DNA of 63,469 nucleotides, filler included, from Collodictyon triciliatum (lineage: Eukaryota), in the NCBI GenBank assembly GCA_043381765.1. It is 12 parts of 12 records of this genome, joined end to end, with 100 filler letters (N's around TTAATTAATTAA, not from the genome) between each part and the next. Parts side by side here need not be neighbours in the genome. Positions count along the whole stretch, not along the records: positions 17,946 to 23,823 come from JBHJMP010004866.1; 11 more parts are not named here. One strand, written 5' to 3'. The position numbers and the translations under genes are program-made. Below, one piece after another: positions 1 through 63,469 of this stretch. Within the stretch, counting starts at the first letter, position 1; each line of letters begins with the position of its first letter. The notes under the pieces are model-generated. The model made no database searches, was not told the DNA's origin, and worked only from the letters and a program-made list of their open reading frames with translations.

Positions 1-35
<35 letters not shown>

Positions 36-83
36 AAAAAAACAAAAAATAAAATAAAAAACAGGGCGTCGTAGTTCGCAGCG

Positions 84-3000
84 ATGTTCCGCCCAGCGCG
101 TACTCTGCTTCTGTCAAGGCCGCCCAGTATGTGACCACACTCACCCCACTCACCAACCAACTCACTCACCCCACTCACCAACCGACTCATCAACTCACTC
201 AAAAAAAAAAATGCACACTTCCACAGTCCTCAGCAGCGCACAAACACAGACAAAGACGCAGACACAGACACAGACACTCTTCCTCCGAGGTCATCTCAGC
301 AAACACACGGCAAAAGAAAGCCTTGGCCCACCCCAGCAAACAGCGCTTCAGAGACCATCCTCACGCGCTTTAGACCCTGTTGATATCTTCCTCCCAGCTC
401 GCAGCCGCTTCCAAGGAGCACGCGACTATTTCCTTCAGCTTCTGCGCGCACATCCGTCCACACGAACATCATTCGTCCCCAACAGCCCGCCCGCCACGGC
501 AGAGACCGGCAGCCTGGCGGCCGAGAGAGCGTCTGGGCTCCAAGGCGTGTTTTCAGCTATGGTCCAAAAGGTCTCTGAGAAGCTGCACAGCGCATTTCAG
601 ACAGAGCCCAACATACACAACTTCCGCAGATGGTTTCGCTATGAACTCAGCAGAGGCGCCCCCATGGACTTGACAGAAGTCCTGCGCAAGGCACAAACAC
701 ATCGCCTCCCGCTAAGTATCGAAGATTACAACCGTTTTCTGGCTCATTGCCGCCCTCCGCAGAGTCTTGTTCATGAAAGCGACGACCAAGAAGTGGCTAC
801 ATCCTCATTAAAGAGTCTGTCGGATTCACCCGGGTCCAGTCTTTGCCTCAGTCGCTACAAACCTGGCCAGGCCATCGAAATATACGAGGCTTTAATACAG
901 GACAAACTCGTACCCAATGTTAACACAATGTCACATTTGGTCGCTGCAAGTCAAACAGTAAAAGAATTGCAGTACACACGAGATGTTTTGACAGACAGAC
1001 TCTTCAGTGTTATACGGAACCCGGATGCGATGGAACAGGACAGAGTCATTTTTGGAATCCCGTCAGATGAAATAACTACGACGGCATCTCGTATTCTTTT
1101 GAGCTATTATGATTCGCTGATGGATGATGTTGTTGTCCGTACCGCGGAGCAGGTGGATGACTTGAACTTTGAGCTATTAGCCCGGCATAATCGCAAAAGA
1201 GACTATTTGCAGCTTGCTAAGGAGAGGCAGAACAAACATGAGGACACCTCTAAGGATGGAACACATACAGACGATATGATTCAGAATCCGTACAAAAACA
1301 TCATTTCAAGGATACTGAACAATCCAAACGAATCCTCATTCTTTAAACAGCTCCGTCTGGAAACCCAGGCTTTAGAAATAGCTGCATCTCAGTATAGAGA
1401 GATGGTTCAGGATATGACAAAACGCGGCCAGGCTGCGAGTTTACTACCTGCAAACGAGATAATTGCATCATGGATTGAGCCTCTCAGAAGCGAAATCGAA
1501 AAGGAGCTGCATACTATCTCCAACAAAGAAAAAGATGTTAATAGGCAAATATATGGTCCATTCCTGGGGATGATATCTCCCACAAAGCTTGCAACGATAA
1601 CTGTGCACGAAACTATTGGCTGCATCATGGCTGAGGGTGTTTCGGTATGTCTCTTTTGAAAGTATATTCCATTCTTATCCAATAGAAGAAGAGGAAAAAG
1701 AAAGAGAAATACATAAAGCATCCAACTAACTTTTGATTATAATTATTTCAATATCGTAGCTTTGTATGTCACTTATGTATGGATCAGAGTGAAATATGAA
1801 TAATTTCCTCTCGTTCATTCGCTAAAAAATGTTTCATGTACGATGGAGTAATTAAAAAAAGCACACTATTTTACACAATTCCCTATAGGGTGTAAAAATT
1901 GTGAAGGCTTGTATCACGATAGGGCGAGCTGTACAATTAGAAATCGGCCTCAGAATGATGAAGGACAAAAGGAAGGATAAATTAGTAGTTCCCAGTAGTG
2001 TAAGTGCTCTCAAGCAGCTGGGTTCCAAAAATGTCGGAGAGTTCGCTCCTACCATCTGGGCCAAAGCAATCCAGGCCAAATTGGGTGCCAGTTTGATGAG
2101 TCTTCTTTTAAAGTCTGCTGAGTTTAAAGACGAAAGTGGTAACTTTGTTAAAGCCTTCCGCCACTACTACCACTTCCACTCAATGAGACGCACTGGACAT
2201 ATTACATGCCATAAAAGCCTTTGGGAGAAGTTTTCCGATGGATTTGAACGACAGGTAATTTGATCATTATGTTTTGCTCAAATTATATAAATTGTCCTGT
2301 TTATTTCCTTGTTTCTTTGTTTCTTTGTTTCTTTGTTTCTTTGTTTCTTTGTTTCTTTGTTTCTTTGTTTCTTTGTTTCTTTGTTTCTTTGTTTCTTTGT
2401 TTCTTTGTTTCTTTGTTTCTCTGTTTCTCTGTTTCTCTGTTTCTCTGTTTCTCTGTTTCTCTGTTTCTCTGTTTCTCTGTTTCTCTGTTTCTCTGTTTCT
2501 CTGTTTCTCTGTTTCTTTGTTTCATATATTTATTAATAAATTAAGTAGTTTCCCCCTCATTAATTTGTGTCATCTTACAAATATTTCTGCTTTGAAAGAA
2601 TAGCAAGAAAATATTACCAAATTAATTATATTTTTTTTAAAAAATAATCTTAGGAAGCCCTCCACCCGATATACTTGCCTATGGTGGTTGAACCCAAGCC
2701 CTGGAGCCACGTCAACAATGGGTCGTATCTGACCCTTAGATCCCCGGTGATGCGTTGCCGCGGTTCTCGAGCGCAAATCCAGGAACTCCGAACGTCCGAC
2801 CTGTCAAAATTACATCTGGGGCTCAGTATTCTTGGCAAAACTGCCTGGATTGTCAACGAGCCTGTCTTTGAGGTGATTGAGCGCCTGTGGGATAATGGAG
2901 GAGGGATTGCCGAGCTTCCACCCCGACAAAACTACATCATCCCATCCGAGCCAGAAAACTTTACAGGTCTGTCATTCGAGGAGCGACGAAACTTTATGGC

Positions 3001-4660
3001 CACAAAGAACCGAGTAGAGCAAATGAATCGAGACCTACACTCCAACCGAAGTGGGATCACTATTCGCTTAAAAATAGCCCGTGAGTTTATTGGAACAAAG
3101 ATGTATTTCCCTCATAATGTGGACTTCCGCGGACGAGCCTACCCACTACCTCCGCATCTGAATCATTTGGGACCGGACGTGTGCCGTGGCATGCTACTCT
3201 TTGCTGAGGGAAAGCCTCTTGGAAAAGATGGGCTGCGCTGGATAAAGATCCATCTGGCCAATCTGTGCGGTAAAGACAAGATGTCATTTGACGACCGTGT
3301 CCGGTACGTTGATGAACAGATTCCAAACATCATCGACTCGGCTGAAAGGCCGTTGGAGGGTGGCCGGTGGTGGTTGAGCACAGATTCTCCCTTTCAAGTT
3401 CTTGCAGCCTGTATCGAATTGAGGGAAGCCATCCGAAATCCCAACCCAGAAGACTACGTTTCACGCCTTCCTGTTCACCAAGTAATCCTGAGCCTGAAAG
3501 ACATTGACAGATTGTGTAATCGGATGCTCCCCTCATAATATATTCATCGCTAATAGCCTATTCTGACCCTTGATTGCACTTTTTGTTTGTCTTCTACCTA
3601 CAGGATGGCTCTTGCAACGGCCTCCAACATTACGCTGCCCTTGGGCGGGATTACAGAGGTGGTCTTCAAGTAGGCCTCGTCCCCACCGAAACCCCGCAAG
3701 ACGTTTACCAAGTAAGGCCGCTATTTTTTTCTTCATTTTACATTAATTTTTTTTTTTGGTACTTTCCTATTCATGAATACATTTTACCAGTTATGCATGC
3801 ACTTCAATTTTTCTTTTTCTTTTTTCTGTCATCTTGTGCACTCCCTTGATTCATAAATACATCTCATATATAATAAAAAGGTTGTTGCAGACTCTTTAAA
3901 GGACAGAATAAACAAAATGTCAGAAAAAGGCCTCCCGACTGCTATGCTGCTTAACGGCAAGGTGGAACGCAAGATTGTGAAGCAAACAGTAATGACCAGC
4001 GTTTACGGAGTCACATATATTGGAGCCCGTCGACAAATTCAAAATCGGCTTGAAGAACGAGGAGACATTCCTGAGGACAAACTATACTATTGCGCATGTT
4101 TTCTGGCACGCCACACCTTGGAAGCCTTGGGCGAATCCTTTATCGGTGCAAAGTTAACGATGGATTGGCTTGCGCAGTGCGCACGATTGATTGCATCCAC
4201 CGGTCGCCCTGTATCTTGGGTGACTCCACTCGGAATTCCTATTGTCCAGCCATACCGAAAGTCCAGCAGCGTTCAAGTGAAAACGTCACTCCAACACGTT
4301 GTACTTGCTCTTCACAACGATGATTCTCCGATTATGGCGGGGCAGCAAAGAACTGCATTCCCACCAAACTTTATTCACTCCCTGGATTCCACACACATGT
4401 TTATGACTGCTATCGAATGCGATCGACAGAATGTCGCCTTTGCGGCTGTGCATGACTCGTTCTGGACCCACGCAGGAACGACAAGTACGATGAATTCAAT
4501 TCTGCGCAATCAATTTATCCGCCTTCACTCGGAAGACCTTTTGAATGAGCTAAGGAATCAGTTTATGGTTCTTCATCCTGACATCACCTTCCCGGAAGTT
4601 CCTCCGCGTGGTGACCTGAATCTCGAAATCATTCGCGGTAGCCCCTACTTTTTTGACTAG
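84..4660 (+). CDS. POLRMT: Mitochondrial single-subunit (T3/T7-type) RNA polymerase, 6 exons
   Basis: Exons 84-126, 227-1644, 1889-2254, 2654-3481, 3604-3711, 3881-4660 splice in frame with GT-AG. Motifs: [70 protein letters not shown]-terminal SPYFFD. PPR-like helices in exon 2. Confidence 0.96.
2309..2523. repeat. Intronic compound 8-mer microsatellite (TTGTTTCT)n/(CTGTTTCT)n
   Basis: Direct inspection; lies in a POLRMT intron. Confidence 0.95.
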
Positions 4661-5518
4661 AATACAGTATTAGGTATGCTCTATCTCCCCCAATGAAACA
4701 AAACAAACTCACATATTGCAAGTATTTTGATTTCACACAGGAATAGGCAGATGACTTTTACTCAAAACAAGCAATTTATATGGTTATTATGTTGTTGACT
4801 TTAGTTCTTTTCTAGCTAATGCCCAGGCTCTGTTCGGGAATGTTGCAAAATAGAAATAAAACAAAAACCTTACCCCAAGATGAAAGCTCTTCCAATGGTC
4901 ACCGAATTCTGCCACTTTGTTTGTGTCCTGCTTTTTTTTTTCTTTCTTCTTCCTTCTGAATGAAATATTCATCAGCCAATTAATCAAATAAACAGCAAAG
5001 CTTCAAAAGCATCAGCAGCGCAAATTACTCTCACGAACAGTCAGTCCTCCTTAGAAATACCGCGATATGTTTTTAATTGGTTTTTTTTTTCTTCATTTTT
5101 TTCATCACACGACAAAGGCAACCAACACTGAGATAGCAGATTCCTCCAACACACACGAGTTTTGCTTTTCCCTTTTGTTGCCATCACCTGCCTACTTTCA
5201 CCTTTCTTCTCTTTTTCTCTCTCATCAACTGTTCCGCTGATTTCCATCATGAAAACCGCCCACCCTTTCTGCAAGTTTGGCATGTATCAAAAAAAAAAAA
5301 AGCCGAAAAAGACATCCTAAACCACAACGAAACTTTGACGAACGTTCGCCTATTTTTCCCGTCTTTTTCCCTTCTTTTATTATTATTATTAATTGCTGTA
5401 TAAGTAAAACTCAGTTAACCCCCTTTTGAAAGTTGCCCAAAGCAAAGAGTGGACACTGACGCATAAGCATATGTAAAAACTAAAAAACACATCAACATCT
5501 GCAACAAGACGCCTGCAA

Positions 5519-5770
5519 ATGCCACCAAAGAAAAGCGCAAAGAGCACGGTGGAAGGCGGCAAAGAAGGGGCTGCGAAGAAGGCCAAGGTTATGCGCACGC
5601 CAGACTCGTTTTGTCCAGCAGGCTCGATCGTACACGAAGACTTTGATTGCATGCTGAACCAGACCAACCTGACTGAAAATAACAACAAGTTCTATGTGAT
5701 TCAAGTCTTTCAGAATGACTCAAACTATTTTTGTTGGACTCGCTGGGGGCGCGTGGGCGAGATGGGCCAG
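5519..5770 (+). CDS. First exon of a WGR-domain protein, PARP3/PARP2-like (truncated by contig end)
   Basis: DFDCMLNQTNLTENNNKFYVIQV...WTRWGRVGEMGQ, followed by donor gtgaag; Lys-rich N-terminus. Confidence 0.88.
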
Positions 5771-5883
5771 GTGAAGTTTTTGTTTTTGTTTTTGTTTTTG
5801 TTTTTGTTTTTGTTTTTGTTTTTGTTTTTGTTTTTGTTTTTGTTTTTGTTTTTGTTTTTGTTTTTTGTTTTCTGTTTTTTTTT

Positions 5884-5983
5884 NNNNNNNNNNNNNNNNN
5901 NNNNNNNNNNNNNNNNNNNNNNNNNNNTTAATTAATTAANNNNNNNNNNNNNNNNNNNNNNNNNNNNNNNNNNNNNNNNNNNN
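5884..5983. other. Artificial contig spacer N44-TTAATTAATTAA-N44 (also at 11867, 17846, 23824, 29801, 35776, 41751, 47726, 53701, 59675, 62010)
   Basis: Identical 100-nt blocks carrying a six-frame stop linker. Confidence 0.98.
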
Positions 5984-6342
5984 CAAACAAACAAACAAAC
6001 AAACAAACAAACAAACAAACAAACAAACAAACAAACAAACAAACAAACAAACAAACAAACAAACAAACAAACAAACAACAATAGAAGAATCATAAAGATG
6101 TTGTAATATTTTCCCCCTTAGCTTACCCGGTGGGTGGTTCTAGATTTGTTGATGGTAATTTTTCATGTGATGGAAAGTAAATAATATTCATCGTGGATTT
6201 CAATTCGATCAAAAGTCTTATGATAGATTCCTAGAGAATTGACACTTTGAGCTTAAATATTGAGAAAAGACAAAAACAAAACTTCACGTATTGTTCTCAA
6301 TGTGACGCAACGAATTATATGAACAAATTTATTAATATATAC

Positions 6343-6657
6343 CTCCAAATACCCCAATATTTTTGGAGATAATAAATTTGGCCTCACATGTACACCTGTT
6401 ATAATTGTGGTCATTTTCATGCTTTAATTTAATACAAATAATAATTTTGAATCATTCTCGCTATACCAAATGCATGATATTTCGACTGTGATAATATGCG
6501 TATTACCTTCAGGCACCATCTGGACGAGTTTTCTCAGGAGTAACTCAGAGTCACCACGGTCTCTTTGTTTATAACCAGATTGATAAATATATTATACGTA
6601 ACCGGAGAGTCACAATTATTCATAATCAAAAGATAGTCTAGGACGTACAACTTTCTA

Positions 6658-6752
<95 letters not shown>

Positions 6753-6810
6753 TAATAATAATAACAATAACAATAACAATAATAATAATAATAATAATAA
6801 TAACAATAAC

Positions 6811-6851
<41 letters not shown>

Positions 6852-9303
6852 TAATAATAATAATAATAATAATAATAAACCTCATAATTATCTCATAATC
6901 TCGTCGGAACGGCAAATCATAACATACACCACTTATTGTCATGGAGGAGTTACAGAGGAGATACCCATGAAACTAAATTTTAGGAGAAATCTCAAAACAG
7001 AAAAAAGAGAAAAGGAAAAGGGATAATATACGAGATGTGTCAGATACCTCTTATATTAAAAGATACTGCTTAAGAAAGTCTTCAAAAGCTTAAAATAAGG
7101 ATAAAAACAGGGTAAATATAGAACGCATTTATAATAAAGAAATGAGAAAGAAACATTTCTTTTAATGTATTGGTTTAATCTAAAAAAAATTTATCCATTA
7201 ATAAGTGCAGCGTCAGCATATATTAAACAAACCTTTTTTGTATACCTTCCAAACTGCAACGTTTCAATATCGTAAACAATTTGATTCATAATATCATGAT
7301 TTTGAAATTGAACTTTGGAATTCAAGTGGGTAGATACTGAGATTTCCAGGCACCCTAGGCCCAAGACAACAAAAATGGTAATTAAAGTTTTTTTTAATTG
7401 TTTCTGTTGTTTTATTAAGGTATTTTTTCTTTTCTAATTGAAGAGATTATCTGAAGTTGAGTATATTGAAGTTTTCATATGTACAAGTATATTTAGGTCG
7501 TTTTTTTTTTTTGGCATACAAATGGATAACTTCGTTTCTTCGGATTGTGTCAATTTAGGAAATACCAGTATCTTTAATATGTTCTTTTCTACTCGTTGAC
7601 TGAGCCTCATGCATTAAAAGCAATCGATTGAGATTTAGGTGAAATACATCGATTAGTTGAATTTTAAACGCTTCTGATGCAACATTCGAGAAAAAATCTT
7701 GAGTATATCCTAAAGAAGGAAAAAGGAAGTTTGCCAATTTCCACCATAACATGAAAGGCGAAAATAAATTCATAAAATATGAGCGAGAATAATAAATAAA
7801 AAATTAGTGGAAGGAAAGGGAACCTTCTTGAAAATTCCACCATAAAAGCATTGGTGCAGAAAATGTTTCATGTCTATAACTAAGATGACTAGATATATTG
7901 ATTGTCTCCTCACATCCTTTTCCGATAAAACAAGGTATTGTTGCCGAAATATTTCGAGCGTTTAGAAATTGTGGGCATTAAATTTGAATCATACAATTAT
8001 AACTTCAATTGAAAGAGAATACGCCACCTGGATTTATTTTGGCCAATAATAGGCTTTGTGTACTCTTACTTCCATCATTTATAAGAAGCATAGCTCCTAT
8101 ATTGTATACAGGGCACCTAAAAATGACATGAATAGGTGCAAGATGTTAGGGTTTCGATATCTGATTATAACTTAAAAATATCTAGTCTCACTCGCTTCAT
8201 AAGGTTACTTATTGTGTTAATGAAGGAATCATTCCATATGTAATGTTACCACCTCATTTCTGACCGAACAGTTACTTCCATGTGTAATATTCGTCCATCG
8301 AAGCTTACTTTGTATTTTTGGACACAGATATTGTTCGCATGTTTCGTTTGCCAAGAATGTGTTGATGAATCAATCCGTGCAAGTGGAGATGAAGTTGAAG
8401 AGCTTGTATGGTTTTGATTATTTGGAATTATCATCGGTGTTTTTAGGAGTAATTGTTTTAATCCCTTGTGAAATTCTGGTTCTGAGGGCAGAGATGAGCC
8501 TAGTAGTTCAGATTGCATTTTTGGCACATTTGTTTCGCATGTCCGTATTGGTCTCTTATTCACCATGTCGAGAAAGTCTAGTATTACTCCTTCTTTGATT
8601 CTAGTCTGAATTATTTTTTTATTTTTAATTGAAAGAAACTCATACGTCCCGATATTATATTTAATTTTTTAACTTACTGTCTCCTTCAAATGCTTTGCTT
8701 CTTCCATCATTTCCTAATTAACAGCTGACATTAAAAAAAAAAAGAACAAAAAATTAAACTTAGATGAATCGGTAACTCTTTACTTGATGCCTCGAAGACA
8801 GTGACTCCAAAAGAAGGTTGAGTAGCGCTGATGATTCTATATTAAAAATTGATATATATATTAACATTTTCACTCATTAAAATACATAAATTAAAAATAA
8901 GAATATTTGGGTGTGATTTATGATACATGGCCAGGTATAAAAAAAACTAACGATACTGTAAGATGGTGTGAGACAAAAGGTATTTTAGTTCTGAAATTGT
9001 CCATTTTAATTAATAAACCAGATTGGGAACTTTCTAAAACGAAGATTTGAACATCCGAAAGGCGAGTGACATCCCTTGTTGATTGTTTTAATTAATTTTT
9101 TACAAAAAAAAAAAATACAAGAAAAGCAAAAGTTTAAAAGTGGCCTGAACCAAGTGAATGTAAAATTGATATTGATAGTGATATTTTAATAAATAATAAT
9201 AATAAATAAATAAATAAATAAATAAATACTTGTTTTGAAAATAGACAATGGGATTTTTACTCATGGATGTAGAGTCAGCTATAATTCGACAATCATTGAC
9301 CTC

Positions 9304-9394
<91 letters not shown>

Positions 9395-11742
9395 GGAATA
9401 ATAATAATAATAGGAATAGGAATAGAAAAAGAAATAGAGATAGAAATAGGAATATGAATAGGAATGGAAATAGGAATGGAAATAGGAATATGAATAGGAA
9501 TGGAAATAGGAATATGAATAGGAATATGAATAGGAATATGAATAGGAATATGAATAGGAATATGAATAGGAATATGAATAGGAATGGAAATAGGAATGGA
9601 AATAATATTAATATGCGAAAAAGTATATAATAATCAAGTACTTTGTTCTAAGAGAAGTACCTTTAATTATGTGATGCAGACTAATATCCCATAAGATGCA
9701 CTCAAAAGGAGATTTATATGCTAACAAATACTCTCTTCCTTCAAGAAAGACAACCGATCTTTTATGTGTTAAATATCAGTTATAAATTTAATCATATAAT
9801 CCTTACTTGAAGAATGGGAATTAAAGATTCAATTTGTATTACATGTCCATGAGATAGGAATCAAATATCTGGATGAACTCAATCGATCCGTGCAAAATTT
9901 CAACAACGATATTATCTCCGATCAGCATGAAGAAGCTGCAATCAGATAATGTTTCCAGTTCTAGTTTCCTTTCAATCGAAAATCTAAGAAAGAAGACGAT
10001 TCATTACACCAAAAAAGAAATCGAAATAGATGAGGTAAGAAAATGGTAACATGGCACTATAACCTGTTGTATATTTTACGTGTATTCCTTTCTAGTTTCA
10101 GAATTTTGATGATTTCCTTCGATATAGCAACAACAAATAAATTCTTACAGATCATGCTCGGTATATCGAGGAATTATTTTTCTTATTTTCCCTAGAATAT
10201 TCTCAAAAGGGACTAAATTTCTACAACATATACTATCGAATTTCCAAACCAAATCTGATTCATGTACTTGTTCGCTGTGTGATTTAACCGTAAATTTAAT
10301 ATAATTAAAAAAAAAAGGATGAGTATTGTATGACACTAGATTTACTGAGTTGAAATTATGAGGCATTTTTTATTTTATGGAAACTTGCCTTAATATAGAA
10401 GATATTGCACAGAATTGAATGTTCTTTGATTTTATAATTCACTGTTAAGGAAAAAATAAATCTGAAGATGAGTAATTCTAGTACGGAAAGTAACTGAATA
10501 TTCACTTTTCAAATATCCAAAAAAAAATGTAATGCAACTCAATTACATGTGGATACAAGAGATTTTTTTCCATGGTCCGTCTCATACGCGGAGGATATTA
10601 TCTGAAAAGAGAAAGGATCCTCGAAAATATCGCATACAATTATCTCATCATCAATAGTTTGTGCAGGGAGGGAGAATACATACTGACCAAAGCTAAAATG
10701 AATGTTCTGCTTTGAGCGAAAGACGATAAAGCAAAATACTAGGGGTGGTGATCAAATCTAAACCTATTGCCCGTATATTCATTTCTCTTTTGAATGACCA
10801 GAAATGAGGACAGACCAACCAATATAATTGATGGTCCAGTGGTCAGGTAACCTGAAATATTTATATAATTAGGATGCATCAAATTATTCATTAAGGCGTT
10901 TGTGCTTTATTAGGTAATATGAAGTGAGAGCAAAGAAGGGAAAAGAGACGAACTAATCCAACAGTACAAAATAACATATTACTTGTTTTAGCAGTATCCA
11001 TCCATCCAGGTATTATTTCTAGCTGATATTTTTCAATATCACCATCTAGGTTCACTTCAACTATCATTATTTCTTGACCTTTTTTGTTCTTAAAAGATGC
11101 TATGAAGTTACGGCTAAGAGAGAGTGAGAAGTTTGATATTTAAAAAAGTGCATGAAAATGGAACCTTACTCTGAGTGAATTAATTTGAAGTAGACGTCTT
11201 TTCTAGAGAAACTGAAAATACCTGCATGAACTAATATCATCCACAAAGCCGGCAGATAGGAAGTCCCATTCATCTATACAAGCAATACACGTGTAGTTGT
11301 AAGTTTCAGAGTGAGTCAATGTACAACAACACACTCTTGCTTGTATACTTTATTTGTGGTAAGTTTTCTTCTCGGACTTCATATTCTTTCCTTTTTTTTT
11401 TTTCTTTTCTTTGTGGATGCATGGTATAAGGAATACGAGATCCCTTGAATTGAATGTTAAATAGAAGAAGAAAAAGCAATCGAAATACGTAATGTAAGGG
11501 TTCGATGAAAAGTTCAGGCCTTTTGTCGCAAGTGCTTCAGAGTTTCTGTCACCAAAAAAAAGCGACTCGATTAAACCTTGCCTGTGTGAGATATGACCCT
11601 AACAACCCTCGGTGGTGACATATTAAGTGCGCCTGAATGGTCCACTAGCATAGTCTCCAGTACCAAAGAGGTGTTCTCGTGTGTAAAATGACAGAACAAG
11701 CCCCCACTGAAGAATACTTGGTTCATCTGAGGGCGATCAAAT
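6343..11742 (-). CDS. Multi-exon gene, probably a divergent FANCB (Fanconi anaemia core complex) homolog; partial, exon structure not fully resolved
   Basis: Spliced segments resemble FANCB in the same order: KNKKGQEIMIVEV...YLTTGPSIIL, then LLESLSSRHQEMMEEAKHLKETTRIKEGVIL (coiled coil), GLKQLL, HSWQTKHANNICV, PVYNIGAMLL. Several junctions could not be phased. Confidence 0.5.
6657..6877. repeat. (AAT)n/(AAC) microsatellite
   Basis: Direct inspection; intronic. Confidence 0.95.
9306..9606. repeat. (AAT)n grading into an AATAGG/AATATG/AATGGA 12-mer minisatellite
   Basis: Direct inspection. Confidence 0.93.
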
Positions 11743-12671
11743 CTATTGAATAAAGGTTTATTAACCGCCTTTGTTTGTTTGTTTGTTTGTTTGTTTGTTT
11801 GTTTGTTTGTTTGTTTGTTTGTTTGTTTGTTTGTTTGTTTGTTTGTTTGTTTGTTTGTTTGTTTGTNNNNNNNNNNNNNNNNNNNNNNNNNNNNNNNNNN
11901 NNNNNNNNNNTTAATTAATTAANNNNNNNNNNNNNNNNNNNNNNNNNNNNNNNNNNNNNNNNNNNNTGAATTTAATAAAACAAAGAAAGTTTGGGGAAAT
12001 GAACGGTGGTGGAAAAGAGCAGAGCGATAAACCAATATACATTAGAGGGGCTCCGTCTTCACCGCACATGAGTAAAACAATCTCCGATAGTAATGCCAGT
12101 TGTTGTGTAGGTGGTTTGTGTTGTCTGGTGCTTTATTTTAGGGCCTCAAAATGGAAAATATACGCAGCCGGAGATGATATTTTCCGATGTGAGTCGGCAA
12201 GTAGGCTCAAGCCAAGCAAGTACCCAACCCCACGCGACGGGCCAACAGAGGACATGGAGCCACGCATCCGTGTCCACCCGACCTTGTCAGTATTTCAGTG
12301 TGGGTCTTCGCCCAAGCGCTCACAACACACTTTTTAAGCGGTGTAATTTTTTCTGGTAAGACATGCACACATCTAAACATGCATAAATTCTTTAGAAGCG
12401 ACTGTGCTCCTGTTTATTCGCTCCAAACAGTCAGCTTATCGTTCATGCTAATCAATCGTTAAAGTTTACAGCCCGGGAGGGGTTGTGTAACAGTGATTTG
12501 TTTTCATGATAAGGTGAAGCGAGGAGAAAGGAAACAATGTTGGAAACCACCGGACAGAAAGTAGAGACCTTCCAATTCCACTTTCATGACGTGACCTCCC
12601 ATAGTACGCCACAAGCGCATGAAAGGAGAAAAAGAGGGCTCTACCACAACAACTCTTTGCAGATGCAAACA

Positions 12672-12750
12672 CAGACACTATGCAAATCCGCTCCCACAAC
12701 CCACGTTGTTGGTGGTTTAGCGTGGGGGCTTCACAAGGGCAAACGTGTGC
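12672..12750 (-). promoter_or_regulatory. SECIS element (form 2, GUGA variant) in the GPx 3' UTR
   Basis: Minus strand reads GTGAA GCCCCCACGCT AAA CCAC CAACAAC GTGG GTTGTGGGAGC GGAT. This gives a GA/GA core, an 11-position helix II with 2 mismatches, unpaired AAA and an apical mini-helix, about 400 nt after the stop. Confidence 0.88.
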
Positions 12751-13128
12751 TGGTTTTGCTACAATCTGGCAGAGATAAATGCAGGTAAATCTCGGCAAGA
12801 CAGGGTAATCTGCTTCCTCAAACAGAATGTTGGACGTTGATATGAGATAATTCTCTCTTATCTAGTCAACGATTCTGTTCAATCATAGCAGAAATCTGCA
12901 GCAAAGTTGTGAGCCGTCGGGGTTGACACTGACCCATTCTGGAGAGGTTGGGTCGGTCGCAACAGTCGCTGTATTGTAATTACAAGATCTGCAGTGAGTA
13001 CATGATGTGCAAGAACAAAGCACTCAAATCGGAACATGTCAGGGACAGGTTGAATAGCCTGAGACAGTCACGGCGGGTCAAAAGTAAAAAAGGGAGGGAG
13101 TCGTAGAAAAAACCTTGATTGAAAAGCC

Positions 13129-14807
13129 TTAGGCAGAAGAAGATCCGGACGCGGGGCTCTTCTCCAACAGAGCCACAATATCCTTTTCGATCTCGGCAGG
13201 ATCGACTGTGGTTCCGTAGCGCTTGAACGGGACACCGTTGCGGTCAACGAGGAACTGGACGGTGCGGCGCATTGTAAAAAAATAAAAATAAAAATGAGAA
13301 AGAAACACAGAAAAGTGCTGTCTCCATATTCAAACCATTCGGGTAACTAAAAAGAAAAAGAAAACAAAAGAAATAGCAAGGGAAAATATACGCCGCAGCC
13401 ATTCTTTTCTAGGTTTTCAGTTCATAAAGTTTGACAGAGCGAAAGAAAGTGGAAACCGGGAGAGAAACAAAAAGAGCGCTCTCTTTTGATGCGTGGTGTT
13501 GCAAAATGTGTACCTTTGTAAAGTTCCACTTGATCATGGTGAACCATCCGTCAGGAGCCTTATCCTTCAGGAAGGTCCACAAAGGATGCGCTTCGGAACC
13601 GTTGACGTGAACCTTCATAAGATGGGCTTTAGCACTGTCTTCTGGGGTATTAGGACCACTGCGTAATATTTCTAGAAGGCTCCAAGTGCATAGAATGAGG
13701 AGCTGAGGGCTGTTTTTTTATTATTATTATTATTATTATTAGGCGTAATACTTTTGCGGAGCTTGCAATTACCTTATCCATCATGCGGAAGGTGACTCCA
13801 AAGTCGGAGACAAACTCCTTGATCTCTTGGTTGGTGGGGAGTTCCTGGAAGAACTGGGACGAGGGAAATCCGAGGATCTCGAAACCTAGTGCGAGGACAA
13901 GTTCAGGTCAAACCGCCTGTGTTTAGTGGCAGAAAAGCACGTTCTTCTTGCTGTTGAGTAGCCTATAAAGGAATTGCTTTAGGAGGGAAAAAATCGAGGG
14001 AAAACAGAAAAAGAGCTTGTTGAGAGTCCCATAGTGAGACAGCTACAGCTCTTTAAATCCAGAGTAAGGTAGATTACCTCTGCCTTGGTATTTCGTGTAC
14101 AGTTCCTGCATTTGTACATAGTTGATGTTGGTCTTTCCTCTGCAGGGTAGGTTGTAGAATAGGGTTAAGCTTATAGAGTCGTGAAAGGCCGGTCAATGTA
14201 GTTAAAAAAATGAGTTAAACAGCCCAGGTCTTCCTTGCTCAATTTAGAACCTCAACATGGTTTAGTGTGTCAGTAGGACAGATCGTGTGGAAACATTTGA
14301 GACTCACCATTTAGATGCGACGTTGGAGATGAGGACGACCTGAAAGGTATTTCAACAGGCAGTTTTTCAGAAGGTGCAGAGTAAGTGATATACAGCAAAG
14401 TGTGAGCCATACATTCATAGAGACAAAGGTTGTGTGCATATTATCCTCACTTTCCCCTTGAATTCCTTCATGGAGACCTCCTTCATGTCGATGTCCTTCG
14501 CAGTGAAGTCATAGATGGTTCCGGTGTCTATAGCAGGAGGATTATTAACAGAATAACCTAGCCGGCTCGACAATAATACTGTTGTTGGGCACGTAAAAAA
14601 GATTTCTCCTGGAGACATATGGGAGTGTGCTTTGTAGGACAGTTTTAAGTAAAATATTAGCATAGAGGAAAGAGAAGAGAAAGGGCATGAGAAAGTATCC
14701 TTGGAGAAGCCAAGCCGAGTAGGGAAACGGCGCATACTTTCAGCCATGGTGCTGATGCGAGATCTGCCCAAGCAAGACAACCTTCGAAGCAGCCTGCTTT
14801 TGATCAT
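13129..14807 (-). CDS. GPX4: Selenocysteine glutathione peroxidase, GPx4/PHGPx-like, 7 exons
   Basis: Exons 14807(or 14747)-14738, 14527-14451, 14339-14308, 14139-14078, 13885-13773, 13612-13514, 13254-13129. Spliced protein reads IYDFTAKDID...VVLISNVASK-U-GKTNINY...GFEILGFPSSQFFQE...VNGSEAHPLWTFLK...IKWNFTKFLVDRNG. Confidence 0.95.
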
Positions 14808-15585
14808 AGTTGCATGTTAGCGTGGTCTTTAGTCAGGCTTGCTTCTCTTATGTCTCCTAAGTTCGGTCTCGAGTGTCTTGGTGCCAGTCTCTCATGAATT
14901 CTTGTCTTGCCTTTGCTTTTCATTTCTCTTCTCTCACACTTTCACCGGACGCACCAACTCAAGTGAAGGAGCGGAAATTTGACAAATGGCCAAGGCAGCC
15001 ACTTTTTATAACCATCCATTTGCAGATCATGCGCAACCCTCATGCGTCACCCACCAACCTATTGCAGAAGCCCTTTTCCTGAGTAGGATGCTGGGTTGTG
15101 TACATGGATTCAATTATTTCCTTTTTTCATTTATTCGGAACATTTCCTTTTTAGAACGATTTCCGTCCAAATTTCCTGTGGAAGAAAAATGATTTATTAT
15201 GGGTGTTGACCTTTGTATAATTAGTGGAATTTATATATAATTATATTAAAATTGTTCAAAATGTCCTATTTTATATCAATATACATTTATTTTTTTTTGA
15301 AAACTATAATATGTATTGATAAATTCGTGCTCATAAAATTGCAATGAATGATTTCGATGGCAACTTAATCAATCAGAGACTTTGGGCACCGATCGCACTT
15401 CCCACCGCCACATCCATTTGCTCCCCTCTCTTTTCCATTTATCGTTTAAAGAATTGACGTTGATTTATTAGTATCTTGCTTCTCTTTGATTGAAATATAA
15501 AATTCGAGGCCTTGTCCTTTGTCGTGGGTGGGCCAACATATCCTCATGTACCCAGCGTCCCTTCCTTTCGTTCATCATCGAGCGG

Positions 15586-17675
15586 TCACCAGTTCATTAT
15601 AAGTTTTGTCATAAACTCGTATGTTACAAAGGTGATGGCGGTGTTGGGAATAGACCTCAGCATGTGAACTCCCATTCCTTGGTAAAGCGCTCGAAAGCCT
15701 TCTTCCTGCACGTCATAATTACAGTCAGATTCACTACCAGCTTCAACATCCCATGGAAAAACACCGGGTGAGCTATCGCACCACCATCGACTTCCACCAA
15801 AATAAATAAACAAATGAATTAAACCCTTACTCTGGCTATTAGTGACGTTGTTTGGAGGAGATTTGTGTATTTGTGAGGCTTCCCAGGTTCGGGAGACCGT
15901 TGTTCACGCAGGCGAGTCCTGATAACCTATACCATATACATCTTGTTAAAAAAAAATAAAAGGGTTTGTTCTATTGTTGGGCTTTGAATTTACCAAAAAA
16001 TTTTTTTATTTTTTTTATTGACAAAGAACCTTCACCAATACATCAAGATTACCTCGTGTGGGTAAATACTAATGCATGCAAGGAACTTTCCAAAGGAGGC
16101 AGAGAGGAATAAATAATTAAGAGATGGGTCTAGTTTTTATAGTTATTATTTTAGGAATAAAAAGGCTCATAAAATAAATACAAAAAAATCATACACCTCA
16201 CCACAACATAAAATGTTATATCATAGCAAAAAAAAAAAAAAAATATTAATAAAAAATACTTGCATTTTACTTTCAATCAAGGATATAACAAAAGAAATAA
16301 TTATAATGAAATTGATGATGTCTAAATATTTCAAGGTACCTTCACCGTACCGAGTCTTATATACGTCTTTAAAAGCCTCATAAACAGTAAATTGTATCGC
16401 ACCCTCCAGATTTCCTTTTGAAACATATGCAATGCATTTGAGATATTATAATAAATAATCTAAAATGCATGAAAAGAATGAAATAAAGAAACTGCCATTA
16501 ATTATTTTGTATATGTTAATTTTTTTCATTTTTATCACATATTTTGATAAATGGGCGCATTCATACAATAAATAATATAAATAATATACATATATGTAAA
16601 TTTGAGTTGAAACTTATGTTGGAATGTAAAGCTGCTTACCGACATATGAAGCTGACAATCCTTTGTAAAACCCACGAATACCTTCTTCCTTATATATCCG
16701 GCGTGTTGCATCCAAAGCACCAATATAGTTGTTCATCGATTTGTTCGAAGTTGCCTATTCAATGCCGAATCAAATATGCATTTTACTAACAAACTCTCAC
16801 CGGATCGTTGCATTAGAGTATCTTTTAGGAAAAAATAACGGGATTTTTCAGGTACATATGATGCTCATGTGTTTTTCTGAGATCTATATTACCATTGCAT
16901 GATTCTGGTTTGTCTGGAGTTGTAGTCTCGTTTTTACTAGCCATACAGGGTTCATTACAGAGGATGATATTGCACCCGCAAAAAACCCCGAAAGTGGGTG
17001 TACATAGTGGGTCCCCCCAAGTGGTGTCGCATTAAGGCGAGACTTAAGAAAGTCGTAACTTGCAAAGTAGACGGACCTACCATCATTAGATTAAGTAAAT
17101 AACAAGGGACGGTCATCATATATAGATTCTCTTCGAATTAAAGAGAAAATGATTACAGAAGTTGCATTTTCTAACCTATGAGGAATGACACCAAATAGAG
17201 TGGCACCGAGTCCCCTCCAAAGACCTCTGATACCTTCTGTTCTCTGAATGTGTCTTATTTTTTTTTTTTAATAAAAAACAACATAAATAACCGAGTAAAT
17301 ATGCGTGGTAAGTATGAAACTGGGTTGATAGACATGTAGCTTCACAGGTCATAATTCTCAATTCGACTCACAATATACACTCTACTAGTTTGCTATTAAG
17401 AGCATATCCCCCCTTCGGTATATCTACAAGGCTTGACTATACAACGGAATAAATTAACAATACGACCTTTATTATTAGTCATGTAAATGTTGTCCTGAAT
17501 ACGAGCGGTGCAATCATAATTTAAAACAAACTATTTTATTTTTGTTTTGTTTTAATGACCGTCGTAATTTTAATATCGGATTCAGATGGCGTAATCCGTC
17601 ATTAAAAAAACCTGCAATCGAGTCTTTACAACTTCCAAGGGGCATGTAACCAGGCAACCAATTGTCCCCCCAATT
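15586..17675 (-). CDS. Mitochondrial carrier, SLC25A33/A36 (Rim2-like pyrimidine nucleotide carrier); 5' truncated
   Basis: Three carrier signatures (TCPLEVVKTRLQ, NPVWLVKTRLQLQ, YPHE|VIRTRLRE) plus EEGIRGFYKGLSASY and RSIPNTAITFVTYE. Confidence 0.9.
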
Positions 17676-17746
17676 CTATGAATCGAGAAGAGTAGTTACA
17701 TTTTCATAATTATTCAGATTTGCAGAGATGTTCAAAATCATTTTTT

Positions 17747-17845
<99 letters not shown>

Positions 17846-18064
17846 NNNNNNNNNNNNNNNNNNNNNNNNNNNNNNNNNNNNNNNNNNNNTTAATTAATTA
17901 ANNNNNNNNNNNNNNNNNNNNNNNNNNNNNNNNNNNNNNNNNNNNAACAATACTAATAACAATACTAATAACAATACTAATAACAATACTAATAACAATA
18001 CTAATAACAATACTAATAACAATACTAATAACAATACTAATAACGATACTAATTATAGAATGAC

Positions 18065-21000
18065 TTTTTTAGATTCTTGCAGACAACTCCTATATTATTG
18101 TATGATATTGCTAGCAATGGATGTGTTTCTCCAATAACTTTGCATTTTATTTCCATGGACTTTTGATAATATTCCAAAGCCTCTTGGTATCTAATAATTG
18201 TAAAATAATATATTAATTCACGCACTCATGGCCCCTCTATCCTCACATTTTTAACAATACAGGGGTTCTTTCTTTCTTTCTACCTCTCAAAATTATCATA
18301 TATGCCGGCTATATTCCCGTAGGAAGTTGCGACGTCAATATGGTCTGGGCCGAAAACTTTCAGGCGAATCTTCAACGAAGCTTCTTGGTTTTCCAAAGCC
18401 TCATTATTCCTGGTAATAAGATTCCTTAAAAACACGACCAGGGAGTTCACTCTCAATTGTTATACGTATTTTACATTTCAAGATTGATGTACACTGATCC
18501 AATTCTCCCATATGAAGCTGCAACTTCAGGATGATATTCTCCAAATAGTCTCATGGATATTTGAAGAGATTTTTGAAAGTAATCAAGGGCAGTTTCAAAC
18601 CTGATGATTAATGTGATGCAAAGGTAAGTATTACCAGCCCAGTCTTATCATATAATCGAGTGCAGATACTTACAACGGTGCAATTAGATTTCCTGCACAA
18701 AATTGAAAGAAAGAATAAAAAAAAAACAACGGTGCCATTGGATATTATTTAAATGTAATTAGCAAAAGACTATCGCAAAAAATAGGGATTTTGGTGTTGG
18801 TCATACTTTCCTTTAATCTTATAAATCATTCCGATGTTGTTGTACGAGCGCGCAACATCAGTGTGCTGCTCTCCATATAAACAAGTATGAATTTCTAGAG
18901 ACTTTTGGTAGAACTCCAGGGCCTTATCATACCTGCGAATATTAATGGAGATTGGCTAAAATATTGTCCATAGCTTCAGTATTAAACAAAGATGCTCATT
19001 GAAATATAAAAACAAAATAAAAACAAAATAAAAACAAAATAAAAACAAAATAAAAACAAAATAAAAACAAAATAAAAACAAAATAAAAACAAAATAAAAA
19101 CAAAATAAAAACAAAACCAAAAGAGAAAATAGTAATATTAGATAGACAAATCGGCCACGCAACATACTTCCCGAGGTTTTCGTAGACATTTCCGATATAC
19201 TTATATGATTCAGCCGTGGTGGGATGATGCTCTCCAAATAGACGGGTTCCAGCATGAATAGCTTTACTCAGTATATCAATCGCCTCATCATATCTGTTAT
19301 GATATTTAAATTGTATCAACTGGTTGATAAAAATTTGGCTAATAAAAAAAAGAATAATACATATGCGTAGTACTGTGTCATACTTTGCCAATTGGTTCTT
19401 TGCATAGCCCAGGATATTGTAGTCTTGCAATTTGGACTCTGGATAGATTAGTATTTAGTTTTGGTAAGTCAGTCACCTGAAGAGATATCGTGCTTACAAA
19501 AAAAATTTCAATTAGGAATTATGATTGGCAAAGTTCTTAAAACCTTCTTTCTCATTCACCAATATACGATACTCCAGGATTGGCACAAGATAGTTATTTT
19601 CCTGTAGCTCATGAAAATATTTAACAAGCATCGAACCCGCAACGGTCAGTTCCTGTTTACAGAATATAGATTGTTAATGCATGAACATTCCAGGATATCG
19701 TTCTCTGTGATATCTCAGAGATTCATGGGCATTATTAAACCTTGGCAGCGTCCCGGTATGCTTCCAAGTGGTCATAACCATTCTTATTCAGCAGCCTCCA
19801 ATACTCGAAAAAATCATATCTATGGAAGCCATCCAGCATTTGAGTAACAACCTGTAAAGATTTTGGTCAGTATCTACCCAAAAAAATATTGTTGGTAATT
19901 CCATCTGAATACAAATGAAGCATTATGTACCGGGTAAACAAAGAGTTACATTTTATACAAAATTGATGCTATGGGATGAAGTTATTGTTTTTTTCTTTCC
20001 TTCGCATCATTCAATAAGAATAAAAGCAAAATACCGCATCTCGTTTAAGAAAACCGGCCAAAATATCAAATTGCTTCGAGAGTGCTAGGGTCCGGCATAT
20101 TTCTGCGGTTTCGGCTTTGTTGGCTGGCTGATTTTCGTATTCACAGTACAACCAGCTTGCATACTCTTCAATCTCTTCATTCTTGAACTTTTCATCCTCA
20201 AAGTAATATTGCTCGATTGATTGGGACACCAATTGATGGAAAAATGTATACCTGGGTTCAACTTATTAAAAATAGCGATCGATGGACAGTTTATTTCAAT
20301 GTCTTAAAAACCTTCCGTTTCGCACAAACAGTGACTCTAGAAGGACGAACAAAAATGGTTTCCTGTGTGATTGTTTGTATCTATTCAGCTATGGAGCTCT
20401 GCTGCGTTTGGCGAGTAGATATTATATCGGATTTCAAAATTAAACCTCAATTTCAATGTGCCTACCATATTGTCATCTGAAGGGGTCGAGCTATTTTTTT
20501 CAGTCTGTACTCCACATACCTGTCGAGTTCATTTTCACTCAAACCAATATGAGAAACTTGCAAAACGCAGCACGAGGTTCGCACAAGGTTTAAATCTGCA
20601 ATGGTAGTTGGAATTAAAATGAAACGTAAATGTTTCCACTTTTCTTTCTTTTATAGAACCCAGCGAACGTGATTGTATTTCCACTTAACGTTACCGTATT
20701 TTGACTCCCAGCGATTCAAGATGAGAGTGTAGAGTTCGACGACTCCGTTTGTCGAAAGCAACTGAGATAGTTCGAGATCAACTTTTTCATACACCCCGAA
20801 TACACGGAGTTCATCCAGAACTAGTCTCAAGTAAAGTGGATGCCCTATATCGAGTTAATAGGATGTTTAAGTGAGGTAAGGAACCCTAGAAAAAATCTTT
20901 TTCTGTATCCATGTATCAAAAGAGGTGCCTGTATTCTCTTTGTCATCCACGATTGTAGTCAACTGCCCTGGGGTTAGTGTTTTGTTGAAACGATTTAGAA

Positions 21001-23650
21001 AGGAGTGGGTTGCTTGCAATATTCCGGCCTCATCGAGTTTTGATACGGAGATGATATTTGAGCCACATAACTTCGCAGCCTTTTTTTTTTTAATTAGATA
21101 ATTCAATGATTTCAATTAGTAGCTATTTTGAATTCAATTATTTTTGTACCAAAATCATTTCTCCTTAAATTTGTACGTACGGCACAGGAGTCGTGTTGGT
21201 CGATTGTAGAAACCACGATAGCTATGTTCTTTGGAGTCTTTTTCGGAAGCCAGTGAAGCTGTTGCACGTTTGGATACCCTTTTGTACTCACAAGCTGATT
21301 TACAGCATCAATCACAACCACAATGGATTTCTTTCTGGTTACAATATTGATGAACCGAGTGACATTAAAAATAAAAAGCAACAATACGCCAAAAAGAAAA
21401 TTAATGGGAACCCCATGATGTTTCCATATGCATTTATTACCGCGTTTATAATGATTTTTTTTCAAAACTGAGCTTGGAAATTACGTTTTTTCGGAGGCAG
21501 TTTGGAACAAATGTCCGAAACCGTTCTTTGCAAGCACCCTGCCTTTATAACAGAAGAAAATAAAAAGAAAAGTAAAGGATAATAAGCATGGTTTTCTTTG
21601 AATTGTGAATAAGCATTTGAATCCAAAAGAAAAGATTTTTTTATTCAAAACCTTCTTCGGAGTCTGCAGTGTGAGGCAGTATCCCAGCTTCGTTGAGAAT
21701 ACGAATAAAGCGTTCCATAATGCTATGATTCAAATATAGAGTGAATGGAAAGGGCATCTTTTCTTTTCTGTTTTTTCTTTCGTAAAAAAGGTACATCATA
21801 TCCATTAATTCTATGGGACATATTACAAATACGTACTTCTCAACATAGTTACTCATATTCGAACACCCTACGAAGTGATGAAACACAAGATGGTTGGATG
21901 GCTGCACCGTGCTTAAGTCACGTACAAGCCCACACATTATAGATGACTTTCCGATTCCTGATTCAGCACCGATTACAGTAATGGTAGAGTCATCAGCAAC
22001 GATTTGAGATTGTACATCTTTTTTCAACTGCGCTAGTAATTCATCGCGTCCCTCTAGGCCAACTAAGCGATGTCTTATGAACTGGTCATGCGCCTGGTCT
22101 TCAGCATTTTTGACCTAATAAGCGCCATGTTATTTACATAGATGGATTCTATGTGATTTCCGTTTCGATAGATTGCAATATCAGAGACAAATGGCTGAAG
22201 TGCTTCAAGCACCGAGTAAAAACCTCATTCATTGCAAAGTCCGTATCGATGCATCCAAGAAGGGCCTTCGTGACTGTACTGATTAAATCCTGTGGTGTCT
22301 TGTAGACTTTTATGGTATATTTCGCTGATATTTTCTCTTTCAATAACTTTTGCCGATGACCCTGCAACCAAATGGAAAAATATGACATCGATGGGATATA
22401 GTTCCATTCATGGCAAATACACATTTTGTTATATATATTTGGTGATTGTATGGAGGGTAATAATATTACATCCTCGGGATTGGCTGGGCGGTAGAGTTCC
22501 CTCTCCCCGTTGTTTTCTGCGACATGCTTCACAGCGTATTCCTCATCACGCGAGAAGAAAAAAACCCTTCGCGCAACAGGAGATTCCTTCAATGCTCCAT
22601 GTATAATCTGAAAACGAAAAGGTTTTTTTTCCCATAAAAAAGAGAGACAATTCAAAAAATGAGAAAATGTTCCAAAACCCAGGATTACATACATGGATGC
22701 AATAAAATATCACACTGCTGGGTAAACTTCTCGAGAAGCTTTTGTTTGATCAAAACAACATTTCAAACCTCATAATCAGTAACGCTCAAACCACGCATAT
22801 ATGTAAGGAACGGATACTTTGTGTCAGTTTCTGTGTGCCACTCCTTGGGATTTTCGTGATTTGGAATCCAGCCATATCTCGCACCAAGAGTGCAAAGAAA
22901 ATACGGGCACTTATCAATTGATTCCAAGCAACTTACAACAACCTGTTTGAATGAAGAATGTATCAAATAAAATCATGGAACACATCGCAGACATAGAGAG
23001 CTCGGTATGTAATAATGCCACTTTTGAGCATAGAAAGGCACATGGCGTATTACCAGTCCGTTGTTCGAAACTTCGTTTGTTAATCCCCATCGCAAGTCGA
23101 TGAAGACAAGGATTAAGTTCTTTGTTTTTGCGTGTTCTTTTAAGCTTCAGATATTTTTTTATTTTAGTATTAGATACGCAAATATTATTTTTCAAGCGGT
23201 GGATTCTTTCAAGGTCTGCATGAATTCTTTTTTCTCATCTATGCAAGATTAATGGAAATCAAGAAAAAGAAAAAGAAAAAGAAAAAGAAAAAGAAAAAGA
23301 AAAAGAAAAAGAAAAAGAAAAAGAAAAAGAAAAAGAAAAAGAAAAAGAAAAAGAAAAAAAGAAGAAAAAGAAGAAAAAGAAGAAAAAGAAGAAAAAGAAG
23401 AAAAAGAAGAAAAAGAAGAAAAAGAAGAAAAAGAAGAAAAAGAAGAAAAAGAAGAAAAGATTTAAGCTCACAGCTTCTCAGCACTCCTAAAAAACTCGTT
23501 GCGCTCTTTCTGCATGTCACGAAAAGTGGACGACAGAAAGACACGCAGCACACGGTCCTCCTGCACAGACTTCCAACCAGGAGACCCGTCCGAGTATTTT
23601 GCAGCTGAAGTCATTGTCAACAAAGAGTCCTTGGCAGGGGAGCGATCCAT
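18065..23650 (-). CDS. DUF4062-NACHT/STAND NTPase-TPR protein (NPHP3/TTC41-like, NLR-like); 3' truncated
   Basis: N-terminal LRVFLSSTFRDMQKER and CLESIDKCPYFLCTLGARYGWIP (DUF4062). Walker A GAESGIGKS, Walker B VVVIDAVNQL, HPLYLRLVLDELRVFG. At least five 42-aa kinesin-light-chain-type TPRs. Confidence 0.92.
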
Positions 23651-23923
23651 CTCTAGGCGCAGGGTTCTACAGGCAGTTGTGCGAGTCAGAGTGTCAAAGA
23701 GAAAAGAAAAAAGAAAAGAAAAAAGAAAAGAAAAAAGAAAAGAAAAAAGAAAAGAAAAAAGAAAAGAAAAAAGAAAAAAAAAAAGAAAAGAAAAAAGAAA
23801 AGAAAAAAGAAAAGAAAAAAGAANNNNNNNNNNNNNNNNNNNNNNNNNNNNNNNNNNNNNNNNNNNNTTAATTAATTAANNNNNNNNNNNNNNNNNNNNN
23901 NNNNNNNNNNNNNNNNNNNNNNN

Positions 23924-23981
<58 letters not shown>

Positions 23982-24663
23982 GCGGTATCTTATCAATGAA
24001 TGTTTGAAATAAGAGAACAAGTCGTTTATACCAAGTGGTGCCTTCATTTGACTTTCTCTCGAAACCTCTCCCCCAAAAAAACATTTTTCATTGATCTCTT
24101 TATGGTTATTTTTTCCCCTTTATTCGATTCAAGGCGCCCTCTTTATGATTATATTACATTCCTTGAATCTGTATTCTTTACTCACTCAGTATCGTAAAAA
24201 AAAAAAATCAATTTAAGTGAATATTGTAGGAGGATTCAACGCCCACGCGAATGAACTAGTGATGTTAATCTGAGCAGAATTACGGGAGAATCTACACATG
24301 TTTCCCAACAATAAAAATGACCAATTTGTGACCGTGATTGTTTGTTTGTTAATTTTGGTTTTTGTTTTTTGTTTTTTGTTTTTTGTTTTTTGTTTTTTGT
24401 TTTTTGTTTTTTGTTTTATTCTTCCTTTCAATTTTGTGCAGGATGGTAGATTTTGTTTTGGTTTTTTGGGGTTTTGGTTTTTTGGGGTTTTGGTTTTGGT
24501 TTTGGTTTTGGTTTTGGTTTTGGTTTTGGTTTTGGATTTTTTTTTCTTGTGAGACAATAAAAGGTCAGTCATTACACGGCTAATCGATGGTCAGATTTGA
24601 AACCAGGATAACTAAACCCGAGTGCGTTGCATTAACATTTATTACATTTTATTTGTCTTGCCT

Positions 24664-27600
24664 TCACCGAGATTCAAAGTCTAACTGCCTCCATCTCATA
24701 TTCATGGGAAGCTGGCTCAAGGCTTCATCCAGGCTCGAATAATCAGCACATGTTTTTTCAGATTCCAGATGAATTGCTGATTCCACGTGCTGTCGATAGG
24801 GTGTATTGTTAAACTTTTGACAAAGTATGAAAAAATTAAGCGATTGCAAAGGATGAGAAAACGTTATGAGATTATTCATAGGAGGCCTCATACAGCAATT
24901 ATTTTCATAACATTAATAGAAAAAACCTCTTCGTAAGCTTCATATGAAATTCTACAATACTCGCAATATCCGGCCTTCTTCTAAAACATTAACCCCGCCA
25001 TATTTTTGTGTATGAATTTGTGAGAATCGGTATATTGTAGCTATTTTCGATGCAATATTAATGTTTCGTTCATGAGTACAAAAGAGTATTTGTTGATCAC
25101 CATAAAAGAATCATTTTATAAAGGAAATAGATTATGAAACCCCAACCTTCTTGGGTAGCGAATGAAAGACCTTTTATGAAAAGAATGACAATTACTATTT
25201 GCGAGCTTTAAACGATATCTTCATAAAGGAAATCATGCCACAAATATCACTCATGTAAAAAAAAAAAAAAACTTGCAAGATATTGGCTATGAACCAAGAG
25301 TTTTTTTGGTAAAATGAATTCTGTTCATTCATAATAAGTGGAAGAAAAATGCTCACTGGATTTGAAGCTGCTTTTAAATTTTCTGATATTATGGGAGGGT
25401 CCGTTTTAGATACATATGGTTGCATCCTTGCAAGTAGGGGAAGAGTAACGTCCTCAGGTTTGAACTTTTTTTACGAGGTTACAGATAAGATTTTGAGTAC
25501 TTGGTTGTTCATAATCAGGATATACATAAAAATGAACTTCGTTAGAACACAAGTGCAAAAGGACGATGAATGGTAATATGTACCAAAGAAAATATAAAAT
25601 GAATTATTTGTTTCTGTTTACAAATTAAGTAAACTGGGATACACCAACCTCAAATCGAAGGGTTCTCCATTTACCATCGATGTCATGTATTGACATGTGG
25701 ACATTTCCCTGGCCTTGTATAGATTCTGTGCCCTTCCCTTCTATACTGTTTGTTTTCTTTTCTTCATGTTTCTCGACTTTCTCGTACTGTTTAGATACCC
25801 AAGTAATGAACTCTATGAGAAGGGTGAAAAGAATTTCATATAAAAAACCAACCTTAATATAAAGTAAAGGTGCTTTTAGATTTAAAAAAAACTAGCCTTG
25901 CATATGAATTAAAAATGATGAACAAATTCTACTTTATTCAAAACTATTTTGGATTAGCAAACTTTTCTAGATTAAATAGTCACTCACCCTGCAAGAGAAT
26001 GACTTTAACTCCTCTTTTACGGGCCAACTCGATAGGGTCTTCTTGTGGCTTTGGTGGGTCCTACATAAGTGTAGATTTAAAAAAAATTGCCTAATTCTTG
26101 AGCAATTTCTATTCGTTTCTATAAATCAAAATCATAATTACTACCATGCCTCATTTTCTATCCAATCAAATATCAATAAATTTTAATTGGTTTCTATTAG
26201 TTTAATTTTGATGGAAAAATGCTTCTTTTTCTTTTTATTGCTCAACCTTCGACGATGACGCCATCAAAAGTCGAGCACCTCTTCTTGACTTCAATATAAA
26301 AAATCGTCAGAATTATACTAATGTACCGTTGATATTGCCTACATCATTATTATTATCTGTATTGGTTGGAAGAAAATTACCCAGAGAGGCGATTGGTGGG
26401 CCGTCTGTAGAGAAGAGGCATCATACTCTAATTGTTTTCTAGCAACAAAACAAACCACAAAAAAAAAGGCAACATTCATCCATCAATAATAGGTGAATAG
26501 GATTTAGTATGCGCTTGAATCATGGTGCTACTTAATAATCACAAATAGTATTAAAAAATGGACTCGTCTCTTAAAATCGCATAAGAAATAAATGATGTGA
26601 TGGCAAAACCGCCTCATCATCGATTGGCCTGCAACAGTCCCCATGTCACGAGTGCAGGTTGACATTGCAATAATTAATTCATATGCCTTTAATCGAATTT
26701 TATAGTCACCTTTTCCTGCTGTCGAGCGGGCTATTTGTTAGAGCTGGCGTTGTTTGAGGGGCGGAGTGTTCCTTCTTCGCATAAGTTGGGGTGACGATAT
26801 GGGTTACCTCCGCAGAAAGGAACGGAGAGTAATGCATTTGTAAATATCCCTTTATTATGCCGATTATGAGCGATATGTTTCAGGGCTTTAATGATTGATT
26901 CGATAAACAAGATATAGGACGGTATAATGTGCAGGTTGGACAAAACTTTACAGAACAAACGAACAGACGGTAAAGGAGGCGGGAATGGTGGTGTGCATAT
27001 TGAAAAAGGAAATACTCTGGTCTCCATTTAAACATATTAACTGTTGCGTGATAATCATTAATAAAGAAAAATGAAAGAAAAATATCTGATATATATCTCT
27101 GTGACTCTACAAACCCGCTCTGTCAGGTGATCCATCTTCCGCTTGGCCTTCTCAATCAACGGGCTCATCAGGTCTGTTTCGTGGAAAAACAGAACATACT
27201 TTTGTGTGCCGCCTTTGGATTTCTGGCTGACCTTCGGGTCCATGCGCAACTGTGGACAACAAAGAGCTGCAAGTGGGCTGCCGAGTCTTCTCTTGGAGGG
27301 GTAAGAATGCTTCTTTCTGGGTGGCGCTTGATTTCATTCTCCGCAGCCAAAACCCACACAAAGCCCTTGTTGTCTGGCAGTATACAGTATATATTTTACC
27401 GTATTATTTCTTTAGATGGTATCATTGAGACAATTTGTTCGCCAGGCGTTTTCAGAACCCATTTTTCCAACTAAGGAATCAGTTGGTTTGGTCGACTGTG
27501 TGAAAAAACACTGAAGCATCAATGATTATAGCACGCTTATGGAATGTTCCAGCAATTCCTCCGGCGCAACCAATCAAAAAATCCCGCCTGCCTCTGTGCC

Positions 27601-27746
27601 TCTCGTGTGGTTTCTTTCTGTATGGAAGCGGCTGCGAACTGCGAAGATTTTCTTTGGCCGCGCGATGTTGTGGGAAGCAGCAGTCGTAGGCGATCATGCC
27701 TTTTCTTCTGTGCTGGGAAGCCGCCTTTGATCACATCGACTTTCAT
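24664..27746 (-). CDS. DBF4: DBF4/ASK-like CDC7 kinase activator; start uncertain
   Basis: zf-DBF motif KKAGYCEYCRISYEAYEE|HVESAIH; motif-N end DPIELARKRGVKVI; motif-M-like MSIHDIDGKWRTL. Confidence 0.8.
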
Positions 27747-28326
27747 AAGCTCCTTTATAGCAGCAGTCCAACAGAGATTCGTCTCTTTTTCTTTTTCTTC
27801 TTTTCTTTTTCTTTTTCTTTTTCTGTTTCGTTTTCTTTTTTTCTTCTTTTTTCTTCTTTTTTCTTCTTTTTTCTTCTTTTTTCTTCTTTTATCTTCTTTT
27901 ATCTTCTTTTCTTTTTCAATTTCTTTTCTTTTTCAATTTCTTTTCTTTTTTCTTTGCGCTCTGTATTATGGAAATTACTAATAGTTTTTAACACGCTCCT
28001 TGAAGATGTCCACCCAAGGAGCACACACAGCAGCCCCGAGACCCAAGTCCGATCAAGAGACACGCAAGTAAGCACCTAATTTCCCGTAGCCCGTCTCCCG
28101 CCAGAAGAGATTGCTCACTTAACATTTTGGCGGCCACCAGCCGATCTTTTAGAAGATGAATAGCATCAACATTTATATACACATATAATATAATTCTTCT
28201 GCTTACTAACTCATGGGAAAAAAATAATGGCCATTCGTAAAGCACCGAATCTGCACACTCAAACGTTGCGCCCGAGCGCCCCCAGACACAGTCTGGTGAC
28301 GACCCCAACAGGTGTCTTCAAACTCC

Positions 28327-28513
28327 TTATTTTCGTTTTCTTATTTTCGTCTTCTTATTTTCGTCTTCTTATTTTCGTCTTCTTATTTTCGTCTTCTTAT
28401 TTTCGTCTTCTTATTTTCGTCTTCTTATTTTCGTCTTCTTATTTTCGTCTTCTTATTTACTTTTACTTTTACTTTTACTTTTACTTTTACTTTTACTTTT
28501 ACTTTTACTTTTA
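28327..28513. repeat. 14-mer (TTATTTTCGTCTTC)n followed by (TTTTAC)n
   Basis: Direct inspection. Confidence 0.93.
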
Positions 28514-29756
28514 CGTTTTCTGTCCATTCTTCATTGCCCGACTAGCTGGACGCCGCATCATAGCAAAACCTGCTTTTTTTTCAATTTTTTTTTTATTTTC
28601 TTGTTTTCTGCTAAAAAAAAAATCATAACATCAACGTGCGAGTCGCATTACTTGATCAAACTTCTGACGTATATTCGTGCAACACCCAATAGCCGAGGGC
28701 GAAAAGGACGACCGAATAGCGCACACGCTCGCCAAGTAGATGACGCATGGGACAAACGCACCTCTGGTTTATGAGTGCAGAGAAACTCGCACGGAAAGCA
28801 CCTTTGAGAAGCGCTGTCCAGCAGAACCCGATGGACCCATCGCTGTCAGGAGTGTTTGTGAAGCAAGAAGCTGAGTCTGCTGGGATATTGAGGAAGGCTT
28901 GCTGTTTTGTTTTGGATTCTGAATGCACTATTTTCCCTTTTAAAGAATCATGATTTTTTTTTCTCTTTCGCTCTGCTGTTCTTTCTCTTCTTATCTCTCC
29001 GCTATGGACAAATCTTGCTTTGATCCTTTTCTCCAATTTTCTTCCCCCTCCTTTAAAAGAGTATTCTACTTTGAACAAGAAATATAAGAAAAAACAAAGA
29101 TCCACCTGCTTTCATTTGCTATTTTTTTTTTCTCTGCTTTCACTCCTGGACATGATAAGGATTCCGATGGTCGTGGTTGAGTCTCCTCTATAAATCCCAA
29201 GTACAATATTTCTCGACCCCTTTTTACCTGCTTGCGTGGCAGTGCCCTTTAGTTTTTTTCGGGCCACTCTCCAGTTTTTCTTGCTTTTTCTTTTTTTTTT
29301 CCTGCTTTTCGATACCCAAATGCGGCCTACCACACACCCCTCGCGTATTCAAGCGTGCGCGACGAACCAATCGATATTTACACGTACATAACATTGATAA
29401 ATCTGAGATATACTGAAATTTATAGTTAATATGGGCGTTTGTTGGTAGGCAATAATTCACGAGGAGATAATCGATAAATTCCACAAACAAAAAGCCAAAG
29501 CGCTCGCCGTTGTAACGGCTTCTTTTCACCAAAGGGAACAAAAGCGAAGCAGGAGAATCACACCAAAACGCACTCGCTTCGGATGGCAGCCCGATCGACA
29601 CCCGAATCGTAGAAGACACACGAAGAAAAAAGCAACAGAGAGGAGGGAGCCAGACTGTCATGTTTAGTGTCGATCCCATCTAGCTGCGTCTTAAGTATGG
29701 AAGTGTGCGCGTCGTATTTTCTCTATGAAAGGCTCTCTGAAAAGCGGCCTCCTCTC

Positions 29757-29800
<44 letters not shown>

Positions 29801-30163
29801 NNNNNNNNNNNNNNNNNNNNNNNNNNNNNNNNNNNNNNNNNNNNTTAATTAATTAANNNNNNNNNNNNNNNNNNNNNNNNNNNNNNNNNNNNNNNNNNNN
29901 ACAAAACAAAAACAAAACAAAACAAAACAAAACAAAACAAAACAAAACAAAACAAAACAAAACAAAACAAAACAAAACAAAACAAAACAAAACAAAACAG
30001 ATCAACAATAAGGAATAGTTTAGGGAAAAAAGCGATAAAAAATACTTTTATCTCAAAAAAACCAAGGGGCTATCCCTTGGCCCCACTATCGATATGCTCT
30101 GCCCTACCGACTCAGTTCTAATGGCAACCTCTGCACATTCCAGCGACAAGGACGCAGCTCTAC

Positions 30164-30391
30164 ATGTTCGAACTGATCCGGGGCCTACTGATTGTGCTAC
30201 TCTTTGCAATAATGCACACGCTGGTTCAGAGGTATGTCATCGAGCCGATTTACTACCCGAGTCGCTCCAGCGGGGTTTGGGAGTCCCACATCCAAAAGAC
30301 AGCCGATCTTCTCTGCAAGGATGCCCAGTGCAGAGACATTGTGCGCAAGCATATCTACACCCAGCACATTGAACCAAACATGAACGCATGA
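30164..30391 (+). CDS. Small 75-aa single-pass membrane or secreted protein of unknown function
   Basis: ATG-TGA ORF with C/G-rich third positions in AT-rich surroundings; hydrophobic LIRGLLIVLLFAIMHTLV. Confidence 0.55.
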   Translation: MFELIRGLLIVLLFAIMHTLVQRYVIEPIYYPSRSSGVWESHIQKTADLLCKDAQCRDIVRKHIYTQHIEPNMNA

Positions 30392-30936
30392 TAAACAAAA
30401 CTCGAAGATAGACTGGGGTTTGTGGCTGTCTGATGGTTGTGATGATGATGGTGGTCTGTCTCCTATGGGCTCAGAGGGCAGATGTTGGTTTGGTGGGTTG
30501 GTTGATTCATGAGTGCGGTGAATGATTGTGAGACTGGTTGGAGGAAACAAACAAAAAAGAAAAAGAAAAAAGAAAAAAAAAGGAAAAAGGAAAAGAAAAA
30601 AAAAAAGAAAAGCTTTCAAGTACGAGGAGATGAAAAAGTGTCCGGGGCATAATGTTTTTTTTTCTCCCTTTCAAAGAGGCAAGTCGACTTTGAGACGAAA
30701 CAAAACATGCCAGGAGTCTACGTCGATCAATAAAAGGTTGTTTCCACAAAGAGCAAGACAGGCTGGGCTGAACCATGAACCATGGAGCCCAACGGAGAGG
30801 AGGGAGAGTATAGGAAAGGAGAGTCTGTGAGGACCATCTATAATGTGTATCATCGGTATTCAGCCACTTTGCACTTTTCTCCCGCTCTTTCGTCCTCTCT
30901 CTTTGCCTCTTTCGCACACGTACGTTTCGTCGGGGG

Positions 30937-32815
30937 TTATGACCAGAAAAAGTTGAAGAGGGCTTTTTTCCCGGCTTCCATGACCTGAATTGCAAATGAT
31001 TCATTAGCAATGAAAAATAAAAAGAAGCAAATAGTAGTCGTCCGAACCAAGGGACGATAAACTATTCAATAATCACACCGTCACGGAGCATGGGGCACAA
31101 AGACACTACTTCAAATAAAATAATGGCTCAACAGGCCAAAAGAGTTAAAACACTTACACTCCAGCTTCCCTGAGCATTATCATTCCCAACGTTTTGAACT
31201 GGGGTGGAGAGAACTTCATCTATGGGATTGGGAATTGGAGAAATGAGGAATCTTAAGAGCGTGCCAAATTTCGACATACCGCAATTAATCAGTGAGAAAA
31301 GAAACGAAAAGAAACGAAAAGAAACGAAAAGAAACGAAAAGAAACGAAAAGAAACGAAAAGAAACGAAAAGAAACGAAAAGAAACGAAAAGAAACGAAAA
31401 GAAACGAAAAGAAACGAAAAGAAACGAAAAGAAACGAAAAGAAACGAAAAGAAACGAAAAGAAACGAAAAGAAACGAAAAGAAACGAAAAGAAACGAAAA
31501 GAAACGAAAAGAAACGAGAAGAAACGAAAACCCCCATAATTCATACTATTTCAATTCACTTGGGTCATGATGTGGCTAAAGCGGGTATCGCATGGAAAAC
31601 TCAAAATGAACTTTACCTTGTTCAACAAGCTCAGTTTGGTCAGTAGTCATGCCGACCATGGACCTAAGCTCGTCGTTCTATAGAAAAATTGATTGATTTC
31701 AGAGTGGACGGAACGTGAAGTTGCACATATGGGGATTACGTCAAACACTTGAGCACAGCATATACATAAACAAACAATCCAAAGTTTAATTAAAGCGACA
31801 GTTCGTTATAAAGTGTTTGTAGCACATGTTAAAATAAAAGTCAAAACACTACAAACAACATACCTCGTGCCGAACTCGCTTTAACTTTTCAATAACATCC
31901 ATTCTCTTCTGGGCCTCAAACTTGAGCATTGATTTCACTAGTATGTATAGTCTTTTCTTCAGGAGGATAGAGCTTTTGATTGGTTGTGGATAAAAATGCC
32001 ATATTTAACAAATATTCCAACGCAAAGGAGAGGACTCAACATACATTCTTTCTTTTCTTCCTCCAGGCGCGTTCTTTCAACCATCATCTTTTGGTTCTCT
32101 TGGCGTTGGGCATTCAACTCCTACATTTTTTGTCGGTTTGTTTTATAATATTTTTTTATTTCAAATGAAGCTAATGCTAATAATAAAAAAGAATAGATAA
32201 CAACTCACAAAATGGCATGCTGATGTGTGATCATAGCAATGTAAAACAGTCTCATCACAACCAAGACATAAATCACAAGAGTTACCGATGCTATGTCCTT
32301 CATGTCTTTCTGAATATGATCTTTTTCCAGACACTCATTACGATACATCATCTTCAGTTGATTTAGTTCCTGAGTTAGCTTCTTCAGCCTGTCATCCAAC
32401 TACAAAAAGGGCATTGGCATATTTAATAAACGTTATTATGTACGACCAGCTACTTGATTCGTTTTTTAAATTAAATTAAATTAAATTAAATAACATAGAG
32501 TGCCATCATGGATTGTGCTATTACACCAAAGGCATAACGTATATTGCAAAAATGAATGGTGTGTATAACCTCGGCTCGGTCTCGCAGAGCTTGAGCAAGT
32601 TTTGCCTCTGCTGATTTCTTTGCACTGGCCTCAATTTGTGCCCTTAGCTCAGCTTGACGGTAGTCTGCTTCCAGTAGTCTATTGGTTTTTTCGAGTCCAA
32701 CCCTGGTATCTGTCTCTGCCTCAAGTTTCTTTTGTACCATGTCGAGCTAATGGACATGTTACACCCACATATTTAAAGTTACAGAAATAAAGCAAAACCA
32801 AAAATAAACAATAAA

Positions 32816-32884
<69 letters not shown>

Positions 32885-35680
32885 ATAATAGGCATGTTCG
32901 CAGCTTTTTTTATATATATATTTTTGCAGAGAAGATCATCGAATGAGGATTTACTTTTTTCTGCAGCAAACTAAACATCGCGTTTGCATCTTCAAGAATA
33001 CCTGATGCATTTATGATTTTTATTATTTATTTAGTGCGCAAATGAATGAATTTTATATTCGGAGTGCTATTGCAATTCAATATTCAAGCCTTAAGGTAAC
33101 CTACCAGTCGAAGATGGTTCTGCCACAGGAGATTCTGATTTTGCGGGTGCAGAACTTGCTTGAGGAGATTTTCCTGATTTCGACTGCACGCGGCGCTTAC
33201 TGGTTGAAGATGAGATTTTACGAGTGGAAACTGATGGCGTGTTTGGTAGCGATGAGTTTGGCGCTTCAGGTTGGGTCTGTGGTTGCGCGGGAGGTGGTGC
33301 ACTCAAGTGCGATTCTTCTGATTCAGTGTCGGCTGTGTCCGATGTTCGTGTGCCTGTTGCTTGCTGGCGGAGCTGTTCGACCAAACGGTTCTTTTCAGCT
33401 TCAAGAGCGAGGCGCTAATTAATTAATTAATTTATTATTATTATTAAAACAAAACCAAACAAACAAACAAACAAACAAACAAACAGAAAAATCAGAAGAT
33501 AAACTCCACTATTAAAATAAAATTAGTGTATATCAATTCAGTTAATTTTTTTTAAAGTACTATACCGAATTAATTTCAGCTTGCAATCTTTCATGCATCA
33601 TAGATAGTTGATTCTCGAGCTTTTTGGCTTCTTGTGCCTATTGTTGTAATTTTATGGGAGTTTAATAGATTTAAGGTGGTAGATAGATGATGTTTTTCAA
33701 ACAGGAAAGGTATTGGGGTCGGGGTTAATAAGGTCCGTCAAAAGACTCGGGGGTGGGGGGTTTCTATAAAAATTTAGTACCTCCTTCAACTGGGCTAGAT
33801 AGGAACGACGAATTTTGATCATTCGAATGACAGATTGAATGTAAACAGCCGCTTTTCGATATCGCACATATTCTTTTCTTTCCACATAACCTCGAAAAGT
33901 TTTCTATATATTTTAAAGAGAACATGAGGTAGATGAATTATGAGAAACTGTCCTAAACTATGAATAATCAAGAGATAACATGAAAGTGTGTAAACAAAAC
34001 AAACATTAAACTTGAAATAAGAGAGCATATTACAAACATATAAACATATAAACATAGAAACATAGAAACTAAATAGTTGTTAAATTCGAGAATGAGATAA
34101 ACCATGCTTCTTGAATGAACATATAAATAAAATATATACTAGTAATTACAATGTAAGCACCTGAATAAGGATGGCTCTATGATTACGTCTCATTCTATTG
34201 ACAACTTTCTTTGCCAATAACGTTCTACACATTTTCTATTGAGTAAAAACTCTATTATTGAAAAGAAAAATAGATTCGAGAAACACCAATTGAAGATAAT
34301 AGAAATATATTTGGCGAGGCATACCTGAATAATAACAACAGAGCGTAAAATTCTCTTAAACTTAACAAACTTTTGGTGTCCACGAACAATTGACTAAGTA
34401 ATTAAATTTCAGCAAGAATACTCCAAATGAAAAAAAAAATACCCGATATAAAAAATGCCTTCTCAAACAGAAATTAATATAATGATAAAAAGGAATTGTG
34501 ATGATTCATATCATAAGATTCAACGATAGATACCTGAGCCAAAATAATGCTCTTTCTGATATGCTTGTATTTTTTCACCTGTACACGAACAAAAAAAAAT
34601 AAAAAAAATAAGAGCTTTGGAATAGATAGACCTTGAGAAGTTGCGTAAATTTAGTGTTAGCTGAAACGACGACATGTAAAATCTTCGAGATTACCATTAT
34701 CCATCTACGAGCATATTTTTGGAGCACAATAACGATGACAGCCAGCTTTTTGTTTCTCTCCTATTGCGATCGAAGGATTAAAATTAAATCAAACCGTCTT
34801 ACAGATATATCACATAAAAACTATAGATTGGTGTAAGAATCAAGCGATTTTGTCAAGACCTTTTCTAACTCTTCCAAGCAGCCATACTTGAAGTAGATGC
34901 GTGTGACTCCAACTTGATACATTGTGGAATCATGAAAATATTTTTCAAGGATGAACTTCATATACCTATGAATTACATATACGAATCAATATGCGAACAA
35001 ATCAGATATTGTTCATTGAAAATAAATTATCCGATCCAATTCATTTGTAAGTGATTATGAAAAACCTGAGCCTATCGGCCTCTGTTTTTCTGGAGCTGTT
35101 GTTCCCTGCGTGGCATTTGTACTTAGACTTTCATCACCACTTTGAATAAATATATCATTTCAAATCAGGGTTCACACTACCCAAAATAATGAACTTTTCC
35201 AAGAACTCGTTATGATGAAGCCTGTTTGGGTATGCCGCGCGACTGCAGAAAAAAAAAAGTATTTGCAAATAGTTCTTAAAATTTCTGTAGATATTTTTTC
35301 CTTAAAGTAAGATATAAACTAAACTACAATAAAACGTGTTCCAAATTTTTTGTTTTTTGTTTTGCAGGTAACCTGATCCGAATAGCTTCCAAAACACCAG
35401 CATATCGGAGTTGGTGAGACACATAAACGTTCTAGAATGAGAAGGTTACGCAATCATGAATAAATATTTGCGAGAGGAGAGATAACAAAGGTATAGAACA
35501 AGGAAAAATTTTTTATTTTAAAATGATAAAATTCACAAACCATGAATATATTCGGCTTATTTTGGGTATTTGGTTTAATACAACGAACATAATTAACAGA
35601 TGTTGATTGGATTGTTGTCATGAGCGAGGATAACTGATGCTTGAATTGATTTCCGAGAAAATGGTCTTTAACACTAGCTA
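30937..35680 (-). CDS. Myosin heavy chain (3' part of motor, about 6 IQ motifs, coiled-coil tail); 5' truncated
   Basis: YVRCIKPN, QLRYAGVLEAIRI|SRAAYPNR, YQVGVTRIYFK; IQ repeats (LQKYARRW, IQ|KTFRGY, IQSVIRM); coiled coil; spliced end GSWS|VMEAGKKALFNFFWS*. Confidence 0.93.
31297..31529. repeat. 10-mer tandem repeat (AAAAGAAACG)n
   Basis: About 23 near-perfect copies in a myosin intron. Confidence 0.95.
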
Positions 35681-36064
35681 AACAACATCAAAATAATGAT
35701 TATTATCCATAGGACGCTGAAATTTCGATTATATATCTCGCTACTGTAAAAAAAGAAAGAAAAAAAAAAAAAAGGNNNNNNNNNNNNNNNNNNNNNNNNN
35801 NNNNNNNNNNNNNNNNNNNTTAATTAATTAANNNNNNNNNNNNNNNNNNNNNNNNNNNNNNNNNNNNNNNNNNNNAACAAAAAACAAAAAACAAAAAAAA
35901 ACAAAAAAACAATAAAACAAAAAAACAAAAAACAAAAAAACAAAAAAATAAAAACAAAAAAACAAAAAACAAAAAAACAAAAAAATAAAAACAAAAAAAC
36001 AAAAAAACATAAAAAGGACTAATAAAAAGTAGAGAGCAGCCGTCCAACCTTTCGAAAAGTAACG

Positions 36065-36795
36065 ATGTCTGTCATGGAGCACAGCGCACGCCCACGGCGA
36101 CACAGCGAGCGACTGGCCTTCTGCGGATGGGTCGGGACGTATTTCTTTGCAGTGATTTACATCGCGTGGATGTGCGGGAGGGATTTTGAAGTGGACTTTG
36201 CACCTTTTGCAAATATCACAGACTCTGATGGCAACAGAGACTCCGCGTTTGGGGCGCAGACAAGGCAGATTGTGACAGTGAGCCTTTTGCCGAGTGCCGA
36301 GTGGGCTCTTTTATTGCCTGCGTATCTGTGTGTGGCAGTCGTTGCGGTTGTGCTTATACATGCCGGCTGGGGCTTCACACAAACGGCGCCTTTGGATTCG
36401 AGCCAGATATACATGGGTATGAAGATTGAATACTTGATTGAATACTTGATTGAATACTTGATTGAATACTTGATTGAATGATTGAATGATTGAATGCTTG
36501 ATTGAATACTTGATTGAATACTTGATTGAATACTTGATTGAATACTTGATTGAATACTTGATTGAATACTTGATTGAATACTTGATTGAATGATTGAATG
36601 ATTGATTGATTGAATGATTTCAATTGTTAAGATGATAAAAGTCGCCAAAAGTACAAGTCGAAGCAGGCTTCAGAAGAGTCGAAGGTTCCTTTGATTGAAG
36701 ATTTGCCTGTGCTTTACACGTCTTGGCTTCTGCACACAAATCGAGAATTTGCGTATGATAAATATTGCAAAGATTCAACTCAAGATAAAGAATAA
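36065..36795 (+). CDS. PIGP: GPI-GlcNAc transferase subunit P (PIG-P/Gpi19), 2 exons
   Basis: Exons 36065-36416 and 36632-36795; two TM helices, LPSAEWALLLPAYL, TAPLDS...D, VPLIEDLP. Confidence 0.88.
36424..36617. repeat. 12-mer (ATTGAATACTTG)n intronic minisatellite
   Basis: Fills nearly the whole PIG-P intron. Confidence 0.95.
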
Positions 36796-37129
36796 AATAT
36801 ATGTAAGTGAAGAATTGCTTCTTTTTTTCTCATGACTTGAATATTTTCTTCGCTTAAACTATGCCGTTAGTTTGAGATAGGTGTTTCTTGATTGATCCTA
36901 CTTCCAAGTCATTACAAAAAAATTTTATTCACGTTGGTAACTTATTAAAAGATGACAAGAGGAAAGGCTTCCGTAGTGAATTCATCCTCGAAGTAGTGTG
37001 TATTGTAAGACTGTTTTCCTTATCATCCCTTCGCTGACGCTTGGACTTTCAGTAATCCTCTGTCTTGCAGTTCTCCAGTGTTGTTTAAGATTCATTTGAG
37101 CGATTGAATCGAATAAAGGAAAAAAAGGT

Positions 37130-37572
37130 TCATATGAGCGCTGCAGTTGCATTTTCTTGCTTTTTCCTCTACTTTTCATTTATGTGTTGCTCTTTTTCTG
37201 AATAAAACAAGTAAATAGACGTAATTTTCACTCTCAATTGTCGAACTTTCTGCTGGTCTTCTTTTCTCCTCCTCTCAACCGCATCCCGATTATATTTGTC
37301 TTGGATTGAAAAGCAGAATGACGATAGTTGAGAGAGCGCACATAAGAAAGAAAGAACAAATATTTGGTAAAATATATATATATATAAAACAACTTTGGGG
37401 TTATGCACCCCTTCCTTCAAAATAGAAGGAAATGAACTTGACCTCTTTCAGGCTGCTCGTGTCCTTGGTTCAGGCCTTCTTTGTCAGAAGAGTGTTTGTG
37501 TCCATCCTGCGGACTGTGGATGTTTTCTCTGTCGACTGCGCCAGATTTCCCAATCGGCTTCTTCGTGGACAT
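37130..37572 (-). CDS. Possible small spliced gene for a charged/coiled-coil protein
   Basis: MSTKKPIGKSGAVD...PER|DKYNRDAVERRRKEDQQKVRQLR|RKKQENATAALI* can be spliced with GT-AG sites; no recognised domain. Confidence 0.35.
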
Positions 37573-38199
37573 ATGTTACCAAAAAAATTTTGAAATGAGA
37601 ATGTCCCAATATTTGAATGTACGCGTGCAAATATATTCCACTAAAATAATCTTTTCTAGAGCGCGGATCAACAATTAATTATTTTCTTTATCTACATATC
37701 AAAATGAGCAGAATATAATGTCACTTGGCACCAACCACAAAAAAATTGCTGTGATTGCAATAACTAGAAAAAACAAACGGCGAATAGCGAGCGGTTGGCT
37801 TTTGCTGTCATTTTGTATGTTTACATTATTTATTTTTTTTGGCTTCATTTCAAACCTTCATTGAGAGAAAACAAAGCCGAGGAAACCGCTTCGCCTCTAG
37901 GACAAAAATGAGCTGTGGACAAGACAGTGGAAAACCCCGGATTATGTGGTTAGAGTTTTTGTGTTTTGGGTGAAGAGAAAAAGAAAAGAAAAAAGAAAAA
38001 AGAAAAAAGAAAATAGAAAGGAGAGAAAGTGTTCTCACACGCAGACTATTCTACCTGAGGTGAATCAGTTCCAACGCGATTTCTGGTTGTATTCGAGATT
38101 GACAGAAGAGCGGATAAAGTTGTCGGGTCGATGAAAGTGCGCGCATTGCAGTTACTTCTCAAATCGATTCCGACGAATCCTTTCAACCGTCTATCTCAG

Positions 38200-39681
38200 A
38201 CAAGGTTTACATCCTATTTCATTCCACTGGATGAGTCTTTTGAAGGAACAACATGTCACTTTCATTGCGTTTCTTGCTCGGAGATTCAAACAGAAAGCGA
38301 TACATCGTTGTTTATCTGGTATTATCGGAAGTGGCGCTTGACCGTCCCCTGGTTTCGGAACCATGCGTAGCTGGCAGTGGACTTTGCTTAACCGGAGTAT
38401 GGATACGCGTTTGTGGTTTTAGAAACAAATGCTCCTGCTTGTTCAGACTGTCTTTGGTGTGTGAAGTTCCAAGCTTGGATTCGACTTGTGCTGTTTGCCC
38501 TTGCTCCTTGGTTCTCGGTGCGACGGGCTGGGGCAGGGTAACGGACTGTCTTTAGTGGGGGCTGGTTCTTGTGTTGCCTTCGCTTTGGAGTATCCTTTCG
38601 GATAAGTAACGAAGACTGCCTTGAGGCTCCTATGTGAGCCATATTCATGTCAGTCTGAATGGGTAGTTTAGGGGGGGATTTCTTTCGGGGTTTGGAGATG
38701 CGCTGCTCTTGGGTCTTGCGATGTGCGGGCTTGTCCGGTGTTGGCGTTGGATGGCTTGAGTGCGAGGATTCTGAAGAGGAACCGAATTTCCTTCCATGTC
38801 ATCGTCGCTGTCGCTGTATGCGCGTATCTACTGTGAGTCTTGCGGACTCAGTTGTTGCCTGGCCTTGGCTTCCTTGACCTCGTTGCTGCTTGTCTGCTTG
38901 GCAGGTGTATTCTTTTGCGGGGCTTTTGCTTGTCGTTCGTTGTTTGCGGCTGGCGGACGCTCTTTGAGGATGCGCTTTTGACACTTTTACCCATGACCGC
39001 AAACTTTGTAGGGAGCTGGTTCTTGAGACAAAAAAGCTTCACCACGGCCGTGTCTGTGAAAAAGCCTTTGTCCTTTTTGATCTCTACGTGGGTCGGTCTG
39101 AACGGCTTCAGCTCCTCACGAAGGAGTTGCGGCCACACGTCCAGCGGTAGTTGGTAGATCATCACCGAGGTCTCTGTTGGTTTACTTCTGTTGAAGCTGA
39201 TCGTAATATCCCTCAAACTTACCTGCTTCAGTTCCAGAAGCTTTCGGGCGTTCTCTGCAGTGTGGAAGGCGATCAGGCAAAGGCCTTCACTGTCCGGTAA
39301 GCACAATTGGATGGACACTTCCCAAAGTTTGTTCGCTTTCAAGAAGGAGGCGAGCGCATCTGCGAGCCTGCGGGCCTTGTTCTTGTTATAAACGACTTGC
39401 TCGACCCCGTGCAAAAATACTGTCCGATCAGACAGACTTACAGGCGGCTTCCTTGCACGGGTCTTCCTAGACTTACGTGCAACTGGGGTTTTTCCGCGCC
39501 AGCGTTGGAACCTGAAGGGCTGGCTGCAACTTGCAAAGCCTTCGACGGGTCGCAGCTTGCGCTGATCTCCCCGTCTCGGCTCGTGTTTTCCATCAGGCGC
39601 GGGCAAAAAACAAAAGTGAGATAATACTTCCTTAAGTGTCAAAATGCAGTTCAACACAAGATTATCCTGGAAGGTTGTCAT
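38200..39681 (-). mobile_element. Degenerate non-LTR retrotransposon (L1/Tx1-like): RRM-type ORF1 plus remnant of an APE endonuclease start
   Basis: Intronless GC-richer ORF with two RRM-like units (TVFLHGV...LIAFHTAENARKLL; TSVMIYQLPLDV...TAVVKL...LPTKFAVMGKSV). A frameshifted low-complexity tail follows, then CIAFCLNLRA and SDMLFLQKTH, resembling the APE motifs SLNVRG and DILFLQETH. Confidence 0.6.
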
Positions 39682-40899
39682 GAGTGCCTGCTTCGAAACA
39701 GTAGCATATTATTATATTATACATCACAAATTCTTGGCACATATTTGTTTCTTCTTTCATCTCCTATTTAAAACACTTATTTGTTGTATTTAAAATTGAA
39801 AATTTTTTTTTCCTTTATTCGATTGTATTTAAAATTGAAAATAATGAAAATAATGTTATATCACAGCACCGCAACAAGTCCTTTATGTAAGAAGTAAAAA
39901 TAAGATATGTAAACATAAAAAAGTCAACGCATAGTGCCCTTTTTCATTTTTTGTCAATGTTGTTGATTTTAAAAACTATTCATTTTTTTTAATTATCTGC
40001 GCAATTAACCAACTTAAATATGAATTCTTTGATTATTTATCAACGTGGGCTGTGAAAATGTGTGCCGTTGAGGACAACGCTTCTTATTCTGGCGGTTTAA
40101 ATAATTTTTGCATCGTTACATCAGTTTATTGAAAGGAAACAGAGCTGAAAAAATACCCTCCTTTCAAGTTACAAAAAGACAGCTTAACAAATATTTATTA
40201 AGTAGATAATCACAAATATTCTACTGTTACAAAAACAAATATATATATAGTTAAATTTATTTTTATCCAAACTTTTTTACATGCATAACAGCACAACATA
40301 AAATAGAAGAAATCCAATTATATAATTTGTCATTTAATCAACAATTAAACCTCATTCCTTGTTATATTTCGCATTGTGCATCGGCTACTAAACAAAACCC
40401 AAAACTTTTTATCTCACACATCTGTATGGAAGAGTAGAAATTATGTTTTGCATCTTATCAAGTTTTCATTATTCGGCAATATGTTGTTTTTCGCACTATT
40501 TATTTTATATGTATACTCAGAGCTGCATTGTGCATAATAATGCCATACAATCATGGCAAAGTCTTGAATAAATGGAAATATAATTATGGCTAAGACCATT
40601 CGTAGGCATTTTAATCATTATATTTATTTCTCCGGATGTTGCACTTTTGCATTTATAATATGACCAGAATTAATAACCATGCTTTGCAACGAGCGTTCAA
40701 AATCCATTTAAAATAAAGAAAATGTAAAACACTGTCCATATATCATACAAATCAACATGAAATTCTACATATCACATATTTTGTGAAAATAGAAGCTTGT
40801 ATTTTTTGAAAACATTTTAATTTTGTTGCTTATGTTTTATCTTATTTTTGTTTGTTGTTGGATGTATCCATTAACATTATTATTATTGTTTAAATATAT

Positions 40900-41270
40900 C
40901 AAGGCCATTTGATAGAATATTCAACTTCATTCTGTCCCATGTAGGCATGCGAACTTTACTGGGGTTTCTAATTCACAACCACCTAGCGTATAATGAGCAA
41001 GAAAAGAATTCTTCTTCAAGATGGAATCCAGCGACCTTTAATAATTGATCTTGCCATATATATTTTTACATTAAAAATCCAGTCTTACCAAGGGTGTTAC
41101 CTTTGCGATGGAAATGGAATGTCTGGAGATATCAAAAGTATCATTCGGAATAAATAGTTTCACTTCACATATCTGTTAGTCTTTCTGCTCTGGCAGTATT
41201 TGCCCTCACATGCTTCATTACTCGTCGAGATTCCGTTGCACCATTACAGGCTCCAACGTGTGTATCTAGG
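40900..41270 (-). mobile_element. Decayed Helitron-type PIF1 helicase fragment (pseudogene)
   Basis: Frameshifted translation: HVG-PVMVQRNLD...LFIP-ILLISPDIPFP..R..VRLDF...DQLLKVAGFHLEEEFFS..LY...RNPSKV. Colinear with the RepHel helicase C-terminus. Confidence 0.75.
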
Positions 41271-41853
41271 ATTTATTTCCTTTATTAGATTCCGAGTAGC
41301 GTGTGTATTAGGGATAAGAATAACATTTTTTTTTATTGTATAGCATAAGATGGAAAACTGGAAGGTTCCAAAGCACGCAATATCAACCGAGAAATTTCAC
41401 AAAATGGGAAAAGTTCATAACCGAATCAAATGATTTTTTTTTATTCTAAAAATCCTAGCTGTTGAGCCCGTCTCAACAATCTTTCATTCAGCCATCAGGC
41501 AAGTAGTTCCAAAGTAGGTGGGGATGTGTGGGAGATAAAAAAGAAAAACAGGGATAAAAATAAAGAAAAAAAGAAAAAGAGAAAGAGAGGCTTGATAAGA
41601 GATGTATGGATTTCTTTTGGGGACGCGTGGTAGTATCCCACGAGCATGAGAAAAAAAGGACGGGTGATATTGATTGGATGGAGAAGGGGGAATACTGCTT
41701 TGATGGCGCAAGCTGTCGAAAAGGATGGTGAAAAGAGAAGTGAGGTTCGTNNNNNNNNNNNNNNNNNNNNNNNNNNNNNNNNNNNNNNNNNNNNTTAATT
41801 AATTAANNNNNNNNNNNNNNNNNNNNNNNNNNNNNNNNNNNNNNNNNNNNACA

Positions 41854-41917
<64 letters not shown>

Positions 41918-42139
41918 TGCAAACGTTTTCTTGCATCAACATAACAGTGACCAATGCGTATTTACATATTTCCATGTATCTTTGCGCACGTATGAATCTA
42001 TGAATGAATGTATGTATGTGTATGTGCATCCAGCCAAGTCCAACCGCGGGTCCGTCTGCAAACACACAACTCGGCTCTATGCAGAATCCGTTCGGCCCCA
42101 ACATATGTAACCCATCCACGCCTTTGCATCACACTCACG

Positions 42140-42317
42140 CCTGTTGCGGCTCCACACACTCATCACACTATCGCTCATCTGCACAGCACCGATTGTTGCC
42201 TTCCGCCCGGCGGCGAACCAGAGCCAAAGCCAAACCCAGCAGAGCCGCACAAATCCGGCACATCCACACAGCGACGAACGCCAGTGACAGCAGCAGGACG
42301 ACGGCCAAAAGGCGCAT
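42140..42317 (-). CDS. Possible first exon(s) of a secreted protein gene running off the contig
   Basis: MRLLAVVLLLSLAFVA is signal-peptide-like; downstream tgcag/gtgagt-flanked exon candidate. Confidence 0.3.
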
Positions 42318-42662
42318 GCAATTAAATAAATCAAATAAATTAAGTAAAAGAAAGTAAGAGCGAACCCTTATATGCTTCCGGCCATCACGAACCACAGATG
42401 CCTTCGGGTCGTTTCATCCCACAAAACGCAGTCTTTGGTTGGATATCAGCAACTGAACTGGGAAGAAGTGATTTAAAAAAAAAAATATAAAAGTGATCCG
42501 ATTCATTGTGCGGATTCTTGTGTCGGAAATCACTCAAGTCGCAAGCCACTCACAGCAGCAACAAACACACCAGAGGCAGAAGGAAAGGAAGAAAGAAAGG
42601 AAGAAAGAAAGAAGAGAGGAAGAAAGAAAGGAAGAAAGAAAGGAAGCCTGTAGCACAAGACG

Positions 42663-43178
42663 ATGGAGCAGAAGAAAGAGCAGCCCGTGGCCGAACCCAG
42701 CGACGCCGTCGACAACGATGTCTTTGTGCCAAACATCCCGCGGCAAATCACCCCGCGCGAGCGCTTCTGGAAAAAGTTCCATGACCATCCGCTTGTCCCA
42801 CTCGGTTTGTGGTGCTTACTTTCCTTCCCTATCCTTTACTTCCCCATTATTTTTTCTCTTTTTCATCATCATTATCATCCTCACTCCTCTATTCATGCAA
42901 CCACAGTCTCGAAAGAACAAAAAATAAAAATAAAGTAAAGGAAAAGAATAAGAACAGAAAGACGCCTTTTCGCTGTCTCTTTTCCACGCTCAACCTACCT
43001 GCAAAACTTAGGTGCTGGCGTCACAGCAGTTGTTCTCACGCTCGGCCTCGTCTCGATGAAGCGCAACCGCCCTGCCGAGGCGCAGAAGTTCATGCGAGCG
43101 AGAGTCATCGCGCAGGGATTCACACTCGCTGCGATTGTCTACTCAGTTGCGGTGCCTTCCAAAAAACCGGACGCGTAG
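42663..43178 (+). CDS. HIG1-domain protein (HIGD2A/Rcf1-like), 2 exons
   Basis: Exons 42663-42804 and 43012-43178: RFWKKFHDHPLVPLG|AGVTAVVLTLGL...AQKFMRARVIAQGFT. Confidence 0.93.
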
Positions 43179-43487
43179 CTCAGAGTTTCGTGAAGCCTGC
43201 CTTTGCCGTTTCCCCAACGATACACGCGTCTCTCCTCTGCATCTCTTCCACGTTCTGTGTTTTCTTGTTACTCTGTTTCTCTCTCGTCTTTGTTCTCTTT
43301 TTCACCCATCGCCTTCTGTTCCTGTCTTGACGATGATGATTCTCTGCGTTGAAGAAAGATTACATACACACTAACCAGCCACACCGACTGCGAGCGATAT
43401 TCAACTATCTAATCCCTTTCATCGTTTCATCACTTTCTTTTCTCTCGTTTCTCTTTCTGGCTCTCTTTTTTCTTCTTTTGTTTGTCT

Positions 43488-46400
43488 TTATTGTTGCCCT
43501 TCGAGTCGCTTGCGTCCCACTACGCGTCCGCGGTAACCCGAACCGCCCACGAGGAGTGATTCGCCAGAGGGAAGGCAGTTCGATGAGAGATACGGCGCAC
43601 GGATTCCGGAGCCCTTTCGTTTCGCAAAGCCCATGTGATTAGTGCTTCGTGTATTTTCATGTATATTCATGGGTTATCTTTGTGATTTTAAGTGATGACT
43701 ACAAATAGAAAAAATAACGAAAATAAAAAAAAATATAAAAGAAACCTGGACAAAATATATGTTTGGCATATCGATGTTGCCTCTCACAAGAACATTCACA
43801 TCTTCTAGAAGTTCAGCCGGAACCTATAAACGTGTTGGTGTCAAAGTCGGCCCAGCATTTTTTTTCCTTTCATTTTTCTTCGATATCGAGTTCATGCGTG
43901 ATGAGAGTGGAGGAGAGTTTCGTGGTGTTGAACAGAGTGCGTCATTTCTGTTGCATGACTTGTGATTCAGAAAATTAGGTGAGTACGGGTGTGGTGATGT
44001 AGAAGACTTTCTTGGTCGGGTCGATGGCACGGATGATACCTGAAAGAAAAAGACATTCAGTAAGAGGAATCGTATGGTTTATTCTTGGCAGCTTCTTTTC
44101 TATTGGCAGATTGTACTGCGTTAATTGTCGAGAAAAAGGACGAAAACAACACGTCTGTAAACTAAGAACCCAAGGCGTGTTTAGAAACCATGTATTTCAA
44201 AGAATTAGTTGAATTATGACACAAAGATTCCACGTGCATATTGGTACTATACGATGGGCTGTAAGATGAGAAGAAGAAAGAAAGGAAAAGGTGATATTGT
44301 GAAGAAGGGTGGAAGTCATACCCAACCCAACGCAATGTACAAGCGGCAATGAAGGCGTCACCTTTTCAAAGGGGGAGAGTATAACGAAATAAAATCAAGA
44401 AATAAGTTCGTATTATCAGAGCGTGGTCGATTTGAGATGAAAATGAATTTGATAAAAGAAAAAAATGCCTTCATATATTGAGAACGGTTTATTAAGTTGT
44501 AGTAAAAAAAAAAAAAAACCTTGAAATAACCAGCATACTGCTCATTCTATGGGGAAAGAATAAAATGAAATTAGAAAAATTCGAGTGGCGGTAGCATATT
44601 CAATCAAGAGGCGCTAATTAAAAAAAATTACCCATATCAAAAAACGAATCTATGATTGAGACGAACCGTCTGAGTGCTTATATCTGTCTTTTGTGACGAA
44701 TCTACGCATAAGCCAACTATGGATACATTCAGTGCTCGAAGGATGTGACTTGTATCGACCTTGGCGATGCACCAACGATTAAATTTATATACGAAGAGAA
44801 AGACCATTTGCATGTAAAACCATGTAGAAAAGACTATTTGCGCACAGTTTGCTGTGTTTGTGAAAAATAAAATATTGGAAATGTATATAGTATCTCAAGG
44901 ACATAATGATACAGATGAAAAAGACTTCGATGGCGTACTAGAAGGTTTGGAAAAGCTATGATTAACCCCTTCCATGGGACGGAGTAAAGATTCTCTGAAA
45001 CGATTCTATCCACACCATTGGGTGTGAAATAGTTTATGATACGAGAGTTTCGGATTTCGCTTGGATTCTTTGTTCTGAAGAGAGATTTAGAGATCATGAT
45101 TTTTGTATATACTATTACATTTCTATGATGATATAGAGTGGGGAAAAAAGTGTAATCTTTACAAAGAAATGGACGGAGAAGCTCGCAGAATATCGAACAA
45201 ATCTATGTTTCAATGTCGTAAGCGACAGCATACTCAAAGTGAATGGATATTTTTGCGCGAATCTACAGAAAATGATATTTATTCGTTTTGAGTTATTATT
45301 TTTTTACCAAATCGTAAATTATGACCAAAGTCGAGGCGGTTTCCTTTTTTATTCTCAGACAAAATGCGAACAATAGATTTAGGACGGCAGAACTGAACAA
45401 AATCTGTCAACAGCTCCATTCCCAGCGCTGGAATGAATCGTTTTAATAAGTTATACTTGAAACAAAAGTATTTTCATACATCTGTGAGAATAGATTCCTC
45501 TTCATTGGACGAATAGAATTAAAGAATCAAAGATTCGAAGAATGTGAAGTTGGCAGAGCAATACCTTTCACCCATCCAAAAGTGTTTATAATGATGGGAT
45601 ACCCATGAAAATTTTCAAGATAAAATGTCCATAGGCTCTTGATTGTGCTCAGAAATAGCACAGGAATGTCCTTTGGAGAAACAACACCCACACAATGAGA
45701 TCTGTTGGAATGAGTATTGAAATAGGGTGATTTGAGCATCTGACTGCACCAACGCATTTATCCTGAGAAAGAAATAGAATTTTTCTGAACCATAACGATT
45801 TTCGTTCCGCTACTAATTTGAAAATAGACGTTACAAACCTAATTATTTCAATGGCGTTGGTTCTTTCAAAACCTTTAGGAAAATCAGAAATCAAAAAAAA
45901 AAAAAACATAATTTAGATTCGGATTACAAAGATCAAAATACTCGACAAACCTCCTACATTCAAAAGAATAATTAAAAAAAAAGGTGAAATGCAGATAGCT
46001 TTTTATCAAAATCCACAAATTCGATATCAAATATAAGGAAACATCGAAAGGGGAAATGGATGTTGAAACTCAGTGCTAGCCGCGGAGTATCAACAGTAGA
46101 AGGTCAATATGAAGTATTTATAAGAGAGTCATAACTCTACCCACCAAAATTTGTTCCTTTCAACATGACTAGAGAGACCATTCCAGGGACAGTATACTCT
46201 GGCTGTCCTGGATCGATATCAAGAAGTATTACTGGCGATTTTTTCCTAAATAAAAGAATATTTTAAATGGAATATTTTGATTTGAGAAATTTCTCTAAAC
46301 ATGATATGGGTTATTAGATGGCGTAAGTACGAAGGCTCCACATATCAGGCGAAATATTACTTTTCAAAAGCCCGATTACTGAGAACGCGGCAAAAAGTCG

Positions 46401-47469
46401 ACTTTCCCATCGACTTTGTGCCAATCACCATAGCAAAGAGTAACTGATCTATATATATGTAGGAAGTTCAAAAGATACCTATTTATATGACCTGTGACTC
46501 ATACAACCATTTTATGATTCATATAAAGTGTTCTTGAAAAAAATTAAATCAGTAGATTTAGAATAATTACGCATTCGTCTTGGAATTATGAGATTATAGG
46601 CTAAAGATATGATGGACCAGTGAATGCGACATACCCCACAGCAACTCAGATATACAAAGCTCCCATTCAGACGAGTGGATATAATATCTGTCCTTCAACT
46701 GCTGCTTGGACGTCAACTGCGGAATTTATTTTGTTTCTAATTACTACAATGACCGTCAACTTTTAGTCAGCAAAGGGGGGAATAGTATAGAAAAATAAAA
46801 CCAATTAGTCTGAACGAAAACAGCATGTAGATATTTACCAGAGAGCAGCCTTGTGGGAGAAGGGTCTTGCGCTCATCACATTGGAGCTCATCTAAATCTA
46901 CGCTGACATCCTCATCTTTTCTGTTATCATGTCTCTCTATTCCATCTATGCGAACTACGCATCCAAATTGCGACAAACTCGATGGAAGAAAATGGGTGTA
47001 CTCCATGTCATTTTCGAGAGTACGGTCGCTAGCGTAGTATTCAACTGTGAAAATATTAAAAACATTGGATTATTAGCTATTAATACTGTGCTAATGGGAA
47101 TACTTTGTGGTAAATGCAGGAAACAAATAAACAAACATTGGACAAATATGTAAATTTTCTAATTCTTACATTGAAATAAAAGGAATAGTTAAGAAATATT
47201 ATTGTATATAATCTGATTACTCGGCAATAACAATCGATCATCAGAACAATCAATCACTCTCTCCTCTGTTTCTCTGCTAGTGATAGAGCCAAATATCCGA
47301 ACTTGGCCTCTATGGAAATTAGTCGAAGATTTATGCATTTATTTAAATTTTTCTTAAACATTCAATTCGTCGGTTTTTTAGAAGAATACGAAATTTGTAA
47401 ATCAGACATTAAAGGATTTACCTCAGAACTCTGACTCGAAAAATCCCTCTGATAAACAACGCCTGCCAT
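43488..47469 (-). CDS. NOL9: Polynucleotide 5'-hydroxyl kinase NOL9/Grc3 (Clp1 family), many exons
   Basis: Walker A GTKSMGKSTFCRVLSNR, LLDIDPGQPEYTVPGMVSL, PIIINTFGWVKG, GIIRAIDP..KVFYITTP|VPAELLEDVNVLVRG. Confidence 0.92.
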
Positions 47470-47604
47470 TATGTAAAAACATGTAGATATTTAGTCGGGT
47501 GAAAACGAAGCAGTTTGAAAAAAAAACGTCATTTGAAACTATATTTCTCCTTTTTCTTCTTTGAATCGGATTCATATGAAAATATAATTTATCTATACAA
47601 AAAA

Positions 47605-47725
<121 letters not shown>

Positions 47726-48076
47726 NNNNNNNNNNNNNNNNNNNNNNNNNNNNNNNNNNNNNNNNNNNNTTAATTAATTAANNNNNNNNNNNNNNNNNNN
47801 NNNNNNNNNNNNNNNNNNNNNNNNNTGTTCCTTTCTCGGCTCTCTCATATTTGTTCCCCATTCTTTTTGCAACTTGTACGATAGATAAGCTAATTCATAA
47901 TAACACATAAACCTCCACCATCTTCACAATTAGAAAGGAATAATAAAATAAAAATATGCTATGACACACATTTTTTTAGTATACCTGAGCCAATATAAAT
48001 ACACGATCATTTACCTTTTCTAAGGCTCACTTTTCCTTATCAACTCGTCATCGATAATCTAATATTTGACCAATAG

Positions 48077-49984
48077 GCGGACATGGTGGCCTTGATTTAG
48101 GAAGACCAAAGACACCAGGCATTCAGAAAAATGAAATCAAGACACCTGAGAATAGAAAGTCTCCTTCTCAAACACCGAATGATGATGATGATAATGATGA
48201 TGATGATAATGATGATAATGATGATAATGATGCAGATATTGACGAATTGGAAAATGGTATAAATGAATTACACCAATATTCTTTAAATTTTTTTATTTTA
48301 GAATAGAAATAATATGAAATAATATCTCTGTGATATAATAATCTTAGCAATCTATATTGCTTTTTTTTTAAAAATTTTTTAGTATATATTGTTCTGTCGG
48401 TAATGAATGCTACATTATTATTAAATATCTAAAAAAAAAAAACAAATACCCTTTATAATAGGAGGGGATATGAGTGATACAGATTTAAGTAACATAAGCG
48501 GTTTAATTATTGACACATCATTTCGTGCAAAAGATGAGGAATTGTCTCCATATGATGAAACTTTCAAACAATTCATTCCCATGCAAAAATACAATCCTTC
48601 ATGTGTCTGGACCTGCGATGCTAAGGGGGTTATTGGAGTACCTCTCTTCCAAGGGGAATTATGTCCTGCAGAAACAACTTGTGAATTTGAAAGAAAATCT
48701 GACAATTTAAAAAAACACAGTGTTGGTAATTGCATTGATGAGAAACAGTTTATTTGCTCACTTCCATACAACGAGGATTGCAGTGGGTATTCAATCAACT
48801 TATGGACTTTAAGCGTGAACACCACCAAAGATAAACTCTCTTTAGATTACACACTCCTGGTGATTAGCGAGTCAAGACCATTTGCTATTTACAGCATTTA
48901 CGAAGAACATGTTTCTCCTGTTGTAACAGTAAACTCCTTCTTTCTCCCAGTTATATATGAAGAGAACGATTGCAATATCCTTTATTGTGTCTTTGAATAC
49001 GCTCATTTAATCGTTATTGAAGAAAAAGCCATACCTGGAGATATTTCATATGTCTATTGCCCAGTTCCGAAGACAAAAACCCTACCAAACTTTCTTCGAC
49101 TGACCTACAACCACAAAATCTTCAGCCATCCATATCCGTTCCGTATAACACCGATGATGAATCACCTCCCAAAGGTGAAACTGACTATTTGTGCAATCGT
49201 TCGCGGAGAAGGGTATAATTTACACGAGTGGTTGGAATTCCACTTAATGATGGGCTACAAACGATTTGTTCTATACGACAATAATCTGGAGCCCGACACT
49301 GTAATGGAAGATATTGCGATGGTTTACCGCGATGTTGTGATTATAGTTCCATGGAAATACAGACATACCCAATCTAATGCACTTACTGACTGCGCCATTC
49401 GCTATGGAGGCCAAACTGATTGGATGAGCTTCATCGATGTGGATGAGTTTATGATTCCACACCCAAATTACACAGATGTATCTAGTGTCTTAAATGACAG
49501 GTTTTCAAATGTTCCGTATATCTCGAGTTACTGGCTCACTTTCGGTCCGTGTGGGGAGGAAGAAAAATCACCAGGAGAATTGACAATGTCTATGTGCAGG
49601 TCAACCACTTTGGCAAAAGGTATGAAGCCAATGCCAAAGCCAACATTCCAGCCAAAGGACGTGGCTGGGATTCAGGGATTTAGCCCACATGTAGTGCGAC
49701 TCAAGAAGGATTTAGGCATCAAGGCTATTAGTAAAAGTGAAAAGACGAATGAATTGCTGCAGATATACCATTATCGCTACCGAACTTGGCCCGAATTCCA
49801 TCGTCGTAGACTCGGAGACACCGCAGCACGAACCATCCACCGAAGTGAAAAGGATGTTCTTCGAATGTGGACTGCAGCCAAAAAATCGCTCCAGCCTCTG
49901 CCCGACTCCGATAATGCAATCTTAAAATATATTCCTACTCTGAAGCAACGAATGAACGAAAGGATACCTGATTCTGTGTTCTAA
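48077..49984 (+). CDS. Glycosyltransferase family 92 / DUF23-like; 5' truncated
   Basis: Exons 48077-48256 (Asp-rich stem) and 48462-49984; LTICAIVRGEGYNLHEWLEFHLMMG..FVLYDNN and WMSFIDVDEF (DxD). Confidence 0.88.
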
Positions 49985-51081
49985 GGCCTTAGTCAAGAGA
50001 GTACACGAGAAAGAAAAAAAAAGAACGAAAGAATAATTACTCTACGAAGGAAAATTCTCTCGGGACTTTTTTTTCCCTTTCCCTAAGTTCTTCTTACCTT
50101 TTTTTTTTCCGGACAAAGCTTTCCCATTCTAAGCTTGTTTTTTTTTTTTCCGTCGAATTTGCAGTACCGTTATGGCACCCAACGGAGCCATATCAATGTT
50201 ATCACGTTTATGTGATAGCTTATGCTACATTCTTATTTTGCTTTCATCCTTTTTCTCCATAATTCTCGTCGGAGTATGTCCAACTTCAACGCCACTGACA
50301 AGTGTCGATCCCGCCTGTTTGCACATGTGAGTGCATAACCACCTCTTTCTCTTTCTATTTTAAACTTTAAGACTCCGTGCTATCAAATACACTGCCAATC
50401 AGCGATGATTTCGGGATAATATAATGGTATGGAGATATTGAATCCCAGCGCCGTTAAACTACTCTGCGTTGGCCTGAATTTCAGTCCTTTGTTGGGGGAG
50501 CCTCTGGACTTGCTTGAGCTAAAAAATAAAGAAAACACATAACATAATATAACATGATATAACATAATATAATATAACACAACATAACATATCACAACAC
50601 AACATAATATAACATAACCTATAGTAAAAAACAAAATCAAGACAAGATAAAATAAAATCAAGATTGATATTTGAAGTCGAAAAAGACAAATCGTCTGCAA
50701 CTACAGATTGGTTGTCGCAGAAAAATCGCTTCCGGCGAAGCATCCAACATGAAAAGTCGCCAGGAATGCGAATTTGCTTTCTTAAGAGCCTCTACAAAAA
50801 GAGTGCGTGCATATTTAAGCCATTGATGGGATGTTGAACCATTTGATGTGAATGCATGCCCGCACTGAATGGTAAGTTCATCCGAGTTTCCACAATTTCA
50901 AACTCCGTGAGAGCTTGAGAGGCTAGTGGCAAGGAAAGGAGATGGGCCGTAAACCGATTAGAGGAAAGATACATCACAAAGACATGATGTTTTTTTGATA
51001 GGTTTTTACTCAGCCATAAGAACGATATTTTCAATTCTTAAACTCTAATGCTTGCTTAATTTAGCATAAATCGTAAAAGTT

Positions 51082-51261
51082 ATGAAGTTCGGGGTGAGAG
51101 TGAGAGAGTTGAACACAGCGCAAACATCACCGTACAGCAGGATAGAGAGGGTAATAGTCATTCATGTGTATTTTAAATATCTAGCTTCTACAATTATTTA
51201 ATATGTATATTACACAATTATTCTGAAAATAATTTTCACACCATTCAATACCATGATTGCA

Positions 51262-51357
<96 letters not shown>

Positions 51358-53424
51358 TCGACGTGCACAAATTTTCTTCATTTTCTACAGGACTTTATCC
51401 AACGAGCCGAAGCATTACTTCTTAAACTAAAAGAAGATAGGACCGAGCACTCATTGAGGGAAATGAAGAATTTAATCATCGGAAATGCTCTTAGAAAATC
51501 AGTTTTCACTAAAATTGGAGCGATTAAATAGTAAGGAATATTTTGAATATTGAAAGATCAAGAAAATTAGAACACTATTTAAATAATACAAACATAAATG
51601 GCAGTACGATTGAGGAGAGACTAGATGCAAATCATAGCTGTTACGTATTGGAACAATCATTTGGCATTTTGGGCTCCATGCTCCACGACTCATCCAAGGT
51701 GTGGGATATGATGAAACAGTGTGGGGTGATATCAAAAACATTATCTTTGATGCTGTGTAGGGAAGAAAATAAATCGAAATATGCCAGAAACTTTACCAAA
51801 TTAATGGCCATTTACGATAAACCTAATGAGAGCGACCTTTCGAAAATGGATGTAAGTTCTCAAATAACTTTTCAAGCAATATCTCCAACTTTCCTAATAC
51901 GCACTTTCTCTAGCGTGGAATGATAGGAGAACTATTGAAAAAAATTGTAGAGGGAAGTGACAAAGTTGACGGAGCGACTTGTTTTTGGATTTCTTTGTTC
52001 CAAAAATCCATCAAAAATGACAAAGAGCTCATTTCAAAGGTAGGAATAACCGTGGAAGATTTAATTAGAAGTCGCATCGAGACGGTGAGTTCCCTTCAAA
52101 ATCAGCGACAGAGATTATTTGAAAATTACTAATTCATTCTTTTCATTTGAACGAAGGAGAGGAGGTTCGGCTTACGGTGTTTAATGCAATTTTCAAGGAA
52201 TACGCATTTATTCAGAAGACATCCAAGCAATCAACAACTCCTAGGAGAACTGATTAGTATATTAAAGAGTGGACCAAGGAATACCAAAGTCGACGTTATA
52301 AGATGGTATAATAACTCATCTAATTTTTCTTGGAAAAAAAATAAACCAGATCAGTAACCTTAAAATATAAAGCTTTAAGGATATGAAGATGGATAGTTTT
52401 ACGAGAGAGTCTGGAATCGAGAAAATAATTCCTCGTCTATTATCGGAGTTTGTTAAAGAGAGAGATTTTCAAAACACCTACTACATTATTGATTTTCTTG
52501 GTATAAATTTACACCTATCATATGAAAGTAGTAAACAACGTTTTATTGAATTTCATGATTGAAGTTGATGACTAATATTCCCAAAAGCTGTATGGAATCA
52601 AGATATATGGCTTGACGAAAGCATGCAAAGCTCAGGGATAATTGAATCGTTGATGACACTTCTCAACATCATATCTGCCACGGAATGCTCTTCCGGAGGA
52701 AATGGAGCAAAAGATGCAGACAATCTCGTTGAAATAGTATTTGAGTGCCTGCATTATGTATCTGAATCTTCCAAGATCATCCAGAGATATATAATTCAAA
52801 AGTCAACGATGGCAGGTTTTCATTCATTTAATGGATTTCGATGAAATGTTCGAGGTGTAATTTGGAATTAAAAAAAAATAGGAGCCTACTACAGAGGTCA
52901 TTATATACTTTGAATTGAAATAGTTTTCAATACTTCATTTAAACGTATAAGTTATGATTCAAAATCTTTCGTAATAATGCCAATAGATTTTCATTATTAT
53001 CTGCTCAACCCAAAGATATCTGAGAAAACAAGCAGCTTCATACTCTCCCTAACCAGGTGTGAAAAAGGGGATAAAGAGAAACTTGTTGAAAGTAGAGCTA
53101 TCCAAATCATGATACAGGTACTTAAACGATTGTTCAATCTAAAATTGGTTTTTTTTTATAATAAAATCGCACATCAACATTTCTTCATTCATGTAAATGA
53201 ATCCGAACACTCAATTTTTATTTTTCATGGTGCGAGAGACAAGGAAAGGAAAATAATTTTGACGGAGAAGAAAAAAAGAGCGCATACTTTATTTAAACTC
53301 ATTTTCATACAATACAGGTATTCCATCGGTCAGAGGAAGCAACGTGCATCAACATCTTGGCGGCGTGCTGTAATCTTGTCCTCGGGTGTCCACTTGGGAA
53401 GTCAACTCTTGTGCTAAACAACGG
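51082..53424 (+). CDS. ARMC8: Armadillo-repeat protein ARMC8/Vid28 (GID/CTLH complex); 3' truncated
   Basis: LREMKNLIIGNALRK resembles ARMC8 KNAVIGNNKQK; later ILGSM and AACCNLVLGCPLGK resemble LCNLLLEFSPSK. Confidence 0.7.
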
Positions 53425-53516
53425 TGAGGAACCATCCACAGCATAACCAAAGCGCCGCATGAAGTTTCCTCTTTTCCTTCCCAAACAAAACATTACACAC
53501 ATACATGCTCATACAT

Positions 53517-53616
<100 letters not shown>

Positions 53617-53883
53617 AAAAATACGATGAAAAAAAATCGGCATAATCACACTCACACATATAATCATCACTTGATTCCAAAGGCATCGCCATTCTTCTAG
53701 NNNNNNNNNNNNNNNNNNNNNNNNNNNNNNNNNNNNNNNNNNNNTTAATTAATTAANNNNNNNNNNNNNNNNNNNNNNNNNNNNNNNNNNNNNNNNNNNN
53801 AACAAAACAAAACAAAACAAAACAAAACAAAACAAAACAAAACAAAACAAAACAAAACAAAACAAAACAAAACAAAACAAAAC

Positions 53884-53914
<31 letters not shown>

Positions 53915-54130
53915 CAAAACAAAACAAAACAAAAAAACATCATCAAAACATCAATACGAAAAATAAGAAGAAAAAAACAAGATGAAACAAAATGAAACAA
54001 AATGAAACAAAATGAAACAAGAGAAAAGAAAAAAATACACACAACCAAGACCCGTGTCCGCGTTTTCTCCACGCAGATTTCGCTCCTTCCAAACACCCAC
54101 GGTTCCCTACCACAGCACACTTGCCATAGA

Positions 54131-57100
54131 ATGGCGAACCTGAGACCCAGCAAAGAGGACATGATCCGACAAATCATGGAGATCGGCTTTTCCCGGGAGC
54201 ATGCCATAGTCGGTCTTGAAGTCACGGGCGGAGACGATCCCGACCACGCAGTCGAGTATCTCATGCAGATTCTGCCCATCCAAGAGGAAGACATTCCACA
54301 ACCCGTTTCTGCCCGCGGCCTTGGCGAGCCTGTCAGTCTCTTGCACGACTCTGGATTTCCTGTGCGCCCCTCTGCCAACTCGGCCTTGCAGCCATCGGCA
54401 AATCCTGGTTATTTTTATGTTTATATACAAGTTTGATTCTATTTCAGGTAGAGAGAGAGAGAATGGAAAACTACGATAATAAAGTATTCACTCATCCATA
54501 AAATTAAGTAATTCCCAGTCATACACAAACTCGTCGTCTTCTTCTCACCCAACCATGAACTGCATATCATAACTTGTAACCTGAAAGATGAATATTTTTT
54601 ATCGGTTGTTTCATTATTAAGTCGCAACCACCTTTTCGTACTTTTTTTTTTTCCAAAAGAAATAACCACAACAAAAAAAAAAAAAAAACTGCTACAACAA
54701 CCTCATGCACCTGCCTCTAAACTACTATGGTTTTCCCTTAATCTTGGTCTACCCAAACAGAGAGGACAAAAAGGCCAGATATGTCTGTATCAACAAAGCA
54801 ACAGCCGCCAATAGAGTTTGTGTCCGCAGCACCATCTCCCCAGCAACAAAAGCAGCAGGTTCAGTTGCAGATGGAACGGCCACTTACACAGACAGGATCC
54901 AATATTCGTACGCATCTTGGACAAGGAAACCCTTTGCCATCCCCCAGAGCAGAGGCAGCGACCATGTATCTACCCGAAGCAGCTCGCGTACAGATGAAAC
55001 CAGAGCCTCGGTATGAACATTCACATCCAATCTCCACAAACCTTGAATCTATCCCCGATGCAGCTCAATCCACGCAAACGCAGTCACAAATACCATCACA
55101 AGGACAAATGCAAGCTCAATTGCAGAACCCTGCTGTTGCTACAACAACAACTACTACTACGAGAGCAAACACTATTTGGTCTGTTCCAATTGACTCAAAT
55201 CACGCTGAGAGCTCGGCAACACCGAATCGACCCAATGCCACACTGGAAGGGCCTGCCCGAATCACCTCATCTAGCGACTGGATTTTCAAAGACATCGATC
55301 TCTGGGACGATGCAGCAAATGGCGACCTCGAGATTTTCAAACAACACTTCCAAAAACTGAACATTGATGTGGATTCAACTAACACAGATGGGCTCACATT
55401 ACTCCATATATCTGCTTACTATGCAAATCCAGATATTGTTGCCTACTTGCTCCAAAAAAAGGCCCATGTCCACGCCAAATGTGCTCGTGGAAACACACCA
55501 TTGATATACGCGCTGAAAGGAAAGATCGACCTCAGCCCAATATCCCCTCAGCATGGCCAGCACTATGTTGTTGTGATTGCACTTCTAGAATCGCATGCTC
55601 GGCTCGATATAAGCAACGACGAGGGCGTCTCTCCTTTGCACCTGGTCACTCTATGGCCAACCACTGATGTGGATTTGCTGGAAACATTCTTGGACATGGG
55701 TGCTGTCGTGCAGCAGAGCGATCACCAAGGACAAACACCTCTCCACTTTGCTGCAGACTGCGGTAATCTGCTTGCAGTCAAAACTCTGCATTCCAACAAT
55801 GCGGTCATCTCTGCCAAAGACTTTAATGGACAATTCGCACTGCATTTGGCAGCTGCACAAGGCCATCAAAAGGTGGTAGAGTTTCTACTCATGGTTGGGG
55901 CCGATCCGAATGTCCAGGATGTTGACGGAGAAACGCCACTTCATCGTGCATGTCACAACGGGAGATACTCAGTTGTCTCCACACTTTTACGTGCATCAGC
56001 AGATGTGCATGTGTTTTCCAAAAGGAACAAAACTGCCTTTCAGATCGCAAAGGAGAAGCAGCACACGGACATATTGCCTCTCTTTTACGACCGCTTTCAA
56101 CCAGCAGCAGATACACCAAAACCTTCAGGCACTGTGCAAAGTCAATTCAAATCTCCAGCTTTCGCCAGAAGCTCGCTGCAAGCAAATGGGCAACCTTCAC
56201 CCTTATCTACCTCCATAGGCCAACCATCAATCCAAACACCTGCACAAGCAACTGCTTACTCAGCATCGCAACCATCAAATGTCACTTCACAGCTAAGCTC
56301 GTCACNNNNNNNNNNNNNNNNNNNNNNNNNNNNNNNNNNNNNNNNNNNNNNNNNNNNNNNNNNNNNNNNNNNNNNNNNNNNNNNNNNNNNNNNNNNNNNN
56401 NNNNNNNNNNNNNNNNNNNNNNNNNNNNNNNNNNNNNNNNNNNNNNNNNNNNNNNNNNNNNNNNNNNNNNNNNNNNNNNNNNNNNNNNNNNNNNNNNNNN
56501 NNNNNNNNNNNNNNNNNNNNNNNNNNNNNNNNNNNNNNNNNNNNNNNNNNNNNNNNNNNNNNNNNNNNNNNNNNNNNNNNNNNNNNNNNNNNNNNNNNNN
56601 NNNNNNNNNNNNNNNNNNNNNNNNNNNNNNNNNNNNNNNNNNNNNNNNNNNNNNNNNNNNNNNNNNNNNNNNNNNNNNNNNNNNNNNNNNNNNNNNNNNN
56701 NNNNNNNNNNNNNNNNNNNNNNNNNNNNNNNNNNNNNNNNNNNNNNNNNNNNNNNNNNNNNNNNNNNACAACAAACTCCAATCACACCAACGGCATATAT
56801 CCCTGCTTCAGCAACAGGAGCATCCAATACGACAGCAGGCCCGATATCACAGCTTCCTCAGCAGGTAAGCTATATGCAGTCGCCAGGGGTGAACACCGTT
56901 CAAGCACCTGTATCCACTGCTATGCCGCCACCTTCGCAAGATTATTTCCCTCACAGGCCCCCAGCGCCTCTTGATTTCAAAGCCGTCCCATCCCCAAGTC
57001 GACCGCGTATATTTTGATTACTCAATTTTAGTTCTGCTTTGTTTAGATACTAATTAACCAATTTATCAACCAATATATATATATATATTTATTGCTATCA

Positions 57101-59007
57101 TTGGCCATTGTATAAGTGTGAAATAAAAATGCCAGTAATTAAATCACTGCATGAGAGTTGTAACGCCTGACTCATGAATTTCTATCATTATTTATCATCC
57201 TGTCGTTCTTCATACCAGCAACAAATCATATGTACCAAGGTATGGATGAATCGCCAGGCAAGAAAATAAATGCCAATACTGCTGCTAAACCAGAGGAACG
57301 TAGAACTCGTGTATGAATCCTGAATTATTTTCTATTAAAAAAAAAAGGACTCATACACTTATGATTTTTCAATCTGTTTCTATGAGTACACAAAATCCTA
57401 CTGTATTTAGTCTGAATGTGAGAGTTAAAAAAATTATTTTTTTCTTTTTGTCCATCGCCCTTTAACTTTTTTTTTATCTTTCTTTTCCTTCATTCAGTAT
57501 AACAAACCATTTCTGGTAATTGTACCGAGACAATAAAAATTTAAATGCGCAGTCCCAACCACAATCACAAGACTATCTCCGAGCAACAAATACTCACGTA
57601 CCCGTAACAACAAACGTGGAATTTAGGTATTCATTATCCTCTCCTCATTTTTCTTCGATTGTAGCACGTTTTCTTTGCAAAATAGATACCCTAGCATGTT
57701 TTTGCATTTTTTTGAATGATTTAACTTTATGATGATTATAATTCGATTATGATTATGATTATGATTCGATTATGACCCTTCATACTTTATCATTTTGCAT
57801 GTCTTTTTTTTATTTTTGTTGTTGACACCCAAAATGGGTTTTAAGTTTGCATTTTGACATTATTCTTTCTGTCATAATATATGAAGTGAGCTTTGGTTGG
57901 GTCCTCTCATTGGAAGCGGAGAATTCGGAGAAGTTTTTAAGGGTAGATACAAGGATCAAGTTGTGGCCATCAAGAAACTGAAAGTTTTGGCAAATTCAGA
58001 GAGTGTTCAAAGAGATTTTTTCAATGAAGTCGAGATACTTAGGTTTGGTACATATATTACGGTGTTGATGTTGTTTCCTTTCTCCCTTTCTCCTTTTCTT
58101 CATATGATGGGATATGGTATGGAATCTTGTTGTATAGGTTATGAAAATGAGTTAGAAAAGTATTATTGTTATAGTTGTTATAGTTATAGTTATTGTTATT
58201 GTTGTTATTATTGTTATTATTGTTATTATTGTTATTATTGTTATAGTTATTGTTATAGTTATTGTTATAGTTATAGTTTTTAAAAAAAGGGAATACAACA
58301 TGTGAAAACAGTCAACCGACTACTTACGAAGTGTGCCTAATAGGAGGGTCAGCCATGAAAACATTTGTCGGTTTATTGGTGCTTGCCTTAAGGCTCCAAA
58401 CCTTTGTATGGTATCTGAGTTCTGTGAAAGAGGAAATTTATTTGAACTACTTCGAACAGTCGAAGTCAAGCAAAATCCCCAGTTGAGAATAAATATTGCT
58501 GTTCATATTGCAAGGGCTATATGCTACTTGCATGAGAACAAACCACAAATATGTCATCGAGATTTGAAGAGTCTTAACGTTCTAGTAAGCTGTGGCTTTA
58601 TTATTGAATTCTCATCACCAAATAGATACATGATTATTTTACATCGCTGATGGTCACATAGCAACATTCAAAATTCATATATATATATATTGCTTATCAT
58701 AATTTCCACTGCAATTGTGGGCAACAAGGTCGACCTGTCCTGGAGTGCAAAGGTAACAGATTTCGGTATGGCAAAAGTACGGCAGCATGCATACACAACC
58801 AATTATCAAACAAGATGCGGAACACCTGCTTGGATGGCTCCCGAAGTTCTTCAGGGAAGGTTAGTTCTTTGATTTTGAGACATTCAGTCACATGGCTGAC
58901 TACTATTTTACACCTAATACCTTCCTATATTTATTTTTTGAATATTCATTTCCTTTATTTCCGTATTTCCACACTTCCTTATTTATTTACCTATTTAACC
59001 ATTTGTC

Positions 59008-59104
<97 letters not shown>

Positions 59105-59521
59105 TATTATTGAAAATTCGAGTTCACTTTTTATATCCCACCTATGTAACATTCAGGTACTCAGAGAAGGCAGATGTGTATTCTTTTGGGGTCATCATGT
59201 GGGAATTGCTGACTTGCCGACCTCCTTATGCTGGTGATTGTTCTTATATGCCTTTTTAACTTTACCTTTTCCTGTTTTCCTGTTTTCCTGTTTTCCTCTT
59301 TCTTTTTCATTCACTGAAATGAAATCGTAGGGATGAGCCCTCCGCAGATAATGCACGCTGTGGAGAGAGGGAACCCACCAGGCCCTATCCCACACATGGA
59401 CTACATCATGTATAAGCTTTCGCCTCGGTATTTTGACACTATGAAGAGCTGCAGCCATCTGGACCCTGGACTTCGTCCATCCTTTCGCCAGATTATTGAG
59501 CTATTGGATAAAAGGGGTTAA
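54131..59521 (+). CDS. UBA - ankyrin repeat - tyrosine-kinase-like (TKL) protein kinase; internal N gap 56306-56767
   Basis: [36 protein letters not shown]. About 7 ankyrin repeats ([18 protein letters not shown]). Kinase motifs [51 protein letters not shown]. Confidence 0.9.
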
Positions 59522-59620
59522 TCAGCTTAAGATCGAGTCAACCACCAAGATATGCATTATAGTTCGCCGCATCATAAAATGTCGCACCCCGCGCTCCGTT
59601 CAAATCCGCAAGAGATCCGA

Positions 59621-59674
<54 letters not shown>

Positions 59675-60003
59675 NNNNNNNNNNNNNNNNNNNNNNNNNN
59701 NNNNNNNNNNNNNNNNNNTTAATTAATTAANNNNNNNNNNNNNNNNNNNNNNNNNNNNNNNNNNNNNNNNNNNNAAAAAAAAAAAAAAAAAAAAAAAAAA
59801 ACAAAAAAAAACCAAAAAAAACCAAAAAAAACCAAAAAAAACCAAAAAAAACCAAAAAAAAAACCAAAAAAAAACCCCAAAAAACCCAAAAAAACCCAAA
59901 AAAAACCCAAAAAAACCCCAAAAAAAAAGAAAAGAAATAGACCTCTGAGAGTTCCCCTTTCATATACACATAGAAATTTGATCAGTTCGACAGCGATCAC
60001 GCC

Positions 60004-61894
60004 ATGGAATATGGTTCATTCACGAACGAATACGGGTAAGCAACCCATTTACTATCTTAATCTGACTTATGACACCCAATAGAGATTACAAGTAAAATTC
60101 AATCCAATCTCATGCTATCGAATGCAATCCGTTCCAATGAAATCCAACAATTCTTTCAATACCCTCCGCGGGATGAACGCCACCCAATTGAGCCAGAGAA
60201 ATACAGATGCGTTCAAATAAGATATCGAATATTCATATAAAAAACATGTTTGTAAATAACTTAGCTACGGGGACGAAGGTCCAGACGGCTCTACCCCCAA
60301 CAGCAGTGAAAACAAGCCCAGGATTCTATTGATGGGATTAAGAAGGTTTTTTTTTCGATCTCAGAACTGTGATGTTTCATTCCCCTCATTGATGGGGTTA
60401 TATCCATGCAATCGACCAATATCGATGTTGTAAATGTTGCGACGCAGAAGCTGATGAACTGATTAACTCAAGTGAATGATTCGTATTTCTCTGTGTATGT
60501 TTATTTGATTTACAATATCTGTTACAACCACATCAGGAGCGGTAAATCCAGTATTCAGAAGGTTGTCTTTCAGAAAATGTCACCCAACGAGACCCTTTTC
60601 TTGGAAACTACTCAGAAGATTATCAAGAATGGTATTATTTGTTCGATAATAAAATAATATTTATTTTGCAAACAGACCCCTCTTTGTACAGTTATATATT
60701 AATCATAATCCCCACCCTACGGAATCACCTCATGCTTATTTACTGCTCCACTTCATAATGCTTACTTTTATCCATCATCACTGATTGCCTCTATCTATCG
60801 AAATAGACATATCAAACAGTTCATTTGTCCAATTTCAAATCTGGGATTTTCCTGCCCAAATCGACTTTTTTGACCCTGCCTTTGAAGCTGAAGCGATATT
60901 CGGAGGCTGTGGAGCTCTCATCTTCGTCATCGATGCACAAGATGACACCACTGAGGCTCTTGCGAAGCTAAATCAGACGGTCGTTAAAGCTCATAAGGTA
61001 ATCAGGACAGGGCTACAGCTAATAGCAACCTTGCTTTTGAAATTCTCTAAATTTGAGTACAGCCATAATAATAAATATTACAAACATCACCAGGTGAATC
61101 CCAAGATTACGTTTGAGGTCTTCATCCATAAAGTTGATGGCCTCTCGGATGACCATAAGATTGGTACTGTTGGAAATGCATCCGTATATTTATCATTCTC
61201 TTAATATCTTGTCAACAAGATATCTTTCCATTAATGAAAAGCTTATTTTGAACGAATATTTTTGCTACTGAGAGTAGAGATACAAAGAGAAATTCAGCAG
61301 CAGGCCACAGATGATTTGAGTGATAGCAACCTTGAATCAGTGCAGCTCAGATTCCATCTCACCAGGCTTGTTTGATAATAATTCCTTATATTTTCGCCTC
61401 CTTAAACATCAAGACCTTTTTCGTTTTCTTGTATTTATTTTCTTTTTTTTCTGGGATCGCCTCATGAATTAAGAATAAAAAAACCCAAAGAAAATTAATG
61501 ACAAGATACCTTCCTCACACACAGCATTTACGACCACTCTATTTTCGAAGCTTTCAGCAAAGTCATCCAAAAATTGATTCCTCAACTTCCAACTTTAGAG
61601 CGCCTACTTGACATCCTCGTTTCTGTATGCTTTCTTTTTTCTCTATTCTTTTCCTTCCACGATATCTTGTCAGCTATAAAATAATTCTATGTCGTTTGCC
61701 AACTATAACTGTTTTTTTTTTTTATTTTTTTTAATAATATCTTTCTATCAGAGCTGCCGATTGGAGAAAGCTTTCCTTTTTGATGTCATCAGCAAGATTT
61801 ATATTGCCACAGACAGCTCACCTGTGGACATGCAGAGCTACGAATTGAGTTCTGATATGATTGATGTCGTCATCGATATCTCTTGTATCTATGG
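60004..61894 (+). CDS. RRAGC: Rag C/D GTPase (Gtr2); 3' truncated
   Basis: [75 protein letters not shown] over 8 exons. Confidence 0.95.
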
Positions 61895-62109
61895 GTTAGT
61901 GAACTTCTAATCATGCAAATTATATCGCCCCAAAAATCGGCAGTTTTTTTTTTTTTTTTTTTAAATCTTTAAAAAAATTTTAAAAAAAAAAAAACACCTT
62001 TTTTTTTTTNNNNNNNNNNNNNNNNNNNNNNNNNNNNNNNNNNNNNNNNNNNNTTAATTAATTAANNNNNNNNNNNNNNNNNNNNNNNNNNNNNNNNNNN
62101 NNNNNNNNN

Positions 62110-62152
<43 letters not shown>

Positions 62153-63181
62153 AAAAAAAAACAAAAAAAAAACAAAAAAAAAACAAAAAAAAATTGTGTC
62201 TTCGCAAGTTCTTTATTCCATGTCCTTCTGATGGTGCAGGCTTGTCCGATGAAAAGGATGAGCATAGCAGATGAAACACACTCATTCGCACTTGATTTTA
62301 TATCGAGGAGAGATTATGATTAATCTTCCGTGCGATTATATATACGTCATGTCTTATTGGAAAAGCTGACAAAACGACAGACATGTACCTTCGACCGCAC
62401 CAAACGCGCCTGTGTCCACGAAACCGGCGGAAACATACCCGATCGGTCTCTCAAAGGGAAACAGATCGGCCCCAACGAGGAAGCAGCGCACCCAAGACTT
62501 CTGTTTTACGTACACTTATATATCTCAGTCTTTTCACATATTGTTTTTGTCCCTTCCGCAGAGCTTTGGTAGAAGCGGCTGCGGGTTGCGAATCCTGGAC
62601 GGAAAAAAAAAAGAAGTAAAAAGTATAGGCAAAAATAAAGTCTCCTGTTGGGCATATATGAATCTTTGCAGTTCAAGCCTGTCAAGTCATTTCCCCTCAT
62701 TCTTTTTCTTTTTCTTTTTCTTTTTTCTTTTTCTTTTTTCTTTTCTTCTTTTCTTCTTTTAAGTATGGCACAGGTTGCCTCTGAACTCACACCATATCAT
62801 CGCCTCAATTCACACACAAGAAAAATCTTTTCTTTTCTCTCAAAATAAAAAAACACAACAAAAAAACACAACAAAAAACACAACAAAAAACACAACAAAA
62901 AAACACAACAAAAAAACACAACAAAAAAACACAACAAAAAAACACAACAAAAAAACACAACAAAAAAACACAACAAAAAAACACAACAAAAAACACAACA
63001 AAAAACAAAACAAAACAAAAGTCCTACATCAGGCACAGTCACCAGGGCCTCATGCTGCATACAAAAATAATAAGAATAGCAAAAAGGAGGAAAATAAACC
63101 ACAATAATACGAATAAAAGACAGAAAGTAGATCTGACACTTTACTTCCTCAGACACTTAGCAACTAAGACAAAAGCCCAAA

Positions 63182-63469
63182 ATGCTTCTGAGGCAACTTC
63201 AGCCCGACCTTCGATCACTCTCGAACGAATCGAAGCGGAAGGAAGTACACCTGAAGGAGGTTTGTTACTGACTTGTAGCCAGAATCAATCCAAGTCACAT
63301 TCCTCCTCCTTATTCCAGACTGAAGAACTTGTGATATAGTTTATTATACCTTAACCACTTCTTTTCTTTTCTTTTTTCCTTTATTCGATTCAAAGAAATA
63401 CTTTTTTCTTTTACCACCCCGTGCTTCTTTTTTTTTTTTGGAATACAGACTTGTGAGAAAAGACGGAGA
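63182..63469 (+). CDS. MON2: Start of a MON2-like (Arf-GEF-related DCB domain) gene
   Basis: Exon 63182-63259 MLLRQLQPDLRSLSNESKRKEVHLKE, then exon from 63449 TCEK; matches the Mon2 N-terminal L..DLR.LS.E.K.K motif. Confidence 0.6.

Follow-up and report, generated by a model that had tools for sequence, protein, structure and literature searches.

An expressed GPx4-like glutathione peroxidase gene in a Collodictyon triciliatum assembly, with a predicted selenocysteine codon that is formed by splicing

An expressed glutathione peroxidase (GPx) gene lies on the minus strand of the window, by which is meant the whole stretch of 63,469 nucleotides that was analysed (Collodictyon triciliatum, assembly GCA_043381765.1). 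The gene consists of seven coding exons followed by a final, wholly untranslated exon. All of its introns are of the GT..AG type, and the coding introns have phases 1, 0, 2, 1, 0 and 0. The original prediction gave no strand for this gene; the span that it named, 14078-14339, is exactly that of exons 3 and 4 with the intron between them. The features are given below in the order in which they are transcribed, with positions counted along the window and with joints given as found in the assembled contigs of four sequencing runs (X1, X2, X3 and X5).

14738..14747, minus strand: coding exon 1, 10 coding nt, with the ATG at 14747-14745 in the context ACC ATG G
Intron 1, minus strand, after exon 1: 210 nt, phase 1; joint 14527/14738 in four of four runs
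14451..14527, minus strand: coding exon 2, 77 nt, weak Pfam GSHPx match to profile positions 1-22; joints in four of four runs
14308..14339, minus strand: coding exon 3, 32 nt, encoding VVLISNVASK and the TG of the selenocysteine (Sec) codon
14140..14307, minus strand: intron 3, 168 nt, GTGAGT...CTGCAG, phase 2, interrupting the TGA; skipped in contigs of four of four runs
14078..14139, minus strand: coding exon 4, 62 nt, of which the first base, A14139, finishes the TGA, followed by GKTNINY...
13773..13885, minus strand: coding exon 5, 113 nt, containing the catalytic Gln71; Pfam GSHPx 28.8 bits
13514..13612, minus strand: coding exon 6, 99 nt, containing Trp127 and Asn128; joints in X1 and X3
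13114..13254, minus strand: coding exon 7, which contains the TAA stop (13131-13129) and then the initial 15 nt of 3'UTR
12969..13113, minus strand: 3'UTR intron, 145 nt, GT..AG, beginning 15 nt past the stop; joint 12968/13114 in four of four runs
12513..12968, minus strand: last exon, all 3'UTR, with an approximate 3' limit set at the end of the X1 contig
12809..12892, minus strand: very stable AUGA hairpin in the 3'UTR, 5' of the proposed SECIS and non-canonical as a SECIS
12679..12743, minus strand: proposed SECIS, form 2 (SECIS_1 16.6 bits, fold shape, pattern match)

An upstream in-frame ATG at 14807-14805, which would add 20 residues resembling a targeting leader, was considered as the start and rejected. 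The contigs of X2, X3 and X5 differ from the window at these positions and lack the ATG, as read by eye in their loose ends, and the start was therefore taken as 14747. Three stray open frames that share sequence with the gene and its UTR gave no match to Pfam. A bacterial promoter and terminator scan of 12300-12600 gave nothing, and such a scan is not meaningful for a eukaryote.

Parts of the stretch were found in 20 public sequencing runs, 18 of them recorded as RNA, and most of these runs are freshwater and aquaculture metatranscriptomes. Contigs of the four runs, which come from four studies (the RNA status of X3 being a guess), were compared with the window. The contigs of X1 and X3 connect all 8 exons through 7 joints, and those of X2 and X5 contain five and four of the seven joints, respectively. 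The X1 contig is 1038 nt long, has 0 mismatches to the window and extends 237 nt past 12750. These data are assembled contigs, which drop rare isoforms, and zero intron depth in them is no argument against unspliced forms.

Exon 3 ends in ...GTC GCA TCT AAA TG followed by gtgagt, and exon 4 begins with A GGA AAG ACC directly after ctgcag. The Sec codon is made up of T14309 and G14308 on one side of intron 3 and A14139 on the other, and TGA is formed only once this intron has been removed, after which the mature mRNA reads NVASK-UGA-GKT with the UGA as codon 40. The joint 14139/14308, which appears on the plus strand as a 168-nt skip of the form CT..AC, was present in the RNA contigs of all four runs, one contig from each of four studies. 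One base at this joint fits either flank, and the mRNA sequence is identical wherever the cut is placed. Use of an alternative AG two bases downstream gives TGG followed, on translation, by a frameshift with early stops. The original prediction had described a UGA codon that exists only after splicing (TG/intron/A), had held that the adjacent AG would shift the frame and had named RNA across the junction as the check. The frameshift was found as described, the contigs of all four runs read TG/A at exactly the predicted junction, and the observation of a split Sec codon is thereby confirmed, the gene being, in our judgement, a genuine Sec-GPx whose codon is divided between two exons.

Translation of the spliced frame gives a protein of 172 residues, in which U is residue 40. 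Pfam family PF00255 (GSHPx) was searched exon by exon rather than with the whole spliced protein, and exon 5 alone matched profile positions 54-92 with 28.8 bits (cut-off 27; E 9.8e-07). Exons 2 and 6 gave weak, colinear matches to profile positions 1-22 and 94-108. The 31 positions left between the first two matches (23-53) correspond to 32 residues made up of exon 3, U, exon 4 and the split Gly codon, which is about colinear. Among protein structures in the PDB, 18 of the 19 matches to exon 5 were GPx4 or GPx4-derived designs and GPx4 chains were the best; for exon 4, poplar GPx5 ranked first and GPx4 chains were also among the best matches. In both GPx4 and poplar GPx5 chains, exon 4 aligns with its first residue immediately past the catalytic residue, and in GPx4 chains the match to exon 5 continues in colinear order. 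A search with the C-terminal exon as protein query gave no match, and exon 5 with 8 in-frame intron-encoded residues, added for the minimum query length, had an open reading frame (ORF) of Diphylleia rotans as its sole match.

The spliced protein was aligned with MAFFT to 120 homologues, which are all the proteins returned for the D. rotans ORF. In the column of U40, C stands in 109 of these and W in 4; the remaining 7 begin 2-24 columns later and have no residue there. Gln71 is matched in 118 of the 120, and Trp127 and Asn128 are each matched in all 120, so that the catalytic tetrad Sec/Gln/Trp/Asn is present as U40, Q71, W127 and N128. The spliced protein contains no Cys at all, neither a peroxidatic nor a resolving one, and U40 is therefore the only possible redox residue. 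Judged from its sequence, the pattern is that of a Sec-containing, glutathione-type (GPx4-like) enzyme and not of a thioredoxin-type one. The alignment, the structure matches and the metagenome loci described below all place the UGA in the catalytic Cys/Sec column, as had been proposed, and the proposed correspondence with the NVASQUGKT context of GPx4 agrees with the GPx4 chains found among the best structure matches of the flanking exons.

The nearest relative found was a 118-residue EukProt ORF of Diphylleia rotans (P0002; EP00002_Diphylleia_rotans_P005337-P005340), in which 96 of 118 residues (81%) are identical to the part of the spliced protein after the UGA. Although labelled complete, this ORF begins at its first Met, 10 alignment columns past the Sec column, as an in-frame stop at the same place would cause it to do. 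The mis-annotation that had been thought likely for such a gene is thus seen in its nearest relative. In the present gene the Sec codon cannot be read from the genomic sequence in any of the six frames, and ORF-based and many homology-based annotators would therefore truncate or miss it. The host is a freshwater protist with affinity to Diphylleia (CRuMs), in keeping with the 81% identity to D. rotans and with the freshwater origin of the runs.

A metagenome scan with the D. rotans ORF returned 80 loci, of which 77 have C in the column, one (L056) has TGA, one has C and then A, and one is too short. At least 78 of the 80 have a Cys codon, and they are apparently unspliced genes. No close relative was found among the 80 loci, the best having 56% identity. 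Locus L056 is a 1028-nt polyadenylated metagenome contig, a Sec-GPx mRNA of a eukaryote, with NVASK-TGA-GKT at the same column.

Coding sequence is conserved on both sides of the UGA. A diverged second transcript from run X2 (record 4), 90-95% alike, crosses the junction as a 28-letter loose end. When this end was read by hand on the coding strand, it was found to encode the same nine residues with five synonymous changes, followed by an unchanged TGA. The same record has 13 differences, of which 6 are listed by position and fall in 5 codons of exon 5; four of these codon changes are synonymous and one is E>D, D being the residue of Diphylleia rotans at that site. In X3, three of the four listed coding differences are synonymous. 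The mature mRNA thus carries an in-frame UGA, in the Cys/Sec column of its homologues and with conserved coding sequence downstream, as in a selenoprotein gene.

A candidate SECIS was located at 12679-12743 in the last exon. It has a GUGA core at 12734-12731, an 11-nt helix II strand, an unpaired AAA at 12718-12716 and the 3' GA at 12688-12687. The mini-stem is CCAC/GUGG, the helix II strand pairs with 2 mismatches, and GGAU lies opposite GUGA. In the minimum-free-energy fold of 12660-12765, helix I is long and is followed by an internal loop, a helix II interrupted by one C.A mismatch, an unpaired CUAAA and the mini-stem; this is form 2, and all parts of the SECIS architecture (helix I, internal loop, quartet, helix II, AA and mini-stem) are thus found in the 3'UTR at 12679-12743. 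The core is located about 250 nt past the stop and about 650 nt past the UGA. Both strands of the window (127 kb) were scanned with a SECISearch-like pattern comprising (A/G)TGA-N, 10-13 nt, AA, 4-26 nt, a complement with at most 2 mismatches, N-GA-N and a 7-bp helix I. Six cores were found, and two of them, at 12734 and 16800, have a helix I. Other UGA/GA pairs in the 3'UTR were rejected as SECIS candidates, having no helix II or lying inside the spliced-out UTR intron.

In a 77-nt stretch chosen after the pattern scan, Rfam SECIS_1 (RF00031) matched over the full model (1-64) on the right strand with 16.6 bits and E 0.41, and it was the only family matched of the 4227 Rfam families; for that single family the E-value is about 1e-4 by our arithmetic. 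In a control stretch of the same size an unrelated Rfam family gave E 0.053, which shows that chance alone can produce E-values of this order. The score is also far below the Rfam gathering score of 35, and SECIS_1 was not listed in wider Rfam searches of 3201 nt, of 469 nt and, at gathering level, of the whole window, in which no family of any kind reached that level. As a positive control, the canonical AUGA SECIS of L056 scored 20.2 bits with SECIS_1, likewise under 35, and the threshold is therefore uninformative for such sequences; SECIS_1 scores of about 16-20 bits are what true non-vertebrate SECIS elements get. The negative controls, which were the AUGA hairpin and the pattern match at 16800, gave no SECIS_1 match. 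The fold of the 12679-12743 region is not more stable than those of shuffled sequences (z -0.68 and +0.03). It is likely, on the pattern, the fold shape and the covariance model score, that 12679-12743 is the SECIS of this gene.

The AUGA hairpin at 12809-12892 was the first SECIS candidate and was rejected on account of a misfit in AA spacing and quartet register and the lack of a SECIS_1 match. It could nevertheless be the real SECIS, alone or together with the GUGA element, in which case GUGA_AA_GA would be a chance match. The hairpin has the commoner AUGA core on its 5' arm with GA on the opposite 3' arm, it is unique in the window, and at -34.5 kcal/mol it is far more stable than shuffled sequences (z -4.7; 0 of 200 shuffles as stable). 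No differing letter is listed for 12809-12892 in the four runs, whereas the coding exons of the same contigs differ; the whole hairpin is covered in X1, X3 and X5, and 12809-12897 in X2. Against this, the hairpin has no unpaired AA 10-13 nt past the core, the helix above the core is about 17 bp long, and neither GA quartet register enters helix II without a bulge. It also fails the SECISearch-like pattern scan and gave no SECIS_1 match in a similarly made 89-nt search. Its identity as the SECIS is accordingly considered unlikely, and the GUGA element at 12679-12743 is preferred. A bolder reading, to which we give as little weight, is that this is the first documented CRuMs/collodictyonid selenoprotein and SECIS with a two-part module, in which the GUGA SECIS would be accompanied by the invariant AUGA hairpin, located 75 nt 5' of it and serving either as another, non-canonical SECIS or to regulate the insertion of Sec. 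In this reading the position of the UGA on an exon junction may also tie its decoding or decay to splicing marks.

It is far less probable that the UGA is read as Cys or Trp, through a variant nuclear code or near-cognate read-through, without selenium. The W found in the U column of 4 of the 120 homologues would fit such a reading, as would the verified frame ends in the window, which are TAA and TAG with no TGA stop among them. The four W rows are most simply explained, in our judgement, by gene prediction under a code in which TGA means Trp. Open frames with Pfam support make up 2321 aa of the window and code for a phage-type RNA polymerase, a GT92 glycosyltransferase and an ankyrin protein; with one further frame of 152 aa that has no Pfam result, the long open frames total 2473 aa. 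In these, 26 Trp are all encoded by TGG and 38 Cys all by TGT or TGC, with no in-frame TGA needed, so that TGA does not serve as a sense codon in general; the SECIS-like element in the 3'UTR also argues against a standard amino acid at the UGA. ARAGORN found 0 tRNA genes in the window. The least probable reading is the default one of UGA as a stop, which would leave a decaying pseudogene or a 39-residue peptide and an mRNA that is a target of nonsense-mediated decay, but the catalytic residues other than U, all of them encoded past the UGA, are intact, strain differences in that part are mostly synonymous, the D. rotans orthologue remains 81% identical over 118 residues past it, the diverged transcript retains the TGA, and assembled contigs from four studies contain spliced transcripts.

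The best explanation as a whole, which we hold with a probability of roughly 0.85, is an ordinary Sec-GPx gene with a UGA codon and a 3'UTR SECIS, encoding a monomeric-type, GPx4-like glutathione peroxidase whose peroxidatic residue is a predicted selenocysteine; the identity of the SECIS, the Sec machinery and the selenium in the protein are those parts of it that we infer. Removal of intron 3 would join TG and A into the UGA at codon 40, the predicted SECIS at 12679-12743, about 650 nt downstream in the last exon, would recruit the Sec-insertion machinery, and Sec-tRNA(Sec) would then decode the UGA, with translation continuing to the TAA at 13131-13129. Splicing precedes translation and the ribosome therefore meets an ordinary UGA; the split has no mechanistic consequence for decoding, its sole effect being that ORF scans of genomic DNA miss the codon.

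Phrase searches of the literature found no statement of a split Sec codon, which is no proof that none has been published. Phrase matches in a TOGA2 preprint, PMC3316567 and PMC4528330 were rejected as reports of it, the matching portions of these sources dealing with other subjects. By our own estimate, which takes about 6 introns per 172 codons and roughly half of the introns as interrupting a codon, a few per cent of selenoprotein genes that are rich in introns should have a split Sec codon, and novelty is therefore not claimed for the split. Literature searches found nothing on selenoproteins or selenocysteine in Diphylleia or in Collodictyon, and as far as these searches go the taxon is new for selenoproteins. 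The gene indicates the use of selenocysteine in a collodictyonid-type protist, adds a proposed GUGA-core SECIS from a deep eukaryotic branch and offers a clean, RNA-verified test case for selenoprotein annotation pipelines. Its value lies mainly in annotation and taxonomy, and what is known of Sec decoding is unchanged.

Among known sequences, the D. rotans EukProt ORF encodes a closely similar protein but is known as a truncated protein alone. The L056 transcript resembles the present gene in having a 3'UTR SECIS that also scores under the Rfam threshold, and differs in its AUGA core and in its identity to the D. rotans ORF (P0002), which is about 50%; being either spliced or free of introns, the sequence is silent on intron position. 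Mammalian GPX4 shares with the present gene the NVAS-x-U-GKT context, the Sec/Gln/Trp/Asn tetrad, the lack of a resolving Cys and a SECIS in the 3'UTR, which is predicted here. The Sec codon of mammalian GPX4 lies inside an exon, whereas here it is split by a phase-2 intron; the proposed SECIS core here is GUGA and not AUGA, and an intron is located here between the stop and the SECIS. A conserved mitochondrial leader, as in mammalian GPX4, was not seen in this gene. Platyhelminths have Sec-GPx mRNAs with SECIS elements, and SjGPx1 of Schistosoma japonicum belongs to the GTGA_AA_GA quartet class (PMC2679728), as proposed here for 12679-12743. The platyhelminth genes belong to an animal lineage, and the available portion of PMC2679728 reports no intron inside the Sec codon. 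Vertebrate selenoprotein genes in which the 3'UTR extends over two exons, the last of which contains the whole SECIS, are described in the portion of PMC3316567 that was available, together with a UGA-to-SECIS distance of 207-5207 nt in mammals. These genes are of other protein families and of another kingdom, and are like the present gene in its UTR intron at 13113-12969, in the position of the proposed SECIS in the last exon and in its distance of about 650 nt, which falls within that mammalian range.

The last exon of the minus-strand GPx4-like gene, in its 3'UTR, contains a hairpin that is very stable by calculated fold energy (-34.5 kcal/mol, z -4.7). The hairpin occurs once within the window, and the contigs of all four public runs compared with it (X1, X2, X3 and X5, of which X3 is RNA by guess) list 0 differing letters across its length. 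A canonical SECIS was considered as the identity of this element and rejected. The Rfam model SECIS_1 gave no match at the second site found by the SECIS-like pattern scan, at 16800 on the minus strand. The features concerned, and other protein-coding frames of the window, are as follows.

14807-14748, minus strand: upstream ATG of the GPx gene with in-frame extension, from the sequence
12809-12892, minus strand: GPx 3'UTR hairpin with AUGA in the 5' arm, from fold energy
16800, minus strand: SECIS-like pattern match with GTGA core, second match of the scan
58-4660, plus strand: phage-type (mitochondrial-type) single-subunit RNA polymerase in several exons, Pfam RPOL_N and RNA_pol
48425-49984, plus strand: GT92-family glycosyltransferase, long, intron-free open frame of 519 aa, TAA stop
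54742-56868, plus strand: ankyrin-repeat protein, long, intron-free open frame of 708 aa, TAA stop

Translation from the upstream ATG would add 20 residues, many of them Arg, Leu and Ser, and from its composition this extension resembles a targeting leader. The X2, X3 and X5 contigs differ from the window across this segment and lack the upstream ATG, as judged by eye on loose contig ends. An (ATT)n run lies inside GPx intron 5 (~13716-13745).

The polymerase frame at 3857-4660 (plus strand) reaches a TAG stop directly after ...SPYFFD, apparently the genuine C-terminus of the enzyme. A long (ACAA)n microsatellite (~11800-11886) adjoins two N runs with the letters ttaattaattaa between them (~11886-11966), an arrangement resembling a scaffolding linker.

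The metagenome contig L056 (1-1028) encodes NVASK-TGA-GKT, carries a canonical AUGA SECIS at 806-867, and has the appearance, from its sequence, of a polyadenylated Sec-GPx mRNA of an unrelated eukaryote. The Rfam C/D-box snoRNA model SNORD30 overlaps this SECIS (27.3 bits), probably because UGAUGA...CUGA motifs are common to both. In the alignment of GPx homologues, four public proteins (P0013 and three more) have W at the Sec/Cys column and seven others begin just past it; these are probably Sec-GPx genes whose predicted proteins came from a TGA=Trp code table or were cut short by the UGA.

Follow-up and report, generated by a model that had tools for sequence, protein, structure and literature searches.

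We wondered whether a gene of Collodictyon triciliatum in which five consecutive TPR exons share one length and one phase encodes a combinatorially diversified non-self receptor, as an earlier note on this DNA proposed, or is an NLR-like gene that carries an old exon pattern. The window (the whole stretch of DNA analysed, 63,469 nt) is a chain of unrelated, size-sorted contigs of ~5.9 kb with 100-nt linkers between them; the linkers start at 5884, 11867, 17846, 23824, 29801 and onward, and their spacings drop from 5983 to 5974 nt. Since separate contigs have been joined, the genes on either side are not true neighbours of the DUF4062-NACHT-TPR gene, which has its 5.9-kb contig to itself. An Rfam search of the window gave 0 matches, and PADLOC gave only one weak match, at 11.7 bits.

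17946..23823, no strand: gene-bearing contig, with a 44N+TTAATTAATTAA+44N linker at either side
18065..23650, minus strand: DUF4062-NACHT-TPR gene, modelled on open reading frames, splice sites and joints seen in RNA

On the minus strand, the gene comprises 22 exons with no fewer than 961 codons; its ORF is open throughout these exons, and the contig ends before any stop. Against the Diphylleia rotans protein P0025, the gene model aligns over 943 columns with 43.5% identity. Splicing of 12 of the 21 introns is established by spliced contigs in X3 and X4, two sequencing runs that are presumed to be RNA (no RNA label is recorded) and that both contain spliced contigs, from close relatives; this cover is thin, with gaps at exon 19, exon 22 and 20494-20885, and joint counts are among the joints listed. 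At least 22 exonic differences separate the gene from the X3, X4 and X1 contigs, and among those listed 15 are synonymous and 7 nonsynonymous; with an open ORF and mostly synonymous differences among those listed, the gene is live. A joint at 22903>23505, bounded by CG..GC, is present in both X3 and X4. Two further joints, 18717>21545 and 18723>22662, were discounted because they involve a T-rich low-complexity stretch and have short sides of 21-22 nt.

Upstream of the TPR exons, the gene encodes a head domain and an NTPase module, with the following parts.

23650-23472, 23144-23054, 22942-22769 and 22607-22470, minus strand: exons 1-4, DUF4062/NIR/TeTIR TIR-like domain, from Pfam and a homologue structure match
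22769..22771, minus strand: putative catalytic glutamate codon (E of SVTDYE), final codon of exon 3, from a transitive alignment
21837..22114, minus strand: exon 6, which opens the NTPase module and contains Walker A; weak Pfam matches, 16 phmmer relatives, Atlas neighbours NPHP3_N
21181..21334, minus strand: exon 9, Walker B-like stretch; Pfam NACHT at 14.0 bits and a conserved column
20929..21079, minus strand: exon 10, with a GC donor (20928-20927) instead of GT; from reading frame and family alignment, not from RNA
20312..20362, minus strand: exon 13 (51 nt), encoding KPFLFVLLESLFVRNG; from family alignment

Pfam PF13271 (DUF4062) matches the exon 3 piece at 28.6 bits, above the cut-off of 24.7, and the exon 1 piece at 21.3 bits; D. 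rotans homologues score 38-51 bits. The homologue P0005 matches the structure of the TEP1 TeTIR domain (PDB 11gz_A) with an E value of 3e-18, the window's own head exons with one of 0.06-0.08, and the STFRD, RWG and GxRYGW motifs are kept in the family alignment. In their available text, three 2026 preprints describe DUF4062 as a TIR-like NADase domain (bioRxiv 10.64898/2026.09.21.753143, 10.64898/2026.05.01.722283, 10.64898/2026.09.04.749371), one of them as mostly N-terminal in eukaryotic NLR-like proteins. The catalytic glutamate is E1008 in TEP1 and E108 in PsAvs2. With the TEP1 numbering of 11gz_A anchored on three arginines that a 2026 preprint names (R908, R954, R976), E1008 (chain position 115) aligns with the E of SVTHYE in P0005, and this residue aligns in turn with the E of SVTDYE in the window; by transitivity, the latter is the putative equivalent of the catalytic glutamate. 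Equivalents of R908, R976 and the RWG loop likewise occur in the window protein. The glutamate is retained in the window protein and in 12/12 aligned D. rotans relatives, whereas NPHP3 lacks it and is inactive according to the 2026 TeTIR preprint, in the part available. We infer that the head domain is TIR-like and a predicted NADase.

The NTPase module has a Walker A motif of the form GxxxxGK[ST] (GAESGIGKS, 21944-21970) and a Walker B motif, a hydrophobic strand ending in Asp (IVVVID, 21307-21324), that is followed by AVNQ where a classical NACHT domain has G-x-D-E. The pattern hhhhD[AG][VIL][ND]Q holds in 12 of 13 rows, comprising the window and 11 of 12 D. rotans proteins, the exception being P0031 with DGVDL; DA[VI]NQ holds in 11 of 13, with DG in P0031, P0025 and P0026, the last two of which still fit the looser pattern. 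On its fragment, exon 6 scores below every Pfam cut-off (nSTAND1 20.7, AAA_16 17.0, NACHT 16.1 and NPHP3_N 13.6 bits); scored as separate exon pieces, the window's NACHT matches of 16.1 and 14.0 bits lie under the cut-off of 26.7 (27.1 for nSTAND1, 24.8 for NPHP3_N). Full-length D. rotans homologues do exceed these thresholds (P0006, NACHT 35.4; P0009, NPHP3_N 30.7; P0004, nSTAND1 33.5), and it is on them that the probable NACHT/NPHP3_N-type membership of the window gene rests.

The GC donor of exon 10 is the sole donor that allows an in-frame join; the product, ENTGHPLYLRL, aligns gap-free with [TS]GHPL[YF]LR in 10 of 12 D. rotans homologues (P0004 reads GHALYLR and P0026 GNPLYFQ). Inclusion of exon 13 fills a 35-residue alignment gap, restores the W-K-S-F-F-F..VRNGR block and raises the score against P0025 from 769 to 823 bits. 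A metagenome scan with exon 14, from the helical domain, gave 505 pattern matches, of which 0 were confirmed. Pfam scans of the exons and homologues found no LRR families; the repeats are TPRs, and the gene is NLR-like by architecture only, not a canonical animal NLR with NACHT and LRR. Within that meaning, the domain content is established, and the DUF4062-NACHT backbone first proposed for this gene is borne out by the PF13271 match, both Walker motifs and the full-length homologues.

Kinship with D. rotans (CRuMs) is equally established: each of the nine named full-length relatives that were looked up is a transcript of this species (EukProt EP00002), and a phmmer search with the P-loop exon found 16 relatives, 12 of them EukProt-named and each of these from a different D. 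rotans Trinity gene, in line with the protist gene family that had been suspected. Pfam finds DUF4062 in 4/9 and TPR_12 arrays in 7/9 of the homologues. The nearest relatives found are P0025, P0021, P0023 and P0005, with 41-46% identity over 586-943 aligned columns; P0003, P0007 and P0013 have 35-40%. These transcripts share domain order and 42-aa TPR_12 arrays with the window gene, with about 4 to 10 TPR units per protein; they are paralogues or orthologues in another species whose exon structure is inferred from transcripts.

Searches for relatives of other lengths added shorter sequences. The P-loop exon search found no relatives of longer length and, at near lengths, one Logan ORF, P0033, ending at the same exon boundary; the five-unit profile search at near lengths found 3 JGI ORFs, of which P0027 resembles a single-unit exon ORF. 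The short NCBI, JGI and Logan ORFs P0001, P0010, P0011 and P0033 end or change character just after NYV[ED], the end of exon 6; these sequences show that the intron site there is shared, and all four were left out of paralogue counts for C. triciliatum.

We put at about 0.7 the probability that the window gene is a member of an expanded NLR-like STAND family of a diphylleid-like (CRuMs) freshwater flagellate and that its one-period-per-exon TPR array is old. From N to C terminus, the protein would begin with a TIR-like NADase head of the DUF4062 type, continue with a P-loop switch of NACHT/NPHP3_N type and a region of helical/winged-helix character, and then carry the array of TPR_12 repeats. 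By analogy with PsAvs2 and TEP1, the TPR array would bind a ligand, the NTPase module would oligomerise and the head domain would cleave NAD+; ligand sensing, NADase activity and an immune role are thus predicted functions.

The TPR region itself is laid out as follows.

19384..19438, minus strand: exon 17 (55 nt), encoding helix A of TPR 1, phase-2 end AA/GTATGA; joints 19293>19384 and 19438>19544 in X3 and X4
19168..19293, minus strand: exon 18, TPR unit 1, 126 nt, phase 2-2; TPR_12 28.6 bits; acceptor seen in RNA
18998..19129, minus strand: 11-nt-period T-rich microsatellite in the 235-nt intron between exons 18 and 19
18807..18932, minus strand: exon 19, TPR unit 2, 126 nt, phase 2-2; TPR_12 37.4 bits; no RNA contig
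18475..18600, minus strand: exon 20, TPR unit 3, 126 nt, phase 2-2; TPR_12 33.0 bits; donor seen in X3 record 9
18284..18409, minus strand: exon 21, TPR unit 4, 126 nt, phase 2-2; TPR_12 31.0 bits; acceptor in X3 record 9; DNA contig X1 record 1
18065..18190, minus strand: exon 22, TPR unit 5, 126 nt; TPR_12 33.8 bits

This exon anatomy is established and agrees with what the earlier note described: five consecutive minus-strand exons of exactly 126 nt, each with AG before it and GT after it, in phase 2 at both ends, each matching Pfam TPR_12 (PF13424) at 28.6-37.4 bits (four of five above the cut-off of 30.1, the fifth at 28.6). The array reaches the contig end, and five TPR exons are therefore a minimum: the GT donor of exon 22, at 18064, opens into a (TATTAGTATTGT)n microsatellite and then the contig end at 17946, and read-through past this exon gives KSFYN and a stop. 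Homologues continue for about 95-130 residues beyond the part of the protein encoded here. The claim of one repeat per exon stands for the period, the unit starts being spaced by exactly 42 residues, and needs amending for the register, which is shifted from the canonical 34-aa TPR. Against the TPR_1 model, exon residues 1-14 correspond to positions 17-30 and residues 27-41 to positions 1-15; each exon therefore joins helix B of one TPR, through a linker, to helix A of the following one. Just 7 of 41 columns are identical in all five units, so that variation extends beyond the surroundings of SY, where it had been placed on an otherwise constant scaffold.

Intron 18410-18474, between the third and fourth of the five exons, fits a spliced joint in the X3/X4 contigs, as does intron 19294-19383 at the acceptor of the first; RNA thus confirms one of the four TPR-TPR introns. 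A freshwater metagenome DNA contig covers 18225-18494 with one mismatch. Exon 17 also ends in phase 2, and exons 18-22 are symmetric (2-2), which means that skipping or duplication of any of them keeps the frame, as had been claimed; this neutrality is arithmetic and is no evidence of either event. In a control for chance, 653 TPR units in 80/80 metagenome loci lay in contiguous ORF arrays with 0 cases of AG..GT at the equivalent positions; the loci were those with the most similar TPR units, found with P0027, whose own contig was not among them.

How old, then, is the pattern? Pairs of TPR exons are 41-57% identical in nucleotides; their third codon positions agree at 21-38% of sites, where shuffled sequences average 27%, and are hence saturated; and the introns between them, of 65-235 nt, share low-complexity matches only. 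In a set of 36 units, drawn from the window and from D. rotans proteins, identity reaches at most 63%, and the mean within proteins (37%) equals that between proteins (37%). Unit-by-unit identity matrices of the window against seven D. rotans proteins have no diagonal; with units this diverged, they reveal neither positional orthology nor shuffling. Of the shortened D. rotans isoforms, three stop precisely at a unit boundary and a fourth departs 2 residues past one, as would be expected if a phase-2 intron were retained at that same site; reading on into such an intron produces an early stop. Because third-position identity is at shuffle level, the introns are unlike and D. rotans isoforms end at unit boundaries, the exon pattern is probably an old feature of the family, and its origin would most simply be an ancient tandem duplication of an exon-plus-intron unit.

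A contiguous, intron-free TPR block as in bacteria could instead have been inherited and have gained introns later, in parallel, at the same repeat site. The intron-free arrays of all 80 metagenome loci speak for such a history, and so do the units of one protein, which resemble one another no more than they resemble paralogue units; furthermore, the coding boundary ..AA/GTATGA.. resembles the donors of this gene, and two of its introns start with GTATGA like the next exon. We nevertheless consider it unlikely: no stretch common to the introns points to insertion of one and the same element, at least five independent gains in the same phase and at the same site are less economical than duplication, and at the present divergence both routes lead to the same picture.

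Quite improbable, in our view, is that the symmetric exons actually function as exchangeable cassettes, the combinatorial reading with which the earlier note went furthest. Exons 18-22 and the one before them can indeed be combined in frame in any way; D. rotans has multiple members of the family, which differ in unit number, as well as shortened isoforms ending at unit boundaries; and brown algae share the 126-nt design, with alternative splicing reported (PMC3341825; PMC11378527 citing Teng 2023, as far as the available text of these sources goes). Against it stand the divergence of the exon pairs, the saturated synonymous sites and unlike introns, and units as similar between proteins as within them. 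Six-frame ORFs of at least 25 aa revealed no further or decayed TPR units in the window, introns included. Among 14 pairs of D. rotans isoforms, 0 have an internal difference by a multiple of 42 aa; these are Trinity ORFs sharing 90% clusters, from another species, a comparison that could miss skipped forms. The TPR exon pieces differ at 1/390 nt as against 82/1914 nt elsewhere in the gene, a weak contrast drawn from few, tool-selected pieces. No exon-skipping joint is among those listed for X3 and X4, where cover is thin; the joints at or beside the TPR exons are the constitutive ones, and these exons appear to be constitutively spliced.

That the protein is a non-immune, housekeeping scaffold of the flagellar apparatus (of nephrocystin-3/TTC41 type) or of another machine, with its TPRs as a fixed binding platform, would suit the weak NPHP3_N matches (13.6 bits on the window exon, 21-36 on homologues), TPR_NPHP3 matches under the cut-off of 100, Atlas neighbours labelled NPHP3_N, covered TPR exons highly conserved among close relatives and the fact that the organisms concerned are flagellates, but we give it little credence, since a lone species with 12 or more diverged Trinity genes has more than one conserved scaffold calls for and since the family keeps the glutamate that NPHP3 lacks.

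The favoured reading, an old array in an NLR-like STAND family, places the gene beside two known groups. Brown-algal NB-ARC-TPR genes form a multi-gene family with a 42-aa period per 126-nt exon, as reported in 2012; the precedent in Ectocarpus comprises 124 TPR exons of 126 nt/42 aa in 13 NB-ARC loci (PMC3341825, in the text available). Both designs have a STAND NTPase followed by a TPR array of 126-nt/42-aa exons that can be gained, lost or skipped in frame, in a multi-gene family. The brown-algal genes, however, carry NB-ARC and the window gene a NACHT/NPHP3_N-type module: Pfam found no NB-ARC match on the window pieces (E up to 1) or on nine homologues (E up to 0.001). Unlike them, the window gene also has an N-terminal DUF4062 NADase-type head, and its host is a CRuMs flagellate rather than a stramenopile. 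Because the nucleotide-binding modules differ, an independent origin is plausible, judging from domain comparison. The hallmarks of shuffling described in brown algae are inactivated TPR exons in introns, positive selection and splice variants (available text of PMC3341825 and of PMC11378527 citing Teng et al. 2023, Plant J); in the window gene, a single locus, a search for inactivated TPR exons in introns and for closely similar exons found neither.

DUF4062-NACHT-repeat NLR-like proteins include mammalian TTC41, NPHP3, NWD1/2 and TEP1 and bacterial PsAvs2 and Swarozyc, according to the available text of the three bioRxiv preprints cited above. With TTC41, NPHP3 and PsAvs2 the window gene shares a DUF4062 directly upstream of a NACHT-type ATPase and C-terminal TPRs, and with TEP1 the positions of the catalytic Glu and Arg; it differs from NPHP3 in keeping that Glu, and the likeness to mammalian members is one of domain order and residues; exon structure is no topic of the preprints in the text available. 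Equal-length symmetric exons with all introns in phase 2 and one structural period per exon are also found in brown-algal ROCO genes, whose LRR exons measure 72 bp and are in phase 2, and in the LRR part of gonadotrophin-receptor genes, and Dscam has exon arrays (PMC11378527, in the part available); ROCO and Dscam, though, have LRR or Ig repeats with documented alternative splicing, whereas the window gene has TPRs. In the literature we found no account of NACHT genes in Diphylleia, although supplements of the brown-algal or DUF4062 papers might list D. rotans proteins, no study of an NLR with 126-bp TPR exons and, among the papers listed, none on a DUF4062-NACHT-TPR gene of this kind, although supplements might give TPR-exon phases.

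Both the 126-nt TPR-exon design and DUF4062-NLR-like proteins are thus already described, and the window gene adds a member; its present status is that of a gene-structure parallel with a predicted mechanism. As a second example of repeat-per-exon receptors it extends the 126-nt TPR exon beyond brown algae, to the CRuMs flagellates, a deep and barely studied eukaryotic lineage, and an expanded family with predicted NADase heads in this lineage agrees with the 2026 picture of DUF4062-STAND sensors as widespread in eukaryotes. Exon-level variation, should it be shown, would inform the question of how receptors of immune type can diversify without somatic recombination. It is an unlikely proposition that the diphylleid family diversifies by gain and loss of TPR exons among paralogues and strains and by skipping or termination at unit boundaries, independently of brown algae and on another STAND backbone in another supergroup; were it true, symmetric repeat exons would be a recurrent route by which eukaryotes that lack V(D)J-type systems build variable receptors inside the cell.

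Five consecutive exons of exactly 126 nt encode the TPR array of the DUF4062-NACHT-TPR gene, each preceded by AG, followed by GT and in phase 2 at both ends in our gene model:

19293-19168, minus strand, TPR exon 1
18932-18807, minus strand, TPR exon 2
18600-18475, minus strand, TPR exon 3
18409-18284, minus strand, TPR exon 4
18190-18065, minus strand, TPR exon 5

In order, these scored 28.6, 37.4, 33.0, 31.0 and 33.8 bits against Pfam TPR_12 (cut-off 30.1). The intron between TPR exons 3 and 4 (18410-18474) and that before the first TPR exon (19294-19383) fit spliced joints in contigs of close relatives from X3 and X4, two sequencing runs labelled 'RNA?' in which CT..AC ends correspond to GT..AG read from the minus strand. 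Across 18225-18494, a DNA contig from a freshwater metagenome runs unspliced with a single mismatch. For a chance control we turned to the 80 metagenome loci whose TPR units are most similar; all 653 of their units lie in contiguous ORF arrays, and none has AG and GT at the corresponding places. Exon anatomy, TPR_12 matches, spliced joints and the chance control therefore confirm the five-exon, phase-2 pattern described in the earlier note as real and specific.

The accompanying description of one repeat per exon holds in that each exon carries one 42-aa period, but the exon is not one canonical TPR: its residues 1-14 correspond to TPR_1 positions 17-30 and residues 27-41 to positions 1-15, and each exon thus comprises helix B of one repeat and helix A of the following one, with the linker between them. 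Nor is there a constant scaffold with variation around SY; the five units share just 7 invariant columns out of 41, and variation is spread along the entire unit. Searched with a five-unit profile, the six-frame ORFs across the window yielded no TPR units beyond these. Five is a minimum number: the donor of the fifth exon runs into a microsatellite and then the contig end, and the closest homologues extend about 95-130 residues further at the C terminus. Among the metagenome control loci, L042 (18.5 kb), L030, L038 and L046 carry intron-free TPR_12 arrays of 19-21 units each, L042 holding 55 units across five ORFs. Exon 19 (the second TPR exon) starts with GTATGA, as do the introns that follow exons 17 and 19, and the intron that follows exon 18 starts with GTATGT, so coding sequence just past the splice junction mimics a donor site, perhaps a clue to how introns reached the same place in every repeat.

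Rather than a single chromosomal segment, the 63,469-nt window consists of about eleven contigs of ~5.9 kb strung together in order of decreasing length, with microsatellites at most contig ends; genes beyond the linkers are consequently not neighbours of the DUF4062-NACHT-TPR gene, and synteny across linkers is meaningless. Sequencing runs with fragments of its contig (17946-23823) are freshwater and lake metagenomes. The layout and the other genes are as follows:

5884-5983, 11867-11966, 17846-17945, 23824-23923, 29801-29900 and onward, linkers of 100 nt (44 N, TTAATTAATTAA, 44 N), spaced 5983 down to 5974 nt, then 2335
2654-4657, plus strand, phage-type single-subunit (mitochondrial) RNA polymerase in two long exons (Pfam RNA_pol 125 and 317 bits, RPOL_N 53 bits)
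about 16887-17700, mitochondrial carrier, beyond a linker and on another contig than the TPR gene
48425-49981, plus strand, glycosyltransferase family 92 domain in a 519-codon open frame (67 bits)
53996-54433, plus strand, UBA-domain protein exon, on its own contig
57885-58647, plus strand, Tyr/Ser-Thr-type protein kinase exon, on its own contig
60785-61201, plus strand, Gtr1/RagA-family GTPase exon, on its own contig

We built the gene model from ORFs, splice sites, RNA joints and a family alignment; it comprises 22 exons and 961 codons from 23650 to 18065 on the minus strand, without an internal stop, and 12 of its 21 introns fit X3/X4 spliced joints. Using the donor at 20520 without the 51-nt exon 20362-20312 was rejected, as it leaves a 35-residue gap relative to homologues; with that exon the score against the homologous Diphylleia rotans protein P0025 rose from 769 to 823 bits. 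The intron between exons 10 and 11 (20928-20845, minus strand) is modelled as GC-AG, the only non-GT donor of the 21; it lies outside the RNA cover, and its support comes from the predicted ENTGHPLYLRL, which fits homologues gap-free. Intron 22469-22362 (minus strand; 108 nt) keeps the frame open for 36 codons and stays in an X4 contig from which the next intron has been removed; all three indels of this contig, and ten listed base differences, lie within 22362-22469, which marks the stretch as intron. X3 and X4 contigs also join 23505 to 22903 with non-canonical CG..GC ends, a join that would cost 163 coding nt and may reflect a diverged paralogue with an unaligned middle.

A phmmer search of 1.84 billion representatives with the 92-aa P-loop exon gave 16 matches, of which 12, from 12 different Trinity genes, carry EukProt names and are all from D. 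rotans, in keeping with a protist gene; the others are short ORFs on NCBI, JGI or Logan contigs. Four such ORFs (P0001, P0010, P0011, P0033) stop or change character directly past NYV[ED], where exon 6 ends, a sign that environmental relatives share this phase-2 intron. Pfam scans of nine D. rotans proteins found DUF4062 in four, TPR_12 arrays in seven and a NACHT, NPHP3_N, nSTAND1 or AAA_16 match in all nine, and P0025 (43.5% identity, 943 columns), P0021 and P0023 align with the window protein over its full length. Given these relatives and the freshwater and lake runs, the source is most likely a CRuMs flagellate of diphylleid-like kind and not D. rotans itself, or at least the gene is absent from the D. 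rotans transcriptome.

The NLR-like reading and the DUF4062-NACHT backbone proposed earlier are borne out by domain order and these full-length relatives. DUF4062 (exons 1-4) scored 21.3 and 28.6 bits (cut-off 24.7), and is followed by a P-loop module (Walker A GAESGIGKS, Walker B-like IVVVID), a helical region and the TPR array. Scored as exon pieces, the P-loop fragments fall below Pfam cut-offs for NACHT, nSTAND1 and NPHP3_N, and the probable NTPase-family membership rests on the full-length relatives. The relevant parts of three preprints (bioRxiv 10.64898/2026.09.21.753143, 10.64898/2026.05.01.722283, 10.64898/2026.09.04.749371) describe DUF4062, now called NIR or TeTIR, as a TIR-like NADase that serves as effector in bacterial defence proteins (PsAvs2 and Swarozyc among them) and is active in human TEP1; one describes eukaryotic DUF4062 proteins as mostly NLR-like with the domain N-terminal, and another reports loss of the catalytic glutamate in NPHP3. 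The D. rotans protein P0005 matched the TEP1 TeTIR structure 11gz_A (E 3e-18). With numbering anchored by R908, R954 and R976 (arginines 15, 61 and 83 of the chain), TEP1 E1008 is position 115 and aligns to the Glu of SVTHYE in P0005, the column of SVTDYE in the window protein; the putative catalytic Glu codon is 22771-22769 (minus strand), the last of exon 3. The STFRD arginine, RWG loop and GARYGW are also kept. By the usual STAND scheme, the TPR array would bind a ligand, the NTPase module would oligomerise in a nucleotide-dependent manner, and the NADase head would be switched on.

Because every TPR exon is phase 2-2, the arithmetic allows exons to be skipped, duplicated or swapped without a frameshift, as the earlier note argued; its proposal of a working combinatorial cassette finds no echo in the comparisons. 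The exons are 41-57% identical in nucleotides, and their third codon positions 21-38%, against 27% for shuffled sequence. The introns (65, 90, 93, 206 and 235 nt) are unalike, sharing only T-rich low-complexity matches, and a profile search and six-frame ORFs of the window revealed no decayed TPR units in them. When 36 well-aligned units, taken from the window and from seven D. rotans proteins, were compared, the closest pair reached 63% identity, and the mean was 37% both within (76 pairs) and between proteins (554 pairs). Matrices of unit identity between the window and these seven proteins had no diagonal, so they speak for neither positional orthology nor ancient shuffling.

None of 14 D. 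rotans Trinity isoform pairs differed internally by a multiple of 42 aa. Three truncated isoforms stop precisely on a unit boundary (..DDQRK, ..GAMKR, ..NQTGR) and a fourth diverges two residues past one, the outcome expected if a phase-2 intron located at the same site were retained and read through; the isoforms that end or turn unrelated at 42-aa unit boundaries are those of P0008, P0019, P0020 and P0012. Such endings argue for an exon design common to this gene and D. rotans, and therefore old. If real products, the boundary-truncated isoforms would be receptors cut after a whole number of repeats. Of the 22 exonic differences listed between the window and X3, X4 and X1 contigs, 15 are synonymous and 7 nonsynonymous, a further 22 differences falling outside this list; TPR-exon pieces differ at 1/390 nt versus 82/1914 nt elsewhere (the latter partly intron, the pieces tool-selected), a weak comparison that does not suggest fast-evolving TPR exons. 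Every test run points to an old, stable arrangement of the TPR array.

The Ectocarpus precedent had been cited accurately: the pertinent sections of PMC3341825 report TPR domains of 42-aa exons in 13 of 24 NB-ARC-TPR loci and an analysis of 124 TPR exons of 126 nt. Those of PMC11378527 give brown-algal ROCO LRR exons as 72 bp and phase 2, and cite later work adding alternative splicing. The window gene has the same TPR exon design as these Ectocarpus loci but does not qualify as NB-ARC, and the one locus examined has none of the shuffling hallmarks described in those sections; an independent origin of the exon design is plausible. The window protein is not a canonical NACHT-LRR NLR and, on the architectures those preprint sections describe, groups with DUF4062-NACHT-TPR NLR-like proteins of the TTC41/NPHP3/PsAvs2 type. 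Our literature search, which left aside supplements that may list EukProt hits, found nothing on such genes in diphylleids. What is new is that, in a lineage that has been little studied, the window gene joins two known kinds: DUF4062-STAND sensors and TPR receptor genes with one repeat per exon.
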